Assembly: GCA_947452995.1 (NCBI GenBank)
Contig: CANGEV010000002.1
Span: 1,172 to 65,171, forward strand
Reading direction: 5' to 3'
DNA: 64,000 nt
DNA from: Chitinophagales bacterium
GTDB taxonomy: Bacteria; Bacteroidota; Bacteroidia; Chitinophagales; CAIODY01
In this document: positions 1 to 64,000 of the stretch, piece after piece
How positions within the stretch are numbered: the stretch's first letter is position 1
Layout: each line of letters starts with the position of its first letter
Translations under genes and position numbers: made by a program
The notes under the pieces: model-generated
Told to the model about the DNA's origin: nothing
The model's input: only the letters and a program-made list of their open reading frames with translations
Databases searched by the model: none

Positions 1-1
1 G

Positions 2-118
2 CGTCCTGTTCGTGATTTGCTATATCAACAATTCGCCAAGAATCGATACAAGATATTTGGGAGAAGAGAAGTCTGTATGGTTCCGAGTGCAGAGTTGAAG
101 GAAAGGTTTCTAGATTGA
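2..118 (+). CDS. C-terminal fragment (gene starts upstream of the window) of a probable DCC1-like thiol-disulfide oxidoreductase (DUF393 family)
   Basis: Frame 2 is open from the window edge to TGA at 116-118. The translation ...RPVRDLLYQQFAKNRYKIFGRREVCMVPSAELKERFLD resembles the conserved DUF393 C-terminus (aromatic-x-x-x-A-x-NRYK-x-FG...C). Recognised from memory only. Confidence 0.4.
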   Translation, partial: RPVRDLLYQQFAKNRYKIFGRREVCMVPSAELKERFLD

Positions 119-197
119 AGATAATTTAAGTGAGCACTAGAGTGCAACATAGTGCCACCTTGCGTACTTTTGAGTGGTTTTTTTATACCATTAGAGA

Positions 198-866
198 ATG
201 AATAGTTTTTATAAGCAGGCGAAGTTTTTAGTTTGGTTGGAGTCCTTCATTCTGTTGCTGATAGGATTTTCAATCGCGATTACTATTATTGAAAATGGGC
301 AAGAGCAGCCGCTGTTTTATTTGCTGTTCATTGTTTATGTTCCGGTAGCCCAATTCGCATTCACTCCATTTTTTAAATTGGTAGGGGTTTATCAGTATTA
401 TTCTCCTATGCTTTTAGGATACATGGCAAATGACAAAAAAATTGATTTGCATAGCGGAACAAGTTTTGATTATTTTTTTCTTTTTCAAAAAGTTAGTAAA
501 GGAACAGAATGGCGGAATCGAGTGCTTGTGTGGCAGATTGAAGGTTTGTTGCAGCTGATAGATCAAATAGAAAATAATTGCATTCCAGCATCTGTAAATA
601 TCATTGGGACGTCCTATTTTTTTAGTGAAAGACAATTAAGTAATTTGGGTTTTCAAACAGAGAAAGCCACCTTATTTTATAGATTCAATCTTTTTATCAA
701 TTTTATTGATCTATTCTGGATGTATTCTTTAGCAAAAGGCAAACTGGCCATTCCTGCTGTATGGTGTGCCAAAAAAGCTAGGATAAGCGGAGATACTCTT
801 GTTGCTCAGAAAACAAAGTTTGAAGGACTTTATCAAAAACTAAAAGTAAAGCAAGCTATTATGTAG
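198..866 (+). CDS. hypothetical membrane protein
   Basis: 222-aa ATG-initiated ORF with hydrophobic N-terminal helices. No recognisable catalytic motif. Confidence 0.5.
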   Translation: MNSFYKQAKFLVWLESFILLLIGFSIAITIIENGQEQPLFYLLFIVYVPVAQFAFTPFFKLVGVYQYYSPMLLGYMANDKKIDLHSGTSFDYFFLFQKVSKGTEWRNRVLVWQIEGLLQLIDQIENNCIPASVNIIGTSYFFSERQLSNLGFQTEKATLFYRFNLFINFIDLFWMYSLAKGKLAIPAVWCAKKARISGDTLVAQKTKFEGLYQKLKVKQAIM

Positions 867-1103
867 CGTGAATTTAATTTTTCTATTAAAAGTTTGTTTC
901 GTTCTTGAATACACGAACGATAGCGTCTGAAAATTAAGAATTAAAAATTAAGAACGCTCGCAACAAAACGGGGGAGGCTAGCCACTCGAAATTATCATTC
1001 AACATTCATTGTTCATTATTAACTTCGCTTTCAGTCTGCGTCTTCAATAGGCCTTGACTTGGCATCGAATTCAAATTTATAAACACCACTAAGGTTACTT
1101 AAA

Positions 1104-1433
1104 ATGTACATCTCGCTCACGGCACTTAAGCCTAAAGGAATCATAGGATATATCCGTTTTTGGATACATGCTATTCCTTCTTTTAATCAAGCAAAACAAG
1201 CGAAAGGCTTACTTTCAGCTGACGTAAAAAAAATAGATGTCTATCACTGTACACTGTCCTCTTGGAATTCACGCGAGGAAATGCTTGTATATCTACGCGC
1301 TGGTGCGCATCTTACGGCTATGAAAACGTTTCATAAAATTGCTACCGGACGAAGCTATGGTTACGAAGCGGAAACCCTACCAACATGGGAAGAAGCTTTT
1401 AAGCTTGTTATGGAAAAAGGGAAAATTCACTAA
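1104..1433 (+). CDS. hypothetical small protein, tentatively DUF3291/ABM-fold-like
   Basis: 109-aa ORF. The pattern ...CTLSSWNSREEMLVYLRAGAHLTAM resembles the 'T-x-S-x-W-x-s-x-e-x-l-x-x-f...g-x-H' pattern of that family. Weak call. Confidence 0.4.
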   Translation: MYISLTALKPKGIIGYIRFWIHAIPSFNQAKQAKGLLSADVKKIDVYHCTLSSWNSREEMLVYLRAGAHLTAMKTFHKIATGRSYGYEAETLPTWEEAFKLVMEKGKIH

Positions 1434-1449
1434 TTAATTTTATCGCACT

Positions 1450-1821
1450 TTGAAATACATTTTAAAGCTCGAATCACTTGCATTATGCGCTTTGTTTACA
1501 AGTGCCTATTTCTATTTCTTTCCTGGTAAATGGGGCATATTCTTATCGCTTTTCTTTGTACCCGATGTAGCCTTTGCGCTTTATTTAATTACTAAAAAAT
1601 TGGGTGCGATGGCCTATAATTTCTTTCATCACCAAGGTATCTTGATTGCTTCAATGGCGATAGGCTATTTTTGCAAACTAGAATGGCTAACGCAAATTGC
1701 CCTGATTTTTCTTGCACACTCCACCTTCGACCGCATCTTCGGCTACGGCTTAAAATATCTCGATAATTTTGATCGTACGCATCTCGGCTGGATTGGGAAA
1801 AGTAAACATCTGAATCAGTAA
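1450..1821 (+). CDS. DUF4260-like small integral membrane protein
   Basis: 123-aa ORF with a TTG start and about 4 predicted TM helices. The N-terminal LKLE-x-LAL and HHQG motifs are typical of DUF4260. Confidence 0.5.
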   Translation: MKYILKLESLALCALFTSAYFYFFPGKWGIFLSLFFVPDVAFALYLITKKLGAMAYNFFHHQGILIASMAIGYFCKLEWLTQIALIFLAHSTFDRIFGYGLKYLDNFDRTHLGWIGKSKHLNQ

Positions 1822-1847
1822 AAACGATTTAGATGTTGTTGGAATTA

Positions 1848-2363
1848 CTACAATTCCTTGACAAACCAATAATCTGTCTGTGGGGTAGAACCTAAAGGGA
1901 AGTCGTTCTCTATGCCAGTGTTCTTAAAGCCGTTCTTTTCATAAAAGCCGCGTGCACGGAAGTTATATTCCCATACCGACAAGTAGATGATTTCATTATT
2001 GCGTTCTCGCGCAAAATTTAACGCGAAATTCATGAGCGCTTGTGCCACACCAGCACCATGGAATTCTTTTAATACGTAGAGTTGAACAAGCTCTATATTT
2101 TTTTTGTCTTGATAGGATTCTATCGGACAGCTATGCTTCGCATTGATGCGCATATATCCCTTAACAGTTCCTGCTTCCTCAAAGAAAAAAAAGTAATCAT
2201 TCTCGTCTTGTAACTCTTGCAAACACTGTTTTGAATTAAAATATTTTTCCAACACACCGCGCATGTCTTCTTTGGTGCATGTATTTCCAAAGGTATCATC
2301 GAAGGTCTTGGCTCCAATGTTTTGTAGCAATGCCACATCTCCTATATTTCCACGACGGATCAT
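1848..2363 (-). CDS. GNAT family N-acetyltransferase
   Basis: 171 aa. Acetyl-CoA binding region QLYVLKEFHGAGVAQALMNFAL (Q/R-x-x-G-x-G/A motif) and the C-terminal YEKNGF motif. Confidence 0.75.
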   Translation of the reverse strand: MIRRGNIGDVALLQNIGAKTFDDTFGNTCTKEDMRGVLEKYFNSKQCLQELQDENDYFFFFEEAGTVKGYMRINAKHSCPIESYQDKKNIELVQLYVLKEFHGAGVAQALMNFALNFARERNNEIIYLSVWEYNFRARGFYEKNGFKNTGIENDFPLGSTPQTDYWFVKEL

Positions 2364-2437
2364 GTAAATTGTTTTTTTATTTATTCTAATAAATACACTT
2401 TAAATTAAACAATCAATCATCCAATATTCATCATTCA

Positions 2438-2617
2438 TCATTCATTTTTATTGTCTTCCCACAGTCGCTTTTTCGGCTTCTTATCTTTTTTAAAGGGGCA
2501 ATGTTTACAACCTGTATCACAGCAATAGCCACGCTTTAAATGATAGGCTTCGGTGAATACCATATAGCCTTGTTCATTATAATAGAAGTCGATATTTTCT
2601 TTTAAATCCTCACGCAT
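2438..2617 (-). CDS. small Cys-rich protein (DUF5522-like), absent from the supplied ORF track (59 aa)
   Basis: My own translation of the minus strand gives MREDLKENIDFYYNEQGYMVFTEAYHLKRGYCCDTGCKHCPFKKDKKPKKRLWEDNKNE. The ATG lies 1 nt downstream of the purB stop. It has a CC-x3-C-x2-C cluster and a basic tail. Confidence 0.5.
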   Translation of the reverse strand: MREDLKENIDFYYNEQGYMVFTEAYHLKRGYCCDTGCKHCPFKKDKKPKKRLWEDNKNE

Positions 2618-2618
2618 A

Positions 2619-3974
2619 TTAGTGCTTCGCTACTATACCGATGTAGTTATAAGGCGTAACATTTTTTAACTCTGCTTTCACCGCATCGCTCACCTCCAAA
2701 CCATCTACGAATGCATGCAAAATTTCGGCATTCATTTTCTCTGCGCCACGTGTCAAGGCCTTTAAAGCCTCATAAGGATTAGGATATTGTTCTCTTCTCA
2801 AAATAGTTTGAATCGCCTCCGCAACTACCATCCAGTTATTCTCCAAATCATTTCTTAAGGCCGTTTCATTTAAAATTAACTTCCCTAAGCCCTTTTGAAT
2901 AGAATTCAAACTAATGATCATGTGCGAAAATGGCACACCGACATTTCTTAAAACGGTACTGTCCGTTAAGTCTCTTTGCAAACGTGAAATCGGCAATTTA
3001 TGTGAAAGATGTTCCAATAACGCATTCGCTACTCCGAAATTTCCTTCCGCATTTTCAAAATCAATCGGGTTTACCTTATGTGGCATTGCACTCGAACCAA
3101 CTTCATTCGCCTTTATCTTCTGACGGAAATATTCCATCGAAATATACTGCCACACATCTTTGCAGAAATCCATCAAAATAATATTGATGCGTTTGCAATT
3201 ATCCATCACCGCCGCCAATTGATCGTAATGCTCAATTTGCGTGGTAAATTGCTGACGATCCAATCCCATTGACGCTTTGGTAAATCCATTTGCAAAACTT
3301 ATCCAATCAACTTGCGGGTAAGCCACATGATGTGCATTGAAATTACCCGTTGCGCCTCCGAATTTACAACTGAAAGGAATCGCCTCTAAATTCCTCAACT
3401 GCACCTCCAAACGCTCTACAAAAACCATCCATTCTTTACCCAAGCGAGTAGGAGAGGCAGGTTGACCATGTGTATGTGCTAACATCGGAATGTCCATCCA
3501 TTCTACCGCTTGTGTACGCAACATGCTGGTCAATTCCTTCATCGCAGGAATATAATGACCATGTAAAAAGTCTTTAATCGACCAAGGAATACTGGTATTA
3601 TTGACATCTTGAGAAGTCAAGCCGAAATGAACAAACTCCTTTACAGATTGTAATTGAAGCTCATCTAATTTCTCTTTGATAAAATATTCTACTGCCTTCA
3701 CATCATGATTGGTGATGGCTTCTGTACTTTTAATTTTTAATGCATCCGCTTCCGTGAAATTAGCTGCAATGCCTTCAATGGCTTTAACCTGCGTCTCCGT
3801 TAGTTGTCCCATCCGTGTTTCAGGCACCGCGCGTAAGGCTAATAAATACGCGATCTCCATTTTTACACGATAATGAATCAAGCCAAACTCTGAAAAATAA
3901 GGTGCTAGAGCACTTGTTTGCTTGCGATAGCGGCCGTCTACCGGACTAATAGCGGATAATGCAGTAAGTTCCAT
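2619..3974 (-). CDS. purB: adenylosuccinate lyase
   Basis: N-terminus MELTALSAISPVDGRYR and the fumarate-lyase signature GSSAMPHKVNP. I chose the ATG at 3974 over the upstream TTG at 3989. Confidence 0.92.
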   Translation of the reverse strand: MELTALSAISPVDGRYRKQTSALAPYFSEFGLIHYRVKMEIAYLLALRAVPETRMGQLTETQVKAIEGIAANFTEADALKIKSTEAITNHDVKAVEYFIKEKLDELQLQSVKEFVHFGLTSQDVNNTSIPWSIKDFLHGHYIPAMKELTSMLRTQAVEWMDIPMLAHTHGQPASPTRLGKEWMVFVERLEVQLRNLEAIPFSCKFGGATGNFNAHHVAYPQVDWISFANGFTKASMGLDRQQFTTQIEHYDQLAAVMDNCKRINIILMDFCKDVWQYISMEYFRQKIKANEVGSSAMPHKVNPIDFENAEGNFGVANALLEHLSHKLPISRLQRDLTDSTVLRNVGVPFSHMIISLNSIQKGLGKLILNETALRNDLENNWMVVAEAIQTILRREQYPNPYEALKALTRGAEKMNAEILHAFVDGLEVSDAVKAELKNVTPYNYIGIVAKH

Positions 3975-4000
3975 TTTGCAAAGGTACAAAAACCTATGCG

Positions 4001-4606
4001 CTAAAAGAAAAACCCAAATGAACTAACGAATCTATTTTGATAGTTAGGGTTCATTTGAAGTAGGTCGTATTGAAATTTAATATAGAAGCCATTCACTCCT
4101 AAGGCGGCACCAACTAAGGCCGAAGGGTACCATTTAATAGGTTCCGTCACATTGTAATTTACCATTGCAACGCTGTATTTGTAGGAATTCATTTCGATGT
4201 CGGCCGCAGCAGATAAGAAATTGAAGACTTGATACTGCCCCCAGATTCCACCCCCTAATGTGCGTCCTTTGTCTGTTCTGTTAGTGTTAAAACGCTGATC
4301 AAAATAGAAGTCCTTATAATAAATGTAATTAAAGGAAACGCCCGCCATCAAACGCTCATGGAAACGATAACCAACCTTTGGTTGTAGTTGAACAAGTGTT
4401 GGGTTAAAGCGCATACCTATTATTGGACTAATTACCAGTTTAGACGGATCAAATCCTTTTACGTCCTCTTGCTGATCTTTGTCATTACGTTGACTGTTCG
4501 AGGAGTTTTGATTGTTTTCCGTTGAATTGCCTTTTTGACGTTTATCGAATTGAGCATAGCTTAGGCTAGGCAAGAGCAGAACGAATAAAAAGAGTAAACG
4601 CTTCAT
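4001..4606 (-). CDS. putative outer-membrane beta-barrel protein
   Basis: Signal peptide MKRLLFLFVLLLPSLSYAQ, alternating amphipathic strands, and a C-terminal ...SSFGFFF aromatic terminus. Confidence 0.5.
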   Translation of the reverse strand: MKRLLFLFVLLLPSLSYAQFDKRQKGNSTENNQNSSNSQRNDKDQQEDVKGFDPSKLVISPIIGMRFNPTLVQLQPKVGYRFHERLMAGVSFNYIYYKDFYFDQRFNTNRTDKGRTLGGGIWGQYQVFNFLSAAADIEMNSYKYSVAMVNYNVTEPIKWYPSALVGAALGVNGFYIKFQYDLLQMNPNYQNRFVSSFGFFF

Positions 4607-4676
4607 ACATTGAAGTTACATAATTATGAAGTTACGGGAAATTTTATTTTCTTTATAAAAACCTAAAAACCACAAC

Positions 4677-6128
4677 ATGGCGAATTTATTCCGCAAAAAG
4701 AACGTAGCCGACCTTTTGGCTGAATCTGCAGAATCTGAACACAGTTTGAAACGCTCTTTAGGCTCAATGGCGCTCATTGCTTTAGGCATTGGTGCAATCA
4801 TCGGAGCCGGATTATTTGTACGTACAGCTGCCGCTGCCGGAATGCACGCGGGGCCTGGTGTAATTTATTCATTTATCATAGCAGGCATAGGATGCGCCTT
4901 TGCCGGACTTTGCTATGCGGAGTTCGCCTCGATGATTCCTATCGCTGGTAGTGCTTACACTTATTCTTATGCTACAATGGGTGAATTGGTAGCTTGGATC
5001 ATCGGTTGGGATCTTGTTTTGGAATATGCGCTTGGTGCTGCCACCGTGGCCATCGCTTGGAGCGAATATTTGAACAAACTTTTACAAAATCTTTTCGGCT
5101 TCGAAATACCCTATGCGCTTTGTCACTCTCCGTTTCAAACGGCGGTAGATGGCTCCCATGGTATCATGAATCTTCCTGCTTTGTTCATCCTACTATTGAT
5201 TTCATTAGTATTGATGCGCGGTACGAAAGAATCTGCTGTTGTAAATAATATCATCGTTGCCGTAAAATTGGCGATTGTTTTAATCTTTATTGCGATTGGT
5301 TGGAATTATATTAACCCAGTTAATCATGCAGTAATGGTACCTGAAAATACAGGTGGTTTCGGCGACTTTGGATGGAGTGGTGTTTTGAGTGGAGCAGGTA
5401 TTGTATTCTTCGCCTTTATCGGCTTTGACGCCGTTTCAACTGCCGCACAAGAAGCGAAAGATCCTCAAAAGGGTATGCCTATCGGTATTTTAGTTTCTTT
5501 GGCTGTTTGTACTATTCTTTATATCGTCTTCGCCTATGTGTTGACAGGTGTTGCAAATTATAAAGACTTCGGAAAAGGAGGTGCTGGTCATGAAGCTTCG
5601 GTAGCTTATGCTATTACTACCTATATGAAAGGCTATTCATGGCTAAGCACTGCGATCACCATCGCTATCCTCGCGGGCTTCTCTTCTGTAATCTTGGTAT
5701 TGTTAATGGGACAATCACGTGTATTCTATTCAATGAGTAAAGACGGCTTATTACCGCCTGTATTCAGTCAATTGCATCCTCGTTACAAAACGCCTGCTAA
5801 ATCTAATTTCTTACTATTCCTGTTCGTAGGTGTTTTTGCAACATTTTTGCCAGGTGATGTAGTGGGTGATATGACGAGTATCGGAACATTATTTGCATTT
5901 GTCTTGGTTTGCATAGGTGTGATAGTGATGCGTAAAACTTCTCCTGAAATACCTCGTCCGTTTAAAACCCCATTAGTGCCTTTAGTTCCAATTTTAGGAA
6001 TTGTAGTTTGCTTGGCGATGATTGCTGGCCTAGGTTGGGAGAATTGGACTCGATTATTTGTTTGGTTGGCTATCGGCTTCGCAATTTACTTCGGCTATAG
6101 CGTGAAGAAAAGTAAACTCAACAAATAA
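4677..6128 (+). CDS. APC-superfamily amino acid permease (cationic amino-acid transporter-like)
   Basis: 483 aa with about 12-13 TM segments. N-terminal motif SL-x-RSLG-x-x-x-LIALGIGAIIGAGLF is typical of the AAT/CAT subfamily. Confidence 0.85.
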   Translation: MANLFRKKNVADLLAESAESEHSLKRSLGSMALIALGIGAIIGAGLFVRTAAAAGMHAGPGVIYSFIIAGIGCAFAGLCYAEFASMIPIAGSAYTYSYATMGELVAWIIGWDLVLEYALGAATVAIAWSEYLNKLLQNLFGFEIPYALCHSPFQTAVDGSHGIMNLPALFILLLISLVLMRGTKESAVVNNIIVAVKLAIVLIFIAIGWNYINPVNHAVMVPENTGGFGDFGWSGVLSGAGIVFFAFIGFDAVSTAAQEAKDPQKGMPIGILVSLAVCTILYIVFAYVLTGVANYKDFGKGGAGHEASVAYAITTYMKGYSWLSTAITIAILAGFSSVILVLLMGQSRVFYSMSKDGLLPPVFSQLHPRYKTPAKSNFLLFLFVGVFATFLPGDVVGDMTSIGTLFAFVLVCIGVIVMRKTSPEIPRPFKTPLVPLVPILGIVVCLAMIAGLGWENWTRLFVWLAIGFAIYFGYSVKKSKLNK

Positions 6129-6133
6129 TTCGC

Positions 6134-7573
6134 ATGAAGAAAAAGCTTAACCTGCTCGACGCTACTCTCATTGTTGCGGGCTCAATGATTGGCTCTGGGA
6201 TATTTTTAGTGAGCTCAGATATGAGTAGGACGGTGGGTAGTACCGGCTGGCTTTTACTACTATGGATTATTTCTGGCGTGATGACCATGCTTGCCGCACT
6301 TAGTTATGGTGAATTAGCCGGTATGATGCCAGATGCAGGTGGGCAATATGTTTACCTTAAGAAATCGTTCAACAACTTTATAGCGTTCTTATATGGTTGG
6401 ACTCTTTTTGTCGTGATTCAATGCGGAAGTATTGCCGCAGTTGCTGTAGCCTTTGCAAAGTATGCGGGTGTAATCTGGCCTGTACTAGGCGAGAATAATA
6501 TCATTTTTCAATTGAATGATAGCTTCGCAATCAATGCAGCGCAGCTCACTGGAATCGGGTCTATTTTAATGCTGACTTTGTTGAACAGAGCAGGAATGCA
6601 ATATGGAAAATTTATTAATCTATTCTTCAACAGTACGAAGCTAATCGCCTTGTTCGGTATCATTGTCTTGGGTGTTTTTGTGTTCGGGAAAAGTGAAATT
6701 TGGAACGCCAACTGGCAAGATGCCTGGCATGCCGTTAAATTGAATTTTGACGTAACAACTAATACTTGGTCGGCTACAGAGCTAGGTGGAATGGCCTTAT
6801 TGAGTGCTCTAGGCGTTGGCTTAGTAGGTTCACTATTTAGTAGCGACGCATGGAATAACGTGACTTTCATCGCTGGAGATATCGAAAATCCAAAACGTAA
6901 TATTCCACTTAGCTTATTCTTCGGTACAGCAATCGTGAGTGCTTTGTACATCTTAGCCAATATTGCCTATTTGTTTTTATTGCCTATAAAAGGAACGCCT
7001 GGTGCCACTGATACGGTGCAAGCCGGTATTCAATTTGCCGCGAACGATCGAGTAGGGGTAGCCGCTGCCATGCAGATTTTTGGTAATCCCGCTGTTTTCA
7101 TCATGGCAGTATTGATTATGATTTCAACCTTCGGTTGTAATAATGGAATCGTGCTTTCCTCTGTTCGTGTTTATCAAGAAATGGCGAATGATGGATTGTT
7201 TTTTGATAAGATGAAATTCAATAATAAGAATGGAGTGCCCGGCTTCGCATTATGGGTGCAGTTTATCTGGGCTTCGGTACTTTGTTTGAGTGGCAAGTAC
7301 GGCGATCTGTTAGATTATGTAATGTTTGCTGTAATTCTATTCTACATTCTTACCTTAATTGGCTTGTTTATACTCCGTAAGAAAATGCCAGATGTTGAGC
7401 GTCCTTACAAAGCATTTGGGTATCCTGTCTTGCCTGCTTTGTATATCGTTCTTGCTGCAGCTTTCTGTTTAAATCTGTTAATTGTTAAACCGAATTTTGC
7501 AGTAGGCTCTTTAACGATTGTATTGCTCGGAGCTCCGGTATATTATATCTGGAAACACTTCGCGAAAAAGTAA
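6134..7573 (+). CDS. APC-superfamily amino acid permease (LAT/APA-like)
   Basis: 479 aa with 12 TM segments. The motif L-x-L-x-D-A-T-x-IV-x-GSMIGSGIF is typical of L-type/APA transporters. It starts 5 nt after the preceding paralogue. Confidence 0.85.
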   Translation: MKKKLNLLDATLIVAGSMIGSGIFLVSSDMSRTVGSTGWLLLLWIISGVMTMLAALSYGELAGMMPDAGGQYVYLKKSFNNFIAFLYGWTLFVVIQCGSIAAVAVAFAKYAGVIWPVLGENNIIFQLNDSFAINAAQLTGIGSILMLTLLNRAGMQYGKFINLFFNSTKLIALFGIIVLGVFVFGKSEIWNANWQDAWHAVKLNFDVTTNTWSATELGGMALLSALGVGLVGSLFSSDAWNNVTFIAGDIENPKRNIPLSLFFGTAIVSALYILANIAYLFLLPIKGTPGATDTVQAGIQFAANDRVGVAAAMQIFGNPAVFIMAVLIMISTFGCNNGIVLSSVRVYQEMANDGLFFDKMKFNNKNGVPGFALWVQFIWASVLCLSGKYGDLLDYVMFAVILFYILTLIGLFILRKKMPDVERPYKAFGYPVLPALYIVLAAAFCLNLLIVKPNFAVGSLTIVLLGAPVYYIWKHFAKK

Positions 7574-7580
7574 GCAAGGA

Positions 7581-8327
7581 TTAAAATCCCCTTGCGGCTT
7601 CTTTACTCATCCAGCCTTCTTTTCCGTCGGCTAAACGTATCTTTTGCCAGTTGCCTTGCATCCCCTTGATTTCAACGAGGGTTCCTTCATGTAATTGAAA
7701 TACTTCTACTCCTGTGGCATCTGGAGCGGATAAAATACCAACGCTCGGAAATTGAATAACGGCCATCTCCCTTCCGTAAATATGGTGATGACTGGTAAAG
7801 GCTAGCACAAATAAGTTAATTGCAATGAAGATGCTAATTCCTGACAACCAGGCCTTCTTTAAGATCCCTTTGTGTCGAAGGAACAAGCTAAGCGCAAAGA
7901 TAACTATAAAGACAATTCCTAGCCAATACCAAACAATGGGTGACGTTATTAAGGAACTTCGATTCAGCCATCTGATCGGCGCAATACTTGGTAATTCTTC
8001 CACACGATCTAAGGTCTTATAGCGCATTAAATCTTTGTTGTATTTAATTTCTTCATTGCAGGGGTCTAAGCGATAAGCCTTTTCATAACACCAAACTGCT
8101 TTGCCCAAATGCTTTGATTTGAAAGCAGCATTCCCCGCATTATTAAAAAGAACAGCCGACGAATAACCTCTATTAATCAGCGAATCATAATCTACTAAAG
8201 CCTGTTCGTAGGCTTTGTTGCGATAGGCTTCTGCAGCAGCTTTCCAAAGACTGTCATTGCTCGAACGAGCTATAGATTCGCTACTGAACGCAATTAAAAT
8301 CATCCCAAAAAAGAAGAACTTTCTCAT
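7581..8327 (-). CDS. batE: BatE-like TPR plus SH3b-domain membrane protein
   Basis: Signal peptide, TPR repeats, 2 TM helices and a C-terminal SH3b-like segment (GNWQKIRLADGKEGWM). It is the last gene of the Bat cluster. ATGA overlap with batD. Confidence 0.7.
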   Translation of the reverse strand: MRKFFFFGMILIAFSSESIARSSNDSLWKAAAEAYRNKAYEQALVDYDSLINRGYSSAVLFNNAGNAAFKSKHLGKAVWCYEKAYRLDPCNEEIKYNKDLMRYKTLDRVEELPSIAPIRWLNRSSLITSPIVWYWLGIVFIVIFALSLFLRHKGILKKAWLSGISIFIAINLFVLAFTSHHHIYGREMAVIQFPSVGILSAPDATGVEVFQLHEGTLVEIKGMQGNWQKIRLADGKEGWMSKEAARGF

Positions 8328-10186
8328 TGCTTTAAATCATTTTCTAGGTGAACAATTAAATCAGTCGCTGCTTTTATTTTTTGAGCGAAATCTACGGAAA
8401 CAGCTCCCGGAGCATACAAGGCCATTTCACATTCGTTCAATAAACTATTAATCTGTTCGTGTAAATTTTCGCCGACATGATGTGCATTCAATAAGTTGCT
8501 CAGCTCGCTTCTGTTTTGTTGTTGTGTGTTCATCGACCACTTTTGTGCAAAGTACGTCCACATACACCTTTCAAGACTTTGATAAAATGCTTCGGTATTA
8601 TTCGACTTCATCGAATCTTGTGCTAGTTTCAAGTATTTACGCGCAGTATGAATCGCTTGTTTCTCTTTGTTGTTTCCAAAACGTTGCAGTATTGCAGCTC
8701 CATTCTTTCTGAATATAAAGAGTAATAAAGCCAAGATGATCGGGATGCTCATTAAGAGGTAAAACAGAAAACTGCCCCAGAACGGTTTAATAACTCGCTT
8801 CCAATCCTCCTGCCAAGCAGCGTTTAAGAGAGGCTTTACATCACTTCTCGACAACTTTAATTCTTCTCTACTTTGACCATTTATCTTCACTGAATTGCTG
8901 TGCTTCCCTTCTGCAATATCCAAGGATAGTAGCGCGGTTTTAAGCGTAACATAAGCTTGCTTGTCTAAATCGAAGTAAGAGAAATGTGCGCCGTCAATAT
9001 CAATCTTACCGCTTTCATTAGGAATAATAACATACTCAAAACTTTTACTTCCACTGATTGGATAGGCTTCCTTTTCCCAAGCATCTAATGTTTTTGGATC
9101 ATAGGTTTCAAAGTCTTCACCTGGTATGAATGTCGGTGCTTCAAAAGTTGGGAGATTTCCTGTACCACTGATTTGTACTTTGTAGGTGATCGCATCGTCA
9201 GTACTCAATTTCGTCTTGTCTGCTTTGGCGGTAATAGTAAAACGCCCAACCGCTCCGTTAAAGTCTGCTGGCTTGTTGGGAGGTAGTGGCTTAACATTAA
9301 TTTTTAAAGAACCAGAGTTGATTACATAAGGTATATCTTCATAGCCATTGAAGAAAGGATCGTTAAACATCGGATCATTAAAGAACGGATCATTGAACAT
9401 TGGGTTGTTACCAAACATCTGATCTATGATACTTTGTCTTTTATGTTTGCTCTTAACGCGAGCGAGTATTTTTATTTCTGCAGGATCTAATACTAAAGTC
9501 CCTGCATGCTGCGGAAATAGCGCCACACGCTTAAATATTAAAACATTATAGGTGGTTCCATTAATCACTTCTTGTCCGCTCACACCTTCTGGTATTTTAT
9601 ATTCTTGGTTCCAACAACCGTTAAAGGATGGAACCTTCGTTACTTGACTCCCTACAATTGCTACGTTAGTATACACCTTGTAGGTTACTGTCACTTGTTC
9701 TCCTTCATAAACACTATTCTTATCTGCCGTAATTCGTATGAAAACGTTTTTCGATAAATCTGCTCCGTTAGTAGCTGCGTTATTATTTGATCCTGCAGAA
9801 GGCTGACTAGGGGCTGCTTTATTCACTTGTACAACGAAAGAGTTAGATTCAATATTACCTGCATTCGTCACTGCTGTTGCGGGTGGTATCGTGAATCGCC
9901 CTTCTTTCGTAGCCCGGAGTATATAAGACAAGGTAAGTGTTTGTGTTGCACCGTTCATCCCAACGTTGATGCGGGTCCCTTGTATAGGGCCTTGAATCAC
10001 TTGAAACGGAGCGAAGTTGGGATTGATGAATTGTCTAACGGAGCCGTTTTCTATTGCGAAGTCGACTTGAAAGTTTTCTCCTACCTGTACTGGATTACGG
10101 GTACTACTTGCCGTAAATTTTATGCCACCTGCCATGCTGAGGAAGGAGATAAAAAGGCACAATAAAAAACTAAGTAGTCTTTTCAT
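8324..10186 (-). CDS. batD: BatD-like oxygen-tolerance protein
   Basis: Signal peptide, repeated Ig-like BatD modules, a C-terminal TM helix and a helical tail. I chose the ATG at 10186 (MKRLLSF...) over the TTG at 10204. Confidence 0.75.
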   Translation of the reverse strand: MKRLLSFLLCLFISFLSMAGGIKFTASSTRNPVQVGENFQVDFAIENGSVRQFINPNFAPFQVIQGPIQGTRINVGMNGATQTLTLSYILRATKEGRFTIPPATAVTNAGNIESNSFVVQVNKAAPSQPSAGSNNNAATNGADLSKNVFIRITADKNSVYEGEQVTVTYKVYTNVAIVGSQVTKVPSFNGCWNQEYKIPEGVSGQEVINGTTYNVLIFKRVALFPQHAGTLVLDPAEIKILARVKSKHKRQSIIDQMFGNNPMFNDPFFNDPMFNDPFFNGYEDIPYVINSGSLKINVKPLPPNKPADFNGAVGRFTITAKADKTKLSTDDAITYKVQISGTGNLPTFEAPTFIPGEDFETYDPKTLDAWEKEAYPISGSKSFEYVIIPNESGKIDIDGAHFSYFDLDKQAYVTLKTALLSLDIAEGKHSNSVKINGQSREELKLSRSDVKPLLNAAWQEDWKRVIKPFWGSFLFYLLMSIPIILALLLFIFRKNGAAILQRFGNNKEKQAIHTARKYLKLAQDSMKSNNTEAFYQSLERCMWTYFAQKWSMNTQQQNRSELSNLLNAHHVGENLHEQINSLLNECEMALYAPGAVSVDFAQKIKAATDLIVHLENDLKQ

Positions 10187-10197
10187 ATTAATGCAGT

Positions 10198-10944
10198 TTA
10201 CCAATCGTTGCCTTGTCTACTTGCAGGCACGACTTGTTTATTCTGGTCTATTTTTTGTTTCGTCTGACGTTCTTTATTACGCAAAGCAAGTAGTAAACGC
10301 TCTGCTTCCTCCTTGCTCATTACAGGCTTAGTGGCACTTGCGCCCACAGCTCCTGGTGCCTGCTTGCCTTCTTCTGATTTCGAAGTAGGATTACCGCCAT
10401 TTTGACTAGCAGCCGCTTTTTTCTTTTCCTCCTCAGCTTTCTTCCGCGCTTCCTCCGCTGCTTTTTTCTCCTTTTCCTCGCGTTCCTTTTTTTGCTGTTC
10501 GCTCTCTTGACCTTCACCGTTCTTCTTCTGCTCTTCCTCCTTTTTCTTTTGTTCTTGCTCCTGTTGTTCTTTATTCTGCGTTCCTTCAGCCCCTTGCCCT
10601 CCTTTTTCTTTTTGCTGCTGTTTTTGCTGTTGCTGTTGTTGTTGCTGTTGCTGTTGTTGCTGCTGTTGTTGCTGCTCTTTCTTCTCTTGTTCTTTTTCCT
10701 TTTGCTGTCGTTGCTGTTGTTGTTCTTCCTTCTCTTGATTTTCTAATTTCTTTTTCAGCGCTAACAGTTTTTCGTCCTCCGGGTACTGCCACAAACCTTC
10801 TCTAACAGCTGCTTTAGCTTTACCAAAATCTTTTGTAACATAGAAACGTGCCGCTTCATTGAAATAGGCTCTTGCACTTTTATTCGCCGCTATCGAAAGA
10901 AAGGGGAGTACACAAAAAATGATATATAGGAATAGTTTTCTCAT
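10198..10944 (-). CDS. batC: BatC-like TPR protein with a long E/K/Q low-complexity region
   Basis: Its position lies between batB and batD. It has a signal peptide and one TPR-like unit, followed by about 130 aa rich in E/K/Q that include a run of 17 Q. ATGA overlap with batB. Confidence 0.6.
   Translation of the reverse strand: MRKLFLYIIFCVLPFLSIAANKSARAYFNEAARFYVTKDFGKAKAAVREGLWQYPEDEKLLALKKKLENQEKEEQQQQRQQKEKEQEKKEQQQQQQQQQQQQQQQQQKQQQKEKGGQGAEGTQNKEQQEQEQKKKEEEQKKNGEGQESEQQKKEREEKEKKAAEEARKKAEEEKKKAAASQNGGNPTSKSEEGKQAPGAVGASATKPVMSKEEAERLLLALRNKERQTKQKIDQNKQVVPASRQGNDW
10624..10674 (-). repeat. 51-nt mixed CAA/CAG tract encoding 17 consecutive glutamines in BatC
   Basis: Read directly on the plus strand as (ttg/ctg)x17, in frame with the ORF. 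Confidence 0.95.
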
Positions 10945-12629
10945 TGTTCTATTTCAATAATATCTTTTAAACGTTGCTTGTATTCTTTTAGCTCCCCGAT
11001 ATCACCTTGTTTTTGTTCAGCAATCTCTAATAATTGTAAAGCCTCTTCGAATTTATCTTCTTTAAGGAGCGCTTCTAACTGCTGCTTCAAACTAGCGATA
11101 TTCGGGGCTGTTTTTTTCTGCTCTTGTTTTGGTTTATTGCTAGAATTATTCCCTTTTCTCTTTTTCTCTGCCTCCAACATCGCCTTGGCATAACTAAGAT
11201 TGTATCTGAAGTCTGCGTCTGCAGGATTCAACTTCAATGCTTTTCTAAAATATTGAATCGCACGCTGGTATTCTCTTTCTTCCATTTTGCAATTGCCCGC
11301 ATTAAAAAAAGCCTTAGCCTTGACCAAACTATCCGTTGAGTAATGTGCGGCACTTTCGTAATGGAATAAAGCATTGTCAAATTGTTGTTGCTCGTATAAA
11401 GACCACGCTAAATTATAATGTGCAATTACGTTCGAAGAGTCGCGTTTCAGGATTTTTTTGTAAAGGCTATCCGCTCGCGTGAATTGCTTCGTCTTTACCC
11501 ATTCATTCGCCTGTCGTAATTGTTTGAGTGCAGGCTTCGTGTCGAGCAATTGTGCTTCACTTTTATTCGTAAAGCAAGCAATCAAAACAATCGACCAACT
11601 CAACCAACGCTTCGAATTAGTCCACCACTTACTCGGTGTTTCAAAAAATAATCCTTCTAATAAAAGCAACACAAAAGAAATGATTAAAAAGTGCATGAAA
11701 TACGACTCATACGCTGTAAACTGCTTCTCATCCAATAATCTGTCTTCCATTTTGCTTAATTGCTCCACAATAGGCTTTAATTCTTCTTTGCTGTTTTCCA
11801 AGTGAACATATTTGCCCCCTCCGATACGAGCCACCTCACCTAAGACTTTTTCATTCAATCGCGAAATAACCGTATGTCCTTCTCCATCTTGTTTGAACCC
11901 GGCCGCTTGATTGCCCTTTTCATTAGGTATCGGAGCTCCGTTACCAGATCCAATACCGACACTGTGCACAATTACTCCGTTATCATGCGCTTGTTGCGCT
12001 GCCTCCAACGCGGTCTCATCTTGCTCTTCACCATCACTAATGATGACAATAGCTCTATTGTTTTTCGGTGCCTTTTCAGGGAAAGCACTCATTGAAACAT
12101 CAATCGCATTGCCAATAGAAGTTCCTTGCGCACTTAACATGTCTGTACTTAAATTGTCGATATACAATTTCGCTCCGGCAATATCTGTTGTAATCGGCAT
12201 TTGGATATAAGCCTGCCCAGCGAAAATCACAATGCCATAACGTTCTTCTGGTAGGGCTTCCATCAGATTTTTAACCACCTGCTTCGTTCTTTCCATCCTG
12301 CTCGGCGCAATATCCGTAGCATTCATACTTCGACTCACGTCTATCGCTACCACAATATCCGATCCCTTGTGCTTTACCTTTTCAATTCTACTTCCCATCT
12401 GTGGATTCGCAATGCCGATAATCAGCGAAGTATAAGCCAAGAGCCATAAAGTTGATTTCCACGTCAATTTACTCTCATCAAAAGAAGGTAAAAGTTTTAA
12501 TACCAATTCGCGATCGCCAATACGACGAATCTTTTTAGCACGGTTTGCTCTAACCCACCATAGCAATAGTAGGAAGAAAGGTAAAAGCCCTAACGCATAT
12601 AGATAATATGGATGTTCGAAACGTAGCAT
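10941..12629 (-). CDS. batB: BatB-like VWA-domain membrane protein with C-terminal TPR repeats
   Basis: N-terminal 2 TM helices, a VWA domain with MIDAS motif DVSRSM, a later TM helix, then TPR repeats and a coiled coil. Confidence 0.8.
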   Translation of the reverse strand: MLRFEHPYYLYALGLLPFFLLLLWWVRANRAKKIRRIGDRELVLKLLPSFDESKLTWKSTLWLLAYTSLIIGIANPQMGSRIEKVKHKGSDIVVAIDVSRSMNATDIAPSRMERTKQVVKNLMEALPEERYGIVIFAGQAYIQMPITTDIAGAKLYIDNLSTDMLSAQGTSIGNAIDVSMSAFPEKAPKNNRAIVIISDGEEQDETALEAAQQAHDNGVIVHSVGIGSGNGAPIPNEKGNQAAGFKQDGEGHTVISRLNEKVLGEVARIGGGKYVHLENSKEELKPIVEQLSKMEDRLLDEKQFTAYESYFMHFLIISFVLLLLEGLFFETPSKWWTNSKRWLSWSIVLIACFTNKSEAQLLDTKPALKQLRQANEWVKTKQFTRADSLYKKILKRDSSNVIAHYNLAWSLYEQQQFDNALFHYESAAHYSTDSLVKAKAFFNAGNCKMEEREYQRAIQYFRKALKLNPADADFRYNLSYAKAMLEAEKKRKGNNSSNKPKQEQKKTAPNIASLKQQLEALLKEDKFEEALQLLEIAEQKQGDIGELKEYKQRLKDIIEIEQ

Positions 12630-13627
12630 TATGGGAAGGTCCTTAAAATAGTATGTCGTAAAACAAATTCTAGCAATAGTAGGAGAGCGGCCATCAAGGC
12701 AAAAATCAAATATTCCTCCTTGTATTGTCGGTAGCTACTTACTTCTATTTTTGTTTTTTCTAATTTGTCAATTTGCGCATAAATATCCTTCAAGCGACTG
12801 TTTCCGGTCGCTCTGAAATATTGTCCTCCTGTTTGTGTAGCAATTTTTCGCATCATCGCTTCGTCAATCATCACTTCCTGGTTTACATACTTTTTGCCAA
12901 AAGGTGTTTGCACAGGCATTGGAGCCATTCCATACGAACCAACACCAATCGTGTAAATACGAATGCCATAAGTCTTGGCAAGCTCAGCCCCTGTTTGTGG
13001 ATCTATCAAACCGGTATTATTCACACCATCTGTCATCAAAATGATTACCTTACTCTTCGCCTTTGAATCTTTTAAACGATCCACAGCTGTCGCAAGTCCC
13101 ATACCAATAGCCGTTCCATCCTCCACCATGCCTGAATGAACGCCTTCAAATAAATCGTTCAGGATACTGTGATCAATCGTTATCGGACATTGGGTGAAGC
13201 TCTCACTGCTAAATACTACCAAACCTATCCGATCATTGGCTCTACTTTTAATAAATTCTTTTGCGAGATTTTTGGCAGCCTCTAATCGATTCGGACGAAA
13301 ATCTTCAGCCAACATACTGCTCGATACATCCAGACTTAAAACGATATCAATTCCTTCCGTAGCAATTTCATCATGAGATAAGTGATTTTGCGGACGTGCG
13401 AAAGCAAATACTAATGCGGTTAACGCTAGGATACGCATCACAAATAAAACACGTCGACCGTATTGCTTCCAACAACGACCGATATATGTCAGGCCACTAA
13501 AGCTAGAGAGCTGCAAGGAAGCTTTCCTGCGACGTTTGAAGCGAAGATTCCACCAAACGAAACCAATGATTGGTAGGATTGCTAAAAACAACCAAGGATA
13601 TAACCATATGTATTCTCCAATTTGCAT
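12629..13627 (-). CDS. batA: BatA-like VWA-domain membrane protein
   Basis: N-terminal TM helices, a VWA domain with MIDAS motif DVSSSM, and a C-terminal TM helix. 1-nt overlap with batB. Confidence 0.85.
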   Translation of the reverse strand: MQIGEYIWLYPWLFLAILPIIGFVWWNLRFKRRRKASLQLSSFSGLTYIGRCWKQYGRRVLFVMRILALTALVFAFARPQNHLSHDEIATEGIDIVLSLDVSSSMLAEDFRPNRLEAAKNLAKEFIKSRANDRIGLVVFSSESFTQCPITIDHSILNDLFEGVHSGMVEDGTAIGMGLATAVDRLKDSKAKSKVIILMTDGVNNTGLIDPQTGAELAKTYGIRIYTIGVGSYGMAPMPVQTPFGKKYVNQEVMIDEAMMRKIATQTGGQYFRATGNSRLKDIYAQIDKLEKTKIEVSSYRQYKEEYLIFALMAALLLLLEFVLRHTILRTFP

Positions 13628-13633
13628 TAGCCT

Positions 13634-14536
13634 CTAATTCTCATTTGGTTTGAATACTTCTATGAATTGAAAGGCTTGTCGAAGACTTTCCCAATGTGTT
13701 TCTATTGGCAAAGATTGTTTGGCAAACTTTACTAAATCGGCTTGCGTGAATAAATCTCTTAATAGATGCAATTCCGGCTGACTAACCAATTTTTTACTAC
13801 CCTCTAAAATCTCTTCGCTAGTAGCTTCCAGGGTCGACATACCAAATTTCTTCGCTAAAAACACACGCACAATATCCGTGAGCGCTGTCTGAAACTCTTT
13901 CTCCTTGCCTTTCAATAATAGCTCTGATTTTTCTAATTGCAATAAGGCACGTCTTGCCTGTTCGTAAGCTGTCAGTGTTTCTTCGATAGATGTAATCGCT
14001 GATGGAATCGTTGTTTTCGGACGTTTGATTCCCCAACGAATCAATAAAATGATAAATGGTAAAAGGAGTATTGCAATGATCCACCAGAGAAACTCTCTCC
14101 AATGATATGGCACCTCCAAAATTGGCTTGTTGATGCGAAATGATTTAAGCGTGTCGATAGGCAAACTGAAAACATGAATACGTAACGAATTCGGGTATAT
14201 AGTGTCAATACCTTTTGAATTTTGAACTAGGAGCATCGCATTGGGTAATGCAAACCATCCGGTATCAAAAGCCATGAAATGAATCATTTGCTGCTGCACG
14301 CCAGAGATGGAAGAGTCAATGCTACCTGCACTGATGAAGTCGATACTCGCAGTGCTGTCTTCTTCGAAATAAGGAAAAAGGACTTGCGCATGTGCAGGAA
14401 TTCCTTTTACCAAAAGCGTTGCATTTAACGGAGCACCCATTAAGAATTGAGTGGAATCTATTTTCCATTCCGCTTGTTGCGCGACTCCTTTGAAACAAAG
14501 GCATAGTAACAATATGCAATATCCAATGCATCTCAT
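13634..14536 (-). CDS. hypothetical membrane protein of the Bat/MoxR cluster
   Basis: Signal peptide and one central TM helix. It occupies the conserved slot between DUF58 and batA. ATGA overlap with the DUF58 gene. Confidence 0.55.
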   Translation of the reverse strand: MRCIGYCILLLCLCFKGVAQQAEWKIDSTQFLMGAPLNATLLVKGIPAHAQVLFPYFEEDSTASIDFISAGSIDSSISGVQQQMIHFMAFDTGWFALPNAMLLVQNSKGIDTIYPNSLRIHVFSLPIDTLKSFRINKPILEVPYHWREFLWWIIAILLLPFIILLIRWGIKRPKTTIPSAITSIEETLTAYEQARRALLQLEKSELLLKGKEKEFQTALTDIVRVFLAKKFGMSTLEATSEEILEGSKKLVSQPELHLLRDLFTQADLVKFAKQSLPIETHWESLRQAFQFIEVFKPNEN

Positions 14537-15399
14537 CGCTTTTGAAAGAATTGTCTCAACTTCATGACGTAATCATCTTGTGTATTCAAGCTGATTAAAT
14601 CAGAATGGTTTTTGGTGAATTGACTATTGATTCGAACCATTTGGTTTAGGAAACTCTCTTGATACGCCGCGCGCACTTTAGGATCTGAAAAGTCAATCCA
14701 CAGCGTTTCGCCAGTCTCCGCATCTTCAACTTTACACAAGCCAATGTCGGGCATCTGTCTTTCCTTTTCGTCAAAAACATGAATGCCGATTAAATCGTGT
14801 TTTTTACTCAATACTTTAAGCTCATCTTCAAAATTCGGACTCATAAAGTCGCTGATCAAAAACGCAATACAACGTTTTTTAATAAGCGCATGTACCGTTC
14901 TCAAAGCTGTTTGAATAGAAGTGCCTTTATGTTTTGGCTCAAAAACGAGTAGCTCTCTGATGATACGTAGAATATGCGATTTACCTTTTTTAGGAAGGAT
15001 AAACAATTCAACTTCGCTACTAAACAGGAGCAAGCCAACTTTATCATTGTTCTTCAAAGCCGAAAAGGATAACAGCGCACAGAGCTCTGCTATCAACTCT
15101 TGTTTCTGTTTTCCTAAAGTTCCAAATTGACTACTTTTTGAAATATCAACCATGAGTAATAGCGTCAATTCACGCTCCTCCTCATATACCTTGATATGTG
15201 CTTGTCCGGTACGGGCGGTTACGTTCCAGTCGATACTCCGAACATCATCACCATATTGATAAGCACGTACTTCCGAAAAGCTCATTCCTCTTCCTTTAAA
15301 GGCAGAGTGATATTCTCCGGCAAAAATATGATTGCTCAGTCCACGCGCCTTGATTTCGATGCGGCGTACTTTTTTTATGATGTCAGCAGTAGTACTCAT
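14533..15399 (-). CDS. DUF58-domain protein (MoxR-associated, VWA-like)
   Basis: The motif G-x-Y-x-S-x-FKGRGM-x-F-x-EVR-x-YQYGDD-x-R-x-IDWN is the DUF58 signature. Confidence 0.85.
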   Translation of the reverse strand: MSTTADIIKKVRRIEIKARGLSNHIFAGEYHSAFKGRGMSFSEVRAYQYGDDVRSIDWNVTARTGQAHIKVYEEERELTLLLMVDISKSSQFGTLGKQKQELIAELCALLSFSALKNNDKVGLLLFSSEVELFILPKKGKSHILRIIRELLVFEPKHKGTSIQTALRTVHALIKKRCIAFLISDFMSPNFEDELKVLSKKHDLIGIHVFDEKERQMPDIGLCKVEDAETGETLWIDFSDPKVRAAYQESFLNQMVRINSQFTKNHSDLISLNTQDDYVMKLRQFFQKR

Positions 15400-15411
15400 T
15401 CGGAGAAACGA

Positions 15412-16413
15412 CTATGGCACTTCAACACTATTGATGATCTCTTGAATGATTTGATCCGTTTGCATATTTTCTGCATTCGCTTCATACGTCAATCCGATAC
15501 GGTGACGTAATACGTCTGCGCAAACTGCACGCACATCTTCTGGTATCACGAAGCCACGGCGTTTGATGAACGCATAAGCTTTTGCCGCAAGCGCTAAATT
15601 GATACTTGCACGTGGCGAAGCCCCATAAGAAATGAATGGCTTCAAACGATGTAAACGATATTCTTCAGGTTCACGCGTAGCAAATACGATATCCAAAATA
15701 TAACGCTCAATCTTCTCATCCATGTACACGCTTCTTACCAAATTGCGTGCGTTGAGGATTTGTTCCGGACTTACTAGTGCTTGTATCGGCGCTTGTTCCG
15801 ACATTTGATTACGCATAATCAAGCGTTCTTCCTCTAAGGTTAGATAGCTGATCTGCACCTTCAACATGAAACGATCTAATTGCGCCTCCGGTAGGGGATA
15901 GGTACCTTCTTGTTCTAAAGGATTTTGCGTCGCTAAAACAAGGAAAGGTTCTGCGAGAGGAAAGCTCTCTTCTCCGATCGTTACTTGTCGTTCTTGCATC
16001 GCTTCTAGCAAAGCAGATTGTACTTTTGCCGGAGCACGATTGATCTCATCCGCAAGAATGAAGTTTGCGAAAATAGGACCTTTCTTAATATTGAAATCTC
16101 CCTTCGCTGGGTTATAAATTAAAGTGCCAACGATATCAGAAGGTAATAAGTCGGGGGTAAATTGAATACGGCTGAAACGTGCGTCGATAGCGGAGGCGAG
16201 GGTTTTAATTGCCAAAGTTTTTGCCAGACCAGGAACGCCTTCCAAAAGAATATGACCTTGCGTTAAAAGGCCAATCATAAGACGTTCAAACATCGTTTTC
16301 TGACCAATGAGTCGTTTGCCAACTTCCATTTGTAAAAGCTCGATAAATGCGCTTTCATTGTGAATGCGTTCATTCAAAGTCTTGATGTCGGTAGATAAGT
16401 TATTTGATTCCAT
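15412..16413 (-). CDS. MoxR-family AAA+ ATPase
   Basis: Walker A GVPGLAKT, Walker B ILADEINRA, and sensor regions typical of MoxR. It is the first gene of the cluster. Confidence 0.92.
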   Translation of the reverse strand: MESNNLSTDIKTLNERIHNESAFIELLQMEVGKRLIGQKTMFERLMIGLLTQGHILLEGVPGLAKTLAIKTLASAIDARFSRIQFTPDLLPSDIVGTLIYNPAKGDFNIKKGPIFANFILADEINRAPAKVQSALLEAMQERQVTIGEESFPLAEPFLVLATQNPLEQEGTYPLPEAQLDRFMLKVQISYLTLEEERLIMRNQMSEQAPIQALVSPEQILNARNLVRSVYMDEKIERYILDIVFATREPEEYRLHRLKPFISYGASPRASINLALAAKAYAFIKRRGFVIPEDVRAVCADVLRHRIGLTYEANAENMQTDQIIQEIINSVEVP

Positions 16414-16545
16414 TTTATATAAAATATCCTTTTTGCAAATTTAACTTTAAAAGAAGGCTTTTACGACGATAAAAAACCAAAAAAAGTGTTAATGAAAGCC
16501 TTTCTAGACTAGGTTGGAAAATGCGAAAAATCTTAATGAAATTAG

Positions 16546-16553
16546 TAGATTTG
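16546..16553 (+). promoter_or_regulatory. candidate Bacteroidota -7 box (TAGATTTG) for panD
   Basis: It matches TAnnTTTG and ends 4 nt before the panD ATG. Confidence 0.4.
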
Positions 16554-16557
16554 CGCT

Positions 16558-16926
16558 ATGTTAATCGAATTACTGAAATCAAAGATTCATCGCGCTACCG
16601 TGACGGAGGCTAACTTAAATTATGTTGGTAGTATCACTATCGACGAAGCCCTAATGGAAGCTGCGAACATGCGCGAATTTGAAAAGGTACAAGTTGTCAA
16701 TAACAATAACGGCGAGCGCCTTGAAACCTATATCATCAAAGGTGAACGCAATTCTGGCGTGATCTGTTTGAATGGTGCCGCTGCTCGTAAAGTGCAAACG
16801 GGTGATATCGTTATCATTTGTTGTTATGCTTGGATGGATGATAAAGAAGCAAAATCATTTGTTCCTGCCATCATCTTCCCCGACAAAAACAATAAATTGG
16901 AAAAGAAGCGCAAGTCTTCTAAATAA
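16558..16926 (+). CDS. panD: aspartate 1-decarboxylase
   Basis: [29 protein letters not shown] contains the pyruvoyl self-cleavage G-S site. Confidence 0.92.
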
Positions 16927-16931
16927 CAACT

Positions 16932-17930
16932 ATGAAAAAACGACTGCTCTCCATTTTTCAGCTCTTGCTTTTCTTGGGCTTAGGGATTTTTTTAGTCGTT
17001 TGGATCTATCGCGGACTAACACCAGAGCAAGTACAAAAATGTAAAACCGCCTTTGCAAACGCGCATTGGTCGTATGTGAGTCTTTTGATTGTATTTGGCT
17101 TTTCTGCCTTATATTTTCGTTCTCTTCGCTGGAAGTTATTAATGAAACCGATGGGCTTTACGCCGCGCACCGGGAATACCTTGGCTGCCGTTACCATCGG
17201 TTATCTCGCTAATCTAGCCTTTCCACGTTTGGGTGAAGTGTTGAAGTGCGGCATCCTAAATCGTTATCAAAAACTACCGGTAGATAAGTTGGTCGGAACG
17301 ATTATCGTAGAGCGACTTTTTGATACGGTATGTTTATTAATATTATTAGCAGGAACTGTACTTACACAACTTGGTCTGTTGCAAGATTTTTTTGTACATA
17401 ACTTGCAAATGCCTATACAAGAGAAGTTTGGGCATATTGCTTGGTGGATTCCTGTCTCGTTTTTATTGTGTTGCGGAATGGCTGCATTCTTCGCTATCAA
17501 ATGGTTGATGAAGCATAAGGATTCTAAAATTGGCAAGTTTGTTTTCGGACTAGGAGATGGAATACGAAGTATCGCTCAGATGGAGAATAAGTTCTTGTTT
17601 TTGTTATATACAGTCGGTATTTGGGGATCTTATGCCACCGTTCAATACATTGCTTTTTATACGCTCAACGAGACGAGCAACTTACCTATCGGAGCCGCGT
17701 TTTCATGCATGACTTTTGGTAGCTTCGGCGTAATAGCCACGCAAGGAGGTTTAGGAGCCTATCATTTCATAATTCAATCTATTCTTTCTTTGTATGGCTT
17801 AGCGAAAGAATATGGATTTGCCTATGCATGGATCTCTTGGGGCGTTCAAAACCTCGTCTTCGTTATAGGCGGACTCTTCGCTTTACTCTATTTGCCTTTT
17901 GCCAATAAAAACAAGAAGTCTGCTATTTAA
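16932..17930 (+). CDS. UPF0104/LPG-synthase-TM-like (flippase-like) membrane protein
   Basis: 332 aa with about 8 TM helices and the conserved early R-W-K-x-L motif (FRSLRWKLLM). Confidence 0.65.
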   Translation: MKKRLLSIFQLLLFLGLGIFLVVWIYRGLTPEQVQKCKTAFANAHWSYVSLLIVFGFSALYFRSLRWKLLMKPMGFTPRTGNTLAAVTIGYLANLAFPRLGEVLKCGILNRYQKLPVDKLVGTIIVERLFDTVCLLILLAGTVLTQLGLLQDFFVHNLQMPIQEKFGHIAWWIPVSFLLCCGMAAFFAIKWLMKHKDSKIGKFVFGLGDGIRSIAQMENKFLFLLYTVGIWGSYATVQYIAFYTLNETSNLPIGAAFSCMTFGSFGVIATQGGLGAYHFIIQSILSLYGLAKEYGFAYAWISWGVQNLVFVIGGLFALLYLPFANKNKKSAI

Positions 17931-17980
17931 GATTGATTAAGGATATTTTCCCGATTTAATAAGTACCGCACTCTTTCATA

Positions 17981-18964
17981 ATGTACTTTTGTTCCTTCAT
18001 GATACCTGCGGAATTTATTCAAGGACTCAAATCGCAAAGTCAACACTTTGAACATTTATTGCAATTTACTTTGCAACAAGATGCCACTGGTGCTTTGCAA
18101 GAAGAGCTCGAACTACCGCATCATATGGGCACTGTACAACGATTTGAATTAAATTTGAGTCGTAAAGGATTGCATGCAACCATATACAAGCTGCAGTTGA
18201 ATTTTGATATCCGTGTCGCTGAAGAACGTTTGCAATTGGAATTGAAACATATTCCAACAGAGACAAGTCTTCCAAACTTACAATTACGCGTTGTTCATCA
18301 ATTGGAACGTGAAGGGGATATACTAAAAGCTAAAACACCTATTTACTTCGTGAATTGGATGCTGGGCCATGATTATATCATCGCCTTCACCGAAGATTTA
18401 ACCTACGAGTTGCCAAGCTGTGTGGAGCGCGTATTGAATGGTAAGCATAGCGATGCATTAGAGACCATCGAAGGGCTGAAATCAAAAACAGAACTCTATT
18501 TGACGCAATTAGTCAATACCCGTTTAAAGCCTGGTATTCGTCGTAATATGTTTGCTGAAAGTAAGATTTTGGGCTTCTTACATTACTTGTTTCAGTTTCT
18601 CAACGAGCCTGATCAAGTGCCGAAGGAGAAATTCACGCTTCGTGAAGAAGAGGCGCAGAAAGTTCATGTGGCGAAGGCAATCATTCTTCAAGAATTACAA
18701 GATCCTCCAACCATCGCAGAATTAGCCAAGAAGGTTGGTCTGAATGAAAACTACCTAAAACGCGGCTTTAAGAGCATTTTTAACTATACCATTCATGATT
18801 ATATTCAACATGAACGAATGGAAAATGCGAAGTCCTTATTAGGTCAGCCCGGTGCTACAGTATCGCAAGTTGCTTATACATTGGGCTTTTCGTGTGTCAG
18901 CCATTTTAGTGCTGCCTTTAAAAAGAATACAGGAATTAATCCTTCTGAATTAATCAGTCATTAA
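17981..18964 (+). CDS. AraC-family transcriptional regulator
   Basis: C-terminal double HTH (PPTIAELAKKVGLNENYLKRGFK ... VSQVAYTLGFSCVSHFSAAFKK). The N-terminal domain is uncharacterised. Confidence 0.8.
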   Translation: MYFCSFMIPAEFIQGLKSQSQHFEHLLQFTLQQDATGALQEELELPHHMGTVQRFELNLSRKGLHATIYKLQLNFDIRVAEERLQLELKHIPTETSLPNLQLRVVHQLEREGDILKAKTPIYFVNWMLGHDYIIAFTEDLTYELPSCVERVLNGKHSDALETIEGLKSKTELYLTQLVNTRLKPGIRRNMFAESKILGFLHYLFQFLNEPDQVPKEKFTLREEEAQKVHVAKAIILQELQDPPTIAELAKKVGLNENYLKRGFKSIFNYTIHDYIQHERMENAKSLLGQPGATVSQVAYTLGFSCVSHFSAAFKKNTGINPSELISH

Positions 18965-20460
18965 TATTCATAGCATCCAATATCTGGATTGCCACTTCTA
19001 GTTACATCATCCAAATCATCTACCAAGCCTATCGTCGCGTCACCTGCATTGCGTGCAGCACTCGTGCTTACTAGGTGATAATTATCGGCAGTACGATTAT
19101 AGAACAAACCGCTCCAATCCAAATTGACAGCGCAATTATTCAATTTAGTAGCATCAATTAAAGTGGGTTCAATTTGTAATAAGCAATTAGTAAAGCTATA
19201 GTTGAAAGGTGCTCCGGCATTAAATCCTAGCGCATGATCTAGATACACCTCATAATTATTGTTGTACTTGTCCGCTTTATTGAAAATATTGCCAATCACC
19301 ATACTATTATCAAACGTGGCATCCACTTGCGCAAGGGCTCCCGTACCGTTAAAGACCATATAATTTCCAATGACCAAACAAGGAGAACTATGGTCAATCG
19401 TATTACTAGTATAATTGGCAATCGTACAATGTTTGAAATGGTATTGCCCACCAAAGGCGATATTTACGCACTCCTTAGAACAGTTATAAATGAGGGTGTT
19501 GTTGACGTTGGCAATACTATTAAATCCAAAAATGGCGTTTTCCTGACAATTATAAATTTTGCATTTATTGATAGTAACTGACGGAGCGGAATTGAAATAG
19601 AAATTACTCAGCTGTAGGCTAACGTTTGCATTCGGGGCATAAGTAGAACCAAGAATAAAGGCACTGGTTGCATTCTTGATGATACAGTGCTCGAAAGTAC
19701 TACCGCTAGCCGCATTTCTTAAAAAGACAATGCCTCCCCATTGACCAGGTAATTCATCATAAAAACGCTCCAAGCGATCGCCACGGAAAAGAATACTGTC
19801 TTGCTTAGTTCCAAGCGCTTGAATCGCTCCACTCACCAATAAATAGGCTCTTGGATGACAATAAATTTTTGCCCCCGCTTCGATTGTTAAAGTCGCGTTT
19901 GTATCCACCAAACAACTACGCAAGAGCACGTGTGGCTTATCATTTTTCCAAGTGCTTGTTTGTATCTCTTCATACACATGAAAATACGCGTCTTGTCCCC
20001 ATGCCTCAACAGTCACTTGGCGCTTATTGTTATTGCAAATAAAAACGATGTTTTCATCAATTACCAAGGGTGTATTCTGATTATTTACATTCGGTTTTAC
20101 GCCTACAAAAACGTAAATACTGTCATTCGCAGGAATATCAATATCCTTGAAAGTGCTTGCGGATACACCATCTACGTTAATGTAGAATACGCTGCTCGCG
20201 CCACTTTGTAAGTAGATATCACTGATGCGTAATGTCTGAGAATACGGATTGTAAATCTTAAAAGAACCCGTTGTTGAGCCTATCGAAGTGAATAAAGTAT
20301 CGAAGCTAAGCGTATCCGTCGAAAAGCTTGGTGCGGCCTTAGAGTCGCTTAAAATGCTATTCGACTTGCGGCAGCTACTTTGCGTGCCGAGAAGTGCGAG
20401 TGTTAAAAACACCACTAATAGAAATCCAATAAAGGAGCTTTGCTTAACGGCAGGTTTCAC
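18961..20460 (-). CDS. putative lipoprotein with right-handed parallel beta-helix repeats
   Basis: Signal peptide ending ...LGTQSSC, and repeated short N/G/I-rich beta-helix turns (NCxxNAIFGF, NTLIYNC etc.). Confidence 0.5.
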   Translation of the reverse strand: MKPAVKQSSFIGFLLVVFLTLALLGTQSSCRKSNSILSDSKAAPSFSTDTLSFDTLFTSIGSTTGSFKIYNPYSQTLRISDIYLQSGASSVFYINVDGVSASTFKDIDIPANDSIYVFVGVKPNVNNQNTPLVIDENIVFICNNNKRQVTVEAWGQDAYFHVYEEIQTSTWKNDKPHVLLRSCLVDTNATLTIEAGAKIYCHPRAYLLVSGAIQALGTKQDSILFRGDRLERFYDELPGQWGGIVFLRNAASGSTFEHCIIKNATSAFILGSTYAPNANVSLQLSNFYFNSAPSVTINKCKIYNCQENAIFGFNSIANVNNTLIYNCSKECVNIAFGGQYHFKHCTIANYTSNTIDHSSPCLVIGNYMVFNGTGALAQVDATFDNSMVIGNIFNKADKYNNNYEVYLDHALGFNAGAPFNYSFTNCLLQIEPTLIDATKLNNCAVNLDWSGLFYNRTADNYHLVSTSAARNAGDATIGLVDDLDDVTRSGNPDIGCYEY

Positions 20461-22864
20461 AGTATTCTCTTTTAATTAATGGGTGTTCTAAAACTTGTAT
20501 CGAGAGATAGGGGTCGCTGAAAAGCTGACAATATCTTTTCGCATTGAGCTCCTTAGCCTTGGAAAGCGCAAATCTAAAGTCTGGATTAAACCAATTCTCC
20601 GAGTAACGTCCAATCACGGATATATAGGTAAAAACAAACTTTTCACTCACGCCTTCGTCACGTAAATACGGTGTCATCAACTGCGCTGCATATCGGTAGT
20701 CGTTGTGTCGAATAAATATATCCGCCATCTGTAAGGCATTTTCCCAATTCGATCGGCCTTTGTCCACGGAGAACTGTTTTCTCAATTTCTCCATCGCCAT
20801 CACCACATTTTTATTACCAAGACCAGTGCCTGATGAGTCGAACTGCGAAATGATCTTGAATAAATATTCCATATAAAGCGCATTCACCATTTCTGGTTTC
20901 AACTTGCTTTTTTTCAAAGTCTCAATTCGATTACCATACTCATCAATCATTGCCTGATCTTTGAAATAATCATTGTTCAAAAAGGCTAGTATTCGATTGA
21001 ATTTTAGTTTATCATTATTAGGGTCTAGCTTCACTAATTCATTCAAACGTCCTTGCATAGCGGCTGTTAAGGTATCGTCTCTGTAAAACCTACTTTCAAT
21101 AAAAAGCTGATTCATACATAATGGAACCGTTTCAAAACGTACTGGAATCTTAACACGTAGAAGCACCGCTGGATCATACTTGCCAATCATACATTGGCGT
21201 ATAGCGTATTGTTGAATGCGAAGTGCTTTGTAATACGATTCTTTAGCTATCGCTTTCTCCAGTGAATGAATCACAAAAGGTAATTCATTATCACCATCTG
21301 TCATATAACGTACCTTCATATGCACCTCTGTCACACGCTCTTCTTGTAAAATTGGTTCGAACTCTTTGCGAAGCGCTAGTGAACTATTAATCGTATCTAG
21401 CAAACGCTTTTTACTCATTTTGGTATAAATGGCTCGTTCCGTATTAAGCACTTGTCGCTGAAATAATTCGTAGCCATCTCTCGTTTCAATGGTATTCACG
21501 AAGTCTGATTTATTGAATTTTTTCAAGGCTTCAAGAATACTTTTAGCTCGCTTAATTTGAAGCAAGGTGTTTTTAATGGAATCGCCTTCAATACTCGTGT
21601 AGGCAACGATATCAATCGCTTCGATAGTATATTTAGGTTCATTCAACGCATCCAAAATTGGCTGCAAATCTTTTAGTTTGTATTCCGATTTGTTTTTATC
21701 AAAAGGGATTTTAAACACCAAACTATTTTTAGTGGAGTCCATCTCAATATCGTCGCGGATATTACATGTTAGGCAAGGATTGATGGTGTCTGGCATTAGA
21801 CTCATCCCACGATCATTACTCATACGATTGCCTTCCATATAGGCACGCATCACACGTTTGCAGAATTTGCCTTTTTGAATAATGTTCACGTTGATCTCAT
21901 ATTCCCCACCTAGTTTTTTTAAGATAGAGCGCGGCACCGTCGCAATATACCCTTCGAATCGATTTTCACGTTCCGGTGAACTATTACTTTTGAATAATTC
22001 TTTTGAATAAATAGGTTTCAGCAAAATTCCACGATGCATTTTTTCCGCATCGTAGATATTGAAGGTATCGCAGGGATATTGCGCTTTTTGAATGATATCA
22101 ATCGCTATTCCATCATCGGCATTGGCCAATAACTTTTTCAAACGACGCAAGTTTCCATATTCAAAATATATCTTGCCCTGTTGTATACTTAATCCTTGTT
22201 GTAAGGCATTATAATCGTCGAAACGCTCGCAATTACGGCACTCTTTCTGGTTGCCACCTGTTACGCCATAATCACGTTTAGAGTAGGGGAGATTCAATAC
22301 CTTACGCAAGCTCTTTCCTTGGTTTATCGTCTCCAAACCACCTACCACTATAGAAACAAAAATTCGCTTCCCGCTCGCGTCTACGCTTGCTCCAATGCCA
22401 ATATAAAAGGCTGTTGGGTTATTGATAATGTCTGAATATTTTTTCGCTTTGTTGACTTTCGCTAAAAGATCATCTACGACCTGATTGTAGGTAAAATAAG
22501 TTTTTACATCTTTCCCAATATTCGTCCCCTGAACAATTTCTAGTCCTAAACTTGTTCCACCATAAAACGCAATACGGTCGCCGGTGGTACGTTTATTTTT
22601 ACTGGAGCCTTCTTGATTGATTTTCTTTGTTTTTGCCATCGTAGCAGACTGATCAACTGCTGCTTTTTCTAATACCTCACTCCAAAGCAACTCATCCTTA
22701 TTTTGAGATAAGCGTTGCTCATTTATTTTACGATGATAAATCTGGTCGAATAGGATATAATCGAATTTGTCTGGGTTGATTTTGTCATCTGCCGTTTGCG
22801 CAAATACACTAGCGACAGCTCCGTTTAGCAAGCTGAAAATAATAATCCATAAACACTTCTTCAT
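20444..22864 (-). CDS. large secreted hypothetical protein with an N-terminal CAP/SCP-like domain and a degenerate OmpA-like segment
   Basis: I chose the start at MKKCLWIIIFSLL (signal peptide) rather than the 43-codon upstream extension. The CAP-like region lies around ...YIGIGASVDASGKRIFVSIVV, and the segment VAYTSIEGDSIKNTLLQIKRAKSI is OmpA-C-like. 17-nt overlap with the downstream gene. Confidence 0.5.
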   Translation of the reverse strand: MKKCLWIIIFSLLNGAVASVFAQTADDKINPDKFDYILFDQIYHRKINEQRLSQNKDELLWSEVLEKAAVDQSATMAKTKKINQEGSSKNKRTTGDRIAFYGGTSLGLEIVQGTNIGKDVKTYFTYNQVVDDLLAKVNKAKKYSDIINNPTAFYIGIGASVDASGKRIFVSIVVGGLETINQGKSLRKVLNLPYSKRDYGVTGGNQKECRNCERFDDYNALQQGLSIQQGKIYFEYGNLRRLKKLLANADDGIAIDIIQKAQYPCDTFNIYDAEKMHRGILLKPIYSKELFKSNSSPERENRFEGYIATVPRSILKKLGGEYEINVNIIQKGKFCKRVMRAYMEGNRMSNDRGMSLMPDTINPCLTCNIRDDIEMDSTKNSLVFKIPFDKNKSEYKLKDLQPILDALNEPKYTIEAIDIVAYTSIEGDSIKNTLLQIKRAKSILEALKKFNKSDFVNTIETRDGYELFQRQVLNTERAIYTKMSKKRLLDTINSSLALRKEFEPILQEERVTEVHMKVRYMTDGDNELPFVIHSLEKAIAKESYYKALRIQQYAIRQCMIGKYDPAVLLRVKIPVRFETVPLCMNQLFIESRFYRDDTLTAAMQGRLNELVKLDPNNDKLKFNRILAFLNNDYFKDQAMIDEYGNRIETLKKSKLKPEMVNALYMEYLFKIISQFDSSGTGLGNKNVVMAMEKLRKQFSVDKGRSNWENALQMADIFIRHNDYRYAAQLMTPYLRDEGVSEKFVFTYISVIGRYSENWFNPDFRFALSKAKELNAKRYCQLFSDPYLSIQVLEHPLIKREYCETCR

Positions 22865-22949
22865 AAAACCCATACCAAACAAAAATAGTGAAAAGACCGA
22901 AGTAAAACCACGAAAAAATTGGGCATTTTCTTCGTATCTTGGCCATGCT

Positions 22950-24146
22950 ATGAAGTTAGGAATTATTCGCGAAGGGAAGAACCCGCCCGACAATCGTGTG
23001 GCGCTTAGTCCGCATCAGTGTAAAGTGGTGAAACGCCAATTTCCACAATGGGAATTAGTGGTGCAACCATCACCGAATCGTTGTTATACGAATGAAGAGT
23101 ATATCGCTGCAGGAATCACTATGCAAGAGGATTTGAGTGATTGTGATATTTTAATCGGTATCAAAGAGGTGCCGATTGACGAGCTTATTGCTGGTAAAAC
23201 CTATTTCTTCTTTTCTCACACGAAAAAGAAGCAACCGTATAACAAGAAATTGTTGCAAGCAATCATTCAAAAGAAGATCCGATTGATCGATTATGAATGC
23301 CTAACCTACACTGATAAACAGCGCATTTTAGGCTTTGGCTTTTTTGCAGGTATTGTAGGGGCGCATAACGGACTTTTAACCTATGGTAAAAAGACGGGCA
23401 CCTTTAATTTACCGCCCGTTCATCGATTCACCGACTTTAGAGAAGTAATCCGTCAATATTTCGAAGTTAAACTTCCTCCGATAAAAATTGTTTCTACTGG
23501 TAATGGTCGAGTAAGTACCGGTATTGTAGAAACTATGAATATGTTTGATATCAAACGTGTGAGCCCTTCTGAATTCTTGAAAAAGAAGTTTGATTATCCT
23601 GTTTATGTGGAGTTAACGGCCGAGCAATTGTATAAACACCAAGACACGCAGGTATATCATCGAGAAGATTTTAGAAAGCATCCTGCGAATTACTATTGCG
23701 ATTTTGAAGCCTATACGCAGCAAGCAGATGTGTTATTGAATGGGGTGTATTGGGAGAAAAATATTCCCGCTTTCTTCGATGCGAAGGATTTAGCAAAGCC
23801 CGACTTTAATATTCAAGTAATCGCAGATATTACCTGCGACGCTTATGGTTCCATTCCAATCAATTATGGTTCAACCATTATACAGGATCCTACCTATGGC
23901 GTTCATCGTCAGAGTTTGGAGAAAGTTGCTCCGTATTTACAAGGTACCGTGGATGTAATGGCCGTAGATAATTTACCGAATGAATTACCGCGCGATGCGA
24001 GTGATTTCTTTGGGGTGCAATTGACAAAAATGGTGTTACCTGAATTATTGAAAACGCAGAGTGATATTCTAGATCGCGCTACGATAACGCAAGACGGGGT
24101 ATTGACTGCTTACTATGAGTATTTAACTGATTATGTTCAAGATTAA
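22950..24146 (+). CDS. alanine dehydrogenase/PNT-N-domain protein (LOR/SDH-like NAD(P) oxidoreductase)
   Basis: I chose the start MKLGIIREGKNPPDNRVALSP, which is the typical family N-terminus. The 61 codons upstream in the track overlap the divergent gene. Confidence 0.65.
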   Translation: MKLGIIREGKNPPDNRVALSPHQCKVVKRQFPQWELVVQPSPNRCYTNEEYIAAGITMQEDLSDCDILIGIKEVPIDELIAGKTYFFFSHTKKKQPYNKKLLQAIIQKKIRLIDYECLTYTDKQRILGFGFFAGIVGAHNGLLTYGKKTGTFNLPPVHRFTDFREVIRQYFEVKLPPIKIVSTGNGRVSTGIVETMNMFDIKRVSPSEFLKKKFDYPVYVELTAEQLYKHQDTQVYHREDFRKHPANYYCDFEAYTQQADVLLNGVYWEKNIPAFFDAKDLAKPDFNIQVIADITCDAYGSIPINYGSTIIQDPTYGVHRQSLEKVAPYLQGTVDVMAVDNLPNELPRDASDFFGVQLTKMVLPELLKTQSDILDRATITQDGVLTAYYEYLTDYVQD

Positions 24147-24163
24147 AATTTGTTTCCATTAAT

Positions 24164-25477
24164 ATGCATATTATTCAACAAGTGATTTTTGTTTTAGTAG
24201 CGGCAGCTGCTATTTATTTCTTCACGAAGCAGGTGATTCGCATTCGTAAAAATATCTTGCTAGGGCGTGATGAAGACCTTTCTGATAATAAAGAACAGCG
24301 TTGGAAAAACATGTTCATTTTTGCACTCGGGCAGAAGAAGATGTTCACCAACCCACTCGTAGCCTTCTTGCATTTAATTGTGTACATAGGGTTTATTATC
24401 ATCAATATTGAGATGTTAGAAATCGTACTAGACGGTATTACAGGTCAACATCGTTTGTTTGTTCCGTTCCTTGGCGACTGCTATACTTGGTTGATTAACT
24501 CTTTCGAGATCTTAGCATTTTTAGTATTAGCTGCCTGCGTGGTATTCTTATTCCGTCGCCACGTTGTAAAGGTAAATCGCTTCACGAAGCCTGAGCTAGA
24601 AGGTGCTCCGACACGTGACGCCGCTATTATTCTATTTACAGAAATTGTCTTGATGTCCTTGTTCTTATTCATGAATGCTGCTGATCGTTTATTGCAGGAT
24701 GCCGGGGTAGCGCATTACACGAGTACGGCGCCATTTCTTATCTCTTCGCATATTGCAAGCTGGTTGAATGGGACTTCTCCAAACGCGTTAATGCTAATGG
24801 AACGTGCGGCTTGGTGGTTACATATCATCGGAATTTTCGCTTTCTTAAACTACTTACCTTTTTCGAAGCACTTACACATCGTAATGGCTTTCCCAAACAG
24901 CTTCTACGCTAGCTTGCGCCCGGTGGGTCAGATGGAGAATATGCCGATTGTTCAAAAGGAGGTGGTGTTAATGTTACAACCAGAACGTGCGAATGAATTC
25001 CCTGAAACAGACCCGAATGCGCCGATTAAATTTGGAGCAAAGGATGTACAAGATTTATCTTGGAAGAATCTAATGGATGCTTATTCTTGCAGCGAATGTG
25101 GTCGTTGTACAGCTGCTTGTCCGGCCAATCAAACGGGTAAAAAATTGTCGCCACGTAAAGTGATGATGGATACACGCGATCGCTTGGAAGAAGTTGGTTT
25201 GTTACTAGAAAAGAATGCAGAAGTGCCTGTAGAAGGTAATTTGCTAGATCGTATTCGTGTAGAAGAATTAAGAGCGTGCACGACTTGTAACGCCTGCGTA
25301 CAAGCTTGTCCATTGAATATTTCTCCTTTAGACATTATCCTACAATTACGTCGTTCCTTAGTAATGGAAGATTCGAATGTTCCGAACGAATGGGCGATGA
25401 TGTTTGGTAACTTGGAGAATAACCAAGGTCCTTGGAAATTTAGTAACGAAGATCGCGCTAACTGGCGCAATGCTTAA
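24164..25477 (+). CDS. membrane-anchored (Fe-S)-binding protein, HdrE/HdrD-N-like
   Basis: About 5-6 N-terminal TM helices followed by two 4Fe-4S ferredoxin motifs, CSECGRCTAACP and CTTCNACVQACP. Confidence 0.75.
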   Translation: MHIIQQVIFVLVAAAAIYFFTKQVIRIRKNILLGRDEDLSDNKEQRWKNMFIFALGQKKMFTNPLVAFLHLIVYIGFIIINIEMLEIVLDGITGQHRLFVPFLGDCYTWLINSFEILAFLVLAACVVFLFRRHVVKVNRFTKPELEGAPTRDAAIILFTEIVLMSLFLFMNAADRLLQDAGVAHYTSTAPFLISSHIASWLNGTSPNALMLMERAAWWLHIIGIFAFLNYLPFSKHLHIVMAFPNSFYASLRPVGQMENMPIVQKEVVLMLQPERANEFPETDPNAPIKFGAKDVQDLSWKNLMDAYSCSECGRCTAACPANQTGKKLSPRKVMMDTRDRLEEVGLLLEKNAEVPVEGNLLDRIRVEELRACTTCNACVQACPLNISPLDIILQLRRSLVMEDSNVPNEWAMMFGNLENNQGPWKFSNEDRANWRNA

Positions 25478-25495
25478 TCATAAAAAGAGATTCTT

Positions 25496-26278
25496 ATGAA
25501 CGTAAAATTGATGAGTGAAATGATGGCCACTGGTGAAAATCCAGAAGTGCTATTTTGGGTAGGCTGCGCGGGTAGCTTCGACCAACGTGTACAACGTATC
25601 ACAAAAGCTTTTGCAGAGATTTTGAATAAAGTAGGGGTGTCCTTCGCGATACTCGGACCAGAAGAGGTATGTACCGGAGATCCTGCACGCCGCGCCGGAA
25701 ATGAAATGGTATTTCAGATGATGGCTAATATGAACATTCAAGTTTTGAATGGATATGGAATTAAGAAAATAGTAACTACCTGCCCACATTGTTTTAATAC
25801 ATTGAAGAATGAATACCCGGAACTAGGCGGTAACTATGAGGTGGTGCATCACGCTACTTATTTGCAAGAATTAATCGATGCCGGCCGAATTCGCATCGAA
25901 GAAGGCGGCTCCATGAAAGGTAAAAAAATCACTTTTCATGACTCCTGCTACTTAGGTCGTGCTAATAATATTTATGAAGCACCTCGTCAAGTATTGCAAG
26001 CTTTGGATGCTGATTTGGTGGAAATGAAGAGCTGTCGTACAAATGGCTTGTGTTGCGGAGCGGGCGGTGCACAAGTGTTTAAAGAAGATGAACCTGGTCA
26101 AACACGTATTAACATTGCTCGTACCGAAGAAGCGATTGCTACTGGCGCCTCCGTAGTAGCTGCTGCTTGTCCTTTTTGTATGATAATGTGGGAAGATGGT
26201 GTAAAGCAAAAAGGAGTAGAGAATCAAATTGAATTGAAAGATATCGCCGAATTAATCGCAGAACGTATCAAAGATTAA
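25496..26278 (+). CDS. (Fe-S)-binding protein with two CCG cysteine-rich domains (HdrD-C/GlpC/LutA-like)
   Basis: CCG-domain cysteine patterns: VGCAGSFD...CPHCFN and DSCYLGR...CCGAGG...CPFCM. Confidence 0.8.
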   Translation: MNVKLMSEMMATGENPEVLFWVGCAGSFDQRVQRITKAFAEILNKVGVSFAILGPEEVCTGDPARRAGNEMVFQMMANMNIQVLNGYGIKKIVTTCPHCFNTLKNEYPELGGNYEVVHHATYLQELIDAGRIRIEEGGSMKGKKITFHDSCYLGRANNIYEAPRQVLQALDADLVEMKSCRTNGLCCGAGGAQVFKEDEPGQTRINIARTEEAIATGASVVAAACPFCMIMWEDGVKQKGVENQIELKDIAELIAERIKD

Positions 26279-26781
26279 TGGTTATGGAAAATTACTTTGC
26301 CAGCTTTCCTGAATCAGCACGTGTATGGATCTATCAAGCAGATAGAGCCTTAACGCCCTATGAAGTTCATAGTCTAACTCCGGTATTGCAACAATTTGCC
26401 CAACAATGGACAGCCCATAAATTGGCGCTTCGGGCAGATGCGGCTATCCTGCATTCGTATTTTCTGGTTTTAGTAGTCGATGAAAATGTCCACGATGCAA
26501 GTGGCTGTAGCATTGATTCTTCCGTAAAGTTTGTCAAAGAAATAGGAACACAATTAAGTATTGATTTCTTTAACCGCTTAAATGCGGTGGTACAGCGTGA
26601 GCAACAATTTGAACTGCTAAGTTCGAATGCACTCAGAGAGGCAATAAATTCAGGATATGTTAATGCTCAAACCATGGTATTTAATAACCTGGTGAATACC
26701 TTAACAGAACTACGTAAGGAATGGCTTTTGCCGTTGGAACAAACTTGGATGAAGCGCTATCTAGCAGTGGCTAAGGCTTAA
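26278..26781 (+). CDS. conserved hypothetical protein, translationally coupled to the CCG protein
   Basis: 167 aa. TAATG stop/start overlap at 26276-26280. The motif LVVDE-x-x-x-x-ASGCSIDSSV recurs in Bacteroidota homologues as I recall them. No assignable function. Confidence 0.5.
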   Translation: MVMENYFASFPESARVWIYQADRALTPYEVHSLTPVLQQFAQQWTAHKLALRADAAILHSYFLVLVVDENVHDASGCSIDSSVKFVKEIGTQLSIDFFNRLNAVVQREQQFELLSSNALREAINSGYVNAQTMVFNNLVNTLTELRKEWLLPLEQTWMKRYLAVAKA

Positions 26782-27164
26782 CCTAAACCTCCAATATGCT
26801 TTTTCAAGGATTTAATTTGAGAATCCCATAACAATTGCTGATCCTTCATTTCTTTCGGATCCGCGAAATCAGTAATTGTTAGAATAGTGTCTTGTGAAAT
26901 ATCACTCTTTTTGATGCTGAATTCAAAATATTCATCCTTCGCTTGATAATCCCAACGATAACGAACAAATTCATCATCATCCGACGAAACTAGTTCTGCA
27001 TGGTCTGTATACCCCTCCCATGTAAAGGAGTAATTACCGTTGTGGTTGTCGACATGATCAGCAAACCATAAGGCCAATTCACTCGGCTCCGTAAGGAATT
27101 CATATAAAATTGCCGGTGAAGAACGTACTACATACTCTAAACTATATTGTTTCTTTTTCGCCAT
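26778..27164 (-). CDS. START-like/SRPBCC-fold small protein
   Basis: 128 aa. The N-terminus YSLEYVVRSSPAILYEFLTEPSELALWFAD is typical of AHSA1/START-like proteins. Confidence 0.5.
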   Translation of the reverse strand: MAKKKQYSLEYVVRSSPAILYEFLTEPSELALWFADHVDNHNGNYSFTWEGYTDHAELVSSDDDEFVRYRWDYQAKDEYFEFSIKKSDISQDTILTITDFADPKEMKDQQLLWDSQIKSLKKHIGGLG

Positions 27165-27246
27165 AATTGTTTGCGGAGCTCGATTTGTAATTTCTCCGAC
27201 TGCAAAATAGAAAACTAATTCAATTCTCCAAATGATTTTAGTCTAT

Positions 27247-27254
27247 TAAATTTG
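27247..27254 (+). promoter_or_regulatory. candidate -7 box (TAAATTTG) upstream of rpoD; a second candidate, TATTTTTG, lies at 27274-27281
   Basis: Matches to TAnnTTTG in the divergent intergenic region. Confidence 0.3.
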
Positions 27255-27319
27255 TTTTACGTCTAAAATTCCGTATTTTTGTATCCCTTTAAGGAATACT
27301 AATAAATCCAATTTTCGCA

Positions 27320-28189
27320 ATGAGGCAACTTAAGATTACCAAATCCATTACTAATCGCGAAAGTCAATCCCTCGAAAAATACTTACAAGAAATCGGTAAA
27401 GTAGATCTTCTTACTCCAGAAGAAGAGGTGCAGTTGGCTGTTCGAATTAAACAAGGTGATCAGGCTGCGTTGGAACGCTTAACAAAAGCTAACCTCCGTT
27501 TCGTAGTTTCTGTAGCTAAACAATACCAAAATCAAGGTTTATCCCTCTCTGATTTGATCAATGAAGGAAACCTTGGCTTGATTAAAGCCGCTCAACGTTT
27601 CGATGAAACGCGTGGTTTTAAATTTATCTCTTATGCTGTTTGGTGGATTCGTCAATCTATCCTTCAAGCTTTGGCAGAACAAAGTCGTATCGTGCGTCTC
27701 CCTTTGAATAAGGTAGGTTCATTGAATAAAATTAACAAAGCCTTCTCTCAACTAGAACAAGAATACGAGCGTGAGCCTTCTCCAGAAGAATTAGCAACCG
27801 TATTGGAAATCGCAACGGAAGAAGTAGCAACCACTTTAGGTGTTGCTGCTCGTCACGTATCTGTTGATGCACCTTTCGTAGATGGCGAAGAAAATTCATT
27901 ATTAGACGTTCTTGAAAATCCAAACGCTACACGTGCTGATAGCCGTATGGAATATCAAGAGTCATTGCGCCAAGAAATTGAGCGCTCTTTGTCGACTTTG
28001 ACTGATCGTCAAAAAGACGTTATTAAATTATATTTCGGTATCGGTGTTGAACATCCGATGAGTTTGGAAGATATCGGTGAGAAATTCGCCCTTACTCGTG
28101 AACGTGTTCGCCAGATTAAAGATAAAGCGATTAACAAATTACGTGGCACTAGCCGTAGTAAGTTGTTGCGCTCTTACTTGGGAGGCTAA
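27320..28189 (+). CDS. rpoD: primary RNA polymerase sigma factor (Bacteroidota sigma-A)
   Basis: Region 2 ([46 protein letters not shown]) and the region 4.2 HTH ([24 protein letters not shown]). Confidence 0.92.
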
Positions 28190-28211
28190 TCCCAAACCGT
28201 TATGAATGTTT

Positions 28212-28247
28212 AAAAAAGGATGTTATCTTCGATAGCATCCTTTTTTT
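28212..28247 (+). terminator. rho-independent terminator after rpoD
   Basis: Stem AAGGATGTTATC/GATAGCATCCTT (one G.U pair) followed by T7. Confidence 0.7.
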
Positions 28248-28562
28248 ATGCCCAGAATCTCGACACTTATCCTGCTTTTCAGCCTTTGCTTTAGCATTGC
28301 AAGCGCTCGGCCACATTATCGCATTCACGTTTTTAAAACGACTCATAAGGAGAGTATTGGCTATGGATACGATATTCTAAATGCAGGTAAGCCTTTCATT
28401 CATCAAGCAAGCGTTCCTGCCATTGCCGGAAACGAACCGTTTAAAACACGCAAGCAGGCAAAACGAGTGGCTCGGTTGGTCCGTAAAAAATTGAAACAAG
28501 GAATAATGCCTCCTACCATAAGCCTTACTGAATTACAGGCCTTAGGGGTAATAGGGAAATAA
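28248..28562 (+). CDS. small secreted protein, DUF4907-like
   Basis: Signal peptide. The motif HQ-x-x-VPA-x-x-GN-x-x-F-x-x-x-x-x-A and the PPT-x-x-x-x-EL tail resemble DUF4907. Confidence 0.45.
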   Translation: MPRISTLILLFSLCFSIASARPHYRIHVFKTTHKESIGYGYDILNAGKPFIHQASVPAIAGNEPFKTRKQAKRVARLVRKKLKQGIMPPTISLTELQALGVIGK

Positions 28563-28568
28563 ACTTAA

Positions 28569-29738
28569 CTAGTTTACTTTAACCAGGTCGGCAATCGACT
28601 TAGCTTTCTTTCTTAATGCATCCATATCTGTATCAACAGGGGCATAAGTTAAAGCTACACCCATTCTACGATACGGACGCGTGCTAGGCTTACCAAATAG
28701 TTTGATATCGCTTTGCGGCGTCTGTAAAGCTATTTCTACGCCCGTAAAGCTTGGCGCAGTACTAGAGCTGGCCGTAGCTAGAATTACTGCGCTCACACCC
28801 GCTCTCCACAATTCAATTTGTGGGATGGGCAAACCAAGAATCGCACGTGTATGCAATTCGAATTCATTCAAATTTTGTGTGCCTGCTAATGTTACCATAC
28901 CGGTATCATGTGGGCGAGGAGAGAGTTCTGAGAAATAAACACCATGGTCGGTAAGGAAGAATTCAACTCCCCAAATGCCGGCACCACTCAATGCTTCTGT
29001 CACCTTAGCTGCCATCGCTTGCGCTTCTGCAATATCCTTTTCGCTGATAGCACAAGGCTGCCAACTCTCTTGATAGTCACCACGTTCCTGGCGATGCCCG
29101 ATAGGAGGTGCATATTGAGTAGGGCCATTCTTCTGCGTTACCGTTAATAAGGTGATTTCAGTATGAAATGGTACAAAAGATTCTACAATGACTTCCATCA
29201 AATCGCCACGGCTACCACTACAAGCATAGTCCCATGCTTTGCTAATATCGTCCGCTGATTTAACAACGGATTGACCTTTGCCACTGCTACTCATTAAAGG
29301 CTTCACCACACAAGGGATGCCAATTTCATGAACAGCTTTTGTAAAGTCTTCTAGGGTAGTGGCGTACTCATAACGTGCCGTGCGCAAGCCGAGAGTCTTG
29401 GAGGCAAGATCACGAATCAGTTTGCGATTCATGGTAAAATTAGCTGCCTTTGCACTTGGCACCACCTGAATGCCTTGGGCTTCGTAATCGTAAAAACGTT
29501 CGGTACGAATCGCCTCAATCTCAGGAACAATCAAGTCGGGCTGGTGCTTAGCAACAACCGCATCTAATTGATCGCCGTTCAACATATCAATCACTTCAAA
29601 CGCATCTGCTACTTGCATGGCAGGCGCATTGGCATAGCTATCGACCGCAATTACTGTTTGCCCCAAACGTTGCAAAGCAATAACGACCTCTTTACCCAAT
29701 TCACCGCTGCCAAGGAGCAAGACGCGTTTGTTGTTCAT
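28569..29738 (-). CDS. purT: formate-dependent phosphoribosylglycinamide formyltransferase
   Basis: ATP-grasp protein with N-terminus [14 protein letters not shown] and the end motif RRMGVAL. Confidence 0.9.
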
Positions 29739-29744
29739 GATGAT

Positions 29745-32174
29745 TTATTTCTTTTTAGCAGTTTTCTTAGCAGTCTTTTTTACTGCTACTTTTTTAACTA
29801 CTGCTTTTTTAGCATTTACTTTTTTTGCAGGTTTAGTCGCTTTTTTGGAAGTCGCTGCAGCGTTTGCAATAGCCTTACGTTTATCACGATCAGCACGCGC
29901 CTGAGCGTCTACTACTGCGATAGTTACCATGTTCACGATATCGCGAACAGTGCTGCCTAATTGCAATACATGAATCGGCTTGTTCATACCTAAAAGGATA
30001 GGTCCGATAGATTCTGTATTCTGACTTAAGGCCGCAGTTAAATTATGCGCGATATTTCCAGCAGCAAGAGAAGGGAAGATAAGTACGTTCGGAGCTCCAC
30101 CTTCTGCCAAAGCTGTGAAAGGATAATTATCACGAAGGATATCTTTGTTGAAAGCAACGTTAGCCTGCATTTCACCATCCACTACTAGATCAGGATGACG
30201 TTCGTGTAGGATTTCTACCGCTTTCGCCATCTTCTCTGCATCATAACCGCCCGCACTACCGAAGTTTGAATAACTCAAGAATGCCACACGAGGATTTACG
30301 TTGAAGGCTTTTACAGCACGACAAGTCAATTCAGTGATTTCAACTAAATCTTCTACGCTAGGGTTGAAGTTTACCGTTGTATCTGCGAAGAAGATAGGAC
30401 CTTGCTTCGTGATCAACATATACATGCCAGCAATCTTGTTCACCTTATGATGGGTGCCTACAATTTGCAAGGCAGGCTTGATAACATCTGCATAACGACG
30501 AGAAAGACCACTTACCATTGCATCTGCTTCTCCTGTCTCTACCATCATGGCGCCGAAGTAAGTGCTCTCTCGCATACGCTTACGCGCTTCGTAACAGTTC
30601 ACTCCTTTGCGATGACGTTTTTCAAAATAGAGATCTCCAAAGCTCACACGCTTCGCTTCGATAGCAGGGGCGTTTGAACGAGAATCTATAATTTGAATAT
30701 CGTCGCTTAATTCAATATTGTTTTGCTCGATAATGCTGTGAATCTTTTCGCTATTACCCACCAAAATCGGATGTGCAATGCCTTCTTCAGCAAGTATCTG
30801 CGCCGCTTTGATGATTTTGATATTATCAGCTTCGGCCATTACCACACGCTTCGGTTGACGTTTAGCTTTGTTCGTCAATAGACGGAAGATTTGATCATCT
30901 TCGCCACGACGTTTTGCTAAATCAGCAACATAAGCGTTCATGTCTTTAATCGGGAAACGCGCCACGCCACTGTCCATCGCTGCTTTCGCAACAGCAGGTG
31001 CAACAGTTGTCAATAAACGAGGATCTACTGGCTTCGGAATGATATACTGACGACCGAACGTGATGTTCGATTCGTTATAGGCCATGTTCACGATATCAGG
31101 CACAGGTGACTTTGTAAGAGAAGCCAAAGCCTTTACTGCAGCGAGTTTCATCGCTTCATTAATTTCTTTTGCTCTTACATCAATCGCTCCACGGAAGATA
31201 TATGGGAATCCTAATACGTTGTTGACCTGGTTGGCATAATCGCTACGACCTGTTGCCAAAATGATGTCCTCACGCGCTCCGATAGCGTCTTCGTAAGCAA
31301 TTTCCGGGGTAGGGTTCGCTAGTGCAAAAACGATTGGATTTTTATTCATCGCTTTCAACATTTTAGGGGTCACCATATTCCCTTTACTCAAACCTAAGAA
31401 TACGTCTACGCCTTTGAAAGCTTCTTCCAAGGAAGCGTATTCTTTATCGCAAGCGAATTGTTGCTTATACTTGTCTAAATCTTTTCTTTTCTTGGTAATA
31501 GCGCCTTTAGAGTCGAACATTACAATGTTCTCACGCTTTACACCCAATGCCATATAGAGCTTAGTACAGCTAACAGCCGAAGCTCCAGCACCTAGTACTA
31601 ATACCTTTACTTTATCGATTTTCTTACCCGCAATTTCTAAAGCATTTAATAAGCCTGCAGAAGAAATAATTGCGGTACCGTGTTGATCGTCGTGCATGAC
31701 AGGAATGTTCAATTCCTTTTTCAAACGCTCTTCGATTTCAAAACACTCCGGAGCTTTGATATCTTCTAAATTGACACCACCGAATGTTGGTTCTAAAATT
31801 TTAACTGTACGAATAAATTCTTCAACATCTTTCGTGTTCAACTCGATGTCGAAAACATCGATGTCAGCGAAGATTTTGAAAAGTAATCCTTTACCTTCCA
31901 TAACGGGCTTCGAAGCTTCTGGTCCGATATCACCCAAGCCAAGCACCGCCGTGCCATTACTGATAACTGCTACTAGATTTCCTTTTGCGGTGTATTTGAA
32001 AACGTCTTCAGGATTCGCTGCAATTTCCAAACATGGTTCTGCTACGCCTGGCGAGTAAGCTAATGCTAAATCTCTTTGTGTCTTAGTTTCTTTGGTAGGA
32101 ATGACTTCAATCTTCCCGGGACGGCCTTTAGCGTGGTAATCTAAGGCTTCCGATTTTCTCACTGGTTTTTGCAT
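29745..32174 (-). CDS. maeB: NADP-dependent malic enzyme (malic plus PTA-like domains) with a Lys/Ala-rich C-terminal tail
   Basis: ALDYHAKGRPGKIEV..., NGTAVLGLGDIG, VLGAGASA, and a PTA-like C-terminal half. An extra tail of about 45 aa follows: ...SKKATKPAKKVNAKKAVVKKVAVKKTAKKTAKKK. Confidence 0.92.
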   Translation of the reverse strand: MQKPVRKSEALDYHAKGRPGKIEVIPTKETKTQRDLALAYSPGVAEPCLEIAANPEDVFKYTAKGNLVAVISNGTAVLGLGDIGPEASKPVMEGKGLLFKIFADIDVFDIELNTKDVEEFIRTVKILEPTFGGVNLEDIKAPECFEIEERLKKELNIPVMHDDQHGTAIISSAGLLNALEIAGKKIDKVKVLVLGAGASAVSCTKLYMALGVKRENIVMFDSKGAITKKRKDLDKYKQQFACDKEYASLEEAFKGVDVFLGLSKGNMVTPKMLKAMNKNPIVFALANPTPEIAYEDAIGAREDIILATGRSDYANQVNNVLGFPYIFRGAIDVRAKEINEAMKLAAVKALASLTKSPVPDIVNMAYNESNITFGRQYIIPKPVDPRLLTTVAPAVAKAAMDSGVARFPIKDMNAYVADLAKRRGEDDQIFRLLTNKAKRQPKRVVMAEADNIKIIKAAQILAEEGIAHPILVGNSEKIHSIIEQNNIELSDDIQIIDSRSNAPAIEAKRVSFGDLYFEKRHRKGVNCYEARKRMRESTYFGAMMVETGEADAMVSGLSRRYADVIKPALQIVGTHHKVNKIAGMYMLITKQGPIFFADTTVNFNPSVEDLVEITELTCRAVKAFNVNPRVAFLSYSNFGSAGGYDAEKMAKAVEILHERHPDLVVDGEMQANVAFNKDILRDNYPFTALAEGGAPNVLIFPSLAAGNIAHNLTAALSQNTESIGPILLGMNKPIHVLQLGSTVRDIVNMVTIAVVDAQARADRDKRKAIANAAATSKKATKPAKKVNAKKAVVKKVAVKKTAKKTAKKK

Positions 32175-32219
32175 ACATTCATTTTTATAACAGGGTATGC
32201 TAAGTTGCAGTTTTTAACC

Positions 32220-33203
32220 CTATTTTTCTAATAAAATCGTCATGCCTGGATATAAGATATCACTCGACATGCTGTTATTGATACGGATATTGGACACTCG
32301 ATTCTTTGGGAATCGTTTTGCAATTTTATAAAGACTATCTCCTTTACGAACGACGTAGACGAAATATTCCTTTTCGTAGATCTCTTCTTGTTTGTTCGCC
32401 GGACTCGTATCTTCGTTAGGAGCGGGCTTTGGAGTGCTTATAGGACCGGCATTAAGGGTGAAGTCAATCGCAGGTTTGTTCGCATTCTCTCCACGTTTTT
32501 CAATATGCCAAAATTCATCTTCTGGGAATTCGTCATGAATACTGTTCATTACTTGAACAATGCCCATAAACTGAGCCACGTATTCCTTTGTCTGACGCGG
32601 TAATAATGGATAAATTTTCCAGAAGTTACTGCTGCCGGCACGGTTGATATAGTATTGCATGGCGCTAGAACCACAGTTGAAGCCTGCAATCACACATAAC
32701 CAATCTTGGAAGTCGCGGTAGGTTGTCTTGAACAAACGAGCTGCTGCATGCGTCGCTTTAACAGGATCCGTACGCTCATCGATTTTGTTATTCACTTGCA
32801 AGCCACAATAAATAGCTGTTGGGCGAATTAATTGCCACATTCCTTTCGCACCATACGGTGAAACGACGTGATTATTAAAGTTTGATTCAATATAGGCCAA
32901 ATACATTAGTTCAGTTGGAATGCCTTCTGAACGAAAAATCTGGTCGATAACTGGCATGATTGCACGCCCCTTCTTGAAAATGTGCTTAGCCAGTAGATAA
33001 TCTTGTTTCGTGTATTGTTCTACATAAGGAGCCACCAATTTATCAAACTGCGGATCTGCCATAGGCAAGCGTAGCTCCGAAGAAGTATTGAGGATAAAGC
33101 TGTCAATGTTGCGACTGTTTTCTATCCCGTACAAATCCGTAGACCTAGCTTGTGCAAATAGTAGGCTAAAGAAAGCGACAAATAAAAAAACAATTTTTTG
33201 CAT
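32220..33203 (-). CDS. lytic transglycosylase (SLT domain) with a C-terminal LysM domain
   Basis: Signal peptide, SLT catalytic motif YIESNFNNHVVSPYGAKGMWQL, and a LysM domain YVVRKGDSLYKIAKRF... Confidence 0.8.
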   Translation of the reverse strand: MQKIVFLFVAFFSLLFAQARSTDLYGIENSRNIDSFILNTSSELRLPMADPQFDKLVAPYVEQYTKQDYLLAKHIFKKGRAIMPVIDQIFRSEGIPTELMYLAYIESNFNNHVVSPYGAKGMWQLIRPTAIYCGLQVNNKIDERTDPVKATHAAARLFKTTYRDFQDWLCVIAGFNCGSSAMQYYINRAGSSNFWKIYPLLPRQTKEYVAQFMGIVQVMNSIHDEFPEDEFWHIEKRGENANKPAIDFTLNAGPISTPKPAPNEDTSPANKQEEIYEKEYFVYVVRKGDSLYKIAKRFPKNRVSNIRINNSMSSDILYPGMTILLEK

Positions 33204-33213
33204 GTTGAATGGA

Positions 33214-34644
33214 TTAGTTAATCGAATGAATCGCCTTTGCGAAGGCCATTAATCTTTCTTCACTAAATCGTTCACTGAGCAATTGCACACCATACGGTAA
33301 GCCGTTGCTATGTGTACCAGCAGGAACGGAGATTCCTGGCAGGCCAGCGATATTACCTAACACCGTGTAAATATCATTGAGATACATCGCCACAGGATCC
33401 TTCTTGTCGCCGAAGCCGAAAGCGGTGGTTGGCGTAGTAGGGGTGAGGATGATATCGTAATTTTTAAAAATTTCGTCCATCTCATTTTTTACAATGCGAC
33501 GAACACGCATTGCTTGCGTATAGTAGGCATCAAAGAAACCTTCGCTTAAAACGAATGTTCCTAACATGATACGGCGTTTTACTTCCGGACCAAATCCTTC
33601 TGAACGGCTCTTCTTATATACGCTCTCTAAATCAACTGCATTCGGACTACGATAGCCAAAATGGACCCCATCATAACGCGCCAAATTGCTCGAAGCTTCT
33701 GCCGTTGTGAGCACGTAATAGGTCGGGATGAGATAGTCGAGCTTATCAAATTCTACCGCATCAATGCTTGCTCCTTTCGCCTTACAGGCATCCAGGATAG
33801 CATACATGCGCTGGCGAATTTCTGGATCCAGACCTTCTGAATCAAGCATGCTTGGGAAGTAAGCGATTTTCGCTTTGCTCCAATCTATATTTTCGAAACT
33901 ACCGTTAAAGGCAGGCTTTACTTTTGAAGATGTGGTAGAATCATGTGCATCTTGTCCGCTCATGATATCCATCATTAAGGCAGCGTCTTCTACATTTTTT
34001 GTAAAAACACCAACCTGATCGAAAGAAGAAGCGTAGGCAATGACCCCATAGCGCGAAATGCGTCCATATGTAGGTTTTACGCCCACAACACCGCAAAAGG
34101 CAGCTGGTTGGCGAACAGAACCTCCTGTATCTGTTCCTAAGGAAGCGATACAAAGATCTGCTTGTACTGCAACAGCAGCGCCACCGCTACTACCGCCAGG
34201 AACTTTTGAGTTGTCGGCAGCGTTGAGCACATTCCCGTAAGCAGAGTTCTCATTGCTACTGCCCATAGCGAACTCATCGCAGTTGGTACGACCAATAATG
34301 ATGGCGTCTTCATCAATCAGACGCTGTACGCAAGTAGCAGTATATAAGGATTCAAAGCCTTGCAAAATTTTAGAAGATGCAGAAACTTTGTGTCCGGTAT
34401 AACATAAAACGTCTTTGATAGCAATCACGGCACCAGCCAAACGACCTACAGGCACGCCCGCAGCAATTTTGGCGTCGACAGCTTTCGCTTGCTCCAATGC
34501 ACTTTGGTCGAATGTTTCCAAGAAGGCATTCAAATGCGCTTGCTCACGAATTCGTGCCAAATAGCCCTGAAGAAGCACTTCACAGGTAGTTTCTCTACGA
34601 GTGACGGCGTCCCTGACAGCTTGTATGTTAGAATAAGCAGTCAA
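33214..34644 (-). CDS. gatA: Asp-tRNA(Asn)/Glu-tRNA(Gln) amidotransferase subunit A
   Basis: Amidase signature GGSSGGAAVAV...GTDTGGSVRQPAAFCG. Confidence 0.92.
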   Translation of the reverse strand: MTAYSNIQAVRDAVTRRETTCEVLLQGYLARIREQAHLNAFLETFDQSALEQAKAVDAKIAAGVPVGRLAGAVIAIKDVLCYTGHKVSASSKILQGFESLYTATCVQRLIDEDAIIIGRTNCDEFAMGSSNENSAYGNVLNAADNSKVPGGSSGGAAVAVQADLCIASLGTDTGGSVRQPAAFCGVVGVKPTYGRISRYGVIAYASSFDQVGVFTKNVEDAALMMDIMSGQDAHDSTTSSKVKPAFNGSFENIDWSKAKIAYFPSMLDSEGLDPEIRQRMYAILDACKAKGASIDAVEFDKLDYLIPTYYVLTTAEASSNLARYDGVHFGYRSPNAVDLESVYKKSRSEGFGPEVKRRIMLGTFVLSEGFFDAYYTQAMRVRRIVKNEMDEIFKNYDIILTPTTPTTAFGFGDKKDPVAMYLNDIYTVLGNIAGLPGISVPAGTHSNGLPYGVQLLSERFSEERLMAFAKAIHSIN

Positions 34645-34685
34645 TTTATTTTGATTTAATTAAGTAGTAAAGGGGAAAGGAAAAA

Positions 34686-34895
34686 TTATTTCTTTTCCTC
34701 GCTTTTGTCATTCATGCCTTCTTCAATCTCTTTCTTAACACTGTTTTTGGCATCATTGAACTCGCGAATACCTTTACCAATACCACGCATTAATTCAGGA
34801 ATCTTTTTGCCTCCGAATAACAATACAACAGCCAAAAAGATTAGAATCCATTCGCTACCACCCGGCAATCCTAATAAAAGAAAATTCAAAGTCAT
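34686..34895 (-). CDS. tatA: twin-arginine translocase TatA/E
   Basis: I chose the start MTLNFLLLGLPGGSEWILIFLAVVLLFGGKKIPELMRGIGKGIREF. This is a single TM helix followed by the FG-x-KK-x-PE hinge. The upstream 17 codons were discarded. Confidence 0.85.
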   Translation of the reverse strand: MTLNFLLLGLPGGSEWILIFLAVVLLFGGKKIPELMRGIGKGIREFNDAKNSVKKEIEEGMNDKSEEKK

Positions 34896-35010
34896 ACAAA
34901 ATAATTGATGAGCCTGATTGAATTCAGGCTCGTTTAAGAGTTCCAAAGATAATAAAAAATGGGGATAACTCCGCCTAAAATGTTAGTAAAGTGCAAATAC
35001 AAGCAAAATC

Positions 35011-35553
35011 TTGTATTTTCGTTCCATGATTAGACTTTTAACCTATATTCTTCCTGCTGTGGTGGTAGCCTTGGCTGCAATTCTAACTACTTGGATTGTT
35101 TTGAAGCAGCTTTTAAAAGCTAAGACAACGGATTTGGAGATGGAAATCAAGAAAAATACGCGCCAGACAACTTTGCCACTTCGTTTGCAAGCCTACGAGC
35201 GCCTTACCTTGTTCATGGAACGTATCGATTTGTTTTTCTTGGTAAGTGAGTTACGTGCCGCAAATATGAGTGTTGCCGAATTGCAATTGACTATGACCAA
35301 TCAAATACGTCGTGAATTTGAACATAATCTTTCGCAGCAACTGTATGTCAGTGATGAACTTTGGGTACGCGTTCGTACTACCAAAGAGGAGATGATTTTG
35401 TTGGTTAATAGTATCGCCGTAAAACTTCCTCCTCAAGCTCCTGCAAAAGCGTATGCCCAAGCAATTATGGAGTTTTTGAACGAAGCAGATGGCGTAATGC
35501 CTACCGCTAAGACGCTCATAGCCATCAAAGTGGAGGCTCGTCAAATATTTTAA
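35011..35553 (+). CDS. hypothetical N-terminally anchored protein
   Basis: 180-aa ORF with one N-terminal TM helix. No motif recognised. Confidence 0.45.
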   Translation: MYFRSMIRLLTYILPAVVVALAAILTTWIVLKQLLKAKTTDLEMEIKKNTRQTTLPLRLQAYERLTLFMERIDLFFLVSELRAANMSVAELQLTMTNQIRREFEHNLSQQLYVSDELWVRVRTTKEEMILLVNSIAVKLPPQAPAKAYAQAIMEFLNEADGVMPTAKTLIAIKVEARQIF

Positions 35554-38175
35554 TTAAGCGCTGACCGTCTTTTCCAATTGGCTTAAAGCCTCTTGCAGCC
35601 CGTCCGGATTAGAACCTCCTGCTGTTGCATAGAAGTCTTGTCCACCGCCACCGCCCTTGATCAATCCAGAAACGGATTTAATCATGTCTTTTGCTTTCCA
35701 TCCTTTTTGCGCAACGACCTCATCGGTCATCATCACGCTTAAGTTAGCCTTCCCTCCAACAACAGCTCCGATCGCTAGGTACATTGGCGCCATTTCATTG
35801 CGCAAGTCGTAAGCGATTTGCTTGATCGCGTCGGCATGGTCGAGCTCTAGCATCGTACACAATACATTTACACCATTGATTTGATTGAACTGCGCTTTTA
35901 GTCCTTGTTTGATCGTTTGCGCCTTTTCCAAAATGGCTTTTTCCATTTCTTTCTTCAAGGCAGTATTTTCATCTAATAAGCTTTGCAGTGCATGCGCCGG
36001 ATGTTTGGCATTCTTTAAAAGACTCGCAACAGCATCTAATTGCAAAAGCTGTGTTTCGACATAGTTTTCAGCATAAGCGCCTGTTACTACTTCGATCCGA
36101 CGAACCCCTGCAGCGACCGCAGATTCAGCGATGATGCGGCAATAGCCGATATTACCGGTGGCAGCCACGTGTGTGCCCCCACATAATTCAACAGAATATT
36201 GTTCATCCATGGTAACGACACGAACGACATCACCGTATTTCTCTCCGAACAATGCCATAGCGCCTTTCTTAATCGCGTCATCTTTCGACATAGATGCGAT
36301 TTCAACAGCTACGTTCTCGCGAATTTTTGCATTCACGATTTGTTCTACCTCACGGAGTTCTGCATCCGTTACCTTGCTGAAATGTGCAAAGTCGAAGCGC
36401 ATATAATGTGGCGTAACCAATGATCCTTTTTGTTGTACGTGCGTACCTAATACACGACGCAAAGCCGCGTGGATAAGGTGTGTAACGCTGTGATGTGCAG
36501 TCGTATCGCGGCGACGATCCGCATCTACCATAGCAGTTACTTCGGCACCAATTTGTTCTGGAAGCTCTTCTAAGAAATGAATGATCAAATCATTTTCCTT
36601 CTTAGTATCCAATACTTTCATCATCTCTCCGCCAAAGCTTAACAATCCGGTATCTCCTACCTGACCGCCACTTTCAGCATAAAACGGCGTATGGTCTAGG
36701 ACCACCTGATAAAGGGTTTTATCTTTTTGTTTTACCTGACGGTACTTTACCAATTTCGCGCTGCTTTGTAATTCATTGTAACCGATGAAACGCACTTGAT
36801 CTACTTCTTGCATCACTTGCCAATCGCCGGTTTCGGTAGAAGCGGCTTTACGGCTACGGGATTTCTGTGCAGCCATTTCTTCGTTGAAAGCAGCTTCATC
36901 TACGACAAAGCCATTTTCACTTGCTATCAAACGGGTAAGATCAAATGGGAAGCCGTAGGTATCGTATAATTCAAAGGCATCTTTACCTGCGATCGATTTG
37001 TTAGTATCAGCTTTAATTAATGCTTCGATACGCTTCAAACCACTTTCCATCGTGCGCAAGAAAGAGATTTCTTCTTCTTTAACCACGTTCGCTACGAAAG
37101 CTTGTTGTTGCGCTAATTCAGGGAATACATTTTTAAATTGATACGCCAAAACAGGCACCAGTTGATGTAATAAAGGCTGTTTGTAGCCTAGGAAAGTATG
37201 ATAGTAACGTACGGCGCGACGAAGGATACGACGAATCACATAACCTGCTCCGGTACTACTTGGCAATTGACCATCTGCGATGGTAAAGCTGATTGCACGT
37301 AGGTGATCTGCCACCACACGGAATGCGATGGATTCTTTCGTATCGTCTGCTTTATACGTCTGTCCGACTAATTGTTCAGTGCTTTGAATAGTTGGCAAGA
37401 ACAAGTCTGTATCGTAGTTGCTGGATTTGCCTTGCATCACACGAACCAAACGCTCAAAGCCCATCCCTGTATCAACATGTTGAGCAGGGAGTTTTTCTAA
37501 GGAACCATCTGCTTTGCGATTGAATTCCATGAATACATTATTCCAAATTTCGATTACCTGTGCATTATCGGCATTCACTAGACTTGCGCCAGGAACTTGT
37601 GCACGTTCTTCATCCGGACGGCCGTCGAAATGAATTTCGCTACACGGACCACAAGGACCTGTATCGCCCATTTCCCAGAAATTATCTTTCTTATTGCCAT
37701 TCAAAATGCGTTCAGCAGGCACTCCTGCGTTCAACCAGCATTGATAGGCTTCTGTATCACGTTCTAAATTTTCTTTCGCATCCCCTTCGAAGATCGTTAC
37801 GTAGAGGCGGTCTGCAGGGATTTTATAAACTTTAGTCAAAAGTTCCCAGCTCCATTCGATGGCGTCTTTTTTGAAATAGTCACCAAAGCTCCAGTTACCC
37901 AACATCTCAAACATGGTGTGGTGATAGGTGTCGACACCTACTTCTTCCAAGTCGTTATGTTTACCACTTACACGAAGACATTTTTGTGTGTCAGCGACGC
38001 GTTTGTCGATCGGCTTTTTATTGCCAAGGAACATGTCTTTAAATTGATTCATCCCCGCATTCGTAAACAAGAGGGTAGGATCGTTTTTAACGACGATAGG
38101 GGCAGAAGGCACGATTGCGTGACCTTTGCTTTTGAAAAAATCTAAAAAGTGCTGACGTATTTCCGCGGCTGTCAT
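35554..38175 (-). CDS. alaS: alanine--tRNA ligase
   Basis: MTAAEIRQHFLDFFKSKGH, the FTNAGMNQFK motif, and the editing-domain H-x-x-x-H (HSVTHLIH) and CGGTHV motifs. An ATG 12 nt upstream (38187) is an alternative start. Confidence 0.95.
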   Translation of the reverse strand: MTAAEIRQHFLDFFKSKGHAIVPSAPIVVKNDPTLLFTNAGMNQFKDMFLGNKKPIDKRVADTQKCLRVSGKHNDLEEVGVDTYHHTMFEMLGNWSFGDYFKKDAIEWSWELLTKVYKIPADRLYVTIFEGDAKENLERDTEAYQCWLNAGVPAERILNGNKKDNFWEMGDTGPCGPCSEIHFDGRPDEERAQVPGASLVNADNAQVIEIWNNVFMEFNRKADGSLEKLPAQHVDTGMGFERLVRVMQGKSSNYDTDLFLPTIQSTEQLVGQTYKADDTKESIAFRVVADHLRAISFTIADGQLPSSTGAGYVIRRILRRAVRYYHTFLGYKQPLLHQLVPVLAYQFKNVFPELAQQQAFVANVVKEEEISFLRTMESGLKRIEALIKADTNKSIAGKDAFELYDTYGFPFDLTRLIASENGFVVDEAAFNEEMAAQKSRSRKAASTETGDWQVMQEVDQVRFIGYNELQSSAKLVKYRQVKQKDKTLYQVVLDHTPFYAESGGQVGDTGLLSFGGEMMKVLDTKKENDLIIHFLEELPEQIGAEVTAMVDADRRRDTTAHHSVTHLIHAALRRVLGTHVQQKGSLVTPHYMRFDFAHFSKVTDAELREVEQIVNAKIRENVAVEIASMSKDDAIKKGAMALFGEKYGDVVRVVTMDEQYSVELCGGTHVAATGNIGYCRIIAESAVAAGVRRIEVVTGAYAENYVETQLLQLDAVASLLKNAKHPAHALQSLLDENTALKKEMEKAILEKAQTIKQGLKAQFNQINGVNVLCTMLELDHADAIKQIAYDLRNEMAPMYLAIGAVVGGKANLSVMMTDEVVAQKGWKAKDMIKSVSGLIKGGGGGQDFYATAGGSNPDGLQEALSQLEKTVSA

Positions 38176-38259
38176 GGTAAATTGCATTAAGTCGCGAAAA
38201 TAAGCAATTTCAAGACAAATAAAAAGGAGTATTGGAAGGTTTCTAAGCGGTATTAGGGC

Positions 38260-38856
38260 TTATTTTTTTGCCATTTGTTTTCGCACACGACTCAAGGTTT
38301 CTGGGGTGAGTCCTAAATAGGAAGCGATCATGTGTTGTGGCACCTGCTGTACGATATCTGGGTAACGATGCGTGAACTCGCGGTAGCGCTCTTCGGCGGT
38401 GAGCGTGATGGTGCTATTGAGGCGTTGTTGCGTAGCCGCCATATTATTCTGACTCAACAAACGGAAGTAGGTCTCCATTTTTGGAGCTTCCTTCAGCATT
38501 TGATCATTGTGCTTAACATCGATTTGTAGTACATCTGCATCTTGCAAAACTTCGATGAATACTTTACTTGGCGTATTTGAAATCAGACTTTGAATGTCGG
38601 TAATCAGCCAATTGCGAATGGCGAATTGCAGGGTATGTTCATGTCCTTTTTCATCGGAGTTATACGAGCGTAGGACGCCGTTGCCAACGAAGGTGATGTG
38701 TTTACAGATCTGACCTTCTTGCAACAAGAAGCTGTGTTTTTTAAAGGACACAAAACTGTAAAAGGATTTCACCGTCGTCCATTCCGACTCCGTTAGTTCT
38801 ACACGTTCGCAAATGTGTGCGCGTAGTAAATCATAAATGGTTGCCTCGTTCATCAT
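38260..38856 (-). CDS. Crp/Fnr-family transcriptional regulator
   Basis: cNMP-binding beta-roll followed by a C-terminal HTH (VPQHMIASYLGLTPETLSRVRK). I chose the start MMNEATI. A TATTTTTG box lies about 10 nt upstream on the minus strand. Confidence 0.8.
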   Translation of the reverse strand: MMNEATIYDLLRAHICERVELTESEWTTVKSFYSFVSFKKHSFLLQEGQICKHITFVGNGVLRSYNSDEKGHEHTLQFAIRNWLITDIQSLISNTPSKVFIEVLQDADVLQIDVKHNDQMLKEAPKMETYFRLLSQNNMAATQQRLNSTITLTAEERYREFTHRYPDIVQQVPQHMIASYLGLTPETLSRVRKQMAKK

Positions 38857-38933
38857 AAGCCGACAACAAAAATAATCCTTTCGCGCACAATTGCAATCAG
38901 CAGACAAAAAATCCCTAATTTAGACGGGTTACT

Positions 38934-39842
38934 ATGTCGGTTTCAAATGCTCAAGATTGGTTTTCGCAGATGGAAGAACTTTGTAGTTCTTCCCCTGAAC
39001 AGGCTGTGGATCGTCTGCGAGCGGCACTGGTTGATATGAAAGAAGCAGATCAAGCAAAAGCACATTATTTATTAGCACAATGCTATCGCAAATTACATCA
39101 GCAACAAAATGAGGAAAGTGCTTTAATGGCTTGCATAGGCTATTTCAAGGAATCAGGAGAAAGGGAATCGTATTATTTTTGCAATATTGGTTTGGCAAAA
39201 GTGAATGCAAATTTCGGACGTTATGAAGCTTCAATGAATTATCTAAAAGAGGCGCAAGAATTGGCAACGGAAGCGAATAATCGAGAATGGATGATTCGTG
39301 TCTATGACAATCTTGGGTTATTGCATAGCAGAATGTCGCGTAACGATGAGAGCGTGCAGTATTATACAGAAGCCTTGCGATTATTACGAAATACTCCTGG
39401 CAGCAAGCAGTTGCAGTCGATGAAGACGAATGTATATTTGGGGAATGTGTATATCAAGATGAAGTTGTATGATAGAGCCTATGATCATTTTACCATGGCC
39501 CTTACGGAGTCGAAGCCCGATTTTAATTCTTATGATTCGCAGATGCCTTTGCGTGGACTGGCTTATTTATTTTTAGATCAACAAAAGCCAGATGTTGCTA
39601 AGCGTTTTCTAGAAAAGGCGCATCAACAGTTGAGCATAAAAAGTGATATAATTTCTGAGATGCGTTTGTATTTGTTGGATGCCGAATACGAACAACAGAA
39701 GGGTGATAATCATGCTTCTTTACAGATTCTTCAGAAAGGACTCGCCTTATTTAAGCAGCAGGAGGTTGCAGTGCTAAAAGTTCAATATCTTCGTGCAATA
39801 GCAGCAGTAGAGAAAAAAATAAACGAAGCCAAAGGATGTTGA
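38934..39842 (+). CDS. TPR-repeat protein
   Basis: 302 aa made of repeated 34-aa A/Y/L-patterned helices. Confidence 0.6.
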   Translation: MSVSNAQDWFSQMEELCSSSPEQAVDRLRAALVDMKEADQAKAHYLLAQCYRKLHQQQNEESALMACIGYFKESGERESYYFCNIGLAKVNANFGRYEASMNYLKEAQELATEANNREWMIRVYDNLGLLHSRMSRNDESVQYYTEALRLLRNTPGSKQLQSMKTNVYLGNVYIKMKLYDRAYDHFTMALTESKPDFNSYDSQMPLRGLAYLFLDQQKPDVAKRFLEKAHQQLSIKSDIISEMRLYLLDAEYEQQKGDNHASLQILQKGLALFKQQEVAVLKVQYLRAIAAVEKKINEAKGC

Positions 39843-40432
39843 AATTAAATTTTAGCAAGCAGTTTATTGTGGAAGCAGGCTTAGATGAGGCTGGCAGAGG
39901 GCCTTTGGCCGGACCGGTATATGCTGCGGCCGTTATTTTACCGAAGGGGTATAAGAATAAGCGCTTGAATGATAGCAAGCAACTGTCGGAAGCGGCGCGT
40001 AATGAACTGCGAATAGAGATAGAGCGAGATGCTGTAAGTTTTGGGGTGGCTTTTTGTACGCCACAGGAGATTGATCAATACAATATTTTAGCCTGTTCGA
40101 TATTAGCGATGCATCGAGCGGTAGAGCGATTGAAGCCACAGCCGGAGCTCTTGGTGGTAGATGGGAACAGGTTTAAGCCTTTTTTAGGCATACCGCATCA
40201 ATGCGTGGTGAAGGGGGATGCGAAGTATATGCATATTGCGGCAGCATCGATTTTAGCGAAGGTGTATCGGGATGAGTATATGGAGAAAATTGCGGAGGAG
40301 TATCCTATGTATGACTGGAAGAAAAATAAAGGCTATCCTACTTTGCAGCATCGTCGTATGATTGCGGAGCACGGGTTTAGTCCATATCATCGTTTAACCT
40401 TTAGAAGTGAAATAAAAGAACATGAGCAATGA
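39836..40432 (+). CDS. rnhB: ribonuclease HII
   Basis: GLDEAGRGPLAGPVYAAAV catalytic DEAGRG motif, and DSK-x-L. Confidence 0.9.
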   Translation: MLKLNFSKQFIVEAGLDEAGRGPLAGPVYAAAVILPKGYKNKRLNDSKQLSEAARNELRIEIERDAVSFGVAFCTPQEIDQYNILACSILAMHRAVERLKPQPELLVVDGNRFKPFLGIPHQCVVKGDAKYMHIAAASILAKVYRDEYMEKIAEEYPMYDWKKNKGYPTLQHRRMIAEHGFSPYHRLTFRSEIKEHEQ

Positions 40433-41207
40433 GTTTTTGTTAGTGGATACGCATACGCATTTATATGAAGAGTCGTTTGATGTCGACAGGGAGCAGGTTT
40501 TGAAGCGTTGCGTAGATGCGCGTGTGCGGAAGTTGATCATTCAAAATGTCGACAGTACGACGATAGAAGGCGTATTGAAATTGGAGCGTGAGCATCCGGG
40601 ATTATGTTATGCGACGATGGGCTTGCATCCTTGTTATGTGAAAGAGAATTGGAAAGAGGAGTGGGCGATTGTCGAAAAGTGGTGGTCGGAGCGGGATTTT
40701 GTGGCGGTAGGGGAGGCCGGTCTCGACTATTACTGGGACAAGACATTTATTGCGGAGCAGAAAGAGGTGTTTGGCTTGCAGTTGCGATTAGCCAAGCAAA
40801 AGGGTGTTCCGATTATTATTCATAGCCGGGATTCTTTTTATGATTGCCTGGAAATGGTAAAGGCAGAACAGGATGGTAGCTTGAAAGGGATATTTCATTG
40901 TTTTAGTGGCTCCTTGGAAGAGGCGCAGGCTGCTATCAAGGCGGGGATGAAGTTGGGCATTGGCGGCACCTGTACGTATAAAAATAGCCGGCATAAGGAG
41001 GTATTGCCGAAGCTAGGGTTGGAGCATGTCGTGTTGGAGACGGATTCGCCGTATTTACCACCGGTACCACATAGGGGCAAGCGCAATGAGAGTGCTTATG
41101 TGCCATTGGTTGCGGAGGCGGTGGCCGATATTTTTGAGACGAGTGTATTGGAGGTAGCACGTATCACGACGGCGAATGCGCGAGAACTTTTTGGTGGCTT
41201 AGTTTAA
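40422..41207 (+). CDS. TatD-family metal-dependent hydrolase
   Basis: LVDTHTHL start motif, [15 protein letters not shown], and LETDSPYL. Confidence 0.88.
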
Positions 41208-41233
41208 ATTTATATCTTTGCCGTCCTTTCAAA

Positions 41234-41323
41234 GGAGACGTGTCCGAGTGGTTGAAGGAGCACGCCTGGAAAGTGTGTATACGGGAAACCGTATCGCGAG
41301 TTCGAATCTCGCCGTCTCCGCCA
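41234..41323 (+). tRNA. tRNA-Ser (anticodon GGA), encoded CCA end
   Basis: Hand-folded. Acceptor stem GGAGACG/CGTCTCC, anticodon stem CACGC/GTGTG with loop CTGGAAA, a long variable arm TACGG-gaaa-CCGTA, and T arm GCGAG-TTCGAAT-CTCGC. Confidence 0.9.
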
Positions 41324-41335
41324 AAGAAATTAAAT

Positions 41336-41363
41336 GCCCAGTGTTTACGCTGGGCTTTTTTTT
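41336..41363 (+). terminator. rho-independent terminator after tRNA-Ser
   Basis: GCCCAG...CTGGGC stem followed by T8. Confidence 0.7.
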
Positions 41364-41370
41364 GCACTAA

Positions 41371-41512
41371 AGCGTCAAGCTTGCTTGGGGCGCTGTTAAG
41401 TGCAAAGGAAATCAGCGCCAAAGGTGCTGCTTTTAATTTCTTTGAAGCCACCCCAAAACGAGTTCTGCGAAGCTAATCTCGTAAGTTATAGCGTCAAGCT
41501 TGCTTGGGGCGC
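41371..41512. repeat. two copies of a 23-bp direct repeat, AGCGTCAAGCTTGCTTGGGGCGC (41371-41393 and 41490-41512)
   Basis: The two copies are identical by eye and their starts are 119 bp apart. They lie in noncoding DNA between tRNA-Ser and the queA fragment. Confidence 0.85.
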
Positions 41513-41607
41513 AACATATTATTGAACTTCGAAACTATTCACTATTTATTCCCGATCCGGCGAAAGACGCGTCGGATCCATTAATTATAAAAAAACATTC
41601 ATTCCCT

Positions 41608-41753
41608 TCACGGCAATAACAAGGAACTATCGCCATAACTCAAAAAGCGAAAATCATTCGCTAGGGCATAGTCGTAAATACGCTTCCAATCGCTGCCAAC
41701 AAAGGCCGCTACTAATAAAAGCAAGGTACTATTGGGCTGATGGAAATTCGTCA
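41608..41753. repeat. left copy of the 146-bp direct repeat (partner at 43225-43370)
   Basis: Base-by-base comparison gives 142/146 identical. The first 101 nt are perfect. The mismatches are at 41709, 41734, 41749 and 41752. The repeat begins exactly at the stop codon. Confidence 0.9.
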
Positions 41754-41766
41754 AATAATTATTCAT
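41608..41766 (-). pseudogene. displaced duplicate of the queA 3' end (52-codon fragment)
   Basis: Minus-strand translation gives [52 protein letters not shown]. This is near-identical to the last 48 aa of QueA encoded at 43225-43370. Confidence 0.8.
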
Positions 41767-41837
41767 GGATGTTTAATTGTTAAAAATGTAGAATGCAAAT
41801 GTTTTAATCTATAATTTTAAATTGTTGAAAATTGACG

Positions 41838-41845
41838 TATATTTG
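41838..41845 (+). promoter_or_regulatory. candidate -7 box (TATATTTG) for the Fic gene
   Basis: It matches TAnnTTTG within the AT-rich island edge. Confidence 0.35.
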
Positions 41846-41932
41846 TAATGTATTGATAAATAAGGGATACGCAATTAATAGTGTTAATTCATTCAAGTGT
41901 CATCTGTTAATTCATCAAAAAAGATATTTCAA

Positions 41933-43096
41933 ATGTCTGAAGCAGTATTTAAACATTATGATTTGAAATTGGTAGAGCCGACTTTCGATTCTACACTAAC
42001 GGATTTAATCATTGAATTGGATTACTTGCGTAAAAAGCAGTTAAGTGGTTCCACTCATCCAAAAGTGTTTTTTCAACTGAAACATATTTTTCATACTTTA
42101 GAAAGTATCGGATCAGCAAGAATTGAAGGAAATAACACAACAATTGCTGAATATATAGAGACAAAATTATCGGATATCAAAGTCGTTACTCCAAGTATTC
42201 GTGAAATTCAGAATATTGAAAAAGCGATGGCTTTTATAGAAGAGAACGTTAGCGACTATCCAATAAACAGGACTTTTCTTAGTGAGATGCATAAAATGAT
42301 AGTTGATGGTTTACTTCCTCCACCAGATGGAGAAGGTGATTCAACTCCTGGGGAATACAGAAAAGTAAATCTAAAAATAAATAAATCTTCACATAAGCCG
42401 CCTGAATGGTTAGCAGTTGAAGAATACATGAATGAATTACTTGAATTTGTAAATAAAGGCGATAGCCCCAAATATGATTTACTTAAAACAGCAATCGCAC
42501 ATCATCGTTTTGTTTGGATTCACCCATTTGGAAACGGAAATGGTAGAACCGTAAGGTTGTTTACTTACGCCATGCTTGTTAAAGCTGGTTTCAACGTAAA
42601 TGTTGGTAGGATTATTAATCCTACAGCGGTGTTTTGCAGTAATAGGAATGACTATTACAACTTTTTGTCTGAAGCCGACAAAGGCACATTGGAAGGTCTT
42701 ACTTCATGGATTGAGTATGTTTTAAAAGGCCTAAAAGATGAGATTGAAAAGATTGATAAGTTGTCTGATTATGATTTCCTCCGTAAGGAGATTTTGCTTC
42801 CGTCAATCCATTATTCTCTAGAACGAAGGTTTATCACAGATGTTGAGGCTAAAATTCTTAAAAGAGTCATAGATAAGCAGGTAATATCTGCATCAGATAT
42901 AAAAGATATTTTCCCTGGAAAAGCGGATGCAGAAGTATCTCGACAAATCAGAAAATTAATTGATCGTAAAATGCTAATCCCAGAGAAAGAGGGTACACGT
43001 AAGTATGTTTTAAGATTTGATAATAGTTATTTATTTAGAAGCATAATAAAATTGTTAGGCGACAAAGGTTTTTTACCTGTTCGTGATGAGGTGTGA
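41933..43096 (+). CDS. Fic/DOC-family protein (class II, N-terminal inhibitory helix) with a C-terminal winged-helix-like domain
   Basis: Fic core HPFGNGNGRTVR, an upstream inhibitory motif SARIEG ([S/T]xxxE[G/N]), and a C-terminal segment EVSRQIRKLIDRKMLIPEKEGTRKYVL. I prefer the ATG at 41933. The track's GTG at 41897 is an alternative. Confidence 0.85.
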   Translation: MSEAVFKHYDLKLVEPTFDSTLTDLIIELDYLRKKQLSGSTHPKVFFQLKHIFHTLESIGSARIEGNNTTIAEYIETKLSDIKVVTPSIREIQNIEKAMAFIEENVSDYPINRTFLSEMHKMIVDGLLPPPDGEGDSTPGEYRKVNLKINKSSHKPPEWLAVEEYMNELLEFVNKGDSPKYDLLKTAIAHHRFVWIHPFGNGNGRTVRLFTYAMLVKAGFNVNVGRIINPTAVFCSNRNDYYNFLSEADKGTLEGLTSWIEYVLKGLKDEIEKIDKLSDYDFLRKEILLPSIHYSLERRFITDVEAKILKRVIDKQVISASDIKDIFPGKADAEVSRQIRKLIDRKMLIPEKEGTRKYVLRFDNSYLFRSIIKLLGDKGFLPVRDEV

Positions 43097-43224
43097 GTTA
43101 ATGCGGGCAATTTAGGTACCATACGCATCCCTGCTTTACCTACAATTTTAAGCTGATTGCGTTTTAATGTAATTGCACCAGTTTATTGTGATAAGGAGGA
43201 TGAATTAAGCTATAGGTTTTTGGG

Positions 43225-43370
43225 TCACGGCAATAACAAGGAACTATCGCCATAACTCAAAAAGCGAAAATCATTCGCTAGGGCATAGTCGTAAATACGC
43301 TTCCAATCGCTGCCAACAAAGGCCGATACTAATAAAAGCAAGGTACTATTTGGCTGATGGAAATTGGTAA
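43225..43370. repeat. right copy of the 146-bp direct repeat (the functional queA 3' end)
   Basis: See the partner at 41608-41753. Confidence 0.9.
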
Positions 43371-44433
43371 TCAGTCCTTTCACCGAACGAATCTGATAGC
43401 CTGGCGCAATGAGCAATTGCGTCTTTGTTTGTAGGCAGTCATTATGATTGCTTTCAAGATAATTTAAGATACTTTTCAAAGCTGCTTCATAGGTGAAATC
43501 GTCTGGAATACTTATATCATAGGCATCCCATTGTTTTATTTCTATATTACTTGCTCCATTTTGAATCTTCCATCCAATCCAGAAAAGGGATTCTAAGGTT
43601 CGCAAAGAGGTTGTTCCGACGGCAATAAGTTGATCGCTATTGGAAACTAAATTTTCTAAACACGCCTTGCTAACGATTATTTCTTCACTATGCATGGTGT
43701 GATCCGCCATGGCGTCTGCTTTCACTGGCTTAAAGGTTCCTGCACCCACATGCAGCACCACATATTCTTTTTTAATCTGCTTTTGTTCTAGCTCCGTTAA
43801 AATTTCAGGAGTGAAATGTAAGCCTGCAGTTGGCGCTGCTACCGAGCCTTCTTGTTTGGCATATACTGTTTGATATCTCAGTCTATCGCTTTCTTCGGCC
43901 ATGCGTTTTAAATAGGGCGGGAGCGGAATCATTCCTGATAGGTTCAAAATCTCAGCGAAGCTAAGTGGAGCATTCCATTCAAAATCTATTACAAAAATAT
44001 CGTCGACCTGCTTTGGCTTTAGCGCTTTTAAGGTGAATACTTGATCCTGATAAATAAAATCCTTACTAACACTTTCACTAGTGAAATCACGGTTGTTTCC
44101 AACGAAACATCTCCATCTAGAATGGCCTGTATGTAACATCGTACGTTCAATGGTGCTCTCTTCTGCCGGCTCTAATATAAATACTTCAATGGGTTTACTT
44201 TTCGCCATAGGGTTGGGAAAGTAAAGACGTGCATAGATGACTTTCGTATTATTGAAAATTAAAGTAGCGTTGGCTGGTAAATAGCTTGGGATAGCGGAAA
44301 ATCCATCTTGCGAAATTTCCCCCTTTTGATAGCATAGCAATTTGGAATCAGCCCGGTTAGACAAGGGTTGTTTCGCTATCCTGTCCTCCGGCAGCTGATA
44401 GGTGTAATCCTTTATTTTTATACTTCGCGCCAT
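43225..44433 (-). CDS. queA: S-adenosylmethionine:tRNA ribosyltransferase-isomerase
   Basis: YQLPEDRIAKQPL, LPPYLKR, YQTVYA, AAPTAGLHFT, HVG-x-GTF and TNFHQP motifs. Confidence 0.88.
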   Translation of the reverse strand: MARSIKIKDYTYQLPEDRIAKQPLSNRADSKLLCYQKGEISQDGFSAIPSYLPANATLIFNNTKVIYARLYFPNPMAKSKPIEVFILEPAEESTIERTMLHTGHSRWRCFVGNNRDFTSESVSKDFIYQDQVFTLKALKPKQVDDIFVIDFEWNAPLSFAEILNLSGMIPLPPYLKRMAEESDRLRYQTVYAKQEGSVAAPTAGLHFTPEILTELEQKQIKKEYVVLHVGAGTFKPVKADAMADHTMHSEEIIVSKACLENLVSNSDQLIAVGTTSLRTLESLFWIGWKIQNGASNIEIKQWDAYDISIPDDFTYEAALKSILNYLESNHNDCLQTKTQLLIAPGYQIRSVKGLITNFHQPNSTLLLLVSAFVGSDWKRIYDYALANDFRFLSYGDSSLLLP

Positions 44434-44637
44434 GTCCGTTTCGTTTGACTTTAATCTTCAAAAATAAATAGGGGAAGTCTAATCCAAAAGAAAAACAGCA
44501 GATCTCTTTTATAAGATTCACACATATTCTCCTTCTTTTCAAGTTGCCGTAGCTTTTCTTATCCTATATCAATGCGAGTGCCTTCCTTCGCATCGTATCT
44601 TTGTGCCATCATTTTAAAACAATAAAAATTCAATAAC

Positions 44638-45171
44638 ATGTCAAACGTAAAATGGGCTATCGACCCTGCACACTCTGAAGTGCAATTCAAAGTAAAACAC
44701 TTGATGATTTCTACCGTTACGGGTAACTTCACCCAATTTGAAGGTGGAATCGAACAAGAAGGTGCTGATTTCAGCAACGCAAAGATCAACTTCTCTGCTA
44801 ACGTAGCTTCTATCAACACAGGTAACGAACAACGTGACGGTCACTTGAAAGCTGCTGATTTCTTCGATGCAGAAAATCATCCTAACATGGTATTCGCGTC
44901 TACTTCAATCGAGAAGAAAGATGATTCAAACTATTTGGTGCATGGTGATCTTACGATTCGTGGTATCAGCAAGCCGGTTGTTTTGACTGTTGAACATACA
45001 GGTATCGCTAAAGATCCTTGGGGTAACGAAAAAGCTGGTTTTAACTTGAGCGGTAAATTGAACCGTAACGATTGGAATCTTAGCTGGAATGCGCCTTTAG
45101 AAGCGGGTGGGGTATTGGTAAGTGAAGAAGTACGCTTGTTGGCAGAAATTCAATTAGCTAAAGCGAACTAA
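44638..45171 (+). CDS. YceI-family polyisoprenoid-binding protein (no signal peptide)
   Basis: W-x-IDPAHSEVQFKVKHLMISTVTGNF and ERDGHLK motifs. Confidence 0.88.
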   Translation: MSNVKWAIDPAHSEVQFKVKHLMISTVTGNFTQFEGGIEQEGADFSNAKINFSANVASINTGNEQRDGHLKAADFFDAENHPNMVFASTSIEKKDDSNYLVHGDLTIRGISKPVVLTVEHTGIAKDPWGNEKAGFNLSGKLNRNDWNLSWNAPLEAGGVLVSEEVRLLAEIQLAKAN

Positions 45172-45220
45172 TTGTTCTAAACGCTTACAGTGATGTGTTG
45201 GACCACCACTGTATAAACTA

Positions 45221-45263
45221 AAACCTCCTTTCTTGCCAATGCAATGAAAGGAGGTTTTTTTTA
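45221..45263. terminator. bidirectional hairpin terminator between the convergent yceI-like and doxX-like genes
   Basis: 12-bp stem AAACCTCCTTTC/GAAAGGAGGTTT, flanked by an A-run and a T-run. Confidence 0.7.
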
Positions 45264-45289
45264 TTTACTATTGCGCTTAAGCGCTGTGA

Positions 45290-45661
45290 TTAGTTTTTGC
45301 CGAACAAACGGGTACTAACTTCAGGGAAGCGGATAGCAGCATTCACCCAAATGATAATTTGGAATACAATGAGCATACCTACAGGCTGACCAGTCACAAG
45401 ATGTGCAGCCAGTGCACCGCCCATATAGGCAATTAACAATAGGCTACCCACAAGGCCTGTGCGAGGGATCAACATTAAAATAACAGATAAAGCTTCAATC
45501 GCGCCAAGCATACGAATAGCTTCGTGTGATAAGTTTAAGGCTTTTGATTTTTCCAAGAATTCTGGATCAAGCATCAATTTCATGCTTGCGCTCATTAAAA
45601 ATAGGGCCGCTAGTAATCCACTAAGTACCCATCCGATAATGTTTAAGGTTTTTTTATTCAT
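45290..45661 (-). CDS. DoxX-family membrane protein
   Basis: 123 aa with 4 TM helices and an early G-x-x-K-L motif (SASMKLM). Confidence 0.75.
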   Translation of the reverse strand: MNKKTLNIIGWVLSGLLAALFLMSASMKLMLDPEFLEKSKALNLSHEAIRMLGAIEALSVILMLIPRTGLVGSLLLIAYMGGALAAHLVTGQPVGMLIVFQIIIWVNAAIRFPEVSTRLFGKN

Positions 45662-45778
45662 TTGATTAGTTCTTTTTACAAAAATACACTATTTGCCTGT
45701 TTTACGTGCTTTTAAAATCAATTTGTATTTTTAATGTAGAATCCGTATTTTCAGGAACCTTAAAATTAAATCTATACA

Positions 45779-48382
45779 TTGAAAAGGCTTGTACTTTTTA
45801 TTGGACTTTGGCTTTTGATTGTAACGAGCCTTCCTGTCGTTGCACAAACCTATTCGCCTATAACCTTGAGTGGTTTTAATGAGGACGTAATTGCGGAGGC
45901 CATTGCTGCCACTGCGACTACCACCGCTTCAATGGATTTAACTAATCATATTCAATATTCACAAGCTTTTGCAACTGCCGCAGGAATTGCAGGCGGTCTG
46001 CCGAATACTGGGACTGTAGTAAGCGGTACACGCACCTATCAGTTTGCACCATATACGGCTAATAACACCTTTCATATTACGACTACCGCTCCGCAAACAA
46101 TGACACTAGCGACGCCAGCACGTTTTACAAAACTAAGTATCATGGGCTTGTCGACGGAAGGTTCTACTACTATTTCTGCTACCGTTAATTTTACAAATGG
46201 TACAAGCACTACGTTTAATTCCATCAACGTACAAGACTGGTTTAACGGTACTAGCGCTGTATTATGTTGCTATGGACGGACTACAAGGGTCGCTTCTGGC
46301 AATACTGCGGATGGCTTACCGAATAATCCTAATCTGTATCCAATGGATATTAATTTGTCTTGTACGGATATGCGTAAATTTGTGCAGTCGGTGACAATTA
46401 ACATTACCTCTACTTCCGGATCAAATGCCAGCGCTTATTTGTATGCATTGTCAGGGGTGGCCTATAACTTTAGTTTGAATGCAGTCGTTAACAACACAAA
46501 TTGTAGCTCAACAACTGGTAGTATTGCACTCACGCCTTCTGGAACGGGTTCTCCGTTTACTTACGCTTGGAATACAACGCCGGCACAAACTACCGCAACT
46601 ATAAGTAATCTAGGCGCTGGCAGTTATACTTGTACGATTACAGATCTTAATCTTTGTGTGGATACGATCTTCACCGCAAGTATTAATGCGGCAGGCTCTC
46701 CATTGCCTGTTACTGTAAATCCTACTGCTTTCACTATTTGCAAAAGTGATTCAGTTCAACTCACAGCCTCTGGTGCTTCAGGGTATAATTGGTCGCCAAG
46801 TACGGGGCTCTCTAATACAAGCGGAGCAGTGGTGCGAGCAAAGCCCTTGGTAACAACCACCTATACGGTTACGGAGTCGAGCTCAGGTTGTAGTGGTTCT
46901 ACTACGGTTGTAGTGACTGTTGTAAGTCGTCCACAACTCGTTTTTAACAAAGATACTTTCCGCATTTGTTTGGGTGATATGGTGAACGTGACCGTTCATG
47001 GTGCGAATACCTATACCTGGTCGCCAACTACTAACTGGGCTCCATATACTATGGATAGCGTTTTAGTGTACCCAACTACCAACACTAATTATGTCGTAAC
47101 AGGGGTGATCGCGACGGGTTGTTGGACAAAAGACACCATTACAGTTTTAGTTAGTCCGAAGCCGGTCCTTACCTTGACAAAACACTTCGATACCATTTGC
47201 GGTTCAGGCTCACGTACCTTTACTGTGGGCGGTGCAACAAGCTATGTGTGGTCGCCAATAACGGGATTGAATAATAGCACTGCGGCTACCGTTACCGCCA
47301 CACCAACTATCACAACCAACTATATTGTAACCGGTAGCACCAATGGCTGTGCGGTAAAAGACTCTGTATTGCTTTCTGTTTTTGCTAATCCAACAGTGAC
47401 AGTGAGTCCGGCTAATACATCTGTATGCGCCAATCAAGGCGTTACCCTCACGGCATCAGGTGCGCTTACCTATACATGGACCCCTACATCTACTTTGTCA
47501 GCAAGTACAGGTGCGACCGTAATCGCCAAAACGGCTACTACAACGACTTATACTGTTACTGGTAAAGATATTCATGGTTGTAAAAGTGGAGCAAACGCAT
47601 TTATAAACATTACACCGACGCCAACTGCGAATTATACCTTAGCTAAAAACACACTATGCCTTGGTGAGTCCGTATTGTTTAATTTCATTGGTTCTGCTCC
47701 TGCCGGCTCTACCTATACTTGGTCTCCGCCAATGTATTTGAGTAGCACAAGTATCGCATCGCCAACCTGCACGCCAAACTTCGCTACGAACTATACGGTA
47801 ATTATTGCTTCGCCAATTGGATGTGCCGATACAGCGCAAGTTCAAGTGAATGTGAGTATGCCGCCTTATTTAACCTTTACGCCTGTTGATACAAATGTTT
47901 GCATAGGCTCTCCTGTGGCGATCAACTCAAATAACGTATACAGCTATGTTTGGGGAAGTTCTTCGGCCTACAACTTGAGCTGTTATAATTGTTATAATCC
48001 AGTTGTAACGCCGAATGTGACGGGTTTGATTGCAATACCTGTGGTCGCTAGTAACGCGTATAATTGCACTACGATTGATACCTTCTTCTTCCATGTCAAC
48101 GATGCGTGTTTGAACTTGGAAATGCCGAGTGCATTCACGCCTGGAAATGGTGATGGGATCGATGATTATTTGAAGCCATTGGGGGACGCTAAATTGAAGG
48201 AATTAAAAATTTTCAATCGTTGGGGTAATTTGATTTTCTCTACTGACGATCCGCATACCGCAGGATGGGATGGAAGCTATAATGGCATGCAACAAGAAAT
48301 CGGTGTTTATGTGTGGTATATGATTTTTGAAACGCCATTCAAAACGGTTACTAAAAAAGGTAATGTCACCTTATTGCGTTAG
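45779..48382 (+). CDS. T9SS-secreted adhesin-like protein: novel N-domain, one SprB repeat, six Ig-like repeats, type-B (CHU_C/gliding-associated) C-terminal domain
   Basis: TTG start with a signal peptide. SprB-type repeat NCSSTTGSIALTPSGTGSPFTYAWN...GSYTCTITD. C-terminal domain SAFTPGNGDGIDDYL...IFNRWGNLIF...GWDGSYNG...GVYVWY...GNVTLLR. Confidence 0.8.
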   Translation: MKRLVLFIGLWLLIVTSLPVVAQTYSPITLSGFNEDVIAEAIAATATTTASMDLTNHIQYSQAFATAAGIAGGLPNTGTVVSGTRTYQFAPYTANNTFHITTTAPQTMTLATPARFTKLSIMGLSTEGSTTISATVNFTNGTSTTFNSINVQDWFNGTSAVLCCYGRTTRVASGNTADGLPNNPNLYPMDINLSCTDMRKFVQSVTINITSTSGSNASAYLYALSGVAYNFSLNAVVNNTNCSSTTGSIALTPSGTGSPFTYAWNTTPAQTTATISNLGAGSYTCTITDLNLCVDTIFTASINAAGSPLPVTVNPTAFTICKSDSVQLTASGASGYNWSPSTGLSNTSGAVVRAKPLVTTTYTVTESSSGCSGSTTVVVTVVSRPQLVFNKDTFRICLGDMVNVTVHGANTYTWSPTTNWAPYTMDSVLVYPTTNTNYVVTGVIATGCWTKDTITVLVSPKPVLTLTKHFDTICGSGSRTFTVGGATSYVWSPITGLNNSTAATVTATPTITTNYIVTGSTNGCAVKDSVLLSVFANPTVTVSPANTSVCANQGVTLTASGALTYTWTPTSTLSASTGATVIAKTATTTTYTVTGKDIHGCKSGANAFINITPTPTANYTLAKNTLCLGESVLFNFIGSAPAGSTYTWSPPMYLSSTSIASPTCTPNFATNYTVIIASPIGCADTAQVQVNVSMPPYLTFTPVDTNVCIGSPVAINSNNVYSYVWGSSSAYNLSCYNCYNPVVTPNVTGLIAIPVVASNAYNCTTIDTFFFHVNDACLNLEMPSAFTPGNGDGIDDYLKPLGDAKLKELKIFNRWGNLIFSTDDPHTAGWDGSYNGMQQEIGVYVWYMIFETPFKTVTKKGNVTLLR
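46709..48103 (+). repeat. six tandem protein-level modules of about 77 aa inside the adhesin gene (each C...Y-x-W-x-P...T-x-Y-x-V-T...GC)
   Basis: Read from the translation. The modules begin at TVNPTAF, VFNKDTF, TLTKHFD, TVSPANT, NYTLAKN and TFTPVDT. The DNA copies are diverged. Confidence 0.6.
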
Positions 48383-48431
48383 ATTTTTTATGTGCAAGCG
48401 ATTAGGTATCTTGCGCGACTAATTTTTATTT

Positions 48432-49613
48432 ATGAAAAGAATTTTAACTATTCTGTTAGTGGGCGCTGCCTTGCAATTGCATGCCCAGGAGGCCGTTGTA
48501 GAGGCGCCGAGAACAATTACGGCAACTCCTTCGATTAAAATGAATCAAGCGCTTAGTGAAGATTCTGTAATTAGAATTCTTAGTGCCGATGATCCTCTTG
48601 GCATTGATGTCGAGTCGCTAGAAAATTATAAAGGGCCGCGTAGAATGAGCGACAGGAATTATAAATATACCACGGTCTCTCAAGAATTACGTCTGTCTAA
48701 TTTTCAAGAGGCCATTACCAAAGTAAGCGCATTTATCGCTGCGGAGAATTTTGATGTAACTTCTCAAAATCAGAATAACAGCTCGTTTACTGCTAATTTG
48801 GTCCTAACAAAGGAGCAGCTAGCAAAGTGGAATAGTTTCATTCTGACATTTGGATATCTTTCCATGAATAATATCAATGTGATTGATAATACCGCTAATG
48901 TAGAAGCTGCGATAGATAATCTTAACAATGCACAACGCCAGTTGAAAAATGCGAAGGAACGTTTAGCACAAACAAAAGTTGGTGATGAAAATTATAATAC
49001 GTATTTCGGCGATCGCAATAGTTGGGAATCGAATGTTCAAACCTATCGTCGCAATTTGAGAAATATTTTGACTACTAATAATTTAGCAACGGTTAGCCTG
49101 ACAATTATTGATGAGATGTATACGCCACAAGATACGCGTATAGCTTATGTAAACATGCCTGGGGTAGAATATTCCTATTTGAAAATAGATGAGCCCTTGG
49201 ATACGGTCTCAAATAGCGCTTATCAAGGTGTGTTGTTGAAATATGTTTTTACGCGTGGTAAAAGTTTTGCTAACCTAGGTGCGTATAAAACAACAGCTCC
49301 TGCTAGTCCGGATAGAAAACACTTTTCAGAAATGTTCATCTTCGGCTTCGGACAGGATTTTTATACGCGTCACTTTGGTCATGGTAATAATCGATTCTTG
49401 AACATGTACACTACTTATACTATTGGCGGATTACTGGCATCCAATGAAAGTAGAAAGCTGTTTTCGCCGTATATAGCCCCTGGCGTAGGCGTTGAGCTAT
49501 TTAAAAATAAGTATGTGTTGATTGATACGAAAGCTTCTTACTTTGTACCCTTTAAAGACGTACGTCATATGCGTGGCTTGAGCTTAAGCGCGTCCTTTAA
49601 CTTTGTATTCTAA
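48432..49613 (+). CDS. secreted hypothetical protein: DUF4349-like coiled-coil N-half plus a beta-rich C-half ending in Phe (outer-membrane-like)
   Basis: Signal peptide ...ALQLHAQE, a central coiled coil (AIDNLNNAQRQLKNAKERLAQTK), and the C-terminus ...LSLSASFNFVF. The family assignment is tentative. Confidence 0.45.
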   Translation: MKRILTILLVGAALQLHAQEAVVEAPRTITATPSIKMNQALSEDSVIRILSADDPLGIDVESLENYKGPRRMSDRNYKYTTVSQELRLSNFQEAITKVSAFIAAENFDVTSQNQNNSSFTANLVLTKEQLAKWNSFILTFGYLSMNNINVIDNTANVEAAIDNLNNAQRQLKNAKERLAQTKVGDENYNTYFGDRNSWESNVQTYRRNLRNILTTNNLATVSLTIIDEMYTPQDTRIAYVNMPGVEYSYLKIDEPLDTVSNSAYQGVLLKYVFTRGKSFANLGAYKTTAPASPDRKHFSEMFIFGFGQDFYTRHFGHGNNRFLNMYTTYTIGGLLASNESRKLFSPYIAPGVGVELFKNKYVLIDTKASYFVPFKDVRHMRGLSLSASFNFVF

Positions 49614-50536
49614 TGCAGGAAGATTTTATTTTATCCGTTCAACAGGCTGAGAAAAAATATGCGGAGCATATTGCCTTGGATAAGGTAAACTTGCAGGTGC
49701 CCAAAGGCGCTATTTATGGGTTGTTAGGACGAAATGGGGCAGGAAAAACTACCTTGATTCGTTGTGTAATGCAGCTGTTGATGCCTGATGCGGGTCACCT
49801 GTTTTTTGATGGAAAGCCTTTAACTAAAGCACATCAACATTTGATTGGCTATCTGCCAGAGGAGAAAGGTCTTTATACTGATATGTATGTGACGGAGCAC
49901 TTGCTTTATTTGGCCCGTTTGCGTGGGATGCCTAGAAAACAGGCTTTGCAAATTATTGAAGAGAAGTTGAATGCTTTTGGATTATCAGAATGGGCACAAC
50001 GTAAAATTAGTAAAATGTCGAAGGGGATGCAGCAGAAAGTGCAGTTTATAGCGGCCACCATGCATGCTCCACAGTTTTTAATACTAGATGAGCCCTTTAC
50101 AGGCTTAGACCCAGTGAATGCTGCCATGATGGAGCAAGAGATGAAGGCCTTTAAAGCACGAGGTTGTAGCATTCTTTTTAGCACGCATCGAATGGAACAG
50201 GTGGAAGACTTATGTGATGGAATTGCTTTGATTGACAAAGGAAAAAATGTGTTGCAGGGCGAAACGAATGAAGTACGCAGTCGCTATGGTACGAATCAAT
50301 GGAATCTAGCTTTCGACCAAGCTTTAGAGAAGGAGCACCCATTGTATGAACGCGTACAATGGGTGAACCAAGAGCAGCATAAAGGCTTTATTTCACTTGC
50401 ACCTGGAGAATCTCCCAAAGATGTATTGAAAGGCTTAATTGTTGCGCAGGCGTCTTTAAAATATTGGGAAGAGCGATTGCCGAGTATTGGGGAAATTTTT
50501 GTTGATTTAGTAGGTAAAGGAAATGATGAAAATTAA
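49613..50536 (+). CDS. ABC transporter ATP-binding protein (NatA/ABC-2 type)
   Basis: Walker A GRNGAGKTT, signature MSKGMQQK, and Walker B LILDEP. The start overlaps the upstream stop (TAATG). Confidence 0.88.
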   Translation: MQEDFILSVQQAEKKYAEHIALDKVNLQVPKGAIYGLLGRNGAGKTTLIRCVMQLLMPDAGHLFFDGKPLTKAHQHLIGYLPEEKGLYTDMYVTEHLLYLARLRGMPRKQALQIIEEKLNAFGLSEWAQRKISKMSKGMQQKVQFIAATMHAPQFLILDEPFTGLDPVNAAMMEQEMKAFKARGCSILFSTHRMEQVEDLCDGIALIDKGKNVLQGETNEVRSRYGTNQWNLAFDQALEKEHPLYERVQWVNQEQHKGFISLAPGESPKDVLKGLIVAQASLKYWEERLPSIGEIFVDLVGKGNDEN

Positions 50537-51839
50537 TTGGAACCGCATACGGCTAATCATTGCACGCGAATACATCACTCGTGTTCGCACACGAAGCTTT
50601 TTGCTGGGCACCTTTCTTGGTCCGCTGGGTATGCTTCTGTTTATGTTTGCCTTTGTGTGGGTGAGCATCGAAACCAAGTCGGTAACGAAGGTATTGGTGC
50701 TAGATGAAAGTGGTAAAATTCAAGAGCGCTTGCATGATAAAGATTATTTGTATTTCACGCCTGCAAAAGGCAGTTTGTCGGACGCTAAAGAGCGTTGTGA
50801 AAAAGAATCCTATGATGCTTTATTATATGTTCCGCAATGTGATATTGTTCAGCCACGCGGGATAAAGTTAATGGGTATACATACGCTGGGTAAGCAAGAA
50901 AAGGATCGCGTAAGTTATGCCTTGGATGCTGCCTTCGAGCAGGCACGACTGACGGAATTAAAAATTGATCAAGTGGTTTTTGAATCTATTAGTAAGAGTG
51001 TTCCAATTGAAGTACTAAGTAAAGAAGACGGTCAGGAGCATATCGGACGAACGGAAGTAGCGTACGGAGTAGGGTATATCAGTGCCATGTTGATGTATAT
51101 ATTATTATTGACCTATGGTATGCGGATCATGAATAGTGTGAATTCGGAAAAGAGTGGTCGAATAGTAGAGGTGATGTTGAGTGTTGTGGAGCCTTTTGAG
51201 TTATTGTTAGGAAAGATTGTTGCGATAGGAGCGTTAAGTATGACACAGTTTGCTGCCTGGGTATTTATGGGTAGTTGGGCTGAAATTGGGATCAGTATTT
51301 GGGCGCAAAGTAGATTGAAAGGTATGCCAATGGTCACGCCGCAAGCCGGTATGATGAATAGTGCGATGAATACAGGCGCGATACGTGTAACGGAGTTGAG
51401 TGGTGCCTTACAGGATATACATATTGGTCAAATTATTTTAGTGGTCGGAGTTTATCTGGTGTTGGGTTATTTGTTTTATTCAGCCTTATTTGCTGCGTTA
51501 GGCGCATTGAATAATGATGGAGAGGGTGGTGGAATACCGAGCTTTGTGGTGACGATGCCGCTTTTGGTATCCTTTTATATCAGCTTTCAAGCGGGAGGCA
51601 GTCCGAATGGTAGTTTGTCATTATGGGGCAGTTTAATTCCATTTAGCAGTCCGATAATCATGCCTACGCGATTAGCGTTTGATCCGCCTTGGTGGCAACT
51701 GTTGGTTTCTTTAGTGGCGTTAGTACTCAGTATTTTTGCTGCGATTTGGTTTGCTGCTAAGATTTACAAGGCGGGTATTTTGATGAGCGGTAAGCGCATT
51801 ACGATCAAGGAATTATGGCGTACTTTTAAGCAAAGCTGA
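50523..51839 (+). CDS. ABC-2-type transporter permease (NatB-like)
   Basis: 438 aa: one N-terminal TM helix, a large extracytoplasmic loop, then about 5 TM helices. 14-nt overlap with the ATPase gene. Confidence 0.78.
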   Translation: MMKINWNRIRLIIAREYITRVRTRSFLLGTFLGPLGMLLFMFAFVWVSIETKSVTKVLVLDESGKIQERLHDKDYLYFTPAKGSLSDAKERCEKESYDALLYVPQCDIVQPRGIKLMGIHTLGKQEKDRVSYALDAAFEQARLTELKIDQVVFESISKSVPIEVLSKEDGQEHIGRTEVAYGVGYISAMLMYILLLTYGMRIMNSVNSEKSGRIVEVMLSVVEPFELLLGKIVAIGALSMTQFAAWVFMGSWAEIGISIWAQSRLKGMPMVTPQAGMMNSAMNTGAIRVTELSGALQDIHIGQIILVVGVYLVLGYLFYSALFAALGALNNDGEGGGIPSFVVTMPLLVSFYISFQAGGSPNGSLSLWGSLIPFSSPIIMPTRLAFDPPWWQLLVSLVALVLSIFAAIWFAAKIYKAGILMSGKRITIKELWRTFKQS

Positions 51840-51922
51840 TAAATATCATTTTAAAAATGTCGCGGGTATTTTGAAATGCGTGGGAATAGCTTATTTTTGT
51901 CTTTCAAATTTCATTAACGATT

Positions 51923-52369
51923 ATGTCATCACACGAAACACATCATCACGATTCTGCGCCGAAGCCTAACGAATACAAGCGTAACATGCTTTTGGCGGTT
52001 GTTTATGGTTTAGCCATTTTGTTAGTAATCCGTTTGTTGGTAGGAAACCAAGACAAGAATATGGATTATAAAAACGAAAAGCATTTAGAAAGTTATAATT
52101 TTTCTCCTGCAGGTTCTTGGGGTGAAATGGCTGAAAACGCTATGAAGCAAGACGAGAACGGCGACTGGAAGAAGGCGGAATTCAATAATGGAACGCAGAT
52201 GGAAGAAGGTGGCTGTTGTGGCAAGTGCGGTATGGAGAAGGAGTGCGACGAGAAAGAAGGTAAATGTGATAATCCAGAAGCTTGCGAAAAGAAAGGCGAA
52301 GAAAAAACAGAGGCAGCTGCTGAAGAATCTCACAAAGCTGAGACTAAAGAACACAAAAATCATCACTAA
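51923..52369 (+). CDS. hypothetical membrane-anchored protein with a Cys/His/Glu-rich C-terminal region
   Basis: N-terminus MSSHETHHHD, one TM helix, the segment GGCCGKCGMEKECDEKEGKCDNPEACEKK, and a terminal KEHKNHH. Confidence 0.45.
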   Translation: MSSHETHHHDSAPKPNEYKRNMLLAVVYGLAILLVIRLLVGNQDKNMDYKNEKHLESYNFSPAGSWGEMAENAMKQDENGDWKKAEFNNGTQMEEGGCCGKCGMEKECDEKEGKCDNPEACEKKGEEKTEAAAEESHKAETKEHKNHH

Positions 52370-52461
52370 CACAAAGATTTGAGTTGAACATGCTGGTTCT
52401 CCACATTTATTTGTTAGAATTTAATAACAAATAAAATTTGGAAGAAGAGCAATACTCGACT

Positions 52462-52469
52462 TATATTTG
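52462..52469 (+). promoter_or_regulatory. candidate -7 box (TATATTTG) with a TTTG at 52437-52440 (-33-like)
   Basis: Both Bacteroidota promoter elements are present with 21-nt spacing. No ORF follows before the terminator at 52518-52552. Confidence 0.35.
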
Positions 52470-52517
52470 TGTCATCATAGCGGTTATATACCCATAACTC
52501 GCATGTGTGTTTGTCAT

Positions 52518-52552
52518 AGCTGCCTGGAGTAGTTGCCGGGCAGCTTTTTTTT
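52518..52552 (+). terminator. strong rho-independent terminator in noncoding DNA upstream of the DUF3467 gene
   Basis: 10-bp stem AGCTGCCTGG/CCGGGCAGCT (one G.U pair), an 8-nt loop, and T8. Confidence 0.65.
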
Positions 52553-52574
52553 ATCCAATTCCAACCCTTTTAAC

Positions 52575-52901
52575 ATGCAGAATCAAGAACAAGCGCCACA
52601 GGAAGGTCAATTGAATATTGAATTGACAGATGAGATTGCTGAAGGAACCTACAGTAATTTGGCTATAATCACGCACAGTCCATCAGAATTTATAGTTGAT
52701 TTCGTTAAAATGATGCCAGGAGTTCCGAAGGCAAAAGTGAAGAGTCGTATTATTTTAACGCCACAACATGCAAAAAGATTAATGAAAGCCTTGGCGGACA
52801 ACATACATAAGTATGAAAGTCAACACGGTACGATCAAAGATCCGGACGATGGAATGGGGGGGATCCCGATGAATTTTGGCGGTCCGGCAGCGATGGCCTA
52901 A
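52575..52901 (+). CDS. DUF3467-domain protein
   Basis: I chose the start MQNQEQ. LNIELTDEIAEGTYSNLAIITHSPSEFIVDFVKMMPGVPKAKVKSRIILTPQHAKRL matches the family as I recall it. The upstream 14 codons in the track overlap the terminator. Confidence 0.65.
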   Translation: MQNQEQAPQEGQLNIELTDEIAEGTYSNLAIITHSPSEFIVDFVKMMPGVPKAKVKSRIILTPQHAKRLMKALADNIHKYESQHGTIKDPDDGMGGIPMNFGGPAAMA

Positions 52902-52963
52902 AGAAAAAAAGAAAAAATAAACAAATATTTCCACGAAGTATTGTGAATGTGAAAGGAATATTC

Positions 52964-52971
52964 TACATTTG
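52964..52971 (+). promoter_or_regulatory. candidate -7 box (TACATTTG) for rpsL
   Basis: It matches TAnnTTTG and ends 21 nt before the rpsL ATG. Confidence 0.45.
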
Positions 52972-52992
52972 CAGTCCCAAAAAAAATTTGGA

Positions 52993-53400
52993 ATGCCTAC
53001 TATCAGTCAATTAGTAAGAAAAGGTCGTACGATTATTCGTACGAAATCTAAGTCAAGAGCCTTAGACAATTGTCCGCAACGTCGCGGTGTATGTACCCGT
53101 GTGTACACAACTACTCCTAAAAAGCCGAACTCTGCCTTGCGTAAGGTAGCTAAGGTTCGTTTGACCAACAAGAATGAGGTTATCGCCTACATTCCGGGTG
53201 AAGGTCACAACTTACAGGAGCACAGTATCGTGTTAATCCGTGGTGGTCGTGTTAAAGATTTACCGGGTGTACGTTATCATATCGTGCGTGGAGCTTTGGA
53301 TACTGCGGGTGTAAACAACCGTAAACAAAGCCGTTCTAAATATGGTACTAAGCGTCCTAAAGCAGGAGCAGCAGCTGCACCAGCCGGTAAGAAAAAATAA
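52993..53400 (+). CDS. rpsL: 30S ribosomal protein S12
   Basis: [12 protein letters not shown]...[12 protein letters not shown]. The start is the ATG at 52993, not the TTG at 52969. The protein ends in an Ala/Lys tail, [13 protein letters not shown]. Confidence 0.95.
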
Positions 53401-53425
53401 TTCTAACAAATAACATAGCTAGATA

Positions 53426-53893
53426 ATGCGTAAGAAAAAAGCTCCCAAAAGATATTTGGCTCCGGATCCAAAGTTTAACGATCCGATGGTAACCCGTTTC
53501 ATCAATGTTTTGATGTTGGACGGTGCAAAGAGCGTAGCTACACGTCTTTTTTATGATGCCATGGAGGTAATCGAGAAAAATAATAGTGAAGCTAACGGAT
53601 ACGAAGTTTGGAAAGAGGCGTTGAGTAACGTTTCTCCAAGCGTAGAAGTTCGCTCTCGTCGTGTAGGTGGTGCTACTTTCCAAATCCCTACTGAAGTTCG
53701 TCCAGAACGTAAAATCAGTTTGGCTATGAAGTGGATTGTTCGTTACACTCGTGAACGTAATGGTCGCAGCATGGCGGAGAAATTGGCAAATGAATTAACA
53801 GCAGCAGCAAAGAAGGAAGGTTCTTCTTACAAAAAGAAAGAAGATACACACCGTATGGCTGAGGCTAACAAAGCATTCGCTCACTTCAGATAA
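53426..53893 (+). CDS. rpsG: 30S ribosomal protein S7
   Basis: MRKKKAPKR..., and EVRSRRVGGATFQIP. Confidence 0.95.
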   Translation: MRKKKAPKRYLAPDPKFNDPMVTRFINVLMLDGAKSVATRLFYDAMEVIEKNNSEANGYEVWKEALSNVSPSVEVRSRRVGGATFQIPTEVRPERKISLAMKWIVRYTRERNGRSMAEKLANELTAAAKKEGSSYKKKEDTHRMAEANKAFAHFR

Positions 53894-54003
53894 AATTCAT
53901 AGATTCTTAACTTTCTCGTTCTTTATTTTTACGGTCGGTCAGCTATCTTGCCAGACGAATTGTGGATGTAGAAAGGAAAGTTAAGAATCAAAATAAAATA
54001 ACA

Positions 54004-56145
54004 ATGGCTGACTTACGTTATCAGAGAAATTTCGGGATCGCTGCCCACATTGATGCGGGTAAAACAACGACTACAGAGCGTATCCTTTACTACACCGGTG
54101 TTTCTCACAAAATTGGAGAAGTACACGACGGTGCTGCTACCATGGACTGGATGGAGCAAGAGAAAGAGCGTGGTATTACCATCACCTCTGCTGCTACTAC
54201 CTGTTTCTGGCATTTCCCTACTATTCAGGGCCAGAAAGTAGCTAATACTAAGCAATACAAATTTAATATCATTGATACTCCGGGTCACGTAGACTTCACC
54301 GTTGAGGTAGAACGTTCTTTACGTGTATTGGACGGTTTAGTGGCTTTGTTCTGCGCCGTTTCTGGTGTTGAACCTCAGTCTGAGACGGTTTGGCGTCAAG
54401 CTAACCGTTACCGTGTACCGCGTATCGGTTTCGTAAACAAGATGGACCGTGCTGGTGCCGACTTCCTAAACGTGGTAAAACAAGTGAAGGAAATGTTGGG
54501 TGCTAAGCCTGTACCTTTACAATTGCCTATCGGAGCTGAAGATAGCTTCCGTGGTGTGGTTGACTTGATCACGATGAAAGGAATTATCTGGGATGAGTCT
54601 TCTCAAGGTATGAAATACCAAGAAGTGGCTATTCCTGAAGATATGCAAGAAGATGTAAACTACTGGCGTCAACACTTGGTTGAAGCTGTAGCTGAATACG
54701 ATGATAACTTGTTGGATAAATTCTTCACGGATCCTAACAGCATCACAGAAGATGAAATGCACGAAGCTATTCGTCGCGCTACAATCGATATCAGCATCAT
54801 CCCAATGATGTGTGGTTCTTCTTTCAAAAACAAAGGTGTTCAAACATGTTTGGATGCAGTAGTTCGCTACTTGCCTTCTCCATTAGATATTGATGCGATC
54901 AATGGTACTCACCCTGATACTGGTGAAGAAATCGTTCGTAAGCCAGATGCAAAAGAACCATTCTCTGCATTGGCATTCAAAATCATGACGGATCCTTTCG
55001 TGGGTCGTCTTGCATTCTTCCGCGCATATTCTGGTCATTTGGACTCTGGTTCTTATGTATTGAATACACGTACTGGTAAGAACGAGCGTATCAGCCGTAT
55101 CATGCAGATGCATGCGAACAAGCAAAATCCGGTTGATTTTATCGAAGCTGGTGATATCGGAGCAGCGGTAGGTTTCAAAGACATCAAAACGGGTGATACC
55201 CTTTGCGATGAAAAGAATCCTATCATCTTGGAATCTATGCAATTCCCTAATCCGGTTATCTCTATCGCGATCGAACCTAAAACGCAAGCAGATACAGATA
55301 AAATGGGTATGGCTTTGGCTAAATTAGCTGAAGAAGATCCTACCTTCCGTGTAAAAACGGACGAAGATACTGGTCAAACGATCATCTCGGGTATGGGTGA
55401 ATTACACTTGGAAATCATCGTTGATCGTATGCGTCGCGAATTCAAAGTAGAATGTAACCAAGGTGCGCCGCAGGTTGCTTATAAAGAAACAATCCTTAAC
55501 ACGATCTCTCACCGTGAGAACTTCAAAAAGCAATCAGGTGGTCGTGGTAAGTTCGCGGTTATCGAAGTTGAAATCGGGCCAGTTGATCATGAAAAAGGTG
55601 AAAAGGGCTTAGTATTCGTAAACGATATCTTCGGAGGATCTATTCCAAAAGAATTCGTGCCTGCAGTTCAGAAAGGTTTCGAACAAGCGATGAAAAATGG
55701 TGTGTTGGCAGGTTTCCCTGTTGATGACTTGAAAGTACGTTTGTTTGATGGTGCCTTCCACGCAGTTGACTCTGACTCAATGTCGTTTGAAATTTGTGCT
55801 CGTTATGCTTACCGCGAGGCTGCTCGTAAAGCAAAACCACAAATTTTGGAGCCTATCATGAAAGTAGAAGTTACTACGCCAGAACAATATATGGGTGAAA
55901 TCACAGGTGACTTAAACCGTCGTCGTGGTATGATTGAATCTATGGACAGCCGTAATAACTTGCAAGTAGTAAAAGCTAAAGTTCCATTAAGTGAAATGTT
56001 CGGCTACGTTACGCAATTGCGTTCTATGTCGTCTGGACGTGCTACTTCTGTAATGGAATTCAGTCACTACTCTCCAGTAAGCAATAATATCCAAGAGGAA
56101 ATCATTGCTAAAAACAAGGGTCGTATTAAAGAAATCGAAGATTAA
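54004..56145 (+). CDS. fusA: elongation factor G
   Basis: [18 protein letters not shown] (G1), DTPGHVDF (G3), and NKMD (G4). The start is the ATG at 54004. Confidence 0.95.
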
Positions 56146-56164
56146 TCACAATAAAAACGTTCTT

Positions 56165-56470
56165 ATGTCTCAAAGAATCCGTATCAAATTGAAATCTTAC
56201 GATCATAACTTGGTTGACAAATCAGCTGAGAAGATCGTTAAGACTGTTCGCTTAACTGGCGCCGTTGTAAGTGGTCCTATTCCATTACCAACTGACAAGC
56301 GTATCTTCACTGTTAACCGCTCTCCGCACGTTGACAAAAAATCACGCGATCAGTTCCAATTGTGCACACACAAGCGTTTGATGGACATTTATTCTTCAAC
56401 GTCTAAAACAATTGACGCGTTGATGAAACTTGAATTACCTTCTGGTGTTGAAGTTGAAATCAAAGCGTGA
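56165..56470 (+). CDS. rpsJ: 30S ribosomal protein S10
   Basis: [25 protein letters not shown]...HKRLMDI. The start is the ATG at 56165. Confidence 0.95.
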
Positions 56471-56490
56471 TAGTTCACGATACTCAATAA

Positions 56491-56524
56491 AAAAGCCTTC
56501 TGAATTTTCAGAAGGCTTTTTTTA
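56491..56524 (+). terminator. rho-independent terminator immediately after rpsJ
   Basis: Perfect stem AAAAGCCTTCTGA/TCAGAAGGCTTTT followed by a T-run. Confidence 0.8.
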
Positions 56525-56545
56525 TTTTATGAAACTCTTATTCTA

Positions 56546-56753
56546 ATTCACAATTCATATTTCACAATTCACAATTCATTCTCGATTCCAATTTAATAGA
56601 GATAAGCGTTCTTCCAAGATGCTATCGTTCTTGACTCACGAACGACCTGTTCATACTATTTAAAATGGATTGATCCGTTTCGTGGGACACGAAACTTTGC
56701 GTGGGGATCACCATTCACTCCCGATTGCTTCGCATCGGGATCACTATTCACCA
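56546..56753. repeat. repeat- and hairpin-dense spacer: CAATTCA heptamers (56551, 56565, 56572), hairpins at 56625-56645, 56677-56695 and 56720-56739, and a 15-nt direct repeat GGGATCAC(C/T)ATTCAC (56704 and 56737)
   Basis: All read directly from the sequence. Confidence 0.7.
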
Positions 56754-57890
56754 TTAACCATTAATGATTCTCGCAATATGAATACACGCGTTCAACCCTA
56801 AAAGTTTCGTATTACCATTACGTTCAACATAGCCATGTAGCTTCGTTAAAAGACTCACGATACGTTCGAATTGCTTAAGCTGTAAACGTTGCGCTAAGGC
56901 AGTACAAACGGCCTGCTCTTGCTCGTTCCAAAGCGCACTCGGCTGTCGCATTTGTTGTAGCATCAATGCCTGACGGAGCAATGAAATGGCTCCAATGATT
57001 AAATACTTTTGTTTTTCCCTGCCTAGCTTTGAAAATTGATCAGCGAAGGCCACAAAATCGCCCTTTCTGTTTTGTAAGATGATTCCCCACCAGTCGATGA
57101 GCAATTGTTCGAAGCCAAAATCGTTGGTATGTAAAAGATCCTGTGCCAAGCGATAATTACCTTCCGATAGTCGAGCTACCTGGTTGGCTTGATTTGCTGG
57201 GACACCCTGTTTAAGTAGTGCTTCAGCGATATCGCCTTCCGCTAAAGGAGGAATGCGTGTCAATTGTGTACGTGATAAGATGGTTGCAAGGATGCTTTTT
57301 TCATCTTCTGCTACCAGCAAGAAAATGGTATCAGCTGGTGGCTCTTCTAATAATTTAAGAAGCTTGTTTCCTTCCTTATCTAAATATTCCGGCATCCAAA
57401 TGATGAATACCTTGTATTTCGATTCAAACGACTTTAAATTCGAGTGTTTGATGATTTCGGCACATTCGGCAGATGTGATATTAAGTTGTTTATTTTCAAC
57501 AGCCATGGCGTCCATCCAATCGTATACATCCGGGTAGGCATGTGATTCAAGGAATTTACGCCAATGTCCCATCCAGTCGGCAGATACAGGTTTTTCATCC
57601 GATTTTTTCTTTACATCCGGGTTAGGAATGAAAGGGAAGGTGAAATGGGTGTCGGGGTGAATGAGCTGCCGCGATTTGTTACACGCCGCACATTGTCCGC
57701 AAGCGTCTTTGTCAGTGGGGTTTTCACAATGCAAGTACTGCGCATAGGCCAAGGCTAGTGGTAAAGCGCCACTGCCACTCAGTCCTAAAAAGAGCTGTGC
57801 ATGGGGAATCGCACCGCTTTTTGCGTTGCGTATCATATTCGCCTTAAGGTTGGCGTGACCTATTACTTCACTAAATAACATCGTTTGCAA
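56754..57890 (-). CDS. holB: DNA polymerase III delta-prime subunit (clamp-loader AAA+)
   Basis: HAQLFLGLSGSGALPLALAYAQYLHC, a zinc-module C-x-x-C (CGQCAACNK), and the SRTQ sensor. Confidence 0.8.
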   Translation of the reverse strand: MQTMLFSEVIGHANLKANMIRNAKSGAIPHAQLFLGLSGSGALPLALAYAQYLHCENPTDKDACGQCAACNKSRQLIHPDTHFTFPFIPNPDVKKKSDEKPVSADWMGHWRKFLESHAYPDVYDWMDAMAVENKQLNITSAECAEIIKHSNLKSFESKYKVFIIWMPEYLDKEGNKLLKLLEEPPADTIFLLVAEDEKSILATILSRTQLTRIPPLAEGDIAEALLKQGVPANQANQVARLSEGNYRLAQDLLHTNDFGFEQLLIDWWGIILQNRKGDFVAFADQFSKLGREKQKYLIIGAISLLRQALMLQQMRQPSALWNEQEQAVCTALAQRLQLKQFERIVSLLTKLHGYVERNGNTKLLGLNACIHIARIING

Positions 57891-57932
57891 AAATAATCAT
57901 TTGAATGATGTGATGAATTAAAGGTTTTTGAT

Positions 57933-57940
57933 TATCTTTG
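57933..57940 (+). promoter_or_regulatory. candidate -7 box (TATCTTTG) for rpsT
   Basis: It matches TAnnTTTG, about 40 nt upstream of the ATG. Confidence 0.4.
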
Positions 57941-57979
57941 CACACTAATCGATTAGCAAAAATAAATTTTCAAAAGACA

Positions 57980-58315
57980 ATGGCTAACCACAAAGCAACT
58001 GAAAAAGATACACGTCAAGCAAAGAAACGTAATCTTCGTAACCGCTACCAAGGAAAAACAACACGTAACGCAATGCGTAAAGTAGTTGCTTCAACTACAG
58101 CGGAAGAGGCAGCTAAGGACCTTCCAGGCGTTATCGCCATGATTGATAAATTGGCAAAGAACAATGTTATTCATAAAAATAAAGCGTCTAACTTAAAGTC
58201 AAAATTGGCTAAGCGCGTTAATGCTATGAAAAATCCTGCTGTTGAAGTAGCTGCTGCTCCTAAAAAAGCTGCTAAAAAAGCTGCTCCTAAAAAAGCTGCT
58301 AAAAAGAAATCGTAA
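57980..58315 (+). CDS. rpsT: 30S ribosomal protein S20 with a Lys/Ala-rich C-terminal extension
   Basis: [22 protein letters not shown]...HKNKASN-x-KS-x-L, followed by the tail [21 protein letters not shown]. Confidence 0.88.
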
Positions 58316-58333
58316 TCTTTTTTAAAATAGTGG

Positions 58334-58370
58334 AAAAGCACTTGAACCATTCTGGTTTGAGTGCTTTTTT
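58334..58370 (+). terminator. rho-independent terminator after rpsT
   Basis: Stem AAAAGCACTTGAACC/GGTTTGAGTGCTTTT (two G.U pairs) followed by a T-run. Confidence 0.7.
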
Positions 58371-58405
58371 ATTTTTATCCGCTTCGTTTTCGTAAATTAG
58401 TAGTA

Positions 58406-59092
58406 ATGAAAGTAAGTAATATCATCTTGATTTGTTCGGATGCCCAATTAAAGGCATTTCAGGTGCGTTTCACCGACGTGAATTTACATGCATTCCCTTC
58501 CTTTGAAGCGGTGCCCCAGGATTTATGGAAGAAGGCCCAAGCCTTGATCGATTGTTCGCTACATATTTCAAAAGAAAACATGGCTTTTTACGCAGGAGAA
58601 ATGGATGGTGTTGTGTTATTGAATGGCGTTGCTAACAATGTTTTACAAGCTTATAATGCGATTAAAGACGGCAAAGCGTACTTCGCAACCATGAATCTAT
58701 GGCCTAGCTTTCTAGAATTGGCAAAAGCCGAAATTTCGATTCCATTAGAAAAGCATCAACACAGCATTCAGCAGTTCTTCGAAAGCTTTAACTGGCCCTT
58801 TGAAAAAGTGGCTTGTCGCGTAGGTCTTGTAACCCCTCGCGTTATTGCAATGATCATCAACGAAGCTTGTTATACTGTTCAAGAAGGCACTGCAGGTATG
58901 AAAGATATTGATCTTGCCATGAAGCTCGGCACTAATTACCCATTTGGCCCCTTTGAATGGGCGAATCGTATTGGTATCGAAAATGTCTATGGGACGCTTG
59001 AAGCCATGTATGCTGATACGCAAGAAGAACGATACAAAATCTGCCCATTACTTAAAACGTATTTCCTCCGTAATGAGGTTTTCCCCATTTAA
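58406..59092 (+). CDS. 3-hydroxyacyl-CoA dehydrogenase-family protein with a degenerate N-terminal NAD-binding region
   Basis: The C-terminal 3HCDH domain is clear (PRVIAMIINEACYTVQEGTAGMKDIDLAMKLGTNYPFGPFEWAN). The N-terminus MKVSNIILICSD lacks G-x-G-x-x-G. The start is the ATG at 58406, beyond the rpsT terminator. Confidence 0.6.
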   Translation: MKVSNIILICSDAQLKAFQVRFTDVNLHAFPSFEAVPQDLWKKAQALIDCSLHISKENMAFYAGEMDGVVLLNGVANNVLQAYNAIKDGKAYFATMNLWPSFLELAKAEISIPLEKHQHSIQQFFESFNWPFEKVACRVGLVTPRVIAMIINEACYTVQEGTAGMKDIDLAMKLGTNYPFGPFEWANRIGIENVYGTLEAMYADTQEERYKICPLLKTYFLRNEVFPI

Positions 59093-59095
59093 ATA

Positions 59096-60388
59096 ATGCT
59101 ACTCGTTTACGCCCCACAAATAAGCTCTCGTTTGCAATATACTTTTAAGGTTGTCTTGCAAAATTGGTGTGGATGGCGTATTCGCTTTACCTTAAGTCGT
59201 GAAGAATATAATGCATGTGAAGAAGCTAAAATAGCGTATGTGCCTGCAAAAGAGGCTTTAGACGGCGATTGGAAGGCGCATAGTTTATTGTTTGAAGAAG
59301 GGCTCGATAAAGAGTACTACGAAACCAATCAAAGCTTTAAAAGTCTTTTCCCAGGTGGCGTAGAAGCTAGTCAATCCATAGATTGGTTTGCGGCCATCTT
59401 TTTCAATATCTCTCGTTACGAAGAATGGGTGAACCCACATCGTGATGAATACGGGCGATACGAACCACAGGAAAGTGTTTTGCATAAACAAGGTTTACTT
59501 AGTCGCCCCATTGTGGATGAATGGGTAAACGCACTACAAGCCTACCTTATAAATCTTTATCCTTCACTTGCTGCTACGGTTTTTAAACGTAAGTATCAAT
59601 CCGCTTTTAGTATCGACGTGGATCGACCTTTTCTGTACCGTGGAAGATCCTTGGGGAATCGTCTGGCAGTGTTTGGTAAAGCCGCTTTGGAAGGTAGATG
59701 GACTGATCTTACACAACATCTTTATGTGTGGTTGAAACGGGAAAAGGATCCATATGATCAGTTCGATGCGATGGTATATCATGCGCAGTTAGAAGGTTAT
59801 TCGCCGATCTATTTTTTTCATGTAGGAAGCTATGAAGAGCCAGATAAAAACGTTCGAAAGGATTACAGTGCTTATGGAAGGATGATTCGAATGGTTCCAG
59901 AAGCCGCCTGGCACGCATCTGTTCGTTCTATGCAGGCTTTGGAATATGGGCAGAAAGAGTTGAGTCAAATACGTAAATGCCGTAGGGAAGGGATTAGTAG
60001 GGTACGTCAGCATTATTTGGTAGACGATTTAGTGCATCGCCCCAAACAACTGGAATCCTTAGGTATAACGGCCGATTATAGCATGGGCTATGCCCAGCAA
60101 AATGGCTTCCGAGCCGGGACGGGCTATGCCTTTCCGCATTATGATTTTATGACGGAGACGGCATTGTCAATCGTGCATGTGCCCTTTGCTATTATGGAAA
60201 GTGCTTATCAATCGTATTTGCCGTATCAGGCGATGGAGATGTGGACCCAGTGGGAACAGATCATCCATAACGCTAAGCAAGCCAACAGTCGTTTAGAAGT
60301 AGTATTTCATTGGCATAGCTTGTCGGACCATGGCCCTTACGAAGGTTGGCGCAGTATTTATAATAAATTAATAGAAAAAGTAATATAA
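59096..60388 (+). CDS. hypothetical protein, possibly polysaccharide-deacetylase-like
   Basis: 430-aa ORF. The N-terminal pattern (L-x-Y-x-P-x-I-S-x-R-L-x-Y-x-F) recalls a conserved Bacteroidota family. This is a weak call from memory. Confidence 0.35.
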   Translation: MLLVYAPQISSRLQYTFKVVLQNWCGWRIRFTLSREEYNACEEAKIAYVPAKEALDGDWKAHSLLFEEGLDKEYYETNQSFKSLFPGGVEASQSIDWFAAIFFNISRYEEWVNPHRDEYGRYEPQESVLHKQGLLSRPIVDEWVNALQAYLINLYPSLAATVFKRKYQSAFSIDVDRPFLYRGRSLGNRLAVFGKAALEGRWTDLTQHLYVWLKREKDPYDQFDAMVYHAQLEGYSPIYFFHVGSYEEPDKNVRKDYSAYGRMIRMVPEAAWHASVRSMQALEYGQKELSQIRKCRREGISRVRQHYLVDDLVHRPKQLESLGITADYSMGYAQQNGFRAGTGYAFPHYDFMTETALSIVHVPFAIMESAYQSYLPYQAMEMWTQWEQIIHNAKQANSRLEVVFHWHSLSDHGPYEGWRSIYNKLIEKVI

Positions 60389-60389
60389 A

Positions 60390-61040
60390 ATGATAAAACA
60401 TTTAGCGCTCGAAAATTCAGTGGTTTCGAATTATCTCATGGAGATGCGTAACGTGAGCATCCAAGGAGATAGAATGCGTTTCAGACGTAATTTGGAACGT
60501 ATTGGTGAAATTATGGCTTATGAAATTTCAAAGACATTAGCCTTTTCACAAGAAGAGATTCAAACGCCATTGGCGAAAGTGGCTGTCCCGGTAATGGCAC
60601 AACAACCCATAATTACGTCAATTTTCAGAGCCGCCTTGCCGATGTATCAAGGTTTTTTGAATTATTTCGACCAGGCAGATAATGCCTTTGTTTCGGCCTA
60701 TCGTAAGCACGAAGCGGATGGAGGTTTTTCGATTGCCTTGCAATATGCGGCATTCCCTTCTTTGGAAAATCGTGTCTTGATTGTAATTGATCCGATGCTT
60801 GCGACAGGGGCTTCTATGGCTGCGACGGTACATGAACTTTTGAAATTCGGTACGCCCTCACGTATCATTCTTGCCTCAGCAATTGCCTCTCAAGATGGCG
60901 TGGATTACGTGCAGAAACACCTACCGCAAGCGGATTTATATGTCGCTGTAATCGATCCTATTTTAAATGCAGATAAATATATCGTTCCAGGCTTAGGCGA
61001 CGCAGGCGATCTTGCCTTCGGCGAAAAAATGCAACATTGA
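60390..61040 (+). CDS. upp: uracil phosphoribosyltransferase
   Basis: PRPP-binding loop VLIVIDPMLATGASM, and the C-terminal YIVPGLGDAGD. Confidence 0.88.
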   Translation: MIKHLALENSVVSNYLMEMRNVSIQGDRMRFRRNLERIGEIMAYEISKTLAFSQEEIQTPLAKVAVPVMAQQPIITSIFRAALPMYQGFLNYFDQADNAFVSAYRKHEADGGFSIALQYAAFPSLENRVLIVIDPMLATGASMAATVHELLKFGTPSRIILASAIASQDGVDYVQKHLPQADLYVAVIDPILNADKYIVPGLGDAGDLAFGEKMQH

Positions 61041-61042
61041 TT

Positions 61043-61825
61043 ATGGCAAAGCAGAAAAAATATAGCGTAATAAGTTATAATGTGAATGGGATTCGTGCCG
61101 CCCTTGGTAAAGGATTTGCGCAGTGGCTTGAAGAGACCTCTCCCGATGTGATCTGTTTACAAGAAACGAAGGCAAGTCCGGATCAAGTAGATACAAGTTT
61201 GTTTGAGCATCTGGGATACCATCATCATTGGCATTCCGCAGAGAAGAAAGGCTATAGCGGCGTTGCCATTCTCAGTAAGGAAAAACCAAAACACGTTGAA
61301 ATAGGTTGTGGCATGCCGGAATACGATCGCGAAGGACGTATTATCCGTGCCGATTTTGACAGCTTTAGTATCGTCAATACCTACTTCCCAAGTGGTAGCA
61401 GCGGTGACGAACGTCAGGACTTTAAAATGCGATTTTTGAACGACTATATCCATTTCATTAACGAGGTAAAAAAGTCGATTCCGAATTTGTTAGTTGCTGG
61501 TGATTATAATATCTGTCATAAAGCCATTGATATTCATGACCCCGTAAGTAATAAGGATAGCAGTGGATTTCTGCCTGAAGAGCGGGAATGGATGAGTCAT
61601 TTCTTTGAACAAGGATTCATGGATAGCTTCCGTCACTTCAATCCCAATCCGCACCATTATTCGTGGTGGTCGTACCGCGCTAATGCGCGCAACAATAACA
61701 AAGGCTGGCGTATCGATTATATTAACGCGAGCTCCGTTATGCAAGCTCGTCTGACAGGAGCTTCCATTCTCCCAGATGTGAAACACAGCGACCATTGCCC
61801 GGTATTAATCCAATTCAAGGACTAA
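61043..61825 (+). CDS. xth: exodeoxyribonuclease III
   Basis: SYNVNGIRA, CLQETK, GDYNI and SDHCPV motifs. I prefer the ATG at 61043 over the TTG at 61037. Confidence 0.9.
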   Translation: MAKQKKYSVISYNVNGIRAALGKGFAQWLEETSPDVICLQETKASPDQVDTSLFEHLGYHHHWHSAEKKGYSGVAILSKEKPKHVEIGCGMPEYDREGRIIRADFDSFSIVNTYFPSGSSGDERQDFKMRFLNDYIHFINEVKKSIPNLLVAGDYNICHKAIDIHDPVSNKDSSGFLPEEREWMSHFFEQGFMDSFRHFNPNPHHYSWWSYRANARNNNKGWRIDYINASSVMQARLTGASILPDVKHSDHCPVLIQFKD

Positions 61826-63381
61826 AGGAAAACTAACATACTCATTAGTGCAGTCTGAATAATTCGGGCGGCATTTTGTTTTTCTGCAAACCGCATCAAG
61901 AAATATACAGTGAGAAATAATCCTACTGCATTTAATCCGTTGAAGTTGGGCAAATGACTCACGGCTCCGGGCACACACGCAATTTTATGAATGATAAGAT
62001 TGAGATAGTGGATGCTAAAGACACAAACGAGCTTCCAGACGCCTGCAAGCCAGGTGATGGGATGCACCACTAATAAAAGAAGCAAAGCATATAAGACCAT
62101 CGTACTAACTGGAATCGCCCATAAATTGGCCAAGAGAAAATAATTTGGAAACTGCTTAAAGTAAAACAGGCACAACGGCGCCGTAAGCATTTGCGCTGCA
62201 ATTGATAGTGCGACAAGATTCCAGCTTGCTTGGAGTATTTTGTTTTCGAAAAATAGTAGTTGATACAGTCTGGGATAAATCCAAAAAATGCTGATAATGG
62301 CCGCATAAGAAAGTTGGAAGCCAACATCGAACGCATTCGCTGGATCTAAGAGTAGAAGAATAAATAACGAAGCCACGATGCCATTTTCTGCCTTCGCCTT
62401 GCGGTAGAAAAGCGGTCCTGCCAAGGTAATACTATACATCACGGCGGCCCGTAATACCGCCGCAGAGGCCCCAGCGAGGAATGCGAAACCCCAGATAAAA
62501 ACGATCATGAGCAGTGCTTGCCAACGCACTTTTTTTCGTAAAAAGAACAGCATCTTCTGTAACGCAATCACCACCAAACCCAGGTGCATGCCGCTTACGG
62601 CAAGAATATGTGAAAGCCCACAAGCCGTATAGTCGGATTGTAAAAATTTACTTAGTCCTTCCTTCTCGCCAATACATAAGGCAGTAGCAAAACAGGCGAG
62701 GCTATCGGGAAGGTTTTTATGAAATACTTCGCTGATATATTCCTGACTCCGATATAAAAAACGTTTCTGTGAAACTACGTTTTGCGTGATTTCGATGGCG
62801 GAGCTCTGCTTTCTTACATACACAATTCCGTCAATGCCCCTATTATAGGCGTTTTGTTGCCATTCTTGTAGCGTATCTTTTTTTGCGAAGTTGAGAATAC
62901 TCCCGCTTGCTCTAATGCACATCCCTTTTCCTAAGTCTGCTTGTTCTGCATATAACCATAGCTTTCCAGTAACAATTCGTTGCTGCACACTGTGCAGTGC
63001 AAGGGTAAAACGGGTGCTCTTGCCCGGACGTTTTTTACAGTCTATGATTTGGGCTTCTAGTTCCACCGCACCACTAATTGCATAATGTGATAGATGCTTT
63101 TTTTGCGCGCGTGGGTTGCGGAGATGGGCATAGAGCCAGGCGCATCCTAAAAGAAAGGTGATAAACCCTATATGTTTAAGATACTCCTTTCGATAGGCTA
63201 TTTTCCCGAAGCGGCCATAGAGAAACATTCCTAGCTGACACGTACCTCCAATAAATAGTAGAAGCAAAGGTGTTCGCAACCCAGCGTTCGGAAAGACCTT
63301 CTCCGCAATAATTCCACCAAGTAGAATCACGAGTGCTCGCAACAAAGGCAAGCGCTGCCACCAACGACGCGGTTCATTCAT
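61822..63381 (-). CDS. comEC: ComEC/Rec2-family membrane protein (DUF4131 plus competence domain, no beta-lactamase domain)
   Basis: 519 aa, polytopic. GLSHILAVSGMHLG is the core competence-domain motif. Confidence 0.78.
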   Translation of the reverse strand: MNEPRRWWQRLPLLRALVILLGGIIAEKVFPNAGLRTPLLLLFIGGTCQLGMFLYGRFGKIAYRKEYLKHIGFITFLLGCAWLYAHLRNPRAQKKHLSHYAISGAVELEAQIIDCKKRPGKSTRFTLALHSVQQRIVTGKLWLYAEQADLGKGMCIRASGSILNFAKKDTLQEWQQNAYNRGIDGIVYVRKQSSAIEITQNVVSQKRFLYRSQEYISEVFHKNLPDSLACFATALCIGEKEGLSKFLQSDYTACGLSHILAVSGMHLGLVVIALQKMLFFLRKKVRWQALLMIVFIWGFAFLAGASAAVLRAAVMYSITLAGPLFYRKAKAENGIVASLFILLLLDPANAFDVGFQLSYAAIISIFWIYPRLYQLLFFENKILQASWNLVALSIAAQMLTAPLCLFYFKQFPNYFLLANLWAIPVSTMVLYALLLLLVVHPITWLAGVWKLVCVFSIHYLNLIIHKIACVPGAVSHLPNFNGLNAVGLFLTVYFLMRFAEKQNAARIIQTALMSMLVFL

Positions 63382-63457
63382 ACTATATTAACGAACAAAA
63401 GCCCAAAAAACGTATCGCAAGGCCCGCCTTTTCTTTCATTATCCGATGAATCGGCTG

Positions 63458-63465
63458 TATATTTG
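63458..63465 (+). promoter_or_regulatory. candidate -7 box (TATATTTG) for hisS
   Basis: It matches TAnnTTTG and ends 4 nt before the ATG at 63470. Confidence 0.4.
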
Positions 63466-63469
63466 CCGT

Positions 63470-64000
63470 ATGTCGAATGTTAGTATTCCTAAGGGCACCC
63501 GCGACTTCGGTCCGGATGTGATGCGTAAACGTAATTATCTCTTTGCTGTAATCCGCAACGCCTTTATTCAGTATGGTTTTGAGCCGTTGGAGACACCAGC
63601 GATGGAGAATATTGAAACGCTCACAGGCAAGTACGGTGACGAAGGCGATAAGCTCATGTTTCGCATTTTGAATAATGGAGAGATTTTGGAAAAGGCAAAG
63701 TCGTCTGAAACCAACAATTCGCTCATCAAAAACGTCTCCGAAAAAGCTTTACGTTACGACCTTACCATTCCTTTCGCTCGCTATGTGGCGATGAACAGAG
63801 TAACCTTAGCATTCCCATTCCGTCGCTACCAAATGCAGGCCGTTTGGCGAGCCGACCGCCCGCAGAAAGGACGTTTTAGAGAGTTTTATCAATGTGACGC
63901 GGATGTCGTTGGTAGCAATTCTTTGTTGAATGAAGCAGAATTAATAGCCGTTTATTTGGATGTGTTCAAGTCCTTGAACCTGAATGTAGAAATACGTTTG
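63470..64000 (+). CDS. hisS: histidine--tRNA ligase, N-terminal part (runs off the window end)
   Basis: My own translation gives [25 protein letters not shown]...[12 protein letters not shown]...[26 protein letters not shown], which contains class II motifs 1 and 2. The frame is open to base 64000. Confidence 0.9.

Follow-up and report, generated by a model that had tools for sequence, protein, structure and literature searches.

Genes and repeats between tRNA-Ser and queA

The window, that is, the whole 64-kb stretch of DNA analysed here, carries an intact queA gene (43225-44433, minus strand) encoding an S-adenosylmethionine:tRNA ribosyltransferase-isomerase of 402 aa. The protein covers the Pfam Queuosine_synth profile over its full length (1e-93, profile positions 2-322 of 322), and the gene shares 94-95.5% nucleotide identity with its counterparts in the relatives L163 and L166-L169. 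On the downstream side of queA, a tRNA-Ser(GGA) gene (41234-41323, plus strand), detected by ARAGORN and by Rfam (tRNA, 54.7 bits), forms the left border of a variable hotspot. Between these two genes lies a Fic ORF (41933-43096, plus strand, 387 aa), bracketed by two direct copies of the queA 3′ end.

Direct comparison of 41608-41753 with 43225-43370, a pair also returned by the repeat search, gave 142 identical positions out of 146, which confirmed the repeat claimed in the original prediction. Both copies start at the queA stop codon and their first 101 nt, counted from this codon, are identical, again as claimed; the homology ceases exactly at the stop codon. The four mismatches fall at 41709/43326 (C/A), 41734/43351 (G/T), 41749/43366 (C/G) and 41752/43369 (C/A). 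Their number was correctly given, but they had all been assigned to duplicated queA, whereas the innermost 12-16 bp (41738-41753) are the upstream end of the inserted cassette; the Ile to Leu change, described as a substitution in a queA copy, is instead an effect of the junction. Once these cassette-derived bases are discounted, the true duplication amounts to about 130-141 bp with two or three differences.

The right copy (43225-43370, minus strand) completes the intact queA, as predicted and in agreement with the full-length profile match, and is joined to a foreign downstream flank. The left copy (41608-41753, minus strand) is a stranded queA 3′ end that has kept its native downstream flank, and we read it as the probable resident, original end of queA. 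It forms an ORF of 52 codons (41608-41766, minus strand); its description as a stranded fragment of that size holds, but the ATG said to be its own is supplied by the inserted cassette DNA. At both diagnostic sites (41709 and 41734) the left copy has the bases common to all six relatives, while the right copy has A (43326) and T (43351), absent from these six. Both window copies share the T in GCTTTTATT, a base found in none of the six relatives. These copy-specific bases were considered as a pointer to the imported copy and set aside, the pattern being compatible with integration of a circle by a Campbell-type crossover, with integration of a linear fragment and with duplication in situ alike.

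Both inner junctions were reproduced by an independent assembly. The Logan unitig L002 (1576 bp), present in four samples, matches window positions 41679-43254 exactly, and it ends at the points where the repeat forces a k=31 graph to branch. Both inner junctions are therefore real; of the assembly artefacts whose possibility the original prediction had raised, the main alternative to integration would be a free circle beside an empty site.

The inserted cassette and its protein

The Fic ORF is the sole ORF of at least 60 aa with a family match between the repeat copies, and the G+C content of the insert is 33%, versus 41% for the window. The earlier observation that only a Fic gene lies between the copies holds. 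The protein belongs to the Pfam Fic family (1.2e-18; 68 bits for a cut-off of 24). Its motif HPFGNGNGRTVR, at residues 197-208, differs from HxFx(D/E)GNGRxxR by an Asn in place of the Asp/Glu, and residues 61-66 (SARIEG) resemble the motif of an inhibitory helix. The structure of CccR (PDB ID: 7XUX) aligns to residues 6-382 (2.7e-123), and the C-terminal region aligns with the DNA-binding part of CccR. In Yersinia pseudotuberculosis, FtsZ is AMPylated by CccR, which also acts as a repressor of its own promoter (PMC9755527). PADLOC assigns the ORF to SoFic (3e-47), yet it reaches only 43 bits against the NCBIfam SoFic equivalog, for which the cut-off is 550, and no T6SS context was seen. The matches to PADLOC SoFic and to 7XUX liken it to the single-gene SoFic defence systems and to CccR, and its closest homologue is located among RT, SLFN-helicase and MazG-like genes. 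We thus regard the gene as encoding a putative CccR/SoFic-like AMPylase, a candidate toxin or anti-phage gene.

Upstream of the ORF, an AT-rich region (41738-41932, plus strand) shares 88-93% nucleotide identity with sequences from unrelated contexts, the similarity starting at 41738-41766. It contains a TAnnTTTG box (41838-41845) and two direct repeats TGTTAATTCAT (41882-41892 and 41905-41915). As the homologue CccR represses its own promoter, this region is a candidate promoter and auto-operator. On the other side, the spacer between the Fic and queA stop codons (43097-43224) lies almost entirely beyond the cassette, whose homology to other contexts stops at about 43107. The 27 nt next to queA match the sequence following the queA stop codon in L164 at 23 of 27 positions, with a looser likeness over about 55 nt. 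Because of this resemblance, the part of the spacer beside queA is taken as the presumptive flank of a donor haplotype. The 117-bp spacer has no other copy, whether in the window or among the loci retrieved.

Occupancy of the hotspot in relatives

The native spacer downstream of queA (41513-41607) was delimited by alignment with L166, L167, L168 and L169, and in the empty-site relatives it runs directly into a single queA stop codon. In L163, the 26 nt past the queA stop codon match 41607-41582. The predicted empty site, with tRNA-Ser followed by queA and a single 3′ end, was found in L168 and L169 (95.3-95.5% nucleotide identity), where the order is tRNA-Ser, spacer and single queA end. Alignment of the window with these two loci revealed that no native base was lost upon insertion. 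Had all relatives carried the duplicated arrangement, with no empty site and no other copies of the segment, this would have spoken against the original prediction; the empty sites show that they do not.

In other relatives, the site is occupied by an unrelated SoFic-type Fic cassette flanked by 47-bp repeats, whose protein is only 27% identical to the Fic ORF of the window. L167 harbors an island with a tyrosine integrase at tRNA-Ser, in tandem with the repeat-flanked SoFic cassette, and its hotspot also holds an HTH_17 protein and a resolvase. A partial 27-nt copy of the tRNA 3′ end beside the integrase indicates that its att is the tRNA-Ser 3′ end and not queA. The search for an integrase associated with the segment, suggested in the original prediction, thus found one at the hotspot, but directed to another target. 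The hotspot accepts larger islands, as seen in L167 and L168. With its empty state and its different Fic occupant in relatives, the tRNA-Ser/queA interval is a real hotspot of gene exchange.

The queA gene of L164 is itself a mosaic, which shows recombination at the locus. We rejected this locus as proof of a transferable queA surrogate, since its N-terminal 300 aa remain closest to the clade studied here (73%) and no element carrying a surrogate was seen. A second, smaller scar lies next to tRNA-Ser (41368-41512), where a 93-bp insert (41394-41486) is placed between direct repeats of 26 bp (41368-41393 and 41487-41512). Neither the window nor the retrieved loci contain a further copy of this insert, and it is missing in L166-L169, each of which has a single copy of the repeat. 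An att based on a tRNA or another RNA gene inside the queA repeat or the Fic insert was also considered and discarded, ARAGORN and Rfam returning tRNA-Ser alone.

Distribution of the Fic cassette

The Fic unit (41738-43107), comprising the upstream region and the ORF, was found with 88-93% nucleotide identity in about 50-60 unrelated genomic contexts, which answered the search for other copies of the inserted segment. Clustering of its flanks by nucleotide sequence gave 49 unrelated groups on the left and 59 on the right. Homologues of the Fic protein at 83-96% amino acid identity form more than 100 clusters, versus two QueA clusters above 70%. This disparity between the many Fic contexts and the two QueA clusters shows that the cassette moves horizontally, without being bound to queA; in none of 79 metagenome loci did queA lie within 6 kb of it.

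Phages and plasmids were examined as carriers and not retained, with no match in these collections above 53% identity among the matches listed. IMG/VR gave one match (27%), all phage matches were below 60% (at most 30% among those listed), and the best plasmid identity was at most 53% (Pasteurella, Photobacterium). The repeat search detected no terminal inverted repeats at the cassette ends. The features of a transposon or IS, namely a transposase, terminal inverted repeats and a short target duplication of fixed length, are lacking, and the length of the flanking duplications varies between 30 and about 400 bp. An att core specific for queA and carried by the cassette was likewise dismissed, as none of the eight other loci sharing the left-end block has a second core copy to the right of Fic (14-mer, up to two mismatches).

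Imperfect flanking duplications of local sequence occur at nine of 61 Fic loci (~15%) versus three of 213 controls (1.4%; Fisher p = 1e-4). The order of repeat, spacer (110-180 nt), cassette, joint and repeat recurs with 30-400 bp of local sequence, whichever way the cassette points, and non-coding DNA is affected as well. L176, L179 and L180, for instance, have a 211-bp repeat of a promoter region. Some flanking repeats elsewhere are only 85-87% identical; unless they diverged after insertion, such repeats are poor RecA substrates, which weighs against insertion by host recombination. At L119, L142 and L130, the short repeats are tRNA or tmRNA 3′ ends (tRNA-Val, tRNA-Arg and tmRNA among the types), like the att sites of integrases, and this also weighs against that route.

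Recombinases and queA as an integration site

Pfam families of integrases, transposases and excisionases gave no match among window ORFs of at least 167 aa, nor did the L167 integrase give a tblastn match in the window, which agrees with the earlier observation that none of these enzymes is encoded between the repeats or elsewhere in the window. As for site-specific elements, direct repeats span the 3′ end of the target gene, which stays intact; the same att core is not reused wherever the element occurs. A queA surrogate or second core was never seen on the cassette outside this lineage, among the 79 metagenome loci and the eight loci with the same left end.

The queA 3′ end received no support as a common integration site in Bacteroidota, since none of 81 other queA loci has a second, stranded queA fragment within 10 kb, a span that islands larger than 10 kb escape. 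A related integrase-bearing element sharing the same att, as expected beside a CIME, was found neither in L167, where the att is tRNA-Ser, nor at these 81 queA loci within the same span. As no surrogate or core occurs elsewhere and no stranded end was seen at the 81 loci, a dedicated element targeting queA through its attP is unsupported. The original prediction had read the locus as a circular element that carries a surrogate queA 3′ end and leaves attL and attR. This interpretation is partly supported: the footprint, the empty site and the lack of a recombinase stand, and the dedicated queA attP does not.

A microhomology joint at the cassette edge

The inner 11-16 bp of the repeat correspond to the microhomology TGATGGAAATT, common to the upstream end of the cassette (joint J1, 41738-41748) and to queA (43355-43365, codons TNFHQ). 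The base at 41752 is that of the cassette and not that of queA. In L084-086, L089, L092-094 and L098, the Fic ATG is preceded at a distance of 195 or 171 nt by the block TGATGGAAATTTGTCAAATAATTATTCAT, and the left flanks are unrelated. J1, the only clearly novel joint, is thus located within about 10 nt of the conserved left edge of the cassette. L105 provides a second, independent case of an analogous microhomology joint, with a different cassette end. The other joint of the insert looks like natural contiguity, since the stop codon followed by ACCCAAAAA... is apparently also present after queA in L164. The locus thus has one novel joint at a short microhomology and an empty counterpart with no native loss, as expected of Campbell-type or illegitimate integration. 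Of the three origins offered in the original prediction, the microhomology joint favors capture by recombination over a decayed island or a cassette mobilized in trans, the mechanism itself being inferred.

Proposed route of insertion

These comparisons show that horizontal transfer brought a self-contained Fic unit into the tRNA-Ser/queA interval, a hotspot whose content varies between strains. Its footprint looks as if made by host recombination rather than by an integrase. We propose, with a probability of roughly 45%, that the insertion combined one homologous exchange within the 3′ end of queA with one microhomology joint and involved no dedicated recombinase.

Besides the cassette (41738-43107), the entering unit of 1,617 bp would comprise a donor flank of about 117 bp and a copy of the last 130-140 bp of queA. 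One joint would stem from ordinary homologous recombination within the queA 3′ end, and the other, illegitimate, from the 11-nt microhomology. In the simplest path, a donor fragment in which Fic followed a closely related queA at a distance of about 117 bp would circularize at the microhomology, and one Campbell-type crossover would integrate the circle; a linear fragment, entering by homology-facilitated illegitimate recombination, would lead to the identical product. Either way, queA would remain intact, the resident 3′ end would be stranded and all native sequence would be kept. Two orthologous alleles that differ in their intergenic flanks would explain why the homology ends exactly at the stop codon. 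The donor arrangement, with Fic beside an unduplicated queA, was not found among the loci examined. The two 97%-identical repeats should permit RecA-dependent loss or re-circularization of the insert, and the circle junction would be expected to show the right-copy bases A and T, then ...GGAAATTCGTCAAATAATT.

Recombination is active at this locus, as indicated by the mosaic within queA of L164 and by a ComEC-type DNA-uptake gene in the window (61822-63381), which is permissive only, as ComEC alone does not imply competence. As a broader proposal, these Fic genes could form a recombinase-free class of mobile single-gene cassettes, autoregulated and minimal, spread by host recombination: a circle would loop out through RecA or microhomology, be taken up by another cell and re-enter by a single crossover, leaving long and variable local duplications. 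We regard this generalization as unlikely.

Alternative explanations

A cargo-only integrative cassette (CIME- or satellite-like), entering as a 1.6-kb circle whose attP is the surrogate queA 3′ end and relying on an integrase in trans, would leave a footprint equal to that of icd/icdC around e14 (PMC13626634), and the CIME concept is well established (PMC5704250). The L167 hotspot, with its tyrosine integrase, HTH_17 protein and resolvase in tandem with a repeat-flanked SoFic cassette, fits this explanation, and such an integrase island next door is a point against host recombination. The repeats at tRNA-Val, tRNA-Arg or tmRNA ends that border other Fic loci agree with it as well. So does the position of the joint: it lies nearly at the cassette edge common to other contexts, as a defined element end would also predict, a coincidence that we propose to explain by repeated trimming to a minimal functional unit. 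However, the L167 att is the tRNA-Ser 3′ end, the 64-kb window lacks an integrase, the same cassette resides at eight other loci without a queA surrogate or second core, and no stranded 3′ end was seen within 10 kb at the 81 other queA loci. Repeats of 30-400 bp that include non-coding DNA are, moreover, unlike a fixed att, and we consider an integrase acting in trans to be rather unlikely. The related possibility of a larger, integrase-bearing island at the queA 3′ end, from which an internal deletion removed all but Fic, is consistent with the surrogate-end footprint and with the larger islands of L167 and L168. Such a deletion would have had to stop exactly at an independently delimited cassette left edge with an 11-nt match to queA, and to spare no partial genes or att-int fragments between the repeats, which makes a decayed island decidedly improbable.

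In a long target duplication in situ, spacer and cassette would have been copied in at a break or collapsed fork, either through microhomology-mediated template switching or during staggered-break repair; about 140 bp of resident sequence would have been duplicated, and the few differences would have arisen later. Such an event would account for the microhomology at the joint, and also for the duplications of variable length that affect coding and non-coding local sequence alike around the cassette elsewhere. The T of GCTTTTATT, shared by both copies and by none of the six relatives, would also fit this model and as such weighs against insertion by host recombination. However, the duplication stops precisely at the stop codon, and the flank of the functional copy resembles the sequence downstream of queA in another strain; both argue for two alleles and not one. 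In addition, both later changes would have arisen in the selected copy and none in the free copy (a weak argument, p about 0.25), and duplication in situ is improbable. Finally, the window derives from a metagenome-assembled genome (GCA_947450665.1), in which the 101-nt identical block could have led to a false join between a 1.6-kb circle and an empty site, or two strains could have been combined in a chimeric contig; the integrated and the circle-plus-empty topologies differ only in linkage across these 101 identical bases. Both inner junctions, together with the copy-specific base 41709, recur in the independent unitig assembled from other runs, exactly the same Fic and QueA proteins occur together on several long contigs, and analogous repeat-flanked arrangements exist in many unrelated assemblies, making an artefact extremely improbable.

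Relation to known systems

Single-crossover integration of a circle, known as Campbell-type integration, duplicates the homologous segment on both sides and needs no dedicated recombinase. Homology-facilitated illegitimate recombination and insertion-duplication in transformable bacteria were reportedly described by de Vries and Wackernagel in 2002 and by Prudhomme and co-workers in 2002. The queA locus shares with these processes one homologous anchor and one joint at short microhomology. They differ in that they are described mainly in laboratory transformation and that the linear form usually deletes, whereas the queA locus displays a duplication.

The locus also recalls e14 and phage 21 at icd of E. 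coli, where the incoming DNA brings a near-identical replacement 3′ end and leaves the icdC pseudogene (PMC13626634). In both cases, the 3′ end of a housekeeping gene is targeted, the gene is kept and the original end is stranded on the far side, with few and mostly conservative differences between the copies. Whereas e14 is a prophage of 15 kb that encodes an integrase and uses a fixed att, the queA insert spans 1.5 kb, carries a single cargo gene and lacks a recombinase; its cargo occurs in about 50-60 other contexts without a queA surrogate, and its inner joint is a microhomology with the upstream end of the cargo. Like CIMEs, it consists of cargo between direct repeats with no integration genes, and the tandem of integrase island and repeat-flanked Fic cassette at tRNA-Ser in L167 is reminiscent of tandem accretion at att sites (PMC5704250). 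Unlike CIMEs, no partner element with a queA att was found (81 queA loci, 10 kb), and the length and content of the repeats vary by locus. The alternative occupants and the empty state are shared with defence hotspots. We found no direct precedent for this exact mechanism in the literature on such hotspots.

The routes by which defence or toxin genes enter hotspots devoid of mobility genes are usually ascribed vaguely to recombination in flanking core genes. Here, the footprint is concrete and checkable, with a site that is either empty or held by one of two Fic occupants, an insert of exactly 1,617 bp, a microhomology joint and a duplication that preserves queA, a gene of an essential pathway, and similar flanking duplications are about ten times commoner around this cassette family than in random segments. 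If driven by host recombination, imperfect flanking duplications could flag recent recombinase-free gene gains genome-wide; if this class of cassettes were general, it would represent an overlooked route of defence or toxin genes into hotspots without mobile-element genes. If an integrase in trans were responsible, queA would instead be a new att site within a protein-coding gene in Bacteroidota. For the organism itself, the insertion would provide a strain-variable AMPylase of the CccR/SoFic type, which could probably be lost again through recombination between the repeats.

A Fic gene between two copies of the queA 3′ end

The original prediction, made from sequence alone, was a 146-bp direct repeat of the queA 3′ end around a Fic gene, with no recombinase in the window. 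Alignment of positions 41608-41753 with 43225-43370 gave 142 matches over the 146 positions, in agreement with a repeat search, the mismatches falling at 41709, 41734, 41749 and 41752. Counted from the queA stop codon, at which similarity breaks off precisely, the copies are indeed identical for their first 101 nt. The right copy completes queA (43225-44433, minus strand), for which Pfam indicates full length. The left one is a stranded 52-codon ORF whose ATG is supplied by the inserted DNA. A terminator-like hairpin with a T-run (AGCGAATGATTTTCGCT TTTTGAG) lies within the duplicated queA coding end, hence in both copies (41646-41662 and 43263-43279, minus strand). The sole gene between the copies encodes a Fic protein of 387 aa (41933-43096, plus strand), and the G+C content of the insert is 33%, versus 41% for the window. 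Integrase, transposase and excisionase families matched none of the window ORFs of at least 167 aa, consistent with the predicted lack of a recombinase.

The window assembly is a metagenome-assembled genome. A Logan unitig of 1576 bp, found in four samples, matches window positions 41679-43254 exactly, and both its ends fall where the repeat forces a k=31 graph to branch. Both inner junctions are thus independently reproduced.

The Fic protein and its upstream region

Both the Fic motif HPFGNGNGRTVR and an inhibitory-helix-like SARIEG are present in the protein, which aligns with the solved structure 7XUX (CccR) along almost all of its length (2.7e-123) and also matches the PADLOC SoFic model (3e-47). 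Its score lies below the NCBIfam SoFic equivalog cut-off. Within the conserved upstream region lie a TAnnTTTG box (41838-41845) and, immediately before the Fic start, two TGTTAATTCAT repeats 23 nt apart (41882-41892 and 41905-41915). CccR modifies FtsZ by AMPylation and is a repressor of its own promoter (PMC9755527). By analogy, the TGTTAATTCAT repeats are possible operator half-sites for the DNA-binding domain of the Fic protein itself, and an autoregulated, self-contained expression unit would account for the upstream region travelling with the ORF. At two other loci (L089 and L094), a 24-nt deletion takes out one TGTTAATTCAT copy.

Mobility of the Fic unit

The Fic unit is mobile independently of queA. 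Homologues of the protein form more than 100 clusters at 83-96% identity, and a metagenome scan yielded 79 Fic loci, none with queA within 6 kb, whose flanks group into unrelated nucleotide clusters, 49 on the left and 59 on the right. Compared with most of the closest loci, the window shows 88-93% nucleotide identity from 41738 or 41766 to about 43092-43107, where similarity ends. The transferable unit therefore comprises the ORF together with roughly 195 nt on its upstream and 10 nt on its downstream side; the segment 43108-43224 is specific to the window. Elsewhere, the unit neighbors ordinary or defence-type genes without a linked recombinase, and it was not found in phage and plasmid collections at more than 53% identity.

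The closest homologue (96%, contig L187, 1-9416) lies behind an XRE-type HTH gene, in a stretch that also holds a reverse transcriptase, a GIY-YIG/SLFN-type helicase with a Peptidase_S24 domain and a MazG-like protein, and that looks like a defence island. Another contig (L097, 442-2642) carries tandem Fic cassettes, a complete one and, about 700 nt further on, a diverged second copy of which the upstream region and the initial 68 codons are present (78% nucleotide identity to the window).

Three states of the locus in relatives

Close QueA relatives are scarce in public data, with one cluster at 90% and one protein at 78%; the best species representatives reach 44-56% identity. Contigs from members of the 90% cluster revealed three states of the locus, which behaves like a defence/toxin hotspot with empty, SoFic-type and CccR-type states. 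The empty site that had been predicted is present on L168 and L169 (95.3-95.5% nucleotide identity), in the order queA stop, native spacer (window 41607-41487) and tRNA-Ser, with a single queA end. On L163, the 26 nt past the queA stop match window 41607-41582. Compared with this empty site, the window holds exactly 1,617 bp more and has lost nothing.

In the second state, a different Fic protein of 368 aa (Fic_N, Fic and SoFic-like_C domains), only 27% identical to that of the window, is encoded next to queA on four contigs (L166, L167, L188 and L189). On L166 (11416-12896) and L167 (1946-4811), its gene lies between queA and tRNA-Ser, with direct repeats of about 47 bp of the tRNA-Ser terminator on each side. 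On L167, the next features in tandem are a partial tRNA-Ser 3′ end of 27 nt and an island whose genes specify a tyrosine integrase, an HTH_17 protein, a resolvase and a type I restriction enzyme. The window's own arrangement is the third state.

The same intergenic hotspot (41368-41512) contains a second small insertion with duplication, a 93-bp segment (41394-41486) between 26-bp direct repeats (TAAAGCGTCAAGCTTGCTTGGGGCGC). This segment carries a terminator-like hairpin (41413-41429), is missing in four relatives, each with a single repeat copy, and has no other copy in the window or any fetched locus. The L164 contig (1-2851, Logan SRR31133853) is a mosaic: identity to the window is 88-100% on its YceI side and 95-97% over the last ~300 nt of queA, against only 46-75% over the first ~1 kb of queA and its upstream spacer, and a LytS-type histidine kinase follows queA in place of tRNA-Ser. 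This mosaic reflects either a genuine recombination tract within queA or chimeric assembly of the contig.

Anatomy of the two joints

The window and eight other loci (L084-086, L089, L092-094 and L098) share a left-end block, TGATGGAAATTTGTCAAATAATTATTCAT, at 195 or 171 nt upstream of the Fic ATG; the sequence further left is unrelated across these loci. The first 11 nt of the block equal queA 43355-43365, codons for TNFHQ. The innermost 12-16 bp of the predicted repeat are therefore cassette sequence that matches queA, and base 41752 belongs to the cassette. Base 41749 matches neither cassette nor queA. From these comparisons, the true duplication is about 130-141 bp, differing at 41709 and 41734. 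Past the functional queA stop, the sequence (ACCCAAAAACCTATAGCTTAATTCATC) agrees at 23 of 27 positions with that behind the stop on L164. Taken with the TGATGGAAATTTGTCAAATAATTATTCAT/queA match, one joint is thus novel, at microhomology, and the other, past the functional stop, looks like the natural contiguity of another haplotype. At the diagnostic sites 41709 and 41734, all six relatives agree with the stranded copy. One base common to both window copies is present in none of the six, so that either the donor was very close or the duplication arose in situ.

Flanking duplications at other Fic loci

Direct repeats of at least 30 nt were searched for in 1.2-kb flanks, with random 1.16-kb segments of other Bacteroidota loci as controls. 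They flank 9 of 61 testable Fic loci versus 3 of 213 control segments (Fisher p = 1e-4). Repeat-flanked loci include L115 (187 bp, 86%), L120 (141 bp comprising a gene end and terminator), L108 (60 bp, terminating at a stop codon), L110, L105 and L130 (tmRNA end and ~385 bp at 96-98%); L111, outside the testable set, shows the same pattern (105+ bp). In a separate genome family (L176, L179 and L180), the repeat is 211 bp of a non-coding promoter region. The order is constant, namely repeat, spacer of 110-180 nt, cassette, joint of 0-40 nt and repeat, with the cassette in either orientation. At the L105 joint, cassette end and native sequence are partially identical. L119 and L142 have 16-nt repeats overlapping tRNA 3′ parts.

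On L130 (4705-8600), a Fic homologue (70% identity) and a 315-aa gene are enclosed by two copies of the stretch that directly follows a tmRNA gene. A degenerate tmRNA 3′ end precedes the right copy, and the repeat far exceeds the length of a normal att site.

Possible routes of insertion

A circular molecule carrying a copy of the target region would, through a single reciprocal exchange with the chromosome, generate exactly the observed architecture, and the repeats so formed could be of any length and content. In the case of the window, this circle would measure 1,617 bp, be closed at the TGATGGAAATT microhomology and integrate by way of some 130 bp shared with queA. The same product would result from a linear fragment anchored by homology on one side and joined illegitimately on the other. 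The footprint fits laboratory insertion-duplication and homology-facilitated illegitimate recombination. Host recombination, by circle or linear fragment, is our tentative reading (probability about 0.45) and would imply a donor and roles for RecA and DNA uptake. Against it stand the failure to find a donor, a joint that falls on the cassette's shared edge, the att-like tRNA or tmRNA repeats at some other loci and the integrase island next door in a relative. Such a spread of one gene family without a recombinase, leaving repeats, would be noteworthy to the specialist and not startling.

The att-like repeats and the neighboring island also bear on an integrase acting in trans on a surrogate-end attP, as for e14 at icd (PMC13626634) or for CIMEs (PMC5704250). 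The window footprint works like that of e14 at icd-icdC, but the element fails two defining features of the integrative-element family, an integrase within the element and a reused att core, and it fails the tests for transposons too; we consider this route doubtful. In-situ duplication by template switching, with which the base shared by both copies is compatible, is unlikely. A decayed island, to which the integrase island of the relative might point, is about equally unlikely. An assembly artefact, conceivable in a metagenome-assembled genome, is very improbable given the reproduced junctions.

Other genes of the window

A ComEC/Rec2-type competence protein is encoded at 61822-63381 (minus strand; Pfam Competence, 3.4e-54). 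The organism may thus possess DNA-uptake machinery, a permissive condition for the host-recombination route. An aerotolerance-like operon with BatA-BatD, MoxR-type AAA, DUF58 and VWA proteins (8324-16413, minus strand) is typical of Bacteroidota and, with a CHU_C (type IX secretion) protein at 45779-48382, assigns the organism to this phylum.
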